Below, in pieces: positions 1-64,000 of a stretch of 64,000 nucleotides of DNA; position 1 is the first letter of the stretch, and each line of letters starts with the position of its first letter. The position numbers and the translations under genes are program-made. The stretch covers positions 36,892,001 to 36,956,000 of the forward strand of contig NC_086108.1 of NCBI RefSeq assembly GCF_963921235.1. Reading direction: 5' to 3'. Source of the stretch: Mobula hypostoma. Taxonomy: Eukaryota. The notes below the pieces were generated by a model. That model searched no databases, was not told where the DNA came from, and worked only from the letters and a program-made list of their open reading frames with translations.

Positions 1-644
1 TAAAAGTTTACTTTTGTCTTACTTTATTGTTTCATGACGGAATGTGAATGTAACGGAGTAATGTGAATGTGTTAATCTCTGTTCATGTAGCATGAGCAAG
101 AGAATTCATTTCAGGTCTAGCCTATATGTGTTTGGAAGTTGAACATGTGTGTGCCAATGTGAGTATACCTCTTAGTTAAGATGAGATGTATTAATTCATA
201 TCTTTGATGTCGTATAAAAGGTACAGTGTTGTGGGATTCTAATATTGTTTGTATTTTTTAATAGAATTGTTACTACTGTAATGGTTTTGTAAATTTTGTT
301 TTATTTACTTTCATACTGCATACACAACTAGTTGATGCACAATTGTGTGGACCGAAACTAAACTGAGATTGCAACGGCAGGAACTGTGGTCTTTTTAAAT
401 TCATTTTTTTGTGTTTATTTTGATACTCTATTTCTGCATTAAAACATCTAAAACAGATAAAGGAATTAATGACCTGAAAAAATATTTGTTGTCCTGAGTG
501 TGTATTTTTCCCAGGCTACCTGGCCATAATGGAGTCAATGAAAGACTGCACAAACTTGAACATTTAACCAGTGTGCGAAAGGCAACTAACTGCAAAAACA
601 AAGAGAAAGAAATAATAATAATAAATATATAAGCAATGATTATT

Positions 645-825
645 GAGAGTTGAACAATCTTTGGCTCCGGGGCATCTTCCGTGGTGATTGTAGGAGTTGA
701 GTCTGGGACTGCAGGAAGAGGTTCTGACAGCTTCGGACGCCTTTATTCTCGAACAATTTACTCTGCTCTCCTCAAATGATCAACGTATCTTCTTCAGATG
801 ACATCAAACCCAATATGCCGGAGAG
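645..825 (-). mobile_element. Gypsy LTR-retrotransposon integrase C-terminal remnant
   Basis: The minus strand reads DVI*RRYVDHLRRAE, then a Pro/Thr/Glu-rich tail. This matches the WRRH(V/I)DQL motif at the end of Gypsy pol. Confidence 0.55.
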
Positions 826-1768
826 TCATGTATATCTGGTGAAGAACATCTTTAGGAGGCAAATGCTTCGAGCTTGGAGCCATCGAGACCCTTCAGAGAT
901 TCGTTGGATGCTCCAGGCAGGATGCTGCAAGGAAGGTCTCTGTGATGATGACTGTAGTCTATGAATACTTGCGCTTTGGGGAAGGCTGCAAAATAGCAAA
1001 TTGCTGGGCTTCCTATGCATATTCCTTTGGGCTAAGAGAAAAGTAAATTCAGCACAGAGCTTGGATATCCTCCCCAATGAAGCAGCGAAGAACAAATTAT
1101 GAGATGTGGCAGAGATTAGCAACAAGGGTTTGGACGATGCTGAGGCTTGGAAGATGAGAATGACAGTGACTCTGACCTCTCTAAACAAAGCAGTGTAAGG
1201 CTTTGTTTAATTTTGCAGCTGGTCACGGATCTCATTCAGGAGCAGGAATTCAATTTGCACGTTGACCCGCTAAATAGCACAATTATAGGGAGAAGCAGGG
1301 TTAGTAAAATGCAGCTGCTCTGTTTGTAAATACAAATGCTAGTCAGTGAAAATGAGAGTGTCACTCCAGGTAGATACTGTGACTTTGTTTTGAGGAGTCT
1401 CATTCTGGAAAGATAAGTATGAGGGGAAACGAAATTTCTGACAAAATGTAAGGTACCAAATTTCCTGACAGGCGCTAAACTACCAAGAAATACACACAGA
1501 ATTGCTGTACTCCAGGTAAAGCTATTTTTCAGTGGTCAACAGTGTTAGTTTCAGTATTGGGTGCACAAATTTCTAGCCTTCATCTCTAAGATAATCATTG
1601 GGTGCCTGATCAGGTAGCTGATGGCAGGGGCGTCACGTGATGACGTGGGATTGAGACGTGTAAATCCAGCTCTCCCATAAAAAATTAGCAAAGTACTGTT
1701 TAAACAAAACAAAGTTAATAAATACTTTCCGAAAACTATTTATAAACTTTGTAAGACTACTTTATGAT

Positions 1769-2853
1769 ATGCCTCCTAAACCGCAACAAAAGAAGTCTGC
1801 TGTTGCGAAGCAGCCGCGAGAGGGGAAGAAAAAAGGGCCTACTGCAACGATGGAGCCTCGGACTCAGGTTGGATCTCCTTCGGTAGAACAGGGAGCAATG
1901 GCGGCGGTAGCGGTCTCTCCGAAGAAGATGCCGGAAATGCGCATGCGCAAACCGACACAACACAAACTACAAGAACCGACAGCCACTGCAATTGAAAATG
2001 ACTCAGAGTCAGAATTGGATTCTGCAGAGAACACAGATGAAGAAGAGGAGAAAGAATTGGAAGCGATTGGAAGTAAAGGAGATGATGGAAACATAAGAGA
2101 GGCTATATTGCAATTAACGGCTGAACTAAGAAAAGTAAGAGAAGAGCTTAGAGATATGAAGATGTGCTATAATAAAGTTATGGAAAGACAGGATAAAATG
2201 GATAAGAAGATTCAGAAGATGGAAAGAGCAATGGGGCATATGAATGATAGAGTGGAAAAAACAGAAAATGATCTGCTTGTTTGGAACTCGGAAAGAAATC
2301 GACTCTTGGAGAAAGTGGACATCTTGGAAAATTTCAGTAGACGTAATAATATTAAAATTGATGGTCTTAAAGAAGGTATGGAGGGAGAAAATCCAATAGA
2401 ATTTTTTCAAAGATGGATCCCAGAAGTTTTGCAAATGAAAGAGGAGGTTCGACCAATTGAAATTGAGCGGGCACATAGAGCTTTGAGACCAAAACCAAAA
2501 GATGACCAATATCCACGATCGATTTTAATAAAATTCTTAAGATTTCAAGACAAGGAAAGGATTCTACAGGCAGCTGCTCAAGCTGCCAAGGATAGAAAAG
2601 GGCCATTGATGATTCAAGGGAACAAAGTTTTTTTCGACCCTGAACTTTGAAGAGAAGGAAGAAATTTAATCCAGTGAAAACATGGGATCACGGTTATCAA
2701 TTTATATTGCGTTATCCTGCAACCTTGAAGATTTTTTTGCCTGGTGGAGAAAAAAGATTTTTTGATGACTACCGGAAAGCAGAGCAGTTTGTGTGAGATT
2801 CTCTGAATATTCACCAGATACGAGAACAAATCCAGGGGAGCGAGATAGATTGA
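1769..2853 (+). pseudogene. L1 ORF1p (coiled coil + Transposase_22/RRM domain), frameshifted near 2640
   Basis: ORF 1769-2650 has LENFSRRNNIKIDG, EIERAHR, PRSILIKFLRFQDKERIL. The C-terminal part (RYPATLKI...FFDD) continues in another frame, with an in-frame TGA at 2794. Confidence 0.9.
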
Positions 2854-3489
2854 AGATGAAGATTGGGTCAAAGAATGGACTTGTTGGATTTTTGAAGGCG
2901 GATGAATATATAAATATATTATTAATTATACGAGGGGGGTAAGAAAGGTTAAAATTGGAGGAATATTAGTTGGGAATAATAACATTAATTTTGTCTATAT
3001 ATATATAATTTTTTTTTGTTGCAGGGGAGCTGGAAGAAGCACTGACCAATTGCTACGCTAATCATGTGTGCAAGCGTGGCTTTAGCCACGACCCGTAAAA
3101 TGGAGGGGGGTAGTGTTGTGTATCTTTTCATTCACAACATTAGTGGGGGGGGGGGTATTTTGTTTTTTTCTTTTTTTGTATCCTTTCTATCTTTTTTTTT
3201 TCTTTTTGCCTGGAGGGTTGGGGGAGGGAAACACATAGCAACATGGTGAAGTTCAAAGAGATTCCCCAAGGAACTATGAGAGTTGAGAAGATAAGTAATG
3301 TTTTAGATTGGAGTAACTTGGTTAAGAATAATGACTAATTTATTGAATTTTTTGAGTTTTAATGTTAACGGGCTTAATGGACCAGTGAAAAGAAAAAGAA
3401 TCTTAACACATATTAAGAAAATGAAGCAACACACATCAAAGTTGCTGGTTGAATGCAGCAGGCCAAGCAGCATCTATAGGAAGAGGCGC

Positions 3490-3525
3490 AGTCGACGTTT
3501 CAGGCCGAGACCCTTCGTCAGGACT
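3490..3525 (-). ncRNA. Minimal hammerhead ribozyme motif (inverted-arm copy)
   Basis: Exact reverse complement of 5162-5197. Confidence 0.8.
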
Positions 3526-4091
3526 AACTGAAGGAAGAGTGAGTAAGGGATTTGAAAGCTGGAGGGGGAGGGGGAGATGCAAAATGATAGGAGAAGACAG
3601 GAGGGGGAGGGATAGAGCCGAGAGCTGGACAGGTGATAGGCAAAATGGGATACGAGAGGATCATGGGACAGGAGGTCCGGGAAGAAAGACGGGGGGGGGG
3701 TGACCCAGAGGATGGGCAAGAGGTATATTCAGAGGGACAGAGGGAGAAAAAGGAGAGTGAGAGAAAGAATGTGTGCATAAAAATGAGTAACAGGTGGGGT
3801 ACGAGGGGGAGGTGGGGCCTAGCGGAAGTTAGAGAAGTCAATGTTCATGCCATCAGGCTGGAGGCTACCCAGACGGAATATAAGGTGTTGTTCCTCCAAC
3901 CTGAGTGTGGCTTCATCTTTACAGTAGAGGAGGCCGTGGATAGACATGTCAGAATGGGAATGGGATGTGGAATTAAAATGTGTGGCCACTGGGAGATCCT
4001 GCTTTCTCTGGCGGACAGAGCGTAGATGTTCAGCAAAGCGGTCTCCCAGTCTGCGTCGGGTCTCACCAATATAGCTTAAAAAAAAAGCCTA

Positions 4092-4868
4092 AGGCTTTTC
4101 ATTCTAGGACGAGGGAGATGTCTTCATTTTTTAAAGAAAGGGGCTTCCCTTCCTCCACTATCAACTCTGCTCTTAAACGCATCTCCCCCATTTCACGTAC
4201 ATCTGCTCTCACTCCATCCTCCCACCACCCCACTAGGAATAGGGTTCCCCTGGTCCTCACCTACCACCCCACCAGCCTCCGGGTCCAACATATTATTCTC
4301 CGTAACTTCCGCCACCTCCAACGGGATCCCACCACTAAGCACATCTTTCCCTCCCCCCCTCTCTCTGCAACCCGCAGGGATCGCTCCCTACACAACTCCC
4401 TTGTCCATTCGTCCCCCCCATCCCTCCCCACTGATCTCCCTCCTGGCACTTATCCGTGTAAGCGGAACAAGTGCTACACATGCCCTTACACTTCCTCCCT
4501 TACCACCATTCAGGGCCCCAAACAGTCCTTCCAGGTGAGGCATCACTTCACCTGTGAGTCGACTGGGGATCACCGAGTGATACTGCGTCCGGTGCTCCCG
4601 ATGTGGCCTTATATATATTGGTGAGACCCGACGCAGACTGGGAGACCGCTTTGCTGAACATCTACGCTCTGTCCGCCAGAGAAAGCAGGATCTCCCAGTG
4701 GCCACACATTTTAATTCCACATCCCATTCCCATTCTGACATGTCTATCCACGGCCTCCTCTACTGTAAAGATGAAGCCACACTCAGGTTGGAGGAACAAC
4801 ACCTTATATTCCGTCTGGGTAGCCTCCAGCCTGATAGCATGAACATTGACTTCTCTAACTTCCGCTAG
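4092..4868 (+). pseudogene. PLE polyprotein C-terminus: RT thumb/linker, CxxxxCxxC motif, GIY-YIG endonuclease
   Basis: FKERGFP...PLVLTYHP...CKRNKCYTC...FTCESTG, then after a frameshift near 4570: YCVRCSRCGLIYIGETRRRLGDRFAEH...VATHFN...LEEQHLIFRLGSLQP.SMNIDFSNFR*. Confidence 0.9.
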
Positions 4869-5161
4869 GCCCCACCTCCCCCTCGTACCCCACCTGTTAC
4901 TCATTTTTATGCACACATTCTTTCTCTCACTCTCCTTTTTCTCCCTCTGTCCCTCTGAATATACCTCTTGCCCATCCTCTGGGTCACCCCCCCCCCGTCT
5001 TTCTTCCCGGACCTCCTGTCCCATGATCCTCTCGTATCCCCTTTTGCCTATCACCTGTCCAGCTCTCGGCTCTATCCCTCCCCCTCCTGTCTTCTCCTAT
5101 CATTTTGCATCTCCCCCTCCCCCTCCAGCTTTCAAATCCCTTACTCACTCTTCCTTCAGTT

Positions 5162-5197
5162 AGTCCTGACGAAGGGTCTCGGCCTGAAACGTCGACT
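5162..5197 (+). ncRNA. Minimal type-I hammerhead ribozyme motif in the PLE pseudo-LTR
   Basis: AGTC (stem I), CTGACGA core, AGG/gtctcgg/CCT stem II, GAAA, palindromic ACGT stem III, GTC cleavage triplet (cut predicted after 5193), GACT (stem I'). Confidence 0.8.
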
Positions 5198-8100
5198 GCG
5201 CCTCTTCCTATAGATGCTGCTTGGCCTGCTGCGTTCAACCAGCAACTTTGATGTGTGTTGCTTGAATTTCCAGCATCTGCAGAATTCCTGTTGTTTGCAT
5301 TAAGAAAATGAAGATAGATTTAGCTTTTTTTACAGGAAACGCACCTAACAGAAACAGAACATCAGAAACTAAAGAGAGATTGGGTGGGTAGTGTTGTTGT
5401 GGCTTCATTTAATTCAAAAGCAAGGGGAGTAGCAATTTTGATCAATAAAACGTTACCAATTAGAATACAAAATGCAATAACTGATTCTGCCGGGAGATAT
5501 GTGATTATACATTGTCAACTTTTCTCTGAACTATGGACTTTTATGAATATTTATGCACCAAATGAAAATGATGTAAAATTCATACAAGAAGCTTTTCTGA
5601 ATTTGGCGGATGCACATGAAAAAATATTAATTGGAGGAGACTTTAATTTTTGCTTAGACCCAGTCTTAGATAGATCAACCAAGGCTGTTATAAAATCGAA
5701 GGTAGTAAATCTAACTTTATCATTGATGAAAGATTTAAATTTGATTGATATATGGAGAAGAATCAATCCTAAAGAAAGAGACTATTCGTTCTATTCTCAT
5801 AGACATAAAACTTACTCAAGGATAGATTTGTTTCTATTATCAATGCATATTCAATACAGAGTGAAAAATATGGAATATAAAGCAAGAATATTATCAGATC
5901 ATTCCCCTTTATTAATGACAATAATAATGGCTGATAAGGAAGAAGTGGCTTATAGATGGAGATTTAATTCAACATTATTAAAACGTCAAGATTTCTGTGA
6001 TTTTATGAAAAAGCAGATTCAATTTTTTTTGGATACAAATTTTCATTCAGTGGATGATAAATTTATATTATGGGATGCCATGAAAGCATATCTTAGGGGC
6101 CAGATAATAAGTTATACGTCTAAAATTAAGAAAGAATATATGGCAGAACTAGATCAATTGGAAAAAGAGATTACAAAAATAGAAAAAGAATCTCAAAGAT
6201 ATATGTCAGAAGAAAAACGAAGACAACTTGTTAATAAGAAGTTACAATATAATACGCTTCAGACATATAGAACGGAAAAAGCAATTATAAGAACTAAGCA
6301 AAGGTATTATGAGTTAAGTGAGAGAGCACATATAATTCTTGCCTGGCAGTTGAAAACAGAACAAGCTTCCAAAACAATAAATGCAATTAGAACAAGGGCA
6401 AATAAAATATCTTATAAACCTCTTGAAATAAATGAAACCTTTAAAAGTTTCTATTCTGAATTATATCAATCAGAATCACAAAATGATGTTAATGAGATAG
6501 AAAGGTTTTTATCACAAGTATCTCTTCCAAAATTGAATTTGGAAGAACAGAAGGGATTAGATATGCCTTTTACATTAAAAGAAGTTGAAGAAGCTTTAGG
6601 ATCACTCCAAAGTAATAAATCTCCAGGAGAAGATGGTTTTCCACCTGAATTCTATAAAAAATTTAAAGATTTATTATTTCCTCTCTTTATGGAACTAATA
6701 CGTCAAGCAGAAAAAACACATACACTCCCAGAATCTTTTTCAACAGCGATTGTAATAGTATTGCCAAAAAAAGACAGAGACCCTATGAAACCAACATCAT
6801 ACAGGCCTATTTCTCTATTGAATACGAATTATAAAATAATAGCAAAAATTTTATTGAATAGATTATCTAAATATTTACCAAAATTAATAAATATGGATCA
6901 AACAGGATTTATTAAAAATAGACAATTGGCAGATAATGTAACCCGGCTACTCAGTATAATTCATTTGGCACAAAAAAGGGATGAGAAGAGTATAGTAGTA
7001 GCCTTGGATGCAGAAAAAGCATTTGATAGATTAGAATGGGATTTTTTATTTAAAGTATTAGAAAAATATGGGTTAGGAACATCTTTTATAAATTGGATTA
7101 AAACTTTAAATTCTAACCCTAAGGTTAAAGTAGTGACAAACTCTCAAATTTCAACACCATTCCAGTTAAAAAGGTCAACTAGACAAGGTTGTCCATTATC
7201 ACCTGCTTTATTTGTACTGGCGATAGAGCCATTAGCAGAACTAATCTGAATTGATCCAGATATTATGGGTTTTAGAGTTAATCAGGAGGAATATGCTGAT
7301 GTTGTTTTGATTTACTTAACAAACCCACAACATTTGTTACATAAATTATCTTCTAGATTGGATGAATATGGGAAGGTATCAGGTTATAAAATAAATTGGG
7401 ATAAAAGTGAAATTTTACCTCTTACTAAAGGAGACTATAGTCAATGTCGATTAGTAACCCAATTTAGATGGCCGGTAAATGGTATAAAGTATTTAGGTAT
7501 AAGACTTGATAATGATGTAAAGAATTTATATAAATTTAATTATTTACCACTATTGAAAAAAATTCAAGAAGATTTTGACAAATGGATGATACTACCAATA
7601 ACATTAGTAGGTAGAGTCAATGTTGTAAAAATGAATATATTTCCTAGATTACAGTATTTGCTTCAAACATTACCAATACAATTGCCACAGAAGTTCTTTC
7701 AAGAGTTAAATAAATGTGAGAGAAAATTTCTTTGGAAAGGTAAAATGTCAAGAATATCATTGGAAAAATTGACATGTAAATTTGGGTTAGGAGGGTTACA
7801 ACTTCCAAACTTTAAAAATTATTATAAAGCAAATCAACTTAGATTTATTGCATCTTTCTTTGATGATCGAAAACCAGCATGGATTAAAATAGAATTAGAC
7901 AAGATAGGAGAAAATAGACCTGAAGATTTTATATATAAATGGGAATCTAAATGGATACGGGAAAAGAAAGAATCTCCTATATTAACACATTTGATTGATC
8001 TATGGAATAAGATAAATGTTGATAATGAAACACAGAAATCTCTATTAGCAAGGAGACTTTTTTCCAAAACAGACTTATTCCTTTTACAATGGGCAATCAA

Positions 8101-9202
8101 CTTTTATATAATTGGTACCAAAAAGGGATTAAATTTATAGGAGATGGTTATGAACGAGGTATATTGATGTCATTTGAACAACTAAAGGATAAATATAAAA
8201 TATCAAATAATACTTTCTTTTGTTACCTTCAATTAAGGGCTTACTTAAAAGGTAAGCTGGGCCAAACAATGTTTTTGCCAAAACCTAATGAAATTGAAAC
8301 TTTAATTCAAAAAGGGAAAATTAAAAAAATTATTTCTTGTATGTATAATTTGATTCAAGAACAGACAATTAAACAAGGAATCCATAAGTCAAAGCAAAAA
8401 TGGGAAACAGATCAGAATATTAATATTGATGAAACAAATTGGTCAAGACTCTGTCTTGACAGTATGACAAATACAATAAATGTTCGACTTAGATTAGTAC
8501 AATATAATTTTTTACACCAATTATATATTACACCACAAAAAATAAATAGATTAAATTCAAATCTATCTGATAAATGCTTTCGGTGTAATCAAGAAATTGG
8601 TAGTTTTTTACATTCTACTTGGTCTTGTTTTAAAATTCAACCCTTTTGGATAAATTTAAGAGTCTTATTGGAACAAATTACTGGAACTCAACTTCCACAT
8701 AACCCTGTATTATTTCTATTAGGTGATATTGAAGGGATAAAACCGAAACTGAAATTGAATAAATATCAGAAAGAATTTATAAAAATTGCATTGACAGTAG
8801 CTAAGAAGACTATAGCAGTTACTTGGAAATCTGATTCGTATTTAAGTATGGATCGTTGGAATAATGAAATGGCTAGTTCTATTCCACTCGAAAAAATTAC
8901 TTATAATTTAAGAGATAAATATGTAACATTTTTGAATATTTGGCGCCCTTATTTACAAAAGATAGGATGGCATATTTAAGTGCTCCGATAAAGATCTTGG
9001 TCCCTTGGGGAAAGTAATGAATAATTATACCAAATTTATTTTGAATCCCATGGAGCATGTGGAAACCTTCCAACATCCAGGCAGCTCTTCCTTTTTTTTC
9101 TCTTCTTTCTTTTTAGGTAGGACTATATATGGGGGGGAGGGGACGGTTAAGGGGAGGGGGGAGGGTAGATTTTATCTTTTCATTTATTCTTTTTGAAAAC
9201 TC

Positions 9203-9208
9203 AATAAA
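9203..9208 (+). terminator. L1 polyadenylation signal AATAAA
   Basis: AATAAA 14 nt upstream of the 3' TSD. Confidence 0.7.
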
Positions 9209-9529
9209 AATTATATTATAAAAGGTAGCTGATGGCACTATATCATGTGAAGTTACACCGTCAGCTTCACTTTCTTTTTGCTTCCTACAGCTGATCAGGT
9301 CAAAATGATAAGTTATCTGAAAGAAGAAGGGCACAGAGGTGGCACAAAGCTGCCTGCTTGCAAACCAGACGAAGGAATGGTGAGATGTGAGAGGATGTAT
9401 CAGCACTAATGTTGTCTTCAATGATCTTTGAAACAGGCACTTAATCTATCTTAGGCAATATCGCTTCCACTGGCTTCGGATGATACAGCACGCCTGTCTT
9501 CCACTGCTTGACTGTTAAGCCTCTGGTTT

Positions 9530-9740
9530 TCTACACTGATCAGGAAGAAGCTAACGTTATTGGGTGTAGCAAAAGGCATGGGATCAGATGGCATCTCTGG
9601 TATTGTGTTGAAAAGCTGTGTTCCAGAATTAGCTACACCCTCAGAGACAAGTTCTTTCAGTACTACAATACTGGACTGTACTGACAAGGAGGTATGTTCC
9701 ATTTACGAAAAAAAACAGAACAGATTAGATCTGGCCACTA
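9530..9740 (+). mobile_element. Old CR1/L2-clade LINE RT remnant
   Basis: AKGMGSDGISGIVLKSCVPELATP resembles KA.GPDGI...VLK.C..ELA.PL. Confidence 0.55.
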
Positions 9741-10091
9741 GTTAGGGACAGGAATGAGGGGAGCTAGAGGTCAAGGACAGTAAATGAAGAGTCTGGGAGA
9801 GTAGTTCCACAGTAGAAGGCCAGTTACCCCTATAGAGAGATGTCAGGCCAGCAGGCCCAGAGGACAAAGACCAGCTATCCCCATGGTTAATGACAGAGGT
9901 CAGTGGGCCATGTGGACTTCTGTAGTCCGGCAGGTCCCCCCAGGTCATTGAGACAGAAGATCGATGTCCACGTGGACAGAAAGCACTCAGGTCAACAACT
10001 CCCTAGGCCCCCCAAATCAGTGAGGCCTGTGGTCAGAGGATTGTGTGAGTCTGGAATTTGAGCCCAAATTATAAAGTTCCGTGATTGGCAA

Positions 10092-10350
10092 CGTTAGGTT
10101 TTGTAACTTCAAAAATCGAAAGGAAAGAAAAACTCAGGAACCAAGATACTTATCTACTTAGTTTTTTACCCCTTTTTTCTGAGAGATGCTTTCATATGCC
10201 ATGGTGGTGTAATGAGGTATGCTATTCATGTACATCTTACATATAACCATAATGAATTATGTAAGCAAACAAAGAATGCTTAATCAAACAATATATTTAT
10301 AATATCATTCAAATATTACTGAAATATTAAATATAATACATCCCTCCCTA
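10092..10350 (-). mobile_element. Probable Gypsy 3' LTR with adjacent polypurine tract
   Basis: (C/T)GTTA...TAACA inverted termini at 10092 and 10340. TCCCTCCCTA (PPT on the minus strand) abuts the end. Confidence 0.5.
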
Positions 10351-10928
10351 CTTAGTTACAAACTCCAACTCAATATAGAATGAATCTCAAATCGAACTTA
10401 CAGTATATATGGTATACCATAAAATACAGCTACAGGATACATTGACGACATGATTGAAAATGTTACAGAAATGTTAAATACACTTCAGATGAGTCCTAGT
10501 GTTGATACTGAAAGTTGATGCCCAAAGGTCGAAGACTGAAATTGGCAAGTCTGGAAGTCAAGGCCCAATGGTTGAAGCCCCTGGGTCAGTGTGTCTGGAA
10601 TTCAGAGGCCTGATTTCTGTAAGTCCAGGCCAGGGACTGAAGGTTGTGTGCCCAGACGTGGCCTGTCCTGGGTGCGTATGGATGGATGGGGGGTGGGGGA
10701 GGAGGAAAGCGGCTTATTTTGTTGTTATTGTTTTGTTTTGTTGCTGTGATTGAATTGTTGTTGTTGTTGTTCTGCTGAACATTGTGGGCATGGTAGGTTG
10801 GCACTGGAATATGTGAGGGCACTTGCAGGCTACCGCTACCACATCCTTAGGCGGTTTTGGTTGCGAACGCAAGTGACGCATTTCATTGTATATTTCGATG
10901 TACACGAGAAGAATAAAGGAATGTGAAT

Positions 10929-11820
10929 CTCAGTCTGCAACCTTCACCACAAAGCCATCAATTCCATTATCCAAATCATTGACAAACAATGTGAAAAGTA
11001 GCGGTCCTAATACTGACCCCTGAGGAAAACCACAAGTCACTGGCAGCTAACCAGAAAAGGACACTTTTATTCCCACGTTGCCTCCTGTCTGCCAGCCATC
11101 CCTCTATCCATGACAGTATCTTTCCTGTAATGCCATGGGATTTTATCTTGTTAACCAGTCTCATCTGTGGCACCTTATCAAATGCCTTCTGAAAATCCAA
11201 GTAAATGATATCCATTGCTTCTCCTTTGTCCACCCTGCTTGTAACTTCCTCGAAGAACTCTAAAAGATTTGTTAGGCAAGACTTCCCTTCACAGAGACCA
11301 TGCTGACTTTGACTTATTTTATCATTAGTCTCCAAGTACCCCAAAACCTCATCCTTAATAATGGACTGCAACACTTTCCCAACCACTGAGGTCAGGCTAA
11401 CTGGTCTATAATTTCCTTTCTTTTGCGTTCCTCCCTTCTTTAAGAGTGGAATGACATTTTCAATTTTCCAGTCCTCCGGAACCATGCCAGAATTAGGTGA
11501 TTCTTGAAAGATCATTACCAATACATCTGCTGTCTCTTCAGCAACCTCTTTCAGGACTCTGAGATGTAGTCTGTTTGGTCCAGGTGACTTATATACCTTA
11601 AGACCTTTCAGTCTGCCTAGGACTTTTTCCATTTGTAATAGCAATGGCACTCACTCCTGCTCCCTGACACATACGGACCTCTGGCACACTGCCAGTGTCT
11701 TGAGCGGTGAAGACTAATGCCATGTACTTATTTAGTCCATCTGCCATTTGTTTTTCCCCCATTACTACCTCACCAGTATCAACTCTCACCTCCCTTTTAC
11801 ACTTTCTATAACCTAAAAAA
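10929..11820 (-). mobile_element. CR1 LINE RT fragment
   Basis: ORF 10976-11650: KSPGP, VPEDWK, GNYRPVSLTSVVGK, KSCLTNL, YLDFQKAFD. Confidence 0.9.
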
Positions 11821-11825
11821 AAAGG

Positions 11826-12810
11826 AGGCTGCACCAGGAATACTGAATACAATAAACAATCATGATGGATTCATGCGTGAAGTGCTGCCTCACCTGGAAG
11901 GACAGTTGAGGTCCCTGAATCGTTGTGAAGGATGAGGTGTAAGGGCAGGTGTAGCATTTATCATGGTTCTAGGGATAAGTACCTAGAGGAGTATGAGGGG
12001 TGATTGATAAGTTCGTGGCCTAGGGTAGAAAGAGTCAATTTTGGAAAACCTAGCACATATAATTTTTCAACATAGTCTCCTCCTACATTTACACACTTAG
12101 TCCAGCGGTCCTGGAGCATATGGATCTTGGACCTCCAGAAAGTGTCCACAGCAGGGGTGATTGATAAGTTCGTGGCCTAAGGTAGAAGGAGATGAGTTAT
12201 ACAGCTCTCGTTACATGCACATGCTGTTCAACTCTTTGAGTGATTATGCAGAAAGTTTGAAGTTAATCACTCATCAGGGGTGATTGGTAAGTTTGTGGCC
12301 CAAGGTAGAAGGAGATAAATTATTAACTTCAAACTTTCTGCATAACCACTCAAAGAGTTGAACTGCATGTGCATGTAATGAGAGCCGTATAACATCTCCT
12401 TCTACCTTAGGCCACGAACTTATCGATCACCCCTCCTATCGGTGAGAAGAGCGACCGGACAAGGGAATCACAGAGAGAGTGACCTGTGGGGAAAACAGAG
12501 AGGAGAGGGGAATGTGTCACTGGTGGTGGAATCCTGTTAGAGATGGTGGAAGCTATGGAGAATGATATGTTGGATGTGGGGAGGTTGTTGAGGTCAAGGG
12601 GAATTCTACCCTTGCTACGTTAGGCAGATGGGGTGAGGGCAGCTATGCAGGAAATGGAGATGTGGGTGAGGCCTGTATTGATAGCGGTAGAGGGGAATCC
12701 TCATTTCCTAAAAAAAAGAGGATATTTTGTTGCTCTGCTGAAGGATCTTTGAGTTTTTTTCTGTACAGATGCTACCTGACTGGTATTTTTCAGCATTTAC
12801 TATATTTTTT
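11826..12810 (-). mobile_element. Old PLE remnant (minus-strand body plus a short plus-strand 3'-end copy at 12730-12810), split by a mariner MITE
   Basis: Reverse-complement similarity to 4110-4600 (GAAGTGCTGCCTCACCTGGAAGGAC, AAGGGCAGGTGTAGCA). Degenerate CTGCTGAAGG...AGATGCTACCTGAC on the plus strand. Confidence 0.65.
11994..12436 (-). mobile_element. Mariner-derived MITE with nested TIR copies
   Basis: TA flanks at 11992-3 and 12437-8. TIR GAGGGGTGATTGATAAGTTCGTGGCCTAAGGTAGAAG. Minus-strand remnant RWTKCVNVGGDYVEK matches a mariner transposase C-terminus. Confidence 0.85.
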
Positions 12811-13623
12811 GATTTATTGTCTTCTTGAGGCCTATTAATGACACATAGGAAATGCTAGCTTTGATTCAAAACTTATATCTAAACCTGAAAATAAAAATGC
12901 TGATTTATAAGAGTGAATCAATTTTTGAAAATCAGTGTAAAAATAATCAGTAATTTATCTGTTCAAATTAATAAATAGCTACTATAATACGAATTTTATG
13001 AACCACATCAGAATGGCATTTTATTGGAAGTTGCTGCTTCCAACCAAATATTTTAGGATCATTTATTAGCTTCTGGGCTGGTTCAGTGGCTTCTCATTGC
13101 TGACACATATTCCCTTGATTAGCAAACCTTTGAATTTGAACCATGACTATTTGAGGGAGGGAGAAAATTATTGCACAGCTTTTCAAAAAAGAAAAACCAC
13201 AATAAATGGTCAACTGTAACATCCTAACCTATCAGAATAGTTTCTCAGATGATGATTGAAGAATTGCTTTTAATCTTTGGCTACTACACTGAGCAATTGA
13301 AAGGTAATCTCAGGCTTGACCTTATCAAGTCAAGGCTACCACAAGTCAAATAAGAAAAGTGCTTCTTACCCTGGTCGCTGTTAATGATTAAGGGATGGTC
13401 ACACAAGTCAAGCTCACAGCATTCATCTCTCATTTCAGCCTGTTGTTCTAATAATTCATCTCCTGTCAAGAATTTAAAGACTACGTTAGAACATTTCACC
13501 TTAAAGAACAAATCTGCACCATACAAGAAATCTCTGGCAACATTTCAGATTTTATTCTTTTAGTTTTAGTACATTAATTAATGAGATTCAGTTCAGTATA
13601 TTAAGTAATGAGTATACAAGATG

Positions 13624-16121
13624 TAGTGCCCATCACCACCCACCCCTCCCCCAGCTTTGGAAGTTTTCATGTTTTATTATTTTACAACATTGAATCACAA
13701 TGGATTTAATTTGGCTTTTTTGACACTGATGAACAGGAAAACACTCTTCCGTGTCAAAGTAATAACAGATCTCTACATCGTGGTCTCAATTAATTACAAA
13801 GATAAAACAGAAAATAATTGATTGCATAGACATTCACCCCCTTCAAGTCAGTATTTAGTAGATGCACCTTTGGCAGCAATTGTAGCCTTGAATCGGTGTG
13901 GATATGTCTCTATCAGCTTTGCAGATCTGGACACTGCAATTTTTCCTCATTCTTCTCTACAAAACTGCTCAAGCTCTGTCAGATTGCATGGGATCATGAG
14001 TGAATAGCCCTTTTCAAGTCCAGCCACAAATTCTCAATTGGATTGAGGTCTGAACTCTGACTTGGTCATTCCAGGACATTATCTTTGTTATTTTTAATCC
14101 ATTCCTGTGTAGCTTTGTTTTTATGCTTGGGATCATTGTCTTGCTGGAAAACAAATCTTCTCCCAAGTCACAGTTTTTTGCAGACTGCATTAGGTTTTCC
14201 TCCAGGATTTTCCTATATTTTGCTGCATTCATTTTACCCTCTACCTTCACAAGTCTTCCAGGGCCTACTGCAGTGAAGCATCCCCACAACATGATGCAGC
14301 CACCACCATACTTCATGGTAGGGATGGTGTGATTTTGATGTGTGGTGTTCAGCTTATGCCAAACATAGCATTTAGCCTGATGACCAAAAAGCTCAATTTT
14401 GGTTTCATCAGACCATAGAACCTTCTACCATCTGACTCCAGAGATTCCTATATGCCTTCTGGCAAACTCTAACTGAGATTTCATGTGAGTTTTTTCAACA
14501 GTAGTTTTCTCTTTGCTATTTCCCCATAAATTTGTGACTGATGAAGTACCTGAGTAACAGTTGTTGTATGTGCAGTATCCCCAGTCTCAGCCACTTGTAG
14601 CTTGTAGCTTCTTCAGAGCTGTCATAGGGCTCTTGGTGGCCTCCCTCACTAGTCCTTTACTTGTACGGTCACTCAGTTTTTGAGGATGGTCTGCTGTGGG
14701 CAGATTGAGGCTGAACTCCTGCCTCAGCAAAACCGATGGCGATTTGCCTATTGCTACAATAGGTCAACAGCAGATGCAATCTCCATGGCGCTTCACACAG
14801 CCTTAGACCACCTGGACAACACAAACAACTATCTCGGGATGCTGTTCATTGACTATAGCTCAGCATTTAATACCATCATTCCCATAATCCTGATTGAGAA
14901 ATTACAGAGCCTGGGCCTCTGTACCTCCTCCTGCAATTGGATCCTCAATTTTCTAACTGGAAGACTACAATCTGTGCGGATTGGTGATAACATCTCCACC
15001 TCGCTAACAATCACACTGGTGCACCTCAGGGGTGTGTGATTAGCCCACTGCTTTACTCTCTCTATACCCATGACTGTGTGGCTAGGCATTGCTCAAATAC
15101 CATCCATAAATTTGCTGATGATACAACCATTGTTGGTAAAATCTCAGGTAGTGACGAGCGGGGGTACAGGAGTGAGATATGCCAACTAGTGGAGTGGTGT
15201 CGCAGCAACAACCTGGCACTCAACGTCAGTAGGATGAAAGAGCTGATCGTGGACTTCAGGAAGGGTAAGATGAAGGCACACACTCATGATTCAGGAACAG
15301 CTTTTTCTCCTCTGCCATCCGATTCCTAAATGGACATTGAACCCTTGAACACCACCTCACTTTTTAAAATATATATTATTTCTGTTTTTTGCATGATTTT
15401 TAATCTATTCAATATACATATACTATAACTGATTTACTTATTTATTATTATTATTACTTTATTTTTTTCTTCTTTATTATGTATTGCATTGAATTGCTAC
15501 TGCTAAGATAACAAATTTCATGACACATGCCAGTGATAATAAAGCTGATTCTGATTCTGAGTCTGATTCTGATTTACAGCTGAACCATATTCTTTCCATT
15601 TCCTGATGCTTGACTTAAGTGATTGACTCAAGAGATTTTCAGAGACTTGGAAATTTTCTTGTATCCATCTTCTGACTTGTGTTTTTCAATAACCTTTTCA
15701 CGAAGTTGCTTGGAGTGTTCTTTTGTCTTCATGTTGTAGTTTTTGCCAGGATACTGACTCACCAACAGTTGGACCTTCAGATATGGGTGTATTTTAACAA
15801 TAATCAATTGACTCACCTTGACTGTACACAGTGATCTCCATTTAACTAATTATGTGACTTGTAAAACCAATTGGCCGCACCAGTGATGATTTGGTCTGTC
15901 ATATTAAAGGGGGTGAATAGTTATAGAATCAATTATTTTGTGTTTTTTATTTGTAATTAATTTAGATCACGTTGCAGAAATTTGTTTTCACTTTGACACG
16001 AAGGAGTATTTTTCTGTTGATCAGTGACAAAAAAAGCCAGATTAAATCCATTGTGATTCAATGTTGTAAAACAATAAAACATGAAAACTTCCAAGGGAGG
16101 TGAATATTTTTATAGACATTG
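13624..16121 (-). mobile_element. Tc1-like IR/DR DNA transposon, decayed, interrupted by Rex1
   Basis: About 215-bp inverted repeats (13624-13843 and 15908-16121) with inner and outer ATTCACCCCC-type DRs, TA at 16122. Transposase pieces MKTKEHSKQLREKV...GYKKISKSL and KYGGGCIMLWGCF...MNAAKY. Confidence 0.9.
14707..15574 (+). mobile_element. Rex1/Babar LINE fragment (internally deleted) inside the Tc1
   Basis: [45 protein letters not shown]. Ends AATAAA plus (GATTCT)n. GATT is shared at both junctions. Confidence 0.85.
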
Positions 16122-17169
16122 TACTTTGGCTCCATGTGGTTACTGCTCTGTGGTTTATTTGAGAGGAGGTACACTTTATTATGGGTGTTAACTGGACCAC
16201 CAGCTTCGCTTCTGCTTAGGATACCATGCTGTGGAGAGGTGAATTAAGTGTCAGACTCGGAGCTTAAATTTGTATGCACAGTAGTGTATGGCTTAAACAC
16301 TTAAAAAATAAATCAGCTACATGGGATTTTACTTTTCTAGACCTTTTTTTGGCTGCTGTGGTTTCTTGTCTCTTTACTGTTGTTCTCAATGATAATATTT
16401 AAGGAGATTGATCTTAGTAAAACTAAATTGTTTAGCATATTTTATACATACTTTCAATTCTGCAGTTGTAGAGAGACTACTTTTATTTTGACAAGGTCTT
16501 ACTTCCAAGTGTTAGGCTTTTCTTCGGCACATCAGATGGGAGTACAACCACATCAAGGTCTGCTGTCTTCTTTGTTTTACACTAATGGAATCTGACAGCA
16601 TGAGAACTATTTGGAGAAATCAAACGGAGGTACCAAGAGGCATGTCAATGCACACTGCATCATTTCTGCTTCAGCACCTGAGTTCAAACCTCTCTGCAGA
16701 GTGAATAGAGTCACAGGTGATGAGGCTTCACTGAAGAAAGTCCCATCAGTGGGAAATGTGATGTTTCAAGCTTGATTGCAGTTATATAAGGAATCTCAAG
16801 AGTTATAGTTTCTTGTTATCCTGGAGCACAAAACTTAAGAGAAAGCGCTCCATGACATGGTATTCATGAAAATAATTGCAACATTTATTTTCATGATGTG
16901 GATTTGTTTGGACTGGCAAATTAGTTGCAAAATGGCATACTTGCATACCTATGCAAGAATTGTTGCTTTGTCCACCAACAGATGTTGTGTAGGTGAAGAC
17001 TTTAACTAGTGCACTTCTAATACAAACTGGGTAGAAAAGAGCGATCTTGATAACAACCAGTGTCCTGCAATGATTCGATACTGATTTGATACAGGTTAAG
17101 ATCACACACTCTGACTAACCCCATTTATAACCTTGTGTAACTGATCCACAACAATCTCAAACAATAACG

Positions 17170-17962
17170 AGGTGTCCTAGAGGGAAGAAATAATCTCTCT
17201 GACACAGTGGTGTCAAGAAAACAAACTCTTCCTCAATGTCGCGAAAACAAAGGAGTGGGATGTGGATTACAGGAGGAATGGAGGTGGGCTAACCCCTACT
17301 GACATCAATGGATCTGGAGTCGAGAGGGTGAACAGCTTTAATTTCCTCGGTCATCACCGAGGACCTCACGTGGTCTGTACACATTAGCTACGTGGTGAAA
17401 AAGGCATAACAGCACTTCTTTCACCTCAGACGGTCAAGGAAGTTTGGTATGGGCCCTCAAATCCTAAGAACTTTCTACAAAAGCACAATTGAAAGCATCT
17501 TGACTGGCTGCATCACTGCCTAGTATGGGAACTGTATCTCCCTTAATTGCAGGATTCTGCAGAGACTTGTGCGGACAACCCAGTGCATCTGTAGTTGTGA
17601 ACTTCCCATGATTCAGGACATTTACAGAGACAGTTGAGTAAAAAGGACCCGAAGGATCATTGGGGACCTGAGTCACCCCAACCACAATCTATTCCAGCAG
17701 CTACCATCTGGGAAACGGTACCGCAGCATAAAAGCCAGGACCAACAGACTCTGGGATAACTTCTTCCACCAGGCCATCAGACTGATTAACTCACACTGAT
17801 CTGAGTACATTCCTATGGGTTACATTGACTGTTCTGTTTATTATAAATTATTATAAATTACTATGATTGCACATTGCACATTTAGACGGAGACGTAACGT
17901 AAAGATTTTTACTCCTCATGTATGTGAAAGATGTAAGAAATAAAGTCAATTCAATTCAATTC
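17170..17962 (+). mobile_element. Rex1/Babar LINE 3' fragment
   Basis: WCQENKLFLNV..TKE, FYKSTIESILTGCITA. Ends AATAAAGT(CAATT)n. Confidence 0.8.
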
Positions 17963-17984
17963 ACAGTGTATATGTGATCAGCAC

Positions 17985-18260
17985 CAGGAAAAGTGGTTAG
18001 CACAGTGCTATTAAAGCTTGGAGCAGTGGAGTTCAGAGTTCTGTCCCAACATTGACTGTAAGGGGTTTGAACATTCTCACCATGAATGTGTGGGTTTCCT
18101 CCAGGTGCTCTGGTTTCCTCCCACAGTCCAAAGGTGTACCAGTTAGGTTAATTGGTCATTACAGATTATCCTGTGATTATGCTAGGTTTAGCATTGGTGC
18201 TGAATGGTGCAGCTCGTTGTGTCAGAAGGCTTGCTCCATGCTGCACCTCTAAATAAATCA
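17985..18260 (+). mobile_element. tRNA-derived V-SINE (HE1-like)
   Basis: Central V-domain GTGTGGGTTTCCTCCAGGTGCTCTGGTTTCCTCCCACAGTCCAAAG, A-box-like GTGGTTAG head, AAATAAA end. Confidence 0.7.
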
Positions 18261-18629
18261 ATTTAAAAAGATTATAATCTATTTCCGTAATGTTTGCTGA
18301 TCATTGTACAAAATATATGGGCTGTGAGACTTCTTTAATGTTGCTAATGTCCTGAGTGTGTGACGAGAGGCCTAGGCGAAGATGGTTATGGCCAGACTGC
18401 TGGAGTATCTGAGACTAGAATTGAAACACGAATCGAGACTGAAACGATGACAGGGTCCTAAACTAGACACTAGATGAGGATCCAAAGTTGAGCTGATGAT
18501 TGAGCACTGAACCTCAGTTCAGGTTCTCTTTAAATATTAAATCCTGGTGCCACAAAAAAGTGGCCACAAAATAGTGGGGCGGGCCTGAAAATTTAAAGGG
18601 ACCTCATCACCTATCCATATTCTGGAATA

Positions 18630-19372
18630 TCAATATTTGATTGGAAAAGAATACTGGCAGAGATTACGACAGGACAAAAATGGCTGGAAATTCTGGAAAC
18701 AATTTGAAGGCACAGGATATATACATCCCAAAGAGGAGGAAGGACTTTAAAAGCAAAATGATACAATCATGGCTAACAGGGGAATTCAAAGCCAACATAA
18801 AAGCCAAAGAGGGGGAAAAAAACTAGTGGGACGTAGAAAACTTAGCAAAAGTAGTAATCAGACCACTGGAAAACAAGGCTGGAGAGGTAGTAATGGGGGA
18901 CAACAATATGTTGGATGAACTGAATATGTATATTTGCATCAGTCTTCACTGTTGAACACCCTAGCAGTATGGTGGAAGCTCCAGGTGTCAGGGGTCATGA
19001 AGTGTCTGTAGTTACCATCACTAGAGATAAGGTTCTTGAGAAACTGAATGGTCTGAAGGTAGATAAGTCTCCTGTACCAGGTGGTGAACACCCAGGATTC
19101 TGAAAGAGGTGGCTGAGAGATTGTGGAGGCATCAGCAATGATCTTTCAAGAATCAGTAGACTCTGGAGGGTTCCAGAATACTGGAAAATTGCAAATGTCA
19201 CTCCACTCTTCAAGAAGTGAGAGAGGCAGAAGAAAGGAAATTATAGGACAGTCAGCCTGACCTCAGTGGTTAGGAAGATGTTGGAGCTGATTGTTAAGGA
19301 TATGGTTTCAGAGGCACATGATAAAATAGACCATATTCAGCATAGTTTTCTCAAGAGGAAACCTTTCCTGAC
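18630..19372 (+). mobile_element. CR1 fragment replacing part of the Gypsy 3' LTR
   Basis: GLKVDKSP, WKIANVTPLFKK, GNYRTVSLTSVVRK motifs. Confidence 0.75.
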
Positions 19373-20725
19373 ATGTATTGTCAGACCTCCCTCACCATTC
19401 CAGGCTACTAGGATCTTCTCTTAACAAACTTGAGGATCCTGGCAATCCCTGGGTGAGCAGTCATTCTTGATGCATGTCCCCAATGAAGTATTTGAGACTG
19501 GTCAGAAATTGTGACGAACAGATAGCCTGGAGGACCACTCCTGGGAATCTCACCTTGCACCTGGGCCTTGCAAATGAGTGTGTCAATTCCCTAAAGAATT
19601 TGCAGTATCACCTTAGCCCGGGACAAAATGGTGGTAGACTGCTCCTATCTTTTGGGTTTGTTGCGCTGACGAGACGAGGTATCTGGTTTCTGCTTCTTTG
19701 ATGCCAGTCAAGATGTCAGGACAAAATTGAAGCTGTTCAAGGACAGAGATCATCTGGCTTGCCTGGAATTCAGTCTCTTGGCCTCCTGAATATAAGGCAG
19801 GCTCTCTTGGTCTGTCCATACAATAAAAGGGGTCTTGGTCCCCTCAAGCCAGTGATGCCATTTCTCCAGAGCCAATGGATGTGAGCAGCTCTCTATTCCT
19901 GAAGTCATAGCCTGGGATAGCCACCTGGAGAAGACCATACACAGGTAGAGTTTCTGTCCGAAGGTGCCCAATGAGCCAACATTACACCCGGTCTGATGTC
20001 CAAGGCATCCACCTCCATGATGAAGGGAAAGTCTGGGTTAGGTGAAAACAAAATGGGAGTTGTTGTGAACCGCTGTTAGAGCTCTGTGAAAGCAACCTCT
20101 GCTTTGGTAGTCCAAACTAAAGGGCCCGTGGATCTCTTGGTTAGTGCTATCAGTGAGCCGCCACTGAGCTGAAGCTCCTGATGAACTTCCTGTAAAAGTT
20201 GGCAAATGCCAGGAATTGTTGGACTTGTTTCACATTGGATGGTTCTGGCCAGACTCTGACGCACCTTCATCAGATGGTCCGAGGCTTTGTTTGCTCTGGT
20301 GGGGTGATGGAACACCCTCCTCATGGTGGCCATGAATTCCACTGAATCCGAGCAAGTCTCCAACTTTCGCTCATAATGTGCGGGGGCCCAGGACAGGGCT
20401 CTCCCGGTCAGGAGAGAGGTCATGAAGGCCACCTTTATGTGCTCTGAAGGGAACCAGGCTGGCTGGAGTTCGAACACCAATGAACATTGAGTCAGGAAGC
20501 CACAACAAGAGCCCGAGTCACCATTGGGGTCTGAAGATGAACTGGCTCTGCTGAGCGACTGGCAGCCTCGCCGAGTGACTCTGGCTAACTCCTTGTGATA
20601 GCTGGCACACGATGACCTAGAGGCTGTGTACTCCAGGTTCTGTCTCAAAAATCTTTCGCTGTGGCAGGCCATGGCAGATGAGAAGTCCTGAAACCCCGCT
20701 GGGTGCGTGTTAGGCTCAATCATAC

Positions 20726-21045
20726 TGTGATGAAAGACCGAGGCAAGGATGGGTTGGACCCAAGTGCTGGAGTACCTGAGACTGGAATCGAGACATGAAT
20801 CAAGACTGAAACGGAGACAAGATTCTAAACTAGGCATTAGACGAGAATCCACAGTAGAGCTGATGATTGAGCACTGAACCTCTGTTCAGGTGCTCTTTAA
20901 ATATTAAAACCCTGGCACCAAAACATGGCTGCCAATTAGTGGGGCGGCACTGAATCCTTAAAGGAACTGTGCCAGCTATCCAAATTCTGGAGAGTTACAC
21001 CATTTAAACCCCTGAGGCTGTCACGGTAAGGTGCGTGTCGTAACA
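20726..21045 (-). repeat. 5' LTR of the Gypsy element
   Basis: TGTGA...TAACA. Aligns with 18359 onward (for example GAGCTGATGATTGAGCACTGAACCTC). Confidence 0.85.
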
Positions 21046-21960
21046 GAGTGACTTTTCCTGGCCTTAAAGCTTTTGCGTGACTTGAACAAAAGGCCAAGGA
21101 GTAGTGTAGGATGCTACAAAGGGAAGGAATGGGATAGGAAGGCTCCCAGTAGAAGCCCATATTCATCTCAATCTTTGGGGAGGAAGTACTCTATATGAAC
21201 ATCAGTAAGGAATTTGTGGTGAGTAGTGATGTCTTCTCTGCCCTGTACCATCCGCTCCATTCAGAGTACTAAACTACTGAGTGTACAGTTCAAAGATGAC
21301 ACATGAAGTGACAATCAGTACTATGAGGTTTTATGCATTGGGATACTTCCAGGCTAGTGCTGGAGGGCTATAAATTCATTTTATAAAGTGTGAGACCCAT
21401 TGCATTTATCTGCCTAGTCCTCACGCAATCCCAGAGAGTCTGTTTTGTGTGACTTCACCTGCTGGTGTGCTTCTAAACAACAATACCTTTCAGGTTTTCA
21501 GCAGGAATGATTGCTGATTCTACGTGGGAACTCGAAGTAATCTTAGCTTTTCAGTGGCATAGATTCAGATTGAATCTTCTTTGAATGAAGTCTGCCAGTT
21601 TTATTTGTTGACTGACAGACACTGAATCAAACAAAATGGAGTGGGTTCATGAGTGCTGCTCTACTAGAAGTGGATGAGCCGCTAAAGCTCCTCATATTTG
21701 CCCCTCTGCAATTCCTTTTCCTGCTGGAGGGAAGGTGGTTCGAACCTTGTGACACCCTTGAGGTCCTTTCGGATACAACAGCAATCTGTTGTGTTTGGAG
21801 GGCCGAAGTTAGAGGATATTCTCCTGAAGGAAATTATTGAACCTGAAGGATGTTTATCACTCATCAATCACTGCTAATGTAGTTGATGCTTTACTTTTCC
21901 TAATTCCAGATTATTAGTTCAATTTAAACTCCACAGCTCTCTTGGTAAGATTCAGATTTG

Positions 21961-23145
21961 ACCATTATCTTGACTATACCTCTTCCCATCTTGTCTCCTA
22001 TAAAATGCTGTTCCCTTTTCTCTGTTCCTTTGTCTCCACCAGATGTTCCCGGGATTGTGCTTTCCTTTCCAGGACATCAGAGATTTCCTCCTTCTTTAAA
22101 GAACAAGTTCCCTTCCTCCACCACAGGTGCTGCCCTCGGTCGCATCTCCTCTATTTTCTGTACATCCGCACTCACCCCATTTTCCTGCTGCCTTAACAGT
22201 GACAGAGTTCCTCTTATCCTTGCCTACCACCCCATGAGCCTCTGAATACAACATATTATCGTCTTCAGCCGTCTCCAAAGGAGTCCTACCACCTAACACA
22301 TCTTTACCTCCCCACCCCTCCAATTTCCAGAGGGATCAGTCCCTCCGGGATTCCCCTGTCCATTCATCCCTCCTCAATATTCTCCGTCTTGGCACTTACA
22401 CTTGCAAATGGCCGAAGTGGTACACCTGTCCATTCAGCCCCTCCCTCAGTTCCATTCAGGGCCTCAAATAGTCCTTCTGGTGAGGCAACACTTCATCTGT
22501 GAATCTGCTGGGGTCATCTAAGTTGTCCGGTGCTCCCAGTGCAGCCTCCTCTATATTGCTGAGACCCATCAAAAATTGGGGGACTGCTTCATTGAACAAC
22601 TCCGCTCCATCCACCGAAAGCAGAACTTCCCGGTGGCCAAACGTTTTAATTCTGATTCCTATTCCTGTTCCGACATGTTGTTCCATGACCTTCTCTTGTG
22701 CCAAGATGAGGCCACCCTAAGGGTGGAGGAGCAACACCTTATATTCCACCTGGGTAGCCTCCAATCTGATGGCATGAATATTGATTTTTCTTTCTGCTCC
22801 TATTTCCCACTCGGGTCACTTACCTTTTCTCACCTGCCTATACCCCTGTGTCTCTTCCTCCTTCCCTTTCTCCCATGGTCCACTCTCCTCTCTTATCAGA
22901 TTCCTTCCTCTCCAACCCTTTACCTTCCTTACCCATCTGGCTTCACCTATCACCTTCTAGCTATCCTCCTTCCCAACCCCCCAACTTTTTCTTCTGTCAT
23001 CTTCCCCCTTCCTTTCCAGTCCCGAAGCAGGATCTTGGCCGGAAATGTTGACTCTTCATTTCCACGGATGCTGCCTGACCTGCTGAGTTCCTCCAGCATT
23101 TGTGTGTGATGCTTTGGATTGCCAGCATCTGCAGACTTTCTCATG
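21961..23145 (+). mobile_element. Older PLE, 5'-truncated, non-inverted
   Basis: 10-bp TSD TTCAGATTTG (21951-21960 and 23146-23155). GIY-YIG C-terminus (EEQHLIFHLGSLQSDGMNIDF). Degenerate hammerhead at 23018-23053 and a full 3' tail. Confidence 0.85.
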
Positions 23146-24618
23146 TTCAGATTTGGTCCCCTCAACTAACAGTTAACAGCAGAGAAACCACCTTACCCAA
23201 ATACTCATTTATTCATGTATGATATAAGTGCAGAGTAACTTTTCCTGAGTTGAACTCCAGAGATTGAGGCACAGTCCCAACATAAACCAAGTGACAAACA
23301 GGCAATAGATTCCCAAACAGACATAATGACTAGGATTTGTTCAGTCTGCTATGAGCACTGACCTTCAGACAAATTGAAACTTAAATTAACTCCTATAAAA
23401 GTTCCCAATGTCTCTTGAAGTCACAACACCTCCTCTTTAGGGGGTGTATACCAGCTTTAATTAGTCCGGCTTCCACTCATGATTCTGGTTTCCTTCAGTG
23501 AAATGGATCTAATGAATAAACTCAAGCTGGCTGCGTAGAAGTCAGATGGATATGTAGGCAGTACAAATTTGCTCTGTTGTCTGTATGGGAAAGAATGGAC
23601 ATAGGTTGATTTTCCATCATGAAACCTGCAGCTGTTTTTAAGGGGATCAAATATATCCCCAGTGATCTTCATTTCTCAACAGTTGTGTGGGATGTCATTA
23701 TACAACCATGGTGATGAGCCAGCTGATACAGTTTTCAAAGGAATACAGGACTCAGCAAGAAGCTTTGTAACATGGTTGCAAAGTATTTATTCAGCTGTTG
23801 CTTTTTGAAGTTGTATGATTTCCTTCTCAGCATTAATTGATCACATGCTTCAGGAAAAGGAATATGCTGCAGGGTGGTTTTATAGAGCTAATTAAGTACT
23901 GCTCTCTTGACCTTATCAACTCTGTTCTCAAAGTGCACATGTGGTGATGTTTACTTCAGACTGATCTTTGTTGAACTGCAGAGGTTTATCCAGTTCATCC
24001 TCAACAGATTTCCCACATATAAGAGTATGTTCTTTATTTCCATCTTTCTTTTGTTTACATATACACAATCTTTTGTCTAAATTTTGTCTCTAGTTGTCTC
24101 TGATAAATGCATATGGTATTATTAACTTCCATTATACTGCACTGCACTTCTGAAAATTCATTGTTTGAATATTACCTTTGGAATCTTACTACAAAGAAAA
24201 CAGTTATTTGAACCTCTGAAAAATATGTTCTATTAATTTTACTTCCCTGCTTTTCCAAGAATGTCTTATAAGTCTTTTCTTCTCAAGAATTTATCAAATT
24301 CAGTTTTGAATGTAACAATTGAATTTACTTGATCTGGCCTTTCAGGCTTGTATTTCAGATTCAAGCAAGTTCCTGCATAAGTAAGCTCTTCCTCATCTCC
24401 CTTCTGTAAATGGAAGTGGTTTCTCCCAATACACACTAATTAATGTGTTGAATAACTCTTGGATTTGCTGTAAGAATCCATGAATATAGTTCAAATGGAA
24501 TCAGATGGTGTGCACTATTCTGAAAGATGTCTTAAAATGATGGTGCAAAAGTGCTCCATCACCAGTACCCTCCCTTTGACATGTTCACACAAATTCTGTC
24601 CAGTGCAACCAACTGCAG

Positions 24619-26630
24619 TCTTCTTCTTCTTCCTTTGTGGTAATGGTGGCTTGTATCTGTCAGGAAGGTGCATCACCGCCACCTACTGTAACCTAGGTAT
24701 GCACCTAGGTATGAAGGTAGCCATGAAAGGAATCAGAATACCTTCCAAACCTGTTTTAATTAAAAAGGTCATCAGGGTCCTTCATGACTTAACCACCCCT
24801 GCCCCAGTTGTCAGAATATTCTGTAATCTAGCACTTTAGATCTACCCAATAATTGCTTAAACAGCTTCCCATGTTCCAACACATATCTGAGGCATACCGT
24901 GATCACAGGTTCTATCAAACCTGTGAGCCTACAAAACTCACATCACCCATTCCCATGCTTACCAACAAGTGCCAAAGTAGGGTGCAAACCCGTACATCCA
25001 AATTTCAGTCTCGCCAACCACACACCTTTCCTCCTATTCCTTCCCAAAAGGCATCGCCTCTGGATTGAAGGAAACGAATTGTATTACCACCCCTCTGTCC
25101 TACTCCTATCGTATATGTTAACTCGGGGGCTGTGCACAATCTGGATTTGATGGAGACAGCCGTGAGAAGCACGGAGGAACACCTGGAGTAACTTCTGGAA
25201 TGCCTGCTTTGCTGCTGCTGCTACTGTGCGATCGAGAATCTCTGAAGGGGAAGGCCTCAAATCCTCGGTTTTGCCTATTGCCTGTTGCCCTGGCCAGGGT
25301 CGAAGCACTTGGCAGAGATGGTGCTCGGTGCTCGGTGTCGGAGAGCTGGTCGGAGGCTTGGAGTTTTTGGACAGACTTGGAGTTGGACTGTGGTCGGATG
25401 CTTCCAGGATGCTGCATCGGCAAGTTGGTGGCGCTGGAGGTTCACCGTCTGCGTGAAATAATGGGACTTTCGAGAGACTTTGAGACTTCTACCGTGCCAT
25501 GGTCTGTTCTTATCAAATTACAGTATTGATTTGCACTGTTGTAACTATATGTTATAATTATGTGGTTTTTGTTAGTTTTTAAGTTGGTTTGTCATGTGTT
25601 TCTATGATATCATTCTGGAAAAACATTGTATCATTTCTTAATGCATGCTAAATGCATACTAAGTGACAATAAAAGAGGACTGCGTGTCTTCATAATCTAA
25701 TCTAATCAATTCCACAATTTCTGCTTTTTCCCAATCACAGCCAACCAAGAACAAGATTCGGCTTCATACTTCCCCATATTAACTATAATATCTTTCTCCG
25801 ACTTAGTAAGTGCCTGTTTTGCTTTAACATCTGCCCTGTCATTACCTAATACACCCACATGTTCAGGTACCCAACAAAACTATACTACTATTCCCACACT
25901 CTCCAGAACATATAGATTATGATGCACTTCCATCAACAGGTCAGGTCTCCTTGAACACTTCGATTCCAAACTCTGCAGTACAGAGGAAGAGTCTGAGCAA
26001 ATGGTCACTTTGTTTGGCTTAACCAGTTTAACCCATTGCAGACTAATAATAATGGTCAATTATTCTGCTGTATAGACAGACAATCCATCGGTCAGCCTTT
26101 TCCCTACCTAAATATTAAACTAGGGGATAAATATCCCTGAGCTCTTCTGGTTACTAACTGGGTCTTAGAATCATCTGTAACGATAGGTAAAAGGGAAAAA
26201 TACTGCTCCTGTAAATGACCAGACACCCTATCACCACCCACAAGATCCTGTGATTCCTCCAGTAATGTCAAATCTATTCCCACATCTGGAAGTTTCCATG
26301 GTGGAACACTTGACCAGGGCACAGTTGGGATAATCTGCAAATCCCCAAGACCATGCTCCCGCACATAGTCCCTAATTATCCTCTAAAAACATTTACCAAC
26401 TCTGCTCGTGTGTCCCCAACAATCCGATGGGATGCCCTCCACCCTACTAAGGAAATCCACTCTATTTTTCTCTCCGTAGGTCAAGAGGCTTCTCACCCAG
26501 TTCAACCCCCGAACGCATTTCCGGGTATGGTCCAGAATGCTCCACAACAGATTCTAATTGCACTGGCCTGTAGAACTTCCAACCAGCAGAACACGGTGTC
26601 TTCCCAGTACTCCAGTGTATTTAATTGGTG
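24619..26630 (-). mobile_element. Nimb/I-clade LINE 3' fragment with RNase H and C-terminal Zn knuckle
   Basis: Minus strand: IVTDDSK, SVYTAE, ICSDSSSVLQSL, CWVPEHVGVLGNDRADVKAK, RLKFGCTGL...CEFC. The 3' end reads GTAGGTGGCGGTGATGCACC...(GAA)n. Confidence 0.8.
25142..25707 (+). mobile_element. Non-coding retroposon (SINE or LINE 3' UTR) inserted in the Nimb element
   Basis: CpG-rich head, AATAAA plus (TAATC)n tail, AATC at both junctions. The Nimb coding sequence resumes across it. Confidence 0.65.
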
Positions 26631-28433
26631 AGATCTGTGTATTTTGAAAGTAGATTTACTTTGAATCATAAACTTGAATTTTGAGAAGTAAATAATCAGT
26701 TTATAGTACTACCTTTTAGAGTTTTGGTGCATTGGTCAAAGTTGATATTAACATAAGCAATCCTTGTATAAGTACCTCAAATATAAAAATTCTTTGACAG
26801 GTCAAATTAAGGGGTTTAAATTGGAATGCTGTTTTGAAAAAAAAACATCTTTGTTGACCTTATCCTCATTGTACAAGCAGCATAGCCCAACACCTTGCAG
26901 ATGACTAGTCTTAACCAAAGGCTCAGTTTCCAATGAACTGAATGTTGTACAATATAGGTTCTAAATACACAACATAGAAGCAAATACCTGCTTTCTTTAT
27001 GCTAAAACGCATTTAATAAATAGAATTTTGAACAGGAATTCCAAAACAAAAGCATCAAAAGAAGTTGAATGAGAAAGCTGAACATGTAAATAGAATTGAA
27101 ATTCCAGATTACAATCTTGAATGTATTTAGTTTTACCAGAAGTACAAAGGGAAGTGTGACTAAACTAATATAAATGCTTCCCCAATATCTTACTTTTTGA
27201 ACTGTGAAACAGAATATTGATAGCCTGGTGAAAGGAATTTGTAGGTTCATGTGCAGCATTCTTAATAAATTTTTAATGTGGATGGAATAAATTTTGCACT
27301 TTTATTTTTTTCAGAAAGCTTGCCTAGTTATATTTTATTTCCTTCACCTACCTGGTCCTTTCATCCTTTATAAGTATTCATTTTATTTTCAGGAGTTTAT
27401 ATTTCATTAAATTATTGCGTGCTCTGATTACATCATCTCTGCAGGTTGAAAGCATTGGGGCTTGCACTTGGAGCAATGTTGACATACAGCATTGTTTTGA
27501 TCTTTGTCCCGGGAGTAAGTTTGGGGATCAAGGATTTTAAATTCCTTGTGTTCCTCCAGTGTTTGGAGGACTCCTTGAAAATTTCTCAAATTCCTTGAGT
27601 GTAAGAGGCTGGACATTATACAGTGAGAGAAAGGGAAAGTGAGAGAGAGACAGAGAAATTTTAATCTGTATCACAATTATGTCTTGCAATCATGTCACAA
27701 CTATTCACCTAGTAAACCAATAACACCCAATATATGAGTGATGAAGATGCATTGTGTTGTGCAGAGCTGAGGCAGGCAGTTCACCGCTGTGAAATAAGAT
27801 TTAGAGATTTAGCCACTTGTGTCTGTGAGGTCACTTAAATTCTTCCAGCATTTCTTCCATGTGCCCGGAACTTGACTACTTCCATTCAACTTATTTGCAT
27901 CCTCCACCCACTGAGGCTTAACCATCTGCCTGGTGGAGTTCTTAGCTCTCTAAGGGCAGGGTTATTGTTGCCTTGTGCACAAAGGTTTGTAGAAACACAT
28001 CTGAAGTTCAAGATAAATCTCTCATTCATCAGCATTGATTTCCATCAGCTTGTGAAATGACTTTCATCACCAGCTGCAGTAAAAGCACCTTCTCTTGAAG
28101 AAGTGTAGGCCAGAATTCAGTCAGCGTGATTCAACTAATGGTTGTCACTCATTACATTAGGGTTGCAAAGTTGTACATAGCTGATTGGATGATGAAAATA
28201 TGGTAGAGAGGCTGCTGCATGTATTTTGTGTGCATCTTGCTTTGGAGTGAACAAGCATTATGATGCTACTGTGTTTTTCCACTGTCATCCAATTTAAACA
28301 CTATTATTCACTGGAGGCTGTATCCATTGAGGCGATATGGGTAGGACTATGAAAGTGCAATCAAATGTGCTATTGGCTACCCAAAAGGAGTGGGAGATGG
28401 AGGAATAGGTGTCCAGGCAGATTACGGAAAGGT

Positions 28434-31400
28434 TTTTTGAGCAGAGGTAGGAAGTGTGAGAAATCATTGCTCAGTCAGATTCGCCAATTGAATGGATAAG
28501 GTATCGACTCACGGCACTTTGGTGTTTTGAGCAGCAGCCAATCAGCAATCGGGTTTCCTTGGCAAGAACCAATTAGATAAGGTAATGGCAAGCACAGCAG
28601 CCTCTGCTGGAGTGGATTTCAATGAGAGTCAGGATCTTGAGGCTTTAGCGAGGAAGAAGCTTCAGTCGGAGAGAGTGAAAACCTGCAGGTAGATTCCCTC
28701 ACACAGTTCATTTATTGTTTTTCCTCAGTTTGAACAGAAGGGATGCCAGGCAGGATAGTTGAATGCTCCTCTTGTGGGATATAGGAAGACAGGGAGGCCC
28801 CCAGTGTCCCTGATGACTACAAATTTGAGAAATGCATCCAGCTGCAGCTTCTAACAATCCATGTTAAGGAATTGGAGGAGGAACTGGATGAACTCTGGAT
28901 CATTTGGGAGGCTGAAGTGGTGATAGATAGGAGATATAGAAAGGTAGTTATACCCAAGGTACAGGACACAGGAAACTGGGTGATAGTCAGGAAGGGGAAA
29001 GTTTAACAGGCAATGCAAAGTACCATTGTACCCACCCCCTTCATTAACAGGTTTGGATACCTTGCATACTGTTGGTGAGAGTGACCTAGCAGAGGAAAGT
29101 CACAGCAGTCAAGTCTCTATCACCGAGACTGGCTCTGTGACTCAGAAGGAATAATGGATTCATTAGTTAGGAGAACAGAAGGAAGATTCTGTGGATGGGA
29201 ATGAGATTCCTGGATGGTATGTTGCCTCCCAGTTGCCAGAGTCTGGGACATCTCGGATCGAGTCCTCAGCATCTTTAAGTGGGAGGATGAACAGCCAGAT
29301 GTCATTGTCCATGTAGATGCCAATGACATAGGTAGGAGAGTGAGGAGGTTCTGCAAAGTGAGCTCAGGGTGTTAGGTGCTGAGTTAAAGGGCAGGACGTC
29401 CAGGGTTGTGATCAGCAGATTGATACCTGTGTCACATACTGGTGAGGCCAAAAATAGGAAGAGTATACAATTTAACATGTGGCTAAGCAGTTGGTGTAGG
29501 AAGGAGGGCATCAGATCATTGGGCTGTCATCCAGGGAAGGTGGGACCTGTGCAAAAGAGATAGTTTGCACCTGAACTGGAGGGGGACTAATATCCTAGTG
29601 AGAAGGTTTGCTAGTGCTGCACAGGAGGATTTAAGATAGAGTTGTACAGGAATAGGAGCCAGAGTGCCAGAACAGATAGTGGAGAGGTTCTGGATTCAGA
29701 TGTTGTTAAGACCACAGACAAAGTCAGGAATCAAAAGACTGAGCAAAGTGCAAGTAATGTGCTAGGCTGTGTACATTTCAATGCAAGAAGTATTGTAGGA
29801 AGTGCAGATGAGCGCAGGGCATGGATCAACACATGGAATCACGATATTGTAGCCATTAGTGAGACTTGCTTGCAGGAGGGGCAGGACTGGCAGCTCAATA
29901 TTCTGGCAGTGTGGGCAGGATTAAAGGAGGAGGTATGGCATTATTAGTCAGGGAAATGCCATAGCAGTGCTCAGTCAGGACAGACTGGAGAACTCATCTA
30001 GTGAGGCATTAAGGGTGGAACTGAGGCATGAGGAAGGTACGAGATGTTAATGGGGCTATATTACAGACCACCCAACAGCCCGAGGGACTGTTGCGTGAAA
30101 AATGAGATTGTTACAGTAGGTGATTTTAACTTTGCACACATTGCCTGTAAAAGGACTAGATAGAATAGAGTTTGTCAAATCTGTTCAGGAAAGTTTCCTT
30201 CATCAGTAAGTAGAAATCCCAATGAGAGAGTGTGCGATACAAGACCTCCTATTATGGAATAAGACAGGTCAGGTGACAGAAGTTTGTGTGGGAGAACATT
30301 TTGCATCTAGTGATCATGATATCATTTCTTTCAAGGTAATTATGGAAAAGGATGGGTCTGATCCTCAGGTTGAGATTCTAAGTTGGAGAAGGACCAATTT
30401 TGATGATATCAGAAAGGATCTGGAAAGTGCAGATTGGGACAAACTGTTTTCTGGCAAAGATGTACTTGGTAAGTAGGAGGCCTTCAAAATCAGGAAGGCT
30501 AAGAGAAGGCATGAGGTTGCCCTCACAGATAAGGTGAAGGAGAATCCCAAGGGACTCTACAGATATTTTTTGAGCAAAAGGATTGCAAGGGACAAAATTG
30601 ATCCACTGGAAGATTAGAATAGTAATCCTTCAGTGGAGCCAAAAGAGATGGGGAGATCTTAAACGAATCTTTGCATCAGTATAACTCAGGAAACAGACAC
30701 AGTGTCTATAGAAATGAGGTAAAGCTGCATCGACTTCACGGACCCTATAGAGAGGGGGAGGTGTTTGCTGTATTGAGGCAAGTAAAGGGGCAGGATAAAT
30801 CCCCGGTGCTTGATAAGGTATTTCCTTGGACCCTGTAGGAGGCAAATGCAAAAACTGCAGGGTAGCAGAGATATTTAAATAATCCATTGTGACAGGTGAG
30901 ATACCAGAGGGTTGGAGAATAGCTAATGATCTTCTGCTGTTTAAGAAAGGCTCTAAATTTAAACCAGGAAATTATAGACTGGTGAGCCTGACATCAGTAG
31001 TGGGAATGTTATTGGAAGGTATTCTAAGGGGCCAGATATATGAGTATTTGGATAGATATGGACTGTGTAGGGATAGTTAGCAAGGCCTTGTGCATGGTAG
31101 GGCATGTCTAATCTTATAGAATTTTGTGAGGATGTTACCAGTAAAGTTGTTGAAGGCAAGGCAGTGGATGTTGCCTACATGGACCTTAGCAAGGCACTTG
31201 ACAAGATCCTACATGGGAGATTGATCAAAAAAGTTCAGTCACTTGGCATTCAAAATGAGATAGTAAATTGGATTAGACATCTGTGGGTGAAGCTAGAGAG
31301 TGGTGGTAGATGGTTGCCTCTATGACTGGAGGACTATGACTAGTATAGTGCCACAGGGATTGGTGCTGGGTCCATTGTTAATTGTCATCTATATCAATGA

Positions 31401-32368
31401 CCTGGACGATAATGTGGTTAACTGGATCGGTAGATCTTCAGATGACACCAACATTAGGGGTGTAATGGACAGTGAGGAACTCAATCAGAACTTGTACTGC
31501 AAATCTGAACCAGCTGGAAAAATGGGCTGAAAAACGACATATTAGATTTAACGCAGACAAGTGTGAGGTGTTGCACTTTGGCAGGACCAACCAGGGTTAG
31601 TCTTACACAGTGAATTCAGACTTCGGAATTCAGAATGGTAGGGCACTGAGGAATGCTGTAGAACAAAGGGATCTGGGAATAAAGGTCCACAATTCATTGA
31701 AAGTGGTGTCACAGAGAGACTGGGTTGTAAAGAAAGCTTTTGTCACATTGACCTTCATAAATCAAAGTATCGAGTACAGGAGATGGGATATTATGTTGAA
31801 ATTGTATAAGACATTGATGAGACCTAATTTGGAGTATTGTGTGCAGGCTTGGTTACCTACTTACAGGAAAGATGTAAGCAAGGTAAGAAAGAATACAGAG
31901 AAAACTCATAAGGATTTTGCCAGGTCTGGAGGACCTGAGTTATAGAGAAAGATGGAATAGATTAGGACTATATCCATGGAATGTAGATGATTAAGGGGAG
32001 ATTTGATAGAGGTATACAAGATTATGAGGGGTATAGATAGGGTAAATGCAAGCAGGCTTTTTCCACTGAGGTTGGATGGGACAACAATTAGAGGTCATGG
32101 GTTAAGGATGAAAGGTGAAAAGTTTAAAGGGAACATGAGGGGAAACTTCTTCACTCAGAAGATCGTGATTGTGGAATGAGCTGCCAGCGCAAATGGAGCA
32201 TGCCAGCTCAATTTCAATGTTTAAGAGAAGTTTGGATGGTAGGCCCTATGGAGGGCTATGGTCCCGGTGCATTTTGATAGGAGTAGGCAGTTTCAGTGTT
32301 TGGCATGGACTGGCTGAATGGCCTGTTTCTGTGGTGTATTTTTTCTATGACTTCTCTGACTCTATGTG
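28434..32368 (+). mobile_element. Near-full-length decayed CR1 with Zn-finger/SGNH-esterase ORF1 and APE-RT ORF2
   Basis: ORF1 from 28743: ECSSCG...KCIQLQLL, DSLVRR, VCCLP.ARV, IVHVDANDIG, DSLHLNWRGT. ORF2: FNARSI, AISET, YRPP, SDHD, GNYRLVSLTS, PQGLVLGP, RPNLEYC. Ends in a (CTATGA)-type tail. Confidence 0.85.
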
Positions 32369-32670
32369 AATGCAACAGGGTTGTTGTATTAGGTGACTTT
32401 AATTTCCCCAATATTGATTGCGAATTCTTGAGTGCAGAAATTAGATGGACAGGGTTTGTTATGTGCATTCAGGGCTGTTTCTTGAAATGGTATGTAGGTA
32501 ATGTCGTGAAGGGGCTATACTGGAACTTGTACTGAGAAGTGACCCAGGCCAGTTTCAGTGGGAAAGCAATGTGCAACAATGTTCATAACTCTTCAAGTTT
32601 CAAGTTGCTTATGGAAAAGGGTAAGAGAGAACCACAGGGGTGGGAAGAATGCTACATTGGAGAAGTTTGA
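32369..32670 (+). mobile_element. Older CR1 endonuclease fragment (5' part at 28330-28433) that hosts the 28434-32368 CR1
   Basis: RQITER at about 28415-28433 joins NRVVVLGDFNFPNID at 32374. Confidence 0.6.
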
Positions 32671-34485
32671 GAGTCATGGAGTTATATAGCATGATGACAA
32701 ACCTTTCAACTCAACTCATCCATTCCAATTATGGTGTCTTCTTGAGAAGTTTCATCCACCTCCATTTAACCCATATTCTGCTGAACCTTTCCTATCTATA
32801 AACTTGTCCATAAGTCTTCTAAACATTGTAATTGTATCTCTCAACCAGTTCCTCAGACAAATTATTCCAGATACGTATGTGTGTGTGAAAATCTTGCCCT
32901 CTGTTCACTTTCCCGGTTGATCTACATCCTGTTATAACCTTAGACAACCTTCTTCACTGCCCACGACATCCCCAATTTCAGTGCCATTTGCAAACCTACT
33001 AATCAGGTCACCTACATTCTCATTCAGATCTTGAATATATATGGCAAACAACCGAAGGCCCACCACCAATCCCTGCGACTGATAGACAAAGTCCAGACAG
33101 CTGGGATTGGTTTAAATTGGCATCATGGTTGGCACAGATATGATGGACCGAAGGGCCTTTACCTGTGCTGTATGTACTGTTCTGTGTTCCATGGTGAATC
33201 TGTTCCTGCATATCATCACTTGCAGAATCATTTGTTTTGTCTATGTGAAGCTTTTAGTTACTGAATATATTTTCAGTAAAACATAGCTATTTGTAAAGGT
33301 TAATTTACAATTGAAATGAATGGATTTTTTAAGTGTGTGGTCCTTTGACTCACATAGTAAAGCAGTGTGAAAACAGCTGGATGCCAACAGTCTTATTTCC
33401 AATCACTTCAGCAAGAAAGCAAAATCAAATCTTCATTTAGTTACCCAGTCAGAACATTTCTAGTACAGCTTTAACTACTACACCACAAGCCCTTTGCATT
33501 CACCCCACTGCCATCAGAATTTAATGATCAGGAGAAGAGCTGAATTCATAGTGAAATGAAGCCAAACGTGAATTGAAATTAGATATATGGATTAGGAACA
33601 GTTGACAGCTGGAAGTTCAGCTATCCAGGCTGGTTACTAAAATGGGTGTAAGAATTTTTGAGCATGAACACTGAGTCATGCGGGCAAAGGTTAATTACTA
33701 ATCATAATTGCATCCCTAATTTTCCCTGAACTGAGTGCCTTGCTAATTCATTTCAAAGGGCAGTTAAGCACCAATCTATGGCTCTGAACTCACATATGGG
33801 TTAAGCCAAACCAGTTACGGATGGCAGATTTCCTTCCCTGGGGGATATTAGAGGACAAGTGAAGTTTTTTTTAACAGTTTAGTGTTTCACTATTAATGAG
33901 ACTATTCCAAATATATTTAATTAACTGAATGCATAATTAATTGAATTAATTAACTGTTCTCTCCACTGGGATTCAAATACGTATTGTTGAAAAGGGTAAG
34001 CAGCATTTAGGATTTTAATCAACATGGCATACCTGGGGTCCTGTGTCCAGGTTCAGGGACAAAATGAAAGATCTGTGAGGCTTCTGCTTGATATGGAACA
34101 CCGAAGTCCTAAAATGCACCCAGTCATCTATAATAGGCAGGCCACACTACTTGCACAAGTAATTTTAGTTTTCCCCAAAAAACAGACACTTTGTTTCAAG
34201 TTTTGTCATGAGAAGAGAGTACTAGGCAGACAGAGAAAAAAAACTTCAAGCATGTTCTCAAACCTGTTAAGAAATACATTATCCCCATTGACTCCTGGGA
34301 GGTCTTAGTTTATGACAATCGAATGAGGAAAGGAACATTTTGAATGACTTTGAGTTCTTTCATCGGGACCACACCGAAGGCCAGAGTAAACAATGAAAAA
34401 GGGGGCACTGGGCTCATCAATTGCTCATGTACCATCCTGCCCCATTTGCAGAAGACTCCCCATTAATTCATATCCTATAGAATCA

Positions 34486-35148
34486 GAAAGAAGAGAAAAT
34501 CTGCAGATGCTGGAAATCCAAGCAACACACACAAAATGCTGGAGGAACTCAGCAGGCCAGACAACATCTATGGAAAAAAGTACTGTCAATATTTCGAGCC
34601 GAAACCCTTCAGCAGAACTGGAGAAAAAAAAGGCTGAGGAGTAGATCTGAAAGGTGGAGGGAGGGGAGAGAGAAACACCAGGCGATAGTTGAAACCTGGA
34701 GGGGGAAGGATGAAGCAAAAAGATAGGAAGTTGATTGGTGAAAGAGACTGAAGGCCATGGAAGAACATTGATTTCTCAAATTTCCAGTAATGCCTCCATC
34801 CCCCCATTCAGATTCACTATATCCCATCTCCTTGTCCCTCTCTCACGTTATCTCCTTGTCTGCCCATTGCCTCTCTCTGATGCTCTTCCCCTCCCCCCCC
34901 AGCCCCTCTTTCTTCCATGGCCTTCTGTCTCTTTCACCAATCAACATCCCAGCTCTTTGCTTCATCCCTCCCCCTCCAGGTTTCACCTATCGCCTGGTGT
35001 TTCTCTCTTACCTCTTCCACCTTTCAAATCTCTTCAGCATTTTTTCTCCAGTCCTGCTGAAGGGTTTCGGCCCGAAACGTTGACTGTACTTTTTTCCATA
35101 GATGCTGCCTGGCCTGTTGAGTTCCTCCAGCCTTTTGTGTGTGTCATT
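34486..35148 (-). mobile_element. Fold-back PLE 3'-end element
   Basis: Minus arm 34486 to about 34760 with full tail. Plus arm from about 34761 to 35144 ends at TGTGTGTGT. Imperfect TSD TATAGAATCA/TACAGAATCA (34476-85 and 35149-58). Hammerhead-like motifs at 34584-34619(-) and 35050-35085(+). Confidence 0.85.
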
Positions 35149-35291
35149 TACAGAATCATAATGGACGTAAGTCTCCGTCCTGAAGAAAAGTTGAAGAAGA
35201 AGGTGTCACATATTACCTTAGGTGCCAGCAGGATAAACAGGACTTGGGATGATTGCGCTGCTGTAATTTGTGATGGACGAGTAAGGATATT

Positions 35292-35990
35292 AGATTCAGA
35301 TTTCTTTATCACGTGTACATGAAAGCCTAGCGTGAAATGCATTGTTTGCGTTAACAGACAACACACTCAAAGATGTGCTGGTGGCAGCCTGCAAGTGTTG
35401 CCACATATTCCTGTGCCGATATAGGATATCCACCAGGGTTGGCAGAGCAACACAGAGCACAACAAAACAGAACATACTATGTGACACACCAACAACAGCA
35501 AAACAAGCCCCATTTGTCACTCCCACCCACCCACTTACAAGCGTTCACAGTCTCTAACCCCAGCACAGGCTGTCCTTGGCCTCCAGCAGACATGTGGATT
35601 TGCAGACATTGGGCCCTTCGATTTTCCTGGCGGACTTGCAGAGATTTGCAGGCTCAGGACATGACCTAGGACTTGCCAATGACTATGAATGAGGACCCAA
35701 TCTCCAGGCCTTGAGCTCTGGACTTGCATTCCATGTGCCTGGGGGTGGTCACTGGCCCTTGTTCCTTGATGGTCTGCCAGCCTGACATCCAACTACATCC
35801 ACATCACTCACCTTTGAACACTTTGTGCTGTTCTCTAATTCTCCACATTCCTGCCCCTAAATCCTAACCTAATCCCTAACTCGCCTCTCTGTCTCAAAAA
35901 CCACACCTATGAACCTAAAGTAAACGGGACACACTAAATCTGAACCATGACCTTGATGGAGACATCAGCTTGGCATCGTCTTGACAGAAC
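35292..35990 (-). mobile_element. Non-autonomous retroposon sharing the V-SINE-type 3' tail
   Basis: 35292-35520 is the reverse complement of the tail seen at 10730-10930, 55270-55420 and 63580-63720. Confidence 0.55.
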
Positions 35991-36917
35991 ATTGAATAAT
36001 GTACTGCCTTCAATTTTGATCATGGTATTTCTGAGCATTGATTGGCAGTGGGTGATACACTCTAAACACCTCTAGGTTCCTGTTATTAGAATAATTTAAT
36101 TTGAGAGCTCAGTGCCAATGTGACTTAAACTAGCATTTTTTGCAAAATTTTGGGAGTTCTCGTTTAGCAGTACAAAGATTACATTTTTTATTTGGTGCAT
36201 ATTTGTTGTGTTAAATTCTGAATTTCCCAATGTATTGAGCATGGTAATTAATATTTTATGTTATGGCTGGAAGAAGAATTAGTGAGAAATAATGCACCCA
36301 AGAAAACAAACTGAGTTTAATGGGAGCAGGGATTCAGAAGAATTAGTTTCAATCAAATCTGTTCATTGCAATGGATTGAAGGGATTTACAACCTCGTTTT
36401 TAGAATGAGGAAAATAAATAATATGACTAGACTGGTTGTGAAGACATACCTGTGAAGCATTACTGATTACTAATAATTGGAAAGTTGTATTTGTACCTTT
36501 TAGTTTTGGGTACTGCCAAAAGTTAATTTTTCTAACAACTTCAATGAACAAAATCCTTATATTATTACTTCCCGTTGGTCTTAAATCCAGCTGAGCAAGA
36601 AGGATGTTTCTCAGACCATAGGTTGAATCAAAATTGTTTAAAGTACGTAAGTTGCTCCTTAAATCTGCTGTGGAAATAAAGTAGGGATGGGAAACATTCT
36701 TTGCATTGAAGAAAGTTCATATTGCTATATGTAATGATATCTGATGGCATTGGATCACAAATTGTCTAGTGCACATTTAATACATTGTCCTCAATGTACA
36801 GAAGTAAGACATTCTGCCCAACAGACCCAAATTTTCCATGGATGTTACTCCTCTCCTAAATATTCTGTATATAACATTTTCCATCTTCCAGTCCTGCTGC
36901 ACTGCCTTTTCCTGATA

Positions 36918-37040
36918 GACACGTGCAAAATGCTGGAGGAGCTCAACGGGTCTGGCAGCATCCATGGAAGTAAATGAACATTTGATGTTTTAGGCCAAGA
37001 CCCTTCATCAGGACTGAAAAGGAAGGGAGAAGTTAAAGGT
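36918..37040 (-). mobile_element. PLE pseudo-LTR fragment
   Basis: AAAATGCTGGAGGAGCTCAAC...GACCCTTCATCAGGACTG, with a degenerate hammerhead. Confidence 0.75.
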
Positions 37041-37088
37041 GGGACTCAGATAGATATTGGACAAAATGAATTGGATAGTCAGAGCTGG

Positions 37089-37243
37089 GTGGGGTTTACA
37101 GATTGATAGTGTGTTTTCAGACCCATTGAGTGGGGTTTACAGATTGATAGTGTGTTTTCAGACCCATTGAGTGGGGTTTACAGATTGATAGTGTGTTTTC
37201 AGACCCATTGAGTGGGGTTTACAGATTGATAGTGTGTTTTCAG
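37089..37243. repeat. Perfect 41-bp tandem repeat, about 3.75 copies
   Basis: Unit GGGGTTTACAGATTGATAGTGTGTTTTCAGACCCATTGAGT starts at 37091, 37132, 37173 and 37214. Confidence 0.95.
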
Positions 37244-37438
37244 CGATTTGGTGCTTTGCTGTCTCCGAAAGGGCTCTGGGAGATGAGCGACCTTGAGGCC
37301 AAGAGGCTTAGAGATGCGACGCAAGCTCATGACCAACTCAATTTCTCGCCAGTCTTGCCAATTAAAGCATCAAGGCAAATGCGGAAGGTAAGCGTTCAGT
37401 TCCATCTACCAGGCCTTTCGTGTGCCACTGCTGGAGGA

Positions 37439-37473
<35 letters not shown>

Positions 37474-38289
37474 TCACTCACTGTTCCTAAGGGAAGGATC
37501 CTATGTTCCAGTGGTCTCTCCCACCCTTGATGCTGGTAGCAAATTTCTGGGTCCGTGATTTGTGGATTAGACTGTAGTTCCTGGTTTCTCCTTGTTCTGT
37601 TGCTACTTTAGGCGACTTTGAATTGGGGTGGTCTGCAGATAATGGACACTGAGCTGAGCTGAATAATGACTCTTTCGATTTTGTGTTTTATATTCTGTGT
37701 TTTTACTCGTTTCTTCTTGTTTCCATTTGCGTGATTTGTTTTTTGCACGTGGGCTGATGGTGTTGATGTTTTTCTTTGGGCAGTTTCCATGGTTTTCTTT
37801 GTTTCATGGCTGTCTGTAGGAAGACGAATCTCTGGGTTGTATACTGTATGCATACTTTGATTATAAATATACTTTGAATCCTTTAATTTGAATCAGTAAA
37901 TTGATGTTGAATTCCTGTTTGCTCAGGCTATGGGAAGGGAAATGTGAAAAATCAGAGAACTGCAGTTATGACTGATCATATACAATAGACTTCTATCTTT
38001 AGAATAAGATTTTCCAGCCATGTTCTGGCCAGTCACTCAAAGTCTGCCCCATCTAACTGTTGACAGATTTTCACCTTCATTTTCAACCAAGATAATCACA
38101 GATATATCGATAAGCGAGTATTAGCTCGTAGCACAGAGGAGTAGAGGGAAGATGTATCATAGTACTTTATATTGTATTAGCTTACTATGATCTTGCAACT
38201 TCAATAAAGGTAATTCCCCACAGAATAAAGAATTATTGGTTCTTGTATATTATTGAACCGCTAGTTTCGACTCTTGTAGAATGAGTGGT

Positions 38290-38805
38290 AGCAGTGTACA
38301 CACCTGCTTTGTGGCAAAGAAAGCACAACAGCATCTCTTCCTCTTCAGGCAACTGAAGAAGTTTGGCAAGGGCCCCCAGATCCTCAAGACCTTCTACAGG
38401 GGCACCATTGAGAGCATATTGACTGGCTGTATCACCACCTGATACGGGAACTACACCAACCTTGATTGCCAGGCACTGCAGGGAGTGGTACAGACAGCCC
38501 AGTGCATCTATGGCCATGAACTTCCCTCTATTAAGGACATTTATAGCAGCAGGTGCAGAAAGAAGGTCTGGAAGATCATCAGGGACACCAGTCACCCCAG
38601 ACATAAACTGTTTCAGCTGCTTCTGTCTAGCAAATGCTACCACAGCATTAAAGCCAGGATCAACAAGCCATAGGACAGCTTCTTTCTACAAGCCATTAGG
38701 CTTTTAAATTCACATGTCTGTACATTGCAATGGAGTCATAATGCAATGATTTTTACACCCTCACCTTGTGGGATGGATGTAAGGTTTAAATAAATTCTAC
38801 AATTC
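38290..38805 (+). mobile_element. Rex1/Babar 3' fragment
   Basis: KKAQQHLFLFRQLKKFG...FYRGTIESILTGCITT. Homologous to 17390-17960. Confidence 0.8.
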
Positions 38806-39206
38806 TGGTAGTTTAATCCTGACCCACCGTTAATGTAGGTAGGCAAGCAAAGTTACCGGTCCTACAGTCTCCCTGGTAAGTAGGTAATTATTTAATAATT
38901 TTAACACTTCATTGTCCTTTCCTTTGAACTTATTATGAATGACTCTGTTCTTATGCTGATCTTCATTTGTTATTTCTATAACTTTTATAGAATAATATTT
39001 ATATATTCATGATAAATAACTTTGTTCCTTTTTTGTTCCTTTCCTTATTGTTTAATCTTTGTCCTTTTGTTGTCACCATTATCGATTCTCTTTTATTTTT
39101 GCTCTGAATGTATGCATTTTATTTTAATTCCTACTTTGAGTTGTTCCATCAATAATGTACTGTTTTTTGACTTTTGTATGTGGGATATGTTTCTGGAGGT
39201 CTAAGA

Positions 39207-39760
39207 GCCAGTCCTCATCAGGAGATCAGAGGTGGAGAGGGTCAGCAACTTTAAATTCCTTGGAATCTGTCCTGGGTCCAGTGCATAATTGCCATTTCAA
39301 AGCAGGCACGGCAGTACCTCGACTTTCTTAGAAGTTCTTGAGGGTTCGGCATGTCATCTGAAACTTTGACAAACCCCCACTTTCCAGGCCATGCTCTCAT
39401 TTCATTGCTGCCATCCGGCAGGAGGTACAGGAGCCTCAGAACTTACACTGCCAGGTTCAGGAAAAGTTATTTTCCCTCAACCATCCAGCTCTTGAGCCAA
39501 AGGGGATAACTTCACTCAGCTTTGCTCACCCTAACACTGAACTGATTCCACAATCTATGGACTCATTTTCAAGAACTCTACAACTCATGTTCATGATATT
39601 TATTGCTTATTTTTTATTATTATTATTTTAGTTTTTTCCCCTCTTTTTTGTATTTGCACAGCTTGTTGTGTTTTGCACATTGGTCGTTTGTTGTGTGCAG
39701 CTTTTCATTGATTCTATTTTGTTTCTTTGCATTTACTGTGAATGCTCATAAGTAAATGAA
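39207..39760 (+). mobile_element. Rex1/Babar 3' fragment, internally deleted
   Basis: EVERVSNFKFLG, LPSGRRYRSL, AATAAA end. Confidence 0.7.
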
Positions 39761-40344
39761 TCTCAGGATAGTATATGGCGTATTTGTATTTTGATAATAA
39801 ATTTATTTTGATCTTCGAATTTTGTTTGTCTCCATTGGTCACCATTTAAAATATTTCTCGTTGCTTTTCTATTTCTGTCAGTAACATTTTTCACTTCTGT
39901 CAGACTAGCTTCAATATCAGTTGCTTAAATTCAGCATTTTTTTACACTTTATTTATATGGCTCTCTGATTATTAATCTTTATCCTAAACGGAATTGCATT
40001 ATTGTGTTGTAATATTTATTGCCCAGATGTTACCCATACTTATATCTCTTATATTTATTTGGATATTCTCTCACTTCTACTCTAGCAATGTTCTTAAATA
40101 TCTGCGTAGAAAAGAATTTCAGAAGGAATACAGCTTGCCTCCTTTCTTTTAATGGTGCAGTGGACACAGTTTGTCAGGATTTATTAAAGTTGTGGAAGGT
40201 GGAATACAGCCAGTGCACAACTAAATGGATCAAGGTGTATAAATTGGCCAGTGAAAGTTCTCCAGATAGAACAGGATGGCAGATCTGATTATATGGACAT
40301 TGAGGGGGTGGGGTAGACCCAATAATCGTAGAGCTTAACTAGCT

Positions 40345-41474
40345 CAAACACGAGAAAGTCTGCAGGTGCTGGAAATTCAAGCAACACTGACAGAATGCTG
40401 GTGAATGCAGCAGGCCAGGCAGCATTGATAGGAAGAAGCACAGTCAACGTTTTGGGTCGAGACCCTTCATCAGGACTAACGGAAAAAGAGGTAGTAAGAG
40501 ATTTGAAAGTGGGAGGGGGGGGGTAGATTTGAAATGATAGGAGAAGACAGGAGGGGGAGGGATGAAGCCAAGAGCTGGGAAGTTGATTGGCAAAAGGGAT
40601 ACAAGGCTGGAGAAGGGGGAGGATCATGGGATGGAAGGTCTTGGGAGAAAGAAAAGGGGAGGAGAGCACCAGAGGAAGATGGAGAACAGGCAAGGAGTTA
40701 TTGTGAGAGGGAAAGAGAGAAAAAAAATTAAAAATTGGGGATGGGGTAAGAAGGTGAGGAGGGGCATTAACGGAAGTTAGAGGAATTTATGTTCATGCCA
40801 TCAGGTTGGAGGCTACCCAGACGGAATATAAGGTGTTGTTCCTCCAACCTGAGTGTGGCTTCATCTTGACAGTAGAGGAGGCCGTGGATAGACATATCAG
40901 AATGGGAATGGGATGTGGAATTAAAATGTGTGGCCACTGGGAGATCCTGCTTCCTCTAGCAGGTAGATCCATGGCCTCCTCTACTATCGAGATGAAGCCA
41001 CACTCAGGTTGGAGGAACAACACCTTATATTCCATCTGGGTAGCCTCCAACCTGATGACATGAACATTGATTTCTCTAACTTCTATTAATGCCTCTCCTC
41101 CCATTCTTACCCCATCCCCAATTTTTAAATTTTTTTTCTCTCTTTCCGTCTCACGACAACTCCCTGCCTGTTCTCCATCTTCCTCTGGTTATCCCCTCCC
41201 CCTTTCTTTCTCCCTCTGCCTCCCGTCCTATGATCCTTTCCCTTCTCCAGCCCTTATCTCTTTTGCCAATCAACTTCCCAGCTCTTAGCTTCATCTCTCC
41301 CCCTCCTGTCTTCTCCTATCATTTCAGGTCTCCCCTCCCCCTCCCACTTCCAAATCTCTTACTATCTCTTTTTTCCATTAGTCCTGACGAAGGGTCTCGA
41401 CCCAAAATGTCGACTGTACTTCTTCCTATAGATGCTGCCTGGCCTGCTGCATTCCACCAGCATTTTGTGTGTGT
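40345..41474 (-). mobile_element. Fold-back PLE with perfect 13-bp TSD
   Basis: TSD AGCTTAACTAGCT at 40332-40344 and 41475-41487. Minus arm 40345 to about 40955, plus arm about 40967-41474. Both arms carry the GIY-YIG C-terminus. Hammerhead-like motifs at 40442-40477(-) and 41380-41415(+). Confidence 0.92.
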
Positions 41475-42469
41475 AGCTTAACTAGCTACTAACCAGTTTA
41501 CACTATCACCTAACTACCCCACTGTTTGGCCAAGGTTCTGGTTAAAAAAAAAGGTGAGGGGAGAAAATACTGAAATAAATCAAAAGCAGTGAAGTACAAC
41601 TTTGATTTGTTTTGAGGACACCTGAAGTGAAAGTGTGCAGTGGTATTTAGCTATTGAAAATGTGACCTGACATATAAAACTTAATGGATATTTTACAGTA
41701 AAACTGCTTCATTTTGCTAAGTCTGTTGGACATGTCATGGCTTAGCTATCCCCAACAGCACTATCACTCTCCTCCAAACCAGCCCCCCCGCCCCCACCAA
41801 ATGCACCACCACCGGGAATTGCTTTGAAGACCGTTGGAGTCCTGTCCACGTGCAGAAGGCTCCAGTAGCTCGCCTTAGGTTTAGCTAATTTCAGCCAACC
41901 TTCAGACCTTTTCATTTAGATGTGCGGGGCTTCAGTTCATCATTCTGATGCATCACGTGTTTTTTTGTCAGTAATTTTTGTGCAATGAATTCAGTGCCAC
42001 CATTGTAAAGCAGGATGTCGATAGAAACATCATGATAGCTGAAGGCAACAGGAAACATAGCTGTGATATCTAAATACACCCTCTAATTTTTACACTAATA
42101 ATGAAACTGGAAATTTTCATTAGTGCCAAAGACAGCTTAGAATATAATTGCTATTATATGATTATTCCTATAGGGCAGTATTTAATGATCATTTAGCAAT
42201 ATGGAAGACCTATACATATCGCCAATAATTTGATTTAATTTACCGCAGACATTGGTTCTATTTTGAGATTTAAAAGAAAGATTGATTTGTGTAGATTGGT
42301 GCATTATACTGGTAAGCTTTCCAATTTGCTTATGCTTAAATGAATTCATTGTTCTTTTGTTAGAAATATTATGTAACAATTATGCATAATTACTGTATGT
42401 ATAATTGGTATGCAGTAGTTAGATGTCCACAAGCTAACGTAACTTATTATCATTAATTGGTAGCTCTCT

Positions 42470-42790
42470 TGCTTTCAGCCAGGATGTTCAAATCACAAAG
42501 ACTTGAGAACAAACATATTCGCAGACACTGCAGGGCAACACAGAGAGAGGAGACTGTTGATGATGTTATCTTTCAGCAGAGATGTTAAACTGAGGGCTTG
42601 TCTGCTGTCCTGGATGGAACTAAAGGTGTTTGGCCTATGTTTAAAACTCAATTAACATTCCTGGGAAGAATAATATTACTATAATGCTGTTTGGAAAAGC
42701 AGCACATTGGAATCTGCTTTCCCAATGCTGAAATAGCATCTGTATTTCTTTAGCTGAAATACACTTTGGAAAGCCCTGAAAGCAATGTGA
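42470..42790 (+). mobile_element. Ancient Deu-domain-like SINE remnant
   Basis: TCTTTCAGCAGAGATGTTAAACTGAGGGCTTGTCTGC resembles the DeuSINE/AmnSINE core. Similar remnants lie at about 23250-23400(-) and 50590-50740. Confidence 0.4.
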
Positions 42791-43574
42791 AAGGCAGTAG
42801 TTAAATGGAAATCTTTTTTTCTCATTTCAATATTTGCATGTTTATTGTTGTGCCTTTAATATTCTTCCACTATCATATTATTTATAAACTTACTAGTGTC
42901 AGTAAATTACACTGTTAGATCGTGGCAAAAAAAAAGATAACTTACAGTGAGTAGGATATAAAGCTATCAGCAACACCAGCAGTGAAGCCACAGTAAACTC
43001 TGTCAGACAATTAAACAACTAGGACAGCTGATGGAATAAAGCCAAAATCTTGCACTATCAATACATACGAAAAGTCAAAATTTTTTTTTGAAAATCCCAT
43101 TGAGGCCAAAACATGTCATATGTCACCACCGTATCTGCTGATATCTTCCAAAAGCTAAACTTACATTATGCACTGACATTTGCACAATCCCTGTCACTGT
43201 TGATAGCCCTATAAGTGAAGCAAAAGTAAAATTTAAATTCAACATAATGATGTTTCTACCTTTGGCTATTGCTGCAGCTACTGCTATCTCCCCTGAGGCT
43301 AATCTTAACCTGCCTTTTAACCTGCCATTTCTGGCACTGTCTATCTTTGTGACATCTCAAGCATTTCAACTCATTGAAGCCTACAGTTTGAAGATATATT
43401 GGGAAGGGAAATCAAAGCTGAATGCTTGTAAGTCTCCTTCAGCTCTCACTGCTGTTCGTTTGCTTAAGGTCATTTTCTGCCCACAGCAAAGTTTATAATT
43501 TCTGATAGCACCACTCCCCATGAGCTCAAAGCCTTTTTCACCCATTCTAAATCTATTCCGGTAGATTAAGCAAG

Positions 43575-43820
43575 GCGTTCCTTCTTCACCTTTCCTGCCT
43601 ATCACCTCCCTGCTTCGCCTCCCCCACCCCTTTATCTTTCCCCTTACTGGTTTTTCACCTGGAACCTACCAGCCTTCTCCTTCCCACCCTCCCCCCACCT
43701 TTATAGGGCTTCTGCCCCTTCCCTCTTCAGTCCTGACTAAGGGTTCCGGCCCGAAGCATTAACTGATCGTTTCCACGGATGCTGCCCGACCTGCTGAGTT
43801 CCTCCAGCGTGTTGTGAGCA
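43575..43820 (+). mobile_element. PLE pseudo-LTR fragment
   Basis: CT-rich tract, degenerate hammerhead at 43729-43764, GATGCTGCCCGACCTGCTGAGTTCCTCCAGC. Stops at GTTGTG. Confidence 0.8.
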
Positions 43821-44610
43821 TCCCTAGATCCAGCCCTAAAATTGATGCTTTTTATTACTCTGGCACCCCTTGTTTGATTTCTGTGTTGTGTCACCGTGGT
43901 CAGCTCTGTGTCATCAGACAGGTTATTTGATTAAATATTATAGATAAGCATGAATTTTCCTCAGTTAAGCATTAGAGAAACCTTTTGTCTCCTACCAAAA
44001 TCTCCATATGCTTAACGCTGATTAAATCACTCTGTTGGGCTGTACACTTGGGTTACATCAGATGGTGGAATCAGTGAGAAATAGGCATGATTATTCTCAG
44101 AAATTAAAAAACTCATCACGTGCAAAAATGCAAAGCAATATTATGGAAAACCTTGATACATTAATAAAGTGGTATAATGATGCTCCAATGTGTTATATAG
44201 AAACTAATCTCCATTTTCATGAAATTCTTTCCATTATTATAAAATATAATAAAATTTCAAAGTGTGATGTTTTGATGTGGAACGTTCAGTCCGATGGAAT
44301 CCAGGGAGAGTTAGTTAGGTGGATTCACAATTAGCTTGGAGGTAGAAAGCGGAGGGTGGTAGTTGAACTTTGTTTCTCAGAATGGAGGCCAGTGACCCGA
44401 GGTGTGTCACAGGGGTCAGTGTTGGGACCCTTGTTATTTGTAATTTATATGAATGATTTGCAAATGATTGATCAGGAAATTTGCAGATGACATGAAAAAA
44501 GCTGTTGTTTCAAAAGTGAAGAAGATTATTGTAGATTACATGGGTGTCTTGATCAGTAGGAAATGAGCCAAGGGGTGCCAAATAATTTCTGTACGGATAA
44601 TTGTAAGGTG

Positions 44611-44845
44611 GGGAGGGAGCGAACGTCGACTCAGACCATGAGAGGCCTGCGTCGGGCATTTTCATGCCTTGCAAGGCGCAGATTGGAAGTCTGTGTGGGG
44701 TGCCACTCCTTTCACAGACTAAAGCATTGTGTGATTAAGTGCCTTGCTCAAGGGCACAAACACACTGCCACAGCTGAGGCTTGAACTAGTGACCTTGAGG
44801 TAGCTAGACAAATGCCTTAACCACTTGGCCACGTGCCCAACACAC
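44611..44845 (-). mobile_element. tRNA-derived SINE
   Basis: 11-bp TSD ATTGTAAGGTG (44600-44610 and 44846-44856). Minus-strand A box TGGCCAAGTGG and B box AGTTCAAGCC. Confidence 0.85.
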
Positions 44846-45063
44846 ATTGTAAGGTGAATCATCCTGGAAAGTCAAAGAAACCTAGGACTTGTACAATAAA
44901 TGGTAGCGAACTAGGATGCATAATGGAGTAGAGGGACTTTTGAGGTCAAATGCATCATTTGGAGAAAAGAACATTACAAGTAGACAATGTGGTGACAAAG
45001 ACGTTTAGCATGCTTTGTTCCTCAGTCAGGGCGTTGAGTATACTGTAAGAGTTGGGACATTAT

Positions 45064-45277
45064 ATATATAACCACATAACTATATAACAATTACAGCACG
45101 GAAACAGGCCATCTCGGCCCTTCTAGTCCGTGCCGAACTCTGACCCTATCCTAGTCCCACCGACCTGTACTCAACCCATAACCCTCCATTCCTTTCCTGT
45201 CCATATATCTATCCAATTTAACTTTAAATGACAACATAGAACCTGCCTCAACCACTTCTGCTGGAAGCTCGTTCCAC
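45064..45277 (-). mobile_element. CR1 3'-end fragment, antisense inside the older CR1
   Basis: ACATTAT duplicated at 45057-63 and 45278-84. Reverse-complement CR1 3' hairpin and tail. Confidence 0.7.
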
Positions 45278-46239
45278 ACATTATGTTGTAGTTGTATAAG
45301 TCATTGATGAGAGCTTACCTGAGTACTCTATACAGTTTTAATGACCATGTTATTGGAAAGACATGGATAAGCCATAAAGGATAGAGAAAAGATTTATGAG
45401 GATATAGCCAGAACTGGTGTTATAGAGGAAGATTGGTCAGATGAGATTTTTATATTTTCTTTAAAGAGGCTTATAAGATCATGAGGGCCATAGATAAGGT
45501 GGATGGCAGCAGTCTTCTCCCCAAGGTAGGGGAGTTCAAAATCAGGGTGACATAGATTTAAGGTGGGAGAGACAAGATTTAAAAGAGACTTAAGGACAAC
45601 TTTTTCATGCATAGGGTGCTGAGTATATGGAATAAAGAAGTTAGAGGAAGAGGTTGAGGCAGGTAGAATATTATCAATGAAGGTTATTGGATAGCTATAT
45701 ACAGGGGCGGGGCTTTGAAGATACTGGCCAAATAAAGGAAATTGGGTTGACCTGGGTGGACACCCCTGTTGACCTGGGGGGCCATACTGCTTTATGACTC
45801 TATGACTCTGTCATGGCCTGGTCAATGTTCATCCCCAGATCAAGACTATTATTATTGGATGAACATTTCTGGATTCAGATTTTCAAACATGTTCCAATTA
45901 TTACCACATTTCAAAACTATTTCATTGACTGAAAAGTGCTTTTGGATGTAGAGAGACTGTAAAAAATTTTATGTCAGGACAAATGTGTTCTTGATTTTAC
46001 ATTGAAAAGTATTGCCTGAACATCCCATTGCCAATTCCCTATCCACAGAGGAACATTGCATTTTGGTTAAGTACTATATCCAGAGATCTGAAGAATTGAA
46101 CTGATGACTCAAGTTTAGATCTCACCATGGCAATAAGGAAAATTAAATTCAGTTAAGTGTCTGATACCATCAGATTGCCACAATCTCATCTTGTTCACCA
46201 ATGAACTCAGAGAAGAAAAACTGCCACCCTTAACTGACA

Positions 46240-49200
46240 GAATAGGCCAACGACACATGACAAAGTAGATCAACGTCAGCATGGTTTCCTTAAGCGGAAA
46301 ACTTGCTTGACAAATCTGTTGGAAATCTTTGAGGAAATAACAGGCCGGATAGACAAAGGAGAGTCAGTGGATATTGTTTACTTGGATTTTCAGAAGGCCC
46401 TTGACAAGGTGCTGCACATGAGGCTGCTTAACAAGTTAAGAGTCCATGATATTACAAGAAAGATACCAGCACGGTTAGAAGATTGGCTGACTGGCAGGAG
46501 GCAAAGAGTGGGAGTAAAGGGGGCTTTTTCTGGTAGGCTGCTGGTGTCCAGTTGTGTTCCACAGGGGTCTGTCTTGGCACCGCTGCTTTTCGCGTTTTAG
46601 GTCAATGATTGGGATGATGGAATTGATGACTTTAGCCAAAGTTTGTGGACGATACAAAGATAGGTGGAGGGCTTCTCCGTGGACTGTCACCTTGTCGTGG
46701 TGGAGAGACTTGTGTGGTCCTGTGATCCCGAGAGCGATGCCATCTGGAGCTATGCTCCTGGTAGGGTCACTCATGGCGGTAAGGTCGAGGATGAGGTCCC
46801 TGACAAAGAACAATCCAACCAAGACCTCAACGGTGGAACAGGTGGACAAAGTTACTTCGAACTCAACAGCTGTGAAAGCGGATGAAGGCTGCAACAAATC
46901 TATCAGCTCCAATTGTTGTGGTTTCCATGCCATTGGAATCAATTGGTTGATTTGTGAAGTATCATGTGATTCTTGGAGAGCAACGTCAAGTACACGTTAA
47001 ACAAATACACGCACAGGCATCTTCGCTCTGTGGGCCACTTCTTCAAGTCTGTCGGCGATCGGGGGAGGGCGACGGGAGCAGGCAATGTGATGGCTGGAAG
47101 CTCCTGGTCAAGAACTGGCACGTAAGCGGTGAATACTTGATTCAGTCGCTCAACTTTTGGACAGAAGCAGGAAAGTTGTTCAGCAGCAGTATTCACGTCT
47201 GAGCATCCCTATTTAGGATCCACTCTGCTCACCCTGAACTGGGAAAGGGCTAGAAAAGGTACCCTAAAAATAGTCTGCTTCACCCCATCCTGTATGGAAA
47301 GCCGCGTCCAGAGGGATCACCATCATGTGGTCGAAAAACATTGAGAAGTGAAACTATGAAATTTGGAACCTGGAATATATGAACTCTGATGGATAACCCA
47401 AACTCCGACCGACCAGAGAGGAGAACTGCCTTTGTTGCCCAGGAACTCCAAAAATTCAACTTTGACATTTTTGCTCTGAGTGAGACCCGCAGAGCTGGAG
47501 AAGGGCAACTAAAGGAAGAGCAAGGTCAATACAACTTTTTCTGGAAAGGACTTGATCTTGAACAACTGAGGATCCATGGAGTAGGTTTTGTTATCCGAAA
47601 CAGCCTACTTCAGAAGCTGACAGGGCAACCACTGGGAATCAATGAATGTCTCATGACTCTGCGAATCCAGCTTGTCAAGAATCAAGATCTGGATAAATGA
47701 AGACGTACCAGCAGACTTTAGAGACTCAGCAATCGTTACCATCTACAAAGGGAAAGGCAATCGATTTGAATGCGGAAACTATTGTGGAATTTCCCGTTAG
47801 CAACAGCAGGAAAGATCCTCACCCACAGCATGAACAACTGGCTCAAGCCTTTAGCCAAGAAGATCCTTCCAGAGACACAAGCCGGTTTTAGACCATCAGG
47901 TGGAGCAATCGACATGATCTTCACAATGGGACAACTACAAGAAAAATGTCGTGAATAACTTCAACCTTTGTACATGGCATTCATCGACCTCACCAAAGCC
48001 TTTGACTCGGTATCAAGGGAACTCTTATGGGATGTCCTATCCACCTATGGATGACCTGAAAAGTACTTTCGAATCCTGAGTCTCCTCCACGATGACATGC
48101 TTGCCACAGTCATGGTCAGCAACAGTAACTGTAGTAACTGTGAGCCTTTTCAAGTTAGATCAGGAGTAAAACAGGAGTAAAGCAGGGATGCGTGATTGCT
48201 CCAATCTTATTCACCATCTTCATTGTGACAATCATCCACATTATTGAGCACGACCTACCCCCCAAGAATCGAAATTGTCTACAGAGCAGATGGCAGACTT
48301 TTCAATCTTGCCCGTCTCAAGTCCAAAAACAAGACATCCGCGAGTTCCATCATCGAGTTCCAATACGCAGATGACAACAGTGTTGCAGCTCTTTCAGAAA
48401 ACAACCTACAACAGATTCTGACTGCCTTCAACCATGCATACATGAAACTTGGGCTTAATCTTGGACATCAATTCCAAGAAGACTCAGATCATCTACCAAC
48501 CGTCACCAACTGAGACAAATCGGATAGAACCATCAATTCAAATTGACGAAATAACACTGGAAAACATGGACCACTTTCCGTATCTTGGAAGTCATCTCTC
48601 CTCCAATGTCGACCTTAATGACGAGATCCAACATCGTCTTCAATGCGCTGGAACAGCTTTTGGACGTCTCCAAAAAAAAGTCTTCCATGATCGTGACATC
48701 CGAACAGACACCAAAATGTTAGTGTACAAAGCAGTGGTAATCCCAACACTCCTGTATGCATCAGAAACCTGGACAACATACCGACGACATCTGAAGGTAC
48801 CTGAAAAGTTCCATCAATGCTGTCTTCGAAACATCTTAAATATCATCTGGGAAGATAGAAGAACCAACGTCAGTGTGCTAAATGAAGCAAAAACAACAAG
48901 CATTGAAGCCTACATCATCAAGATCCAACTAAGATGGAGCGGTCATGTTGTTCGGATGAAAGACGAACGTCTGCTGAAACAAATCTTCTACTCCCAGCTT
49001 AAAGAAGGCACACGTAAAAGAGGCGGACAACAGAAGTGATTCAAAGACGTCTTAAAAGCCAACATGAAGAAATGTAACATCGACATCAACAATTGGGAAA
49101 CCAATACCAAGGACAGGAAACTCTGGCAAGCCGTCATCCGAGAAGGAACAGCAACTTTCGAAGCCAACAGATGTGCAGAATTAGAAGAAAAGAGAAGAAC

Positions 49201-50103
49201 ATGGAAAGAGAGGCAGCAACAACCAAAGCCTGATCTGCCATCTGGAACTACCTGTCCTAAATGCAAAAGAACTTTCAAAGCCAAGATTGGACTGATAAGC
49301 CACTTGAGAGCCCATAAATAGATCATTAGAATGAAGACCATCATCCTCGACCTCGAAGGATAGCCACGATGAGGTGGAGGGGCAGGTAGTTTTGAGGAAG
49401 TTGAGAGGCTACATAAGGACCTAGACAGATTAGGAGAATGGCCAAAGAAATGGCAGATGGAATACAGTGTAGGGAAGTGTATGGTCATGCACTTTGGTAG
49501 AAAGAATAAAGGTATAATCTATTTTCTAAATGGGGAGAAAATTCAGAAATCAGAGGTGCAAAGGGATTTGAGAGTCCTCATGCAGGATTCTGTAAAGGTT
49601 AAGTTGCAGGTTGAGAGAGATCGAGAATACAAAAGCAAGGAAGTGATGCTGAGGGTTTATAGGGCACTGGTCAGACTGCTCTTCGAGTATTGTGAGCAGT
49701 TTCCGGCCCTTTATCGAAGAAAAAATGTACTGACATTGGAGAGGATCCAGAGGGGGTTCACAAAGATTATTCCAGGAATGAACAGGTTAATGAATGAGGA
49801 GGGTTTGAAAGGCCTAGAGAGAGTGAATATGGAAGAATCTAGGACCAGAGGCACAGTTCAGAATAGAAGGACATCCATTAGAAAAGAGAAGAGGAGGAAT
49901 TTGTTTAACAAAATGATGGAATTCATTGTCACAGACAGATGTGTAGATAAGCAATTGCGCATATTTAAGAGTGTCAAAGATTATGGGGTGAAAGCAGGGG
50001 AATGGGGTTGAAAGGGATAATAAATCAGCCACGATGGAATGGCAGAGCAGACTCAATGGGCTGAATGAGCTAATTCCGCTCTCATGTCTTATGGCCTTAT
50101 GGT
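46240..50103 (+). mobile_element. CR1 RT-to-3' end fragment split by the RTE insertion
   Basis: CLTNLLE, YLDFQKA, VPQGSVLAP, KFVDDTKIGG, interrupted then resumed at 49372. Ends CTTATGGCCTTATGG. Confidence 0.85.
46672..49371 (+). mobile_element. RTE (BovB/Expander-like) LINE, both ends intact, internally deleted
   Basis: 10-bp TSD AGGTGGAGGG (46662-71 and 49372-81). FGTWNI, RPERRTA, ALSETR, HGVGF; RT QAGFRP, AFIDLTKAFDSV, GVKQGCVIAP, QYADD, YLGSHL, LRWSGHVVRM; C-terminal CPKC...SHLRAH. Confidence 0.92.
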
Positions 50104-51839
50104 CCAACGGGCTTGGCCCATTTGTAACTCCGGTCACACACTACTGTCCTTTGAAAAAGCTAAGCAGAGCCCTTAGTTCATGGGCAATCAGGGATGGGCA
50201 ATAAATACTAACCATGATTCGCAAATGTACGAATTGATAACTTCAACAGAATGGGGATTTTCTCTCTCATCCTCCATTGTGATTTATCTACTCATATTTT
50301 GCAATTGTCAGATTAAGGCCCAGAAACACTCAAATTCACTGAATATTCATATCACAGTGAGCAAGCTGTTTAGTGCAGAGAGAACCCACAGTTCTCAGAA
50401 TTAACCTAAATCTCGTCCATACATAATCAATTGCCTGCAATGAATGTTACAGTATTCAAACTACTGTTTATTTCTGTGCTGCAGATTCACCTATTGCCCC
50501 AGCAGATTTCAGCTGATTCAAGGACTGTACCTAAACTGCTAAGTTTTAGCCTCATATCGGAGGATCACCTATAAATCTACTGATAATGTTCATGCCTCTG
50601 AGTTAGAAGGTTGTGGGATGAAATTGCACATCCGAGACTGAAGCAAGAAAAGCCTATTCTAACCTTTCATAGGAATACTGCGCTGTAGCTACTGTATTTT
50701 GAATGAGAGGCTCATGAGCCTTCTGATGTGGACATAACAAGAAAAGGAAGGGTATTGACTTATTAATACATTTTATTTAAATTCTTATGTGATTCTCGTT
50801 TTTCCTCATTTTATTAAATTACCAAGTTGGACTCTTGTTCATTTGCAGGAAGTTCGTCATAAAGCTAGATTGGCCAGTGAACATACAAGGGTTACTTTTA
50901 CTGCAGATGCAGGAATCTGGAGCAAAAAATAAGCTGCTTAACAAACTCAACAGATCAATCTGCATCTTTGGAGCCAAATAGACACTTTGGCACTCTGACC
51001 CTTCATCAAACTGTAATGAAGATATATGTCCTACGTCAGTCAAGCATCCTCTGATGAATTCAGGTTGATCAGACTTTGACTCAACCTGTGATAATCCATG
51101 TTGGATTTTTCTCGCATTGTGTAGTTAAGTGGTGGGTTACAGAATTAGTTCATATCAATCAGAAACAGGAATTTATACATTTCCTCTGTGATAAAACATG
51201 CCAACTGATTGTAGAATCATTACCATGTTGTTGTTTGTTGAAGTGATTGTGTGCAAATCGACTGCTGTATTTCCCACATCACAATAGTTATTGCCTTTCA
51301 AAAGTACTAAACTGAAATATCCTCATACTATAAAAGGTGTTTGGAAAATCTGTGTTAGTTTTTTAGACATCCTCTCACTTGGACACCAGAGAATTCAGTT
51401 TAACTTTCTAAACATACCAACAGGACATAAGCTGCCCTACCTTACATGGGATAATTAGGGTGAATAGTACAAATAAGTGGTTTTGAAGTTGAATGTATGT
51501 GATTGATATGAAGAATTATGGCAAACTTTCCTAGTTCACGTTGTGCAAGGTTTTATGAAAAAATATCATCCATTAAGGATCCAAATTTATAAAATTTACC
51601 TCATTTAAACCTAAAAACCCACCTCTTGTGATAAACGACAATGTAAACATTTCAGGGCATTTGGCTACAGACACTGAAAGTTAAATAAGGCATTGATTTT
51701 TTTTTTGATTGAAATATCCCTGCATACGGTGCAGAATGTAAAAGATAGGATGCTTCTGAAGATAATGGAGATATTACTCCTACAAAAAGTGAATGCAGCA
51801 GAGCAGAGAAGCTAGCAGCTTCTTAAGAGTTGCATGACA

Positions 51840-52998
51840 ATTCAGCCAATAAAAAGAAGACAGGGTAAAGTGGAGCAGCCATTTTGGAGCTGCTGTTGTG
51901 AATGGTGGCCAGTGTAGGTATGGGATCTGAGGCTTTGGCGAGGAGTAATGTGTGAGGAGCAGCTAAGAATAGGTAAACTTTTTTATTTTCCTGTTAATCT
52001 GTGATTTTTGACAATGTACACAAAATAACCGTCAGGGCAGTGAAATACTCTTCCTGTAAGATGTGGGAATTTAGGGAACCTCATGGTCTCCCTGATGAAT
52101 GTATTTGTGGGATATGTACCCAGCTGCAGCTCTTGACAGACTGGGTACTCAGGATCATACAGGATGCTGAAGCTATCATAGATGAGAATTTTAGTGAGTG
52201 GCCACACCTAAGGTCAGGCCATAGATAGGTGAGCGACCACCAGGAGCAGTAATGGGACTGCCAGAGTTGTTACCTCAGGATTTCTACCTATGCCATGTGC
52301 TAGTAAGTTGAGGAACAGATAAAAAATGCAGTTCAACATGTGACTAGGGATCTGATGCAGGAGAGAGTGCTTTGATTTATGGATCATTGTGCTATCTTCC
52401 AGGGCAGGTAGGACCTCTACAAACAAGTCTATTTGCATCTGGACTGGGGTGGAATCAATATTATTTCCAAGGGTTTCACTGTTGCTAGGTGGTAATGTGG
52501 AGGGCAAGGAAGATTCTATGACAACTACTGCTGAAAGGGAGAACAGGCTAATAAACACGGTGGGACTGATTAGCTGAAATGCGTTTATTTTATCTGTAGA
52601 GGTATGGATAAGGAGGATGGACAGAGCCTAGATCAATACATGGAATTATAATGTTGTTGCCAATACAGAAACATGTTTACGTGAGGGACAGGACTGGCAG
52701 ATAAACATTCTCAGGATTTGTTTTGTTTAGTGTGAAAGAGAGGGGGAAGTGAAGGGGCTGCATTACTAATAAGGTAGAATGTTAAGGCAGTACTCAGAGA
52801 GGGTATACTGGAAGCTCATCCACAGATGCATTGTGGGTGGAACTCAGAAATAAGAAAGGAGCAATTATACTTATGGAATTATACCATAGGCCCCCTAATA
52901 GCAATTAAGAGGTGCAGGAACAGATATGTAGACAGATATCGGGAAGGTGCAGAACCAACAGGGTTATCATAGTGAGTAACTTTAGCTTCCCCAATATT
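51840..52998 (+). mobile_element. CR1 5' portion (ORF1 remnants and endonuclease start)
   Basis: SSCKMWE...CGICTQLQLL and WVELRNKKGA...YHRPP. Homologous to 28700-30130. Confidence 0.7.
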
Positions 52999-54655
52999 AC
53001 AACATAAGAACATAGGATATAGGAACAGAATTAGGCCATTTGGCCCATTGAGTCTGCTCCACCATTTCGTCATGGCTGATTCGTTTTCTCTCTCAGCCCC
53101 AGTCTCCTTCCTTCTCCCTGGATGCCTTCATGCCCTGACTAATCAAGAATTTATCAACCTCTGCCTTAAATATACCCAATGACTTGGCCTCTACAGCAGC
53201 CTGTGGCAACGAATTCCGCAGATTCACCACTATCTGGCTAAAGAAGTTCCTCCTCAACTCCATTCTAAATTGATGTCCCTCTATTCTGAGGCTATGTCCT
53301 CTGGTCTTAGACTCCACACCACAGGAAACAACCTTTCCACATACACTCTGTTGAGGACTTTCAACATTCAATATGTTTCAATGAGGTCACTCCTCATTCT
53401 TCTGAATTCTAGTGAGTTGAGGTCCAGAGCAATCAAACAATCCTCATATGACAGGGCTTTCAATCCTGGAGTCATTTTCATGAATCTCTTTGGAAACCTT
53501 TGCAATGTCAGCACATCCTCTTTTAGATAAGGGGCTGAAAACTGCTCACAGTACTCCAAGTGAGGCTTCATAAGTGTTTTATAAAGCCTCAACACTACAT
53601 CCTTGCTTTTCTATTCTAGTCTTCTTGAAGTGAATGCTAATATCGCATTTCCCTTCACCACCACCAGCTCAACCTACAAATTAACCTTTAGGTAATTCTG
53701 TACAAGGACTCTCAAGTCCCTTTGCACCACAGATTTTTGAATTTTCTCTCCATTTAGAAAATAGTCTACATGTAACATAAAAAGAATTGGTCCCAACACA
53801 AACCCCTGTGGGATATCATTGGCCATCGGCAGTCAACCAGAAAAGCTTTCCATTATTTCCACTCCTGCCAATCAGCCAATGCTCTATCCATCTTTCCTAT
53901 CATACCATGGGATGTTAACATGTTAAACAGCCTCATGTGCGGCAGATTGTCAAAGGCCTTCTGAAAATCCAAGTATGCAACATCCACTGATTCCCCTTTG
54001 TCTATCCTGCTTGTTATTTCTTCAAAGAACCCAACAGATTTGTCAGGCGAGATTTTCCCTCAAGGAAACCATGATTACTACAGCCTATTTATCATGTGCC
54101 TTCAAGTACCCCAAAACCACATCCTTAACAATCAACTCCAACTTCTTTCCAACCACTGAAGTCAGACTAACCGGCCTATATTTTCATTTCTTCTGTCACT
54201 CTCCCAGCTTGAGGAGTGAAGTGACATTTGCAATTTTCCAGTCTTCCAGAACCATTCCAGAATCTAGTGATGCTTGGAATTTCATTACTAATGCCTCCAT
54301 AATCCCTTCAGCCAGCTTTTTCAGAACCCTGGGGTGTAGTACATCTGGTCCTGGTGACTTAGCTACCCTCAGACTTTTCAGTTTCACAAGAACCTTCTCC
54401 CTAGTAATAGCAACTTCATACGTTTCTCCCGCAGCCATTCTTGAACTTCAGGCACACTGTTAGTATCTTCCACAGCGAAGATTGATGTAAAATACCTATT
54501 TAGTTCATCCGCTATTTCCTTGTCCCCCATTACAACCTCTCCAGCGTCATTTTCTAGCAGTCTGATACGTACTCTCGCCTCTCTTTTACACTTTGTATAA
54601 CTGAAGAAACTTTTTATATCCTCTTTAATGTTATTGGCTAGCTTGTCTTCACATT
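52999..54655 (-). mobile_element. CR1 RT and 3' end, antisense
   Basis: Minus-strand ORFs KSPGPDVLHPRVLK, LEDWKIANVT, LYKTLMKPHLEYC, TRGHSLRIEG. The tail lies at 52999. Confidence 0.88.
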
Positions 54656-54679
54656 TCCTTCAACCTGATTGCATGAACA

Positions 54680-54943
54680 TCTATTTCTGGAATTTCCAGT
54701 AATTGGTCTTGATTTCACTCTGCCCTCCCCCTGGTTCCACATATCACTAACCACCTTGTACTTCGTCCCCTCCCCCACCTTCTTACTCTGTTTTTCTCTT
54801 CTTTTTCCAGTCATGATGAATGGTCTCAGCCCAAAATGTCGACTGTTAACTCTTTTCCATAGATGCTGCCTGCCCTGCTGGGCTCCTCTAGCATCTTGTG
54901 TGTATTGCTTTGACTTCCAGCATCTGCAGATTTTTTTTTTCCA
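54680..54943 (+). mobile_element. PLE pseudo-LTR fragment with 3' tail
   Basis: Degenerate hammerhead at 54809-54844, CATAGATGCTGCCTG...CCAGCATCTGCAGA. Confidence 0.8.
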
Positions 54944-55094
54944 AGTAGCTAATGATGAGACCCTTAATAGCATTGAGATACAGAGGGATTTTGAGGTCCT
55001 GGTACTCTGAAAATGCCTATGCTGGTGGATAAGGTGTTTGCAATACCCGCCCTCAATGGTGGGTGTATTGTGTATAAGATTTAGGATGATAGCA

Positions 55095-55420
55095 TGAAGT
55101 AACATAGAGGTTAGCACAATGCTTTACTGCACCAGAAATCAGCCATCAGCGTTCAGTTCCTGCCACTGTTTATAAGGAGGTTGTGACTTCTCCCTTTGAC
55201 TCTGTGAGTTTATTCCGGGTGTTTTTGTTTCCTCCCACATTCTAAAGATGTACAGGTTGGTGTTGATAACTCGTATGTAGGCTTTGTTGATGCCGGAAGC
55301 ATGGCAACACTTGTGGGCTGCCTCAGCACATTTTCCGACTGTTGTTTGTTGATGCAAATGACGTGTTTCACTGTAAATTTTGATGTACATAAGACAATTA
55401 AAGCTATGCTTTATAACCTT
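55095..55420 (+). mobile_element. V-SINE inserted in a CR1 3' fragment (about 54945-56260)
   Basis: GGTTAGCACAATGC head, TCCGGGTG...GTTTCCTCCCACATTCTAAAG V-domain, shared tail. Confidence 0.65.
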
Positions 55421-55712
55421 TAAAAATCATGCTGCAGCTACAGTATATAAAACTTTACTTGGAGTATTGCCCATTACAAGAAGAATAAGGAGACTGTGGA
55501 GAAAGTGGAGGAGAGATTTACCAGGATGTCGCTTGGGTTAGAGGAAAAGCTTTCAAGAAAGTTTGGCAAACCTGGATTGTTCTCCCTAGAGCATCAAAGG
55601 CTGAGGGGAGACCTGGCAGTTTTTCTAAAAATTCAGAGTATAGACAGGGTAGAAGTCAGGATCTTTTCCCCAGGGTGGAAATGTCAAACATTTTTAAGGT
55701 TAGATGACTGAA

Positions 55713-56070
55713 TTTTTTTTTTTGATAATATATTTTTTATTGAAGTTCATCATCAGACAAACATCTCCATAAGATGCATTTCAGATACTGTGATGTGATA
55801 TTGATGTTCATCCATCGTCGATGTCAATGAGGACCGCAACACCATTGTGATGGTGTCGAGACTAGCGCGTGGTTTGGATTTAAGTGAGGAAGAGTTGCGC
55901 AGTGTCAGCCTTATTCTCTCTTCCCATTTCCCATCTGGATCCAGTGGCAAGACTTCTACATATACATCATATAACCATATTTGTCACAAATCTCCACATA
56001 ATATTTATCTGAGGTATACACTTATAGAAAGGAGAGGAAAGAAAGAACAATCGAAAGAAGAAAACTATGT
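55713..56070 (-). mobile_element. Poly(A)-tailed L1-like 3' UTR fragment containing an RTE-related insert
   Basis: T11 run followed by TTTATT (minus-strand AATAAA plus poly-A). Confidence 0.5.
55791..55954 (-). mobile_element. RTE-related short retroposon
   Basis: Minus strand TCTTGCCACTGGATCCAGATGG...CCTCACTTAAATCCAA...GGTCCTCATTGACATCGACGATGGATGAAC resembles RTE/BovB-derived SINE ends. CpG-rich. Confidence 0.55.
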
Positions 56071-56276
56071 ACCTTTTAAGGTAATTTGAAGTGCAGGATT
56101 TTTTATGCAGTTAGTGATGGTGCATGGAATAGTTACCAGGGTAATAGAGGAAGCAAGCTGTTTGGTGGAGTTTGAGGCTTTCGACTCACACGTGAATGTG
56201 AAGAGAGTAGCTGGCTATGGATGATACAAAAGAGGAGGACAATTGATATCAAGATCAGCACAGCATCATGAGGTAG

Positions 56277-56450
56277 CACTCAGAAAATGTTGGAGGAGCT
56301 AGCAGGCCAGGCAGCGTCTATGGAAAATAGTCTTGGCCTGAAACGTCGACTGTACTTTTTTTCATAGATGCTGCCTGGCCTGCTAGTTCCTCCAGTAATT
56401 TGTGTGTGTTGCTTGGATTTCCGGAGTTCGCAGATTTTCTTTTGTTTGTG
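56277..56450 (+). mobile_element. 174-bp miniature fold-back PLE
   Basis: 56277-56327 is inverted relative to about 56357-56408. The loop holds the 3' half of the hammerhead (GGCCTGAAACGTCGACTG). Full tail. Imperfect TSD ATCATGAGGTAG/ATCCTGAGGCAG. Confidence 0.8.
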
Positions 56451-58364
56451 ATCCTGAGGCAGTGCTTATCTGTTCTGTTCTATGAGCGTATATTGCAACA
56501 TTCACATTTCTTCCAAGAAACCTGCCAAAACACTATGACCCCATCATCTAGATGGGAAAGCAGACCTCTCACTTACCTTCAAGCCGCACATAGTAACTAC
56601 TAAGGTATTTATCCCCTTGTGCTACCACATTCCTGTGAATAACTTCGAAATGCAAGGTTCTTGTTGCCAAGTCCTAATTCTGCATTTTCCAACCTAAGTA
56701 CTTGGTAAGTGCACAACAGGAGAGTTAAGGACCTGTCAAGAATGATTAGCTGCTAGACTTGTGTTGGGCATGTACCCCATTGACCACAGTACATTTGCAA
56801 ATGTACTACTGCTGGCTGAACAAGTAAAGGATCTGGGAATTTAACAAATGACAAAAAGCCATAATTTCTTGTTCTGTTATTGTTTAACTTTACTTGAGTA
56901 GAGAGTTTGCAAAAAATTAATATCAGGACAGACACTACAATTTTTGATACCATCCCTCTCTAAGTTATTAGCTCAATCCCCTGATCATTCCGTGATACTT
57001 TCCTTATAATAACAAACTAGATCAACCCTTCTCAACTGCAGTGACTTTCTTTAAGGCCATCCTTTTCAATTAATTAATTTCCACAGCTTCCTCCTGTTCT
57101 CGTGTATGAGATTGTAGGGTTATACTGCCCTTGCTGAGGTGTAGTAATATCAACTAGACAGTAAGCCAAACTCCACTCAGAAATGACATGAGAGTCAGGG
57201 TATAGCATCCTAACTCCTTGGTTTTATTGCAGACTCAATGGCATGACATAGGGAATCAGGAGCAAAATTGAAAAAAACATAGCACAATTATTGATTTGTT
57301 CCATTCACATAAGTAAGTATACACAGATAAGAGAGAACTTAGTTTCCTGCAGGTAAATGTTATAAGGTTCTGACAAGTAAATACTACAGGTAAATAGGAT
57401 GTGTAAACCATTAGCATCCAGGTTAGTGTCTATCATACTCAAAATTAACATTCTATTGCAGTGAACAATATAACATCAACTTACAAACAATGCTTCTGTT
57501 GAGGAAATAACAGGAAACTTTAGATAGAAACTTTTTCGCTCACTCCTAACATAAACCTCTGGCATTTTGCCAACCAATGTGCTTTCCAACTTGCTACTTC
57601 CTGACTGCACAGGAAGTGACCTAATAAGGATCTGAAACTGCTCATTAAAATAAAAGCTGAATGCACTTAATCATATAGAAAAACATAAATGAATTGCCCA
57701 AAGGGTAGAACAAGGGTAATGTAATGGGTGACAGATAACAATTATAACAGAAACTGTTCTCCATAACTCACAAACTCCATCACTAGTTTGTGTTCGCCTT
57801 AACGGATAGTGTCTGATGTAATGATGTCAGTGTAAGGTGATTGTTTTTGGTTTGTTCGTAATGGAAGTAAAGGATTGTGCCTTTTGTTAATCACATAAAA
57901 TGACTCTTGCATGTTTTCTTCACACAATCCCAACAAGGTCATCCGCATGCTGCAAAATTTTCCTGTCAGATCTCTGGACCACCTGGACCCCACGGCATCA
58001 GAATTCAGCTCAAACTGTTACTTTGCTGATGTGTTAGTCTCACATTTTTTCCTTATTAAATAGATCACAGGTCAACAATTAAGTTGGACATTAAGTGATA
58101 AAATACATCAGGTGATTCTTTTGTGCATGCTGATTGCTACTGCCCAGCAGCCACACAATTAATTGTAAAATGTTGATCATATTTGTTTGTTATAAATCCA
58201 TGATTTATTTGTTATAATGAGCCACTTCACATTCCATTGTAACACAAAGGTAATTTGGCGGGAAAGCTTGCGGGTTTATCAGCATTCTGAAGGCCTGATG
58301 AATGGGTTTCAGTCCGTGATGAGATGATTAACATCTCCAAAGGATTAGAATTATTTTTATCATC

Positions 58365-58622
58365 TAAAAGTGGTTGGGGTGTTGGGCTAGTGATCTGAAG
58401 GTCGTGAGATTGAGCCCCAGCTGAGGCAGCATGTTGTGTCCTTGAGCAAGGCACTTAACCAAACATTGCTCCAGTCCACCCAGCTGAAAATGGGTACCGG
58501 TAAAAATGCTGGGGGTTAACCTCGTGATAGACTGGCATCCTATCGGGGGGGGGGGGGATTCTCGTACTCTCAGTCGCTTCACACCACAGAAGCCGGCATA
58601 AGCACCAGCTGATGAGCCTGTA
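58365..58622 (+). mobile_element. tRNA-derived SINE
   Basis: AGTGGTT head and GTGTCCTTGAGCAAGGCACTTAAC core shared with the 44611 SINE. Confidence 0.7.
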
Positions 58623-59250
58623 ATAGAGGAATAGCGTATAGGAGCAGGGATGTGATGTTGAGGCTCTATAAGGCACTGGTGAGACCTCACTTGGAGTACT
58701 GTGGGCAGTTTTGGTCTCCTTATTTAAGAAAGGATGTGCTGACGTTGGAGAGGGTACAGAGAGGATTCACTAGAATGATTCTGGGAATGAGAGGGTTAAC
58801 ATATGAGGAACGTTTGTCCGCTCTGAGACTGTGCTCCTTGGAGTTTAGAAGAATGAAGGGAGACCTCATAGAAACATTTCAAATGTTGAAAGGCATGGAC
58901 AGAGTGGACGTGGCAAAGTTGTTTCCCATGATGAGGGAGCCTAGTACAAGAGGGCACGATTTAAGAATTGAAGGGCGCCCATTCAGAACAGAAATGCGAA
59001 GAAATTTTTTTAGCCAGAGGGTGGTGAATCTATGGAATTTGTTGCCATGGGTGGCAGTAGAGGCCAAGTCATTGAGTGTATTTAAGGCAGGGATTGATAG
59101 GTATCTGAGTAGCCAGGGCATCAAAGGTTATGGTGAGAAGGCAGGGGAGTGGGACTAAATGGGAGAATGGATCAGCTCATGATAAAATGGTGGAGCAGAC
59201 TCGATGGGCCGAAGGGCCAACCTCTGCTCCTTTGTCTTGTCTTATGGTCT
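58623..59250 (+). mobile_element. Young CR1 3' end
   Basis: Open ORF 58652-59158 (LYKALVRPHLEYC...TRGH...FFSQRVVNLWN), 3' hairpin GGGCCGAAGGGCC, CTTATGG tail. Confidence 0.9.
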
Positions 59251-61285
59251 AATGCTCAGGACAGACTTTAACTTAACTAAAAGTGGCCACGTAGGTGTCA
59301 TTGTTACTCTGTATACAGAATGTGGTTTCACTGCAAATGATTAGAACTGATAGCTCTATGGACATACAGAAGGAGCAACATTATGAATGTAAAGAATGCC
59401 ATGCACTGCTCTTTGTACTTTCCTGTTTATATACTTTATGAATGAAGTTTATTTTTGAAATAACTAAAAAAAAGTAGCAGCTCCAAGCACATTGAGTATG
59501 AATCCAGATGTGAAGCCAAGGTTTCTGCTGCTTTGTGAATTTGTAAATCTTGTGTACAGGCAGACCACAGGGGTTTGGAGGAGAACACAGCTCCTCCAAC
59601 ATTACTTCCAGATCACAGCATGTTTTTAAATTTAATGGAATAGCCCCTTGGTTTCTTGCAACATTCTTGGAAATGAAGCTCAGTCAATTTTTATGTTGGC
59701 AGGCTACAAAGCTCCTTTCACAATGGAGCCATCTGACACCTTTAATTTTAGTTTATCTTAAATTCAACATGCCCTTGCTCTAGGTTGACTACAAATGCCA
59801 GCGAAGCTAATCGGAGAATGAGTTTTGATAAAGGCAAACAGAAAACTAATTGAAGACATAAATGTATGCTAAAATTATATCACACCTGAAAATGGCACAG
59901 CAGGTGAGTTCTGATGATTATATAAACAGTGTTAAACATTCAGGGAACCCACTGTAGATATGCTAATGCCTGTTTTGTTCTGATAATGGGAGAAAAAGCA
60001 ACGTTATTAGTATTTCAGCTGTACGTCCTCTTGACATTTAATTGCCAACTTATTTTAGCTCAATTGGTTGTTCTTTTGAATGAATTATTTTTAAATATTC
60101 ACTGTGCAAGAGCATAAGCTTCATTCCCTCTGTCCTTGATGCCAGCATTACATCTACCCTTGCAGAGAATGCAGTGTGCTTAAAATTATAAGCATGAAAC
60201 AACATTTTATTCTATTCAAAATGGCATTATTCTATTGCATTTATCTAGAAAAAGCAAAGCTTTTAGTGAGAGATTGTTTGATTATGCGCACAGAAGTATT
60301 CAGTTACAAGGAAATATGGCACAGATGAACAGCTGCTGGATATTTCTACAGACTGTAAATAAAATCAGAGTTATGGGCCATTTCAATCCCTTTGTGAAAG
60401 ATAAAGAACATTTGAGATCGTTCAATAAAAGCTCAAGAATATTCATGTAAATAGGCCATTTTATTTGAGAAGCACTTACACTTTTGTTTGATATATTGAA
60501 TACTGCTGTTAAAAGGGAATAATTTGATGGCCATGTATTTTAATGCCCATGGCAAATTGCAGAACGAATTATCAACTTTTGAGGGAGTGACATTTATTTT
60601 AAAAGAAAGCTAAATGAGACGCGCATTGTAACTTCCTGTTTTAAGAACATTGAAAGCTTGTTAATACATCATTCCAGTCTTCTTTAGAATCATGAATGTG
60701 ATTGTTCTGTATCTATTTAGCCACTGAACTCTGCTGAAACTTTTCTGCTTCCGTTTATTCCCTTTTTTAAAAAAATGTTAAAATCTGAGTGTGTGTCAAA
60801 TCTAAGAGTGTCAAATTTTCTATCTACCAAATCATCATTTTCACTGTAACATTCAAAATGTTTGTCAACACCTTCAAATTCTTTGTAGATCTTAACTTGT
60901 TGAAGTAGTGAAATTGATTTAATTTCACTCTTGGTCATTTCTGGCATCTGGAAGCATGAATGTTTGAAACCGCAGTGAGCGAAACAGTTCTGAATTATCT
61001 TACTGCTTATTTCTTGCCAACTGTCAGTGACAATATCATTGCTTTATGAAGAGAAGCACACAAAACTGATACTATTTAAATACTGTTTGCTCTAAGCACA
61101 GTGTATTGTCTAAAATCTCTGAAATGAGGTAGAAACTACTTGGCAATAGACTCCTGGCCCAATTAAGCAACATAGTGACCCAAATAAACAAAAGGAATCC
61201 ATGTTTCTGACCTTCAAACAGAGCCTTAAACTCCATATATTCTTCATTTCATGTCCTATATGGGTAGGCTCTCTTAAACTAAATG

Positions 61286-61922
61286 CAGTGGCCACTTTAT
61301 TAGGTATACCTGCACACTTGCTTGTTAATGTAAATATCTAATCAGCCAATCATGTGGCAACAACTCAGTGCGTAAAAGGATGCAGAGATAGTCAAGAGGT
61401 TCAGTTGTTGTTCAGACCAAACATCAGAATGGGGAAGAAATGTATTCTATATGATTTCAACAATGGAATGACAGCTGGGGTGGTTTGAGTACAGGTATCT
61501 CAAAAACTGCTGATCTCCTGGGATTTTCACACACAACAGTTCCTGGAAGAGGGGTTTCCAACCTGGGGTCCACTGACCCCTTGCTTAATGGTATTGTTCC
61601 ATGGCATCCAAAAAGTTTGGGAACCCCTGTCCTGGAGTTTACAGAGAACAGTGCAAAAATAAAAAAAAAGAAGAACACCTAGTGGACGGCACTTCTGTGG
61701 GTGAAAGGGCCTTGTTAATGAGAGAGTCAGAGGAGAATTGTTACACTGCTTCAAGCTGGAAGGAAGGTGACGGCAACTCAAATAACCATGTGTTAACCTA
61801 CAGCGGTGTGCAGAAGAGCATCTTTGAATGAACAACATGTTGAATCTTAAAGTGGATGGGCTACAGCAGCAGAAGATCAGAAAAGTGCACTCAGTGGCCA
61901 CTTTATTAGGTACCTCCTGCAG
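61286..61922 (+). mobile_element. Tc1-like non-autonomous element, rearranged
   Basis: The terminal motif CAGTGGCCACTTTATTAGGTA occurs at 61286 and 61893 in the same orientation. An HTH-like remnant (GISKTADLLGFSHTT) lies between. Confidence 0.65.
61549..61629. mobile_element. 81-bp hAT (Charlie-type) MITE
   Basis: TIRs AGGGGTTTCCAA/TTGGGAACCCCTG. 8-bp TSD TCCTGGAA/TCCTGGAG (61541-48 and 61630-37). Confidence 0.8.
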
Positions 61923-61929
61923 TGACTAC

Positions 61930-62172
61930 TGGGTGCGGCCCATAAATTTAACATGACAGGGAAGAGGTTAAAGGGGATTTGAGGTAAAATTTTCACACCA
62001 AGAGTAATAAGCTGCCATAGGAGGTGGTGGAAGCGAGATCAGTATCTGGACAAGTACTTGAATGAGCAGGGCATAAAGGTATATGGAATCAAGGAGACAA
62101 GTGGGATTAATACAGATCAACAGAATGGTGGGCATGGATGCAGTGGGCCTGTTTCGAAGCTATGTGACTCTG
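61930..62172 (+). mobile_element. Decayed CR1 3' end
   Basis: TTTTCACACCAAGAG...GCTGCCATAGGAGGTGGTGGAAGC...GGGCCTGTTTC...TATGTGACTC. Confidence 0.6.
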
Positions 62173-63519
62173 TCAGTCTTGTTACAGTCTAGAGGTATAC
62201 ATTAGGTCATTTATTCCAACATTAGTAGAGATCATCACTGACGCATTTTAGAAATAATTGGAGAAGGAGGGGACTGCTATTTACTTGATTAAATAAAAGC
62301 CATTAAGAGGGAAGAGGATGTCTTCCTCCATAATGAGATCATTTGTTGTACCTATATGGAATGTTAAGGTATAAGCTTCCTGAAAGAATGGTAGGAGGAA
62401 TGGCGGGTGGTCTGGTGTATTACTCCTAGTAGTGATGGCCAGATGTCAGCATGTTTTGTTGGATGTTGACTGGGGGAATTAGATGGTGATCTACTTCATA
62501 TAGAATTGGTAAAGAAATGCCACCATTGCTCACTTCAAACAAGCTTTTATGGAATTTAAATTTGGGATTTTGGTAACATCATCAGTGTGGGTATTTTATG
62601 GCCTATCGCTGGTTTCTCTGAATGTGTTTGAGTCAATAGCACAATCTGACACTGCCATAACATTACAAGTAGTTAAGAAAAGTGGGAGGCAAGTTCCTTT
62701 TACAGGATACTTCAATGAATAATTCTGCAACTATTTTCTGATATTAGATTATAAACATGCAGAAAAAGATTGAGACTGAGATTTGAATTCCCAACCTTTG
62801 GGTACAATAGTCACAAAGGTAGTGAAGTTATATAAGCCAGAAACCAATTAGAGTTTAATTTCTGTGAAATTTCCTGCTATACATGATGAAATGAGGGTTT
62901 AAAAGATGAGAGGAATACCAAACCAAGTGAGGATGTAAGATGATTTTAGAAATGAGAAGAATTTCAGAAGTTCTTGAAATGGTGTGGAGTCAACTAAAAC
63001 AACACACAGAGGAATGAAATGGATTTAAGCAGTTCTGATAATGAAAATCAAATTTTTTTAAAGTTCTGTTTTGGAATGAGATCAGTGAAAATCAGTTGAA
63101 GTGAAGCCCAATTTAAAGCACTGAATCTAAAATATGAATGTCCATCTCCAGCAGGTCAAGTAGTAATGCGGAATTTTTGAAAAAATCAATAAAACTCCCA
63201 CAGTTTTATTTGAATTGTATTCTCTAGAAAGTTTCGATTCACAGGAGCTGGTCTTGTCGGGATAGAGGCCAAATGCAGGAAATTGAGACTAAGTGGGTGG
63301 GTACTGTGGGCAGTATGGACTTGTTGAGTCGAAGGGCCTGTACAGAGCCATATTGTTGTTTGACTCTATGACTCTGAGAGGATTGACTTCAGAGAATGCC
63401 CATGAATCATAACACATGGGAACAAAAATAATGATTCTTTTCCTTATTCAACTGCCAAGTTCCATGATTTGGAATGTGTCTTGGAATTTCCCCAAATTCC
63501 CAATGGAAGGACACACAGT

Positions 63520-63720
63520 AAGGTACCATAGTGGTCAGCATTAATGCTGTTACAGTGCCAGCGGTTATGTTAGAGTCGTGGGCATGCTACATTAGCACCA
63601 GAAGCATAGCGACGCTTGTGGGCTGCTCAGAACAATCCCCATTGCTTTGATTTACTGCAAATGGCATATTTCACTGTATGTTTGGATGTCCATGTGACGA
63701 ATCTAATCATCTTTTATTTC
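63520..63720 (+). mobile_element. Deleted V-SINE-type element (head plus tail)
   Basis: GTGGTCAGCATTAATGCTGTTACAG head. Tail CTTGTGGGCTGC...TTTCACTGTATGTTT shared with 55300-55400. Confidence 0.5.
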
Positions 63721-64000
63721 TTGTATTCAAGTGCAGAGATGCTGAGAGCTGAGTGGCAGGAACTCTGTTGCAAACTACTGGCCGTCACACCTAGAGCTTC
63801 AAGCAATTTCGGAAACTGGAAATATCTGCAACAATTCAAACCAGTGGGCAGCTTCCGGCCAGTTAACAAAAGAGGTGCAATATCAGAATAGGAGTTTTGT
63901 GTCTTTGCCTACCACCTCCATTGGGGATAATTCAGGATCTGTTTGCTCCTTGGTTAGTTTCAATGGTGATTTTATAGCTGAGATGAAGAAAGTTGTGAAT

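Follow-up and report, generated by a model that had tools for sequence, protein, structure and literature searches.

A 36-base sequence at positions 5162-5197 of a 64-kb stretch of the Mobula hypostoma genome (the window, by which we mean the whole stretch analyzed) is, as sequence comparison supports, a minimal hammerhead motif. It lies in a pseudo-LTR of a Penelope-like retrotransposon that is young and very abundant. Together with an identical motif on the opposite strand it belongs to one 5'-truncated insertion at 3427-5298, of which the two 'strands' are simply the two arms; they are therefore not independent copies. Our overall account, which we hold with good confidence, is that a minimal hammerhead in a pseudo-LTR arrived here in one two-armed insertion, probably copied from uncut RNA, and that its cutting would be weak and either dimeric or aided by protein.

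The motif itself is ordinary, its class is already published, and the family is a very abundant further member. Of more interest are the copy ends. Many sister copies have their 5' end at the front edge of the ribozyme, and what is new is that terminal repeats running into the next unit lack this pile-up (1 of 27). The role of hammerheads in Penelope-like elements is described as an open question (PMC8557442). In this context, tens of thousands of near-identical copies are useful, as their ends record where copying started and stopped. They bear on the use of uncut templates, on a sharp stop at the front edge of the ribozyme that is confined to the first pass, and on inherited changes in core and stems.

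A two-armed insertion in a LINE

The forward arm contains, in order, the end of the RT thumb, a Cys linker, the GIY-YIG coding region, a pyrimidine-rich UTR, the hammerhead and a 38-nt tail (Table 1). Its GIY-YIG coding region has a stop at 4866-4868 and a frame broken near 4567-4580, where a short rearranged stretch disrupts it. An RNA spanning the two arms would fold into a hairpin of 647 bp with the motif paired inside it. The very small sub-lineage to which this insertion belongs (48 arms genome-wide) is recognized by one extra base after the motif; 12 pairs have that base in both arms, and both arms therefore come from one source. We also considered whether a separate non-autonomous element of 1.2 kb begins at 4092 and rejected this: relatives extend into the RT, and 4092 is only the truncation point of this copy. 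ORF2 of the host LINE is broken near its start by the Penelope-like insertion and also by later stops and frameshifts. The LINE is fairly young and has a close relative in locus L042; the Penelope-like insertion splits it at an AT-rich site.

Table 1. Features of the window discussed in the text, in window numbering
Feature	Position	Strand	Remark
Host LINE	1664..8979	+	coiled-coil ORF1; AP-endonuclease/RT ORF2 from 3331
Target-site duplication, left	3412..3426	+	15 bp
Inverted arm	3427..4073	-	equals 4614-5260, without tail; 3 mismatches in 647 bases
Identical hammerhead motif, inverted arm of same insertion	3490..3525	-
A-rich filler between arms	4074..4091	.	18 bases, not element sequence
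Forward arm, 5'-truncated Penelope-like copy	4092..5298	+
5'-end pile-up zone of sister copies	5146..5175	+
Minimal type-I hammerhead motif	5162..5197	+	predicted cut after C5193
Target-site duplication, right	5299..5313	+	15 bp
Older copy	23018..23053	+	core changed at U4 and A9
Older copy	34584..34619	-	A6C; inverted pair with 35050
Older copy	35050..35085	+	A6C
Older copy	36980..37015	-	G12A
Older copy	40442..40477	-	G12A; inverted pair with 41380
Older copy	41380..41415	+	G12A
Copy of another lineage	43729..43764	+	core changed at G8 and A15.1
Older copy	54809..54844	+	core changed at C3 and G12
Short fold-back copy	56295..56448	+	only 3' half of motif

Core, stems and fold of the motif

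As the original prediction stated, the hammerhead core is complete at 5162-5197(+) and in its mirror at 3490-3525(-), the two 36-mers being identical: C3 U4 G5 A6 N7 G8 A9, G12 A13 A14 A15.1, U16.1 and C17 (5193) are all present. The 36-mer thus contains the core CUGANGA, GAAA and UH of type I minimal hammerheads. It also has pairable stems I and II, the extra base between 9 and 10.1, and at 15.1-16.1 the palindrome ACGU (5189-5192) without a helix III. The four pairs predicted for stem I hold and are probably joined by a fifth at 5161/5198, U·G here and C-G in older lineages. Stem II is pairable as claimed, in a better register than the one proposed: GGGU/GCCU gives 4 bp with an extra A after A9 (position 5173) and -6.0 kcal/mol, against -4.6 kcal/mol for the 3-bp A-U register. 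Its pair 10.1-11.1 is a G·U (5174/5185) in place of the canonical G-C, a pair described as typical, not strictly required, and the second most conserved (PMC3088659). The palindrome taken for stem III is present but is only that, since a helix is impossible in the monomer.

The best monomer fold (-10 kcal/mol) is non-catalytic, with G5-G8 of the core paired to the cut site. The best predicted dimer also differs from the catalytic form, with dimer energies that are not decisive, and folding z-scores are unremarkable. An Rfam scan of the 64-kb window, a check suggested with the original prediction, matched no hammerhead family even at E<=5, which we infer is because the hammerhead models likely need helix III; the scan returned eight weak matches, all below gathering scores. 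The prediction from its sequence is weak cutting that requires either a dimer or the element's protein; the two copies in this insertion are likely inert.

Abundance, decay and inherited changes

The expectation of a very abundant family bearing the ribozyme motif was borne out; the family is Penelope-like, with a CxxxxCxxC linker of Neptune type. The exact 36-mer has 32,886 matches in the genome (3.48 Gb) and its reversed control none, so the matches are not chance. Core-intact motifs number 83,219, of which 60,216 have U11.1 and 23,003 C11.1, and motifs with A6C 2,124 (controls 0 in each case). An unselected 1.08 Mb holds 103 motif-like copies, which, if typical, extrapolates to ~330,000 genome-wide. 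Another lineage accounts for 5,450 counted arms.

Conservation was assessed in 33 older copies, for which the selecting anchors lay outside the motif. By column it is 0.85 in the core and 0.81 and 0.80 in the stems, against 0.63-0.65 upstream and 0.72 downstream. The full core is kept in 4 of 33 older versus 22 of 28 young copies. The original prediction held that core bases should be better conserved than flanks. This is so across the older lineages, but within a young lineage (67 copies) core and non-core decay equally, with non-CpG changes at 6/603 and 15/1139 positions (p=0.65), as expected of dead copies. A core that is conserved across lineages and decays like the rest within young copies indicates that the motif is kept in source copies and decays freely afterwards. 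A check of the stems gave no two-sided covariation among common pair types (117 of 204 copies with upstream sequence), the copies varying too little; the structure therefore rests on the motif match and not on compensation.

Two changes mark whole sub-lineages. One young sub-lineage has U11.1, which replaces G10.1-C11.1 by G·U, in every copy (37/37), and an older one is distinguished by A6C (7/11 versus 2/39 others). A6C variants are described as having low activity (PMC3088659). Judged by sequence, both would be heritable weakening changes. Mere CpG decay as the origin of U11.1 was rejected for the youngest sub-lineage, given 37/37, and explains many older copies.

The eight related copies listed in the original prediction (23018, 34584(-), 35050, 36980(-), 40442(-), 41380, 43729 and 54809) all lie where they were placed, differing from the 36-mer by 4-10 mismatches. 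Among the three partial copies, the one near 56331 is real; those near 12735 and 51000(-) amount to no more than short, degenerate remnants. The figure of about a dozen copies stands for positions and fails for intactness: only 2 of 11 scored copies (5162 and 3490) have the full core, the eleventh scored being a copy at 56316. The other nine lack one to three core bases each; four of them have G12A and two A6C. Older lineages contribute three more head-to-head inverted pairs, at 34487-35144, 40345-41479 and 56295-56448.

Assignment of the element

Relatives of the forward arm run upstream into an RT with visible DKG and YIDD, the CxxxxCxxC linker and GIY-YIG. RVT_1 and GIY-YIG were found in loci L033 and L039 with scores below the Pfam curated cut-offs, and the nearest Atlas clusters to the L033/L039 protein carry the same two families. 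The single ORF with RT and C-terminal GIY-YIG expected of an EN+ Penelope-like element is found in these two loci, at those sub-cut-off scores. Pseudo-LTRs, tandem and inverted units, a one-sided tail and a target duplication are likewise present. In relatives an ATG follows the motif by ~170 bases.

CxxxxCxxC preceding the GIY-YIG motif matches the CX2-5CxxC linker between RT and EN of Neptune, which is described as common to Neptune and Nematis (PMC8557442). Among vertebrates, only Neptune and Poseidon are reported as found (bioRxiv 10.64898/2026.07.22.740005). Linker motif and host range, rather than an RT tree, thus support assignment to a Neptune-type Penelope-like element. A non-LTR retrozyme, for which non-coding tandem units with a hammerhead are the criterion, was rejected: locus L031 consists of coding units of 3,516 bases in direct tandem. 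A long LTR-retroelement pol-like frame, L031:6494-8884(-), adjoins the triple tandem of the Penelope-like element there. The pseudo-LTR stretch is present in sequencing runs of eight organisms, three with at least half its words, and close relatives therefore exist in other species.

Where copies end

For the 3' ends we used the first 100 of 76,845 exact matches (one contig) of a 35-mer 3' of the motif. Fifty-eight arms end at 5248-5266, 41 at 5288-5306 and one runs on, giving two preferred ends at ~5258 and ~5296. In all 15 inverted pairs detected, one arm is tailed and the other tail-less.

The 5' ends concentrate in 5146-5175, where 36 of 85 arms at risk begin (11x the upstream rate, p=1e-19). 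An unselected sample gave 12/39 after one edge-cut arm was dropped (7x, p=3e-6). Among unpaired arms of the insertion's own sub-lineage the count is 14/18 (19 loci representing the 48 arms of that sub-lineage, less one censored arm). Of the 17 solo arms whose duplication is 9 bases or longer, 11 start at 5148-5169. Genome counts agree with the pile-up, a 35-mer spanning 5141-5175 occurring 31,578 times (one variant excluded) versus 76,845 downstream. Starts at the predicted cut site, 5193-5195, show no significant excess (pooled 4/24, p=0.12). A genomic trace of cleavage at 5194 was dismissed on this pooled count; it had appeared as three arms in one sample, and two nearby starts fit fold-back through stem I.

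Pseudo-LTRs that run into the next unit behave differently. Here the 5146-5175 zone contains the start of just one of the 27 at risk, versus 36/85 (p=1e-4), and a wider zone gives 3/27 (p=1e-3). Among the same junction copies, which are the 30 best-scoring and not a random draw, 24 extend beyond 5030 and none starts at 5190-5197; 28 continue for at least 1,600 bases, and two (L043 and L044) come from one array. Loci L182 and L213 have a common 5' start (4368) and junction sequence, which suggests that a source copy was rearranged and then spread; common flanks also link L178 and L237, probably through duplication.

Probable copying from uncut RNA and possible causes of the pile-up

The two-armed structure probably arose when the element endonuclease nicked both target strands ~15 bases apart. 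Both strands would then prime reverse transcription at two internal sites, on RNA with an uncut hammerhead, and the two cDNAs would be joined head to head. A plain block by the ribozyme sequence was rejected as the cause of the pile-up: it is absent from terminal repeats running into the next unit (1/27, p=1e-4), the enzyme evidently passing the ribozyme when it reaches it later. We tentatively prefer a different cause, which may well be the right one though we would not rely on it. Many templates would have their 5' ends just before the ribozyme, and the enzyme, tail-primed 100-135 bases downstream, would run off; RNAs with an internal ribozyme, made by read-through or circular, would give the long and tandem copies. 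The sequence around 5162 is compatible with an initiator consensus. However, such templates predict full-length copies starting at the ribozyme edge, and with only 1/27 among pseudo-LTRs running into the next unit two RNA populations are needed. A possible alternative, to which we give clearly less credence, is a template boundary such as limits copying in telomerase. The protein would anchor on the pseudo-LTR RNA where it starts, through the hammerhead fold or the preceding pyrimidine tract, with a first-pass stop at the front edge of the ribozyme and read-through later. Consistent with this, the stop position is fixed whichever of the two start sites is used, the stop is absent where the enzyme has copied a whole unit before meeting the pseudo-LTR (1/27 versus 36/85, p=1e-4), and A6C and U11.1 lineages still spread. 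Protein-assisted ribozyme folding is reported in PMC11167929, but templates truncated at the 5' end gave a shorter product there, which fits run-off, and a mixed RNA population gives the same counts. The strongest form of this reading strikes us as unlikely: the hammerhead fold would be mainly a protein-bound template boundary rather than a cutter, and would halt the RT only on the starting pseudo-LTR, yielding short and fold-back copies, with read-through on later passes. If true, it would link Penelope-like elements to telomerase-style template limiting and explain the spread of lineages with weakened ribozymes.

Readings that give the ribozyme or the spliceosome a larger part fare less well. 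Routine cutting of tandem transcripts into circularizing units, with partial tandems made by copying round the circle, was proposed in PMC4209133 and agrees with a core conserved across lineages and with exact tandems whose upstream ends are random (24/30 junction copies). Yet starts at 5194 are not in excess (0/30 junction copies), read-through of tandem arrays such as L031 yields the same pattern, and weakening changes are inherited; we consider a ribozyme active in this way improbable. A little less probable still is a splicing origin, in which a 3' splice site like that of Drosophila virilis Penelope would lie at the front edge of the motif and the stop would be due to a splicing intermediate or to splicing factors on the RNA. 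The 20 bases before the AG are a median 0.9 pyrimidine (33 copies), and an intron ending at helix I is reported (PMC4209133, PMC2377424). However, the whole UTR is pyrimidine-rich, the AG and its preceding base belong to stem I, no sense joint onto 5164 occurs at any locus examined, and no GT..AG joint is among those listed. Spliced copies were sought and none found among the loci examined; joints ending at the first base of the motif are likely diverged UTRs of other lineages. Finally, the original prediction had fold-back copies placing a working ribozyme on whichever strand is transcribed. There is indeed one sense motif per strand, and the genome holds 83,219 core-intact motifs, but neither strand offers a second motif in cis with which to build the dimeric stem III, and the two arms would pair with each other over 647 bp (3 mismatches). 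The core moreover decays neutrally after insertion, and the inverted arrangement is a known insertion by-product (PMC8557442, PMC3846280). These observations lend the claim little or no support, and functional host ribozymes seem to us very improbable indeed.

In our overall account the spread of the element does not need fast cutting. As the ribozyme is kept between lineages, it probably acts rarely, trimming or circularizing tandem RNA, or serves as structure.

Relation to known systems

Lunse et al. (RNA Biol 14:1499) are said to have found small hammerhead variants that cleave as dimers. The motif is of the same class, going by their title and a review (PMC6765202). That pseudo-LTRs of Penelope-like elements carry minimal hammerheads was correctly stated in the original prediction. 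Cervera and De la Pena (2014, PMC4209133) described this metazoan class, including opposite-strand pairs, with no activity as monomers and low activity as dimers, and reported it in fish Neptune, Poseidon and Xena elements; the available text of their account makes no mention of cartilaginous fishes. Our motif resembles theirs in being type I with a 4-5 bp stem I, an extra base between 9 and 10.1 and a palindromic 15.2-16.2 without helix III. It also shares the location in pseudo-LTRs and the occurrence mostly as single truncated copies with opposite-strand pairs. It differs in copy number, which is far above the 4,000-9,000 of coelacanth and Xenopus (obtained with a different search method), in the G·U at 10.1-11.1 of its youngest lineage, and in having 32,886 identical copies where theirs are heterogeneous.

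The closest functional comparison is PAc, a Poseidon of Anolis studied by Frangieh et al. (2024, PMC11167929), in which cutting is protein-assisted and dispensable for insertion, uncut RNA is the template and there are two start sites. Shared features are two internal reverse-transcription start sites that give the tail, extension of both strands, and a hammerhead ~100-140 bases upstream of the start sites on uncut RNA that is copied. In contrast to PAc, the present family has the CxxxxCxxC linker, an ATG ~170 bases after the motif rather than inside it, and a 5'-end pile-up at the ribozyme edge, none being described for PAc in the available text. The insertion also resembles known EN+ Penelope-like units in its 5' truncation, head-to-head inverted copy, one-sided 30-40 bp tail and target duplication (Craig et al. 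2021, PMC8557442; Arkhipova et al. 2013, PMC3846280); the available text of these accounts gives no counts of arm starts relative to the ribozyme. Animal non-LTR retrozymes, with one chondrichthyan sampled, have a type I hammerhead related to that of pseudo-LTRs, but are tandem non-coding repeats, whereas the sequence here is part of an element that is autonomous and coding (bioRxiv 10.64898/2026.07.22.740005). We found no account of 5' ends piling up at a ribozyme in the main text of the openly available literature that we searched.

Other sequences in the window

A hairpin of ~100 bases at 12244-12347 has a weak, sub-threshold Rfam match. By appearance, 14014-14424(-) is a Tc1/mariner-like transposase fragment, and 10976-11650, 46238-46600, 49373-50011, 58616-59158 and 48446-49039 are frame fragments of CR1/L2-like and RTE-like LINEs.

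Follow-up and report, generated by a model that had tools for sequence, protein, structure and literature searches.

The window analysed here (64,000 nucleotides of Mobula hypostoma contig NC_086108.1) carries repeated insertions of an endonuclease-bearing Penelope-like retroelement (PLE) of rays, the first of which (insertion 1) lies at the start of ORF2 of a LINE. This interrupted LINE, which we take to be L1/Tx1-like, is broken and spans 1664-8979, with an ORF1-like part at 1664-2650 and ORF2 pieces reaching to 8979; Pfam endonuclease and RVT_1 domains are found in its ORF2, to the right of the insertion's target-site duplication (TSD). The plus-strand arm of insertion 1 codes for a GIY-YIG endonuclease domain preceded by a CX4CXXC linker and the end of the reverse transcriptase (RT), the GIY-YIG stretch lying at 4581-4865 on the plus strand (PF01541, E 0.00025, 21.7 bits against a cut-off of 22.6). 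Frame changes occur upstream of the GIY-YIG stretch in this copy, and the RT core lies outside the aligned window copy. Here, the peptide upstream of the GIY-YIG stretch is 92% identical to protein P0001, and the best protein matches (top 11 of 17) come from Mobula and Hypanus at 68-92% identity. Full-length relatives bear both RVT_1 and GIY-YIG, the linker motif is found in 102 of 120 long relatives, and the endonuclease CCHH motif is present. All copies in the window are 5'-truncated, and a tandem pLTR-ORF-pLTR unit was not found there.

Judged by the CX2-5CxxC linker ahead of the GIY-YIG domain, the predicted protein would be of the Neptune/Nematis type. Of these two we presume Neptune, the assignment to the type being drawn from the motif. 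Neptune is favored over Nematis partly because two sources (PMC8557442; bioRxiv 10.64898/2026.07.22.740005) list Neptune and Poseidon in vertebrates. Membership in Penelope/Poseidon was considered and rejected, as this needs the linker zinc-finger motif to be absent, but the window peptide has it; the CX2-5CxxC linker is described as occurring in Neptune and Nematis and missing from Penelope/Poseidon (PMC8557442). Like the C-terminal EN+ PLEs of the Neptune/Nematis type, the ray family shows the order RT, linker, and GIY-YIG, and its inverted insertions carry the tail on one side, though the (TA)n targeting known for that type is absent from the four insertions described below.

In the pLTR, a putative minimal hammerhead ribozyme core is located at 5166-5193 (plus strand), with a mirror copy at 3494-3521 (minus strand). 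When ten arms were tested by pattern, the core was intact in two (both arms of insertion 1) and decayed in the other eight, and an Rfam search of 3300-5400 gave no match. Minimal hammerhead ribozymes in PLE repeats have been described (PMC4209133).

The preliminary description had reported four inverted insertions, and all four are present where it placed them, each bracketed by a 10-15-bp target duplication. Insertion 1 begins after the left TSD copy (15 bp, 3412-3426, plus strand), an exact repeat of the right copy (5299-5313, plus strand). Between them lie a tail-less inverted arm of 647 nt (3427-4073, minus strand; reference 4614-5260), an 18-nt filler at the inner joint (4074-4091, no strand), and a tail-bearing arm of 1207 nt (4092-5298, plus strand) that contains the RT thumb/linker, the GIY-YIG coding end, the 3' pLTR, and the tail. 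The two arms agree in 644 of 647 columns, and the filler contains an A run and an 8-nt inverted copy (4083-4090) that mirrors the first bases of the plus arm. In insertion 2, the tail-bearing arm is the shorter one (280 nt, 34486-34765, minus strand; tail 34486-34524), and the tail-less arm of about 382 nt (34763-35144, plus strand) overlaps it by 3 nt at the inner joint; the loop aligns to the plus strand (score 87 versus 20). In a correction to the earlier description, its tail-less arm ends at 35144, and 4 extra nt then precede the TSD. Insertion 3 has a tail-bearing arm of about 624 nt (40345-40968, minus strand; tail 40345-40383) and a tail-less arm of 508 nt (40967-41474, plus strand), with a 2-nt inner overlap if a small deletion is allowed. 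Insertion 4, delimited by profile search and arm alignment, has a tail-less arm of 55 nt (56277-56331, minus strand) and a tail-bearing arm of 121 nt (56330-56450, plus strand; tail 56409-56450), again with a 2-nt inner-joint overlap. Identity between the arms is 99.5, 88.8, 89.4, and 83.6% for insertions 1-4, respectively. One tail-bearing and one tail-less arm thus make up each of the four units, for which the chance is 0.06 under independent choice.

With regard to the other TSDs, that of insertion 2 is 10 bp with 1 mismatch (34476-34485/35149-35158), that of insertion 3 is 13 bp and exact (40332-40344/41475-41487), and that of insertion 4 is 12 bp with 2 mismatches (56265-56276/56451-56462), of which the automatic search recovered a 9-bp, 1-mismatch core. 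Among 3000 random boundary pairs, scores of at least 6, 7, and 13 were reached in 45, 13, and 1, respectively; this null allowed ±3 nt, and the TSD of insertion 2, at 4 nt from the arm end, falls slightly outside it. Each whole inverted unit is enclosed by one TSD. The TSD of insertion 3 has the same palindromic 4-mer at both ends, so that both primers end alike.

The 3' ends of the arms fall at two places in the element. The short (proximal) end site lies at 5257-5260 (plus strand), where six tail-less 3' ends stop, and the 38-nt tail follows at 5261-5298 (plus strand) up to the long (distal) end at 5297-5299, as established from partner-arm measurement and contig loose ends. In insertions 1-4, the short ends map to reference positions 5260, 5258, 5258, and 5257, and the long ends vary among 5297, 5298, and 5299. 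An offset of 38, 39, 39, and 41 nt between the two ends had been claimed, and our measurement of the tails in the partner arms gave nearly the same values (38, 39, 39, and 42 nt). The further claim that the inverted arms stop at the same TGTGTG site holds as regards the clustering, though the stop is a window of 4-5 nt rather than a single site. In fact, the chance of four ends falling inside 5 nt is 0.0004, even with the range limited to 100 nt.

A profile search of the 64-kb window (threshold E < 1e-6; best match in the reversed-window control, E 0.66) identified 13 pLTR 3' ends, 7 with tail sequence and 6 at the short site; this count leaves out weak matches (E of 0.046 and above) and a pLTR-less internal fragment at 11877-12725. 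The tail-carrying ends are at 5298, 34486, 40345, 56450, 23148, about 54940, and about 50901, the last being distant and with a tail that looks shorter. Solo copies use either end, three being with the tail and two without. Those with it are a copy at 22059-23148 (plus strand), for which alignment and profile search found no inverted partner, one at 54793-54940 (plus strand, profile search) with a run of T at the end of its tail, and a copy of a distant subfamily at 50901-51015 (minus strand, E 3.3e-07). Those without are the pLTR fragments at 36918-37038 (minus strand, profile search) and 43712-43817 (plus strand, diverged, end ±3 nt); both had been said to end at the short site, and their ends map roughly to 5258 and 5256 (±2-3 nt, given the divergence). 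Poly(A) is absent at every long end. A tandem repeat of an approximately 41-nt unit (37085-37200) adjoins the solo pLTR at 36918.

The element family is very abundant in rays, with 173,964 and 131,806 contigs aligning to 600 bases of the element in two species. In both species, loose contig ends cluster at 5297 (381 and 322 contigs). The plurality flank past this position is TGATT and then AT-rich in both, with an agreement of only 0.39-0.40, and it recalls the ATT cut preference reported for the anole Poseidon protein (PMC11167929). Moreover, the loose letters past 5297 start with TG in the two species, a weak hint that the template continues beyond the long end. A genome-wide bimodal distribution of ends had been proposed as the check, and in the contigs the long end is seen as a cluster; the short end is absent among the 12 loose-end rows listed out of 1513, with some loose ends uncounted, and gives no step in depth at 5260, positions 5261-5280 being deeper than 5241-5260, though contig depth cannot reveal such a step. 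An opposite-strand joint (5163/5252), seen in 4 contigs of one species and 3 of the other, may reflect a short inversion that arose repeatedly or the amplification of a subfamily. DNA pattern scans for ray loci gave 0 hits in viral contigs, 0 in metagenome contigs, and 1, taken as chance, in genome contigs.

Elsewhere, 80 distant loci were scanned and inverted repeats occurred in 16, with seven loci inspected (L005, L006, L009, L052, L054, L067, and L011). In a distant family from metagenome loci, two of five pLTR ends have the tail and three stop 49-64 nt earlier, these short ends being scattered over about 15 nt. In L011 of this family, an inverted arm of 410 nt with the tail (1052-1460) is joined directly to a 5'-truncated sense arm measuring 1.69 kb or more, whose far end and any duplication are not visible. 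L006 has an inverted pLTR arm, in which neither a convincing duplication nor an assignable tail was found, and in L009 two copies face each other tail-to-tail and look independent. L067 (583-6477) has 376-bp direct repeats (1503-1877 and 4926-5301) flanked on the outside by further direct repeats of 233 bp, and the upstream copy of the 376-bp repeat continues into the element. As a separate observation, L049 holds a 238-bp near-perfect palindrome (2893-3130) that begins beside a hammerhead-like pattern.

The junctions of the window insertions bear on how the arms arose. At the inner joints, the arms overlap by 3, 2, and 2 nt in insertions 2, 3, and 4, and insertion 1 has the snap-back filler, which we take to resemble the templated insertions of alternative end-joining. 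An overlap of at least 2 nt in three of four joints has a chance of about 0.013, though in old copies the overlap depends on the choice of alignment. The tail-less arm is nested within the tail arm in insertions 1, 3, and 4. It is not in insertion 2, where it exceeds the tail arm in length, reaching about 144 nt further 5' and continuing on the plus strand. Of 10 minority letters in the contig rows listed, 9 occur in both arms of insertion 1, one of them in about 4% of the depth, and the arms of insertion 4 have a 1-nt gap in common; such agreement would fit a single template, a subfamily active at the same time, or gene conversion. In the short stretch common to the copies, it is only for insertion 1 that the two arms clearly group closest to one another.

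At the short-site junctions, 4, 2, 4, and 2 of five bases match the start of the tail in insertions 1-4. The total of 12/20 compares with a null mean of 5.2 (P about 0.002, a post hoc value; 0.001-0.004 across four window sizes). In insertions 1 and 3, the matching bases are target-derived, since they recur in the far TSD copy. Suggestively, target pairing would then tune the short start within a few nt and not set it. Microhomology as the only explanation of the ends had been named as a finding that would speak against two defined starts, and it does not hold here, as two of the four short junctions are without it, though the enrichment is above chance overall.

Our preferred reading, to which we assign a probability of about 0.65, is that both nicks prime, one per start site, on the same two starts in this family, and that the cDNAs are end-joined. 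Judging from the target duplications, the endonuclease would nick both strands 10-15 nt apart, and each 3' end would prime reverse transcription of the element RNA from one or the other of two defined sites, spaced by about 40 nt and both downstream of the hammerhead. One strand would start at the distal site and so acquire the tail, with the other starting at the proximal site, where overhang pairing with the first tail bases may tune the start within a few nt. Both cDNAs would copy the same RNA stretch and halt at variable lengths, their free ends would be end-joined with short overlaps or filler, and the host would presumably fill in the second strands. Short inner overlaps and filler are what the joining of two free cDNA ends predicts, as is established for L1 and assumed here. 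Two start sites have been shown in vitro for anole Poseidon (PMC11167929), and their carry-over to the ray family is our extrapolation. Two defined RT start points were part of the preliminary description, and this part agrees both with the bimodal ends in the window and with that biochemistry. Its placing of one of them at the 3' terminus of the RNA is not supported, as initiation in the anole system is internal and the long ends here vary over 5297-5299; both start sites are probably internal to the RNA. Priming from both nicks, also proposed there, fits the TSDs, the non-nested arms, the inner overlaps, and the published two-strand extension, though it is drawn from only four events in one 64-kb window. 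Our reading is further weakened by the nesting in three of four insertions, as copying back would predict, by the wider scatter of short ends in the distant family, by the lack of a short-site signal in the contigs, by the anole initiation site being non-homologous to the cut DNA, as against the hint of microhomology here, and by the anole start sites being the same on both strands (PMC11167929), so that one site per strand is not predicted by the published assay. The earlier interpretation is, overall, partly supported.

The nested arms lead to an alternative that we regard as unlikely, in which the cDNA from the long end self-primes and copies back, and its return strand ends about 40 nt short by stopping, or being cut by the endonuclease, before joining the other target end. 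Palindromic sequence at inverted junctions has led to a proposal of self-priming (PMC3846280), and the tail has been ascribed to an intermediate that the endonuclease resolves (PMC8557442). Moreover, exactly one tail per insertion would then be obligatory, and the private letters common to both arms and the small but genuine snap-back in insertion 1 are in line with this. A simple cDNA fold-back, however, needs the tail-less arm inside the tail arm, and insertion 2, where it exceeds the supposed template arm by those 144 nt or so at the 5' side, counts against it. So do L011, where the tail-bearing arm is the short one, the occurrence of solo copies without a tail, and the finding that the RT in vitro starts at both edges of the tail (PMC11167929).

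The match of junction bases to the tail start (12/20) and the sharpness of the long end at 5297 in contigs are, on the other hand, what one could expect of L1-like twin priming, where the RNA would truly terminate at the long end, with the short end placed mainly by overhang-RNA pairing, and L1 twin priming does yield inverted arms inside a duplication (PMC2837659). We nevertheless consider this marginally less probable again than copying back, given that the two short junctions with only 2/5 matching bases are still within 3 nt of the others, that published PLE initiation is internal to the RNA (PMC11167929), and that the upstream 376-bp repeat of L067 continues into the element. L1 inversion points are also scattered, with a median overlap of 22 bp (bioRxiv 10.1101/2024.08.27.596794), against 55-647 nt and a fixed site here. 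Lastly, the arms might have no mechanistic link, being separate insertions, later truncations, conversion products, or assembly artefacts that share an end by chance. The high copy number (173,964 contigs in one species) and the proneness of inverted repeats to conversion could make for such coincidences, but a single duplication brackets each unit, the arms diverge by 0.5-16%, the end clustering has a chance of 0.0004 or less, and the same signature is known in other PLEs (PMC3846280, PMC8557442, PMC2377424). This last explanation is therefore very improbable and largely refuted already.

Among known systems, the closest is the Poseidon element of Anolis carolinensis (PAc; Frangieh et al. 2024), whose protein cuts both strands and extends from each, favors ATT within AT-rich DNA, and starts reverse transcription at two sites inside the RNA, the tail being the stretch between (PMC11167929). 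The system needs RNA to +172, extra 3' sequence leaves the main product unchanged, and a dimer is predicted, with later integration steps unvalidated (PMC11167929). PAc and the ray family share a hammerhead upstream of two start or end sites 30-40 nt apart, AT-rich targets, and probably the use of both strands. The ray family differs in its CX4CXXC linker, in a tail of 38-42 nt, in end sites that are U/G-rich on the sense RNA (A/C-rich in PAc), and in the hint of target-RNA pairing, none being reported for PAc; the available text of the PAc paper, moreover, draws no link between this pair of sites and the paired arms of inverted insertions, though inverted copies may already appear in its figure S2. 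For Penelope elements of Drosophila virilis and Adineta vaga, a 34-37-bp repeat is optionally present on one pLTR (PMC2377424), or a 31-bp tail is found on one of the inverted pLTRs, for which self-priming was argued (PMC3846280). The inverted pLTRs there likewise lie in 8-10-bp duplications with an inverted arm of variable length, though clade and host are different and the ray copies in the window are all 5'-truncated. EN+ PLEs in general resemble the ray family in the GIY-YIG domain, inverted pLTRs in a TSD, hammerhead core, CCHH motif, and 30-40-bp tail, which has been reported at either end (PMC8557442); the available text of bioRxiv 10.64898/2026.07.22.740005 does not mention the tail.

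With L1 twin and dual priming, as defined in PMC2837659 and bioRxiv 10.1101/2024.08.27.596794, the ray insertions would have in common two cDNAs from both target ends, joined by micro-complementarity within one duplication. The likeness to twin priming drawn in the preliminary description stops there, as the second L1 primer anneals at variable sites with a short overlap of about 20 bp, whereas here poly(A) is lacking, the second start is fixed, and the overlap spans the whole shorter arm (55-647 nt). In the literature searched, we found nothing on the tail in rays, no PLE-mechanism paper combining Penelope with twin priming (by title and abstract start), and no PLE TPRT structure from 2022 onward. 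The tail and its tie to two RT starts are already in print and our finding is confirmatory in this respect; what is new is the extension of the signature to a linker-bearing PLE family in rays. Earlier work on the origin of PLE inverted insertions proposed self-priming or endonuclease resolution. With its abundance and frequent short inversions with clean duplications (four in 64 kb), the ray family suits a cheap test of how telomerase-related retroelements integrate.

More tentatively, and with rather less than an even chance in our view, the two starts could belong to a concerted reaction, in which an RT-EN dimer on one RNA uses two sites about 40 nt apart, one obligatorily per nicked strand. 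Both RTs would copy the same stretch, with the trailing RT displacing the leading cDNA, and the single-stranded target overhang might pair with the first tail bases and thereby fine-tune the proximal start. If so, the dimer would be gauged by the length of the tail, and hardly any inversions of the tail/tail or no-tail/no-tail kind should exist genome-wide. A dimer model with one site per strand was not found stated in the literature searched, which lacked most subscription papers.

The tail itself had been put forward as a candidate RT-binding element, and in PAc-type initiation the start lies in a stem-loop. Here, a 9-bp stem is predicted between 5211-5219 and 5271-5279, with one double-sided change, and is equalled in 188 of 500 shuffles; folding of the tail-region RNA gave z values of -0.2 to -2.1, and covariation in the stem closed by the tail was not above shuffles. 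The distant copy at 50901-51015 retains the predicted basal stem via a change on both sides. The idea that the tail repeats the upstream unit in degenerate form was considered and not accepted (P 0.03-0.13 in six related copies). The translation of the tail, sought at the start of long relatives among 137 proteins, gave one weak match (E 0.11).

Elsewhere in the window, retroelement ORF remnants at 10976-11650, 49373-50011, 58616-59158, 48446-49039, and 20076-20885 are presumably CR1-like, of another LINE, and gag-like. The internal fragment of the same PLE at 11877-12725 (minus strand) is interrupted by a repeat whose unit, about 30-45 nt long, occurs in several direct copies and once inverted, and which is possibly a small DNA-transposon derivative.
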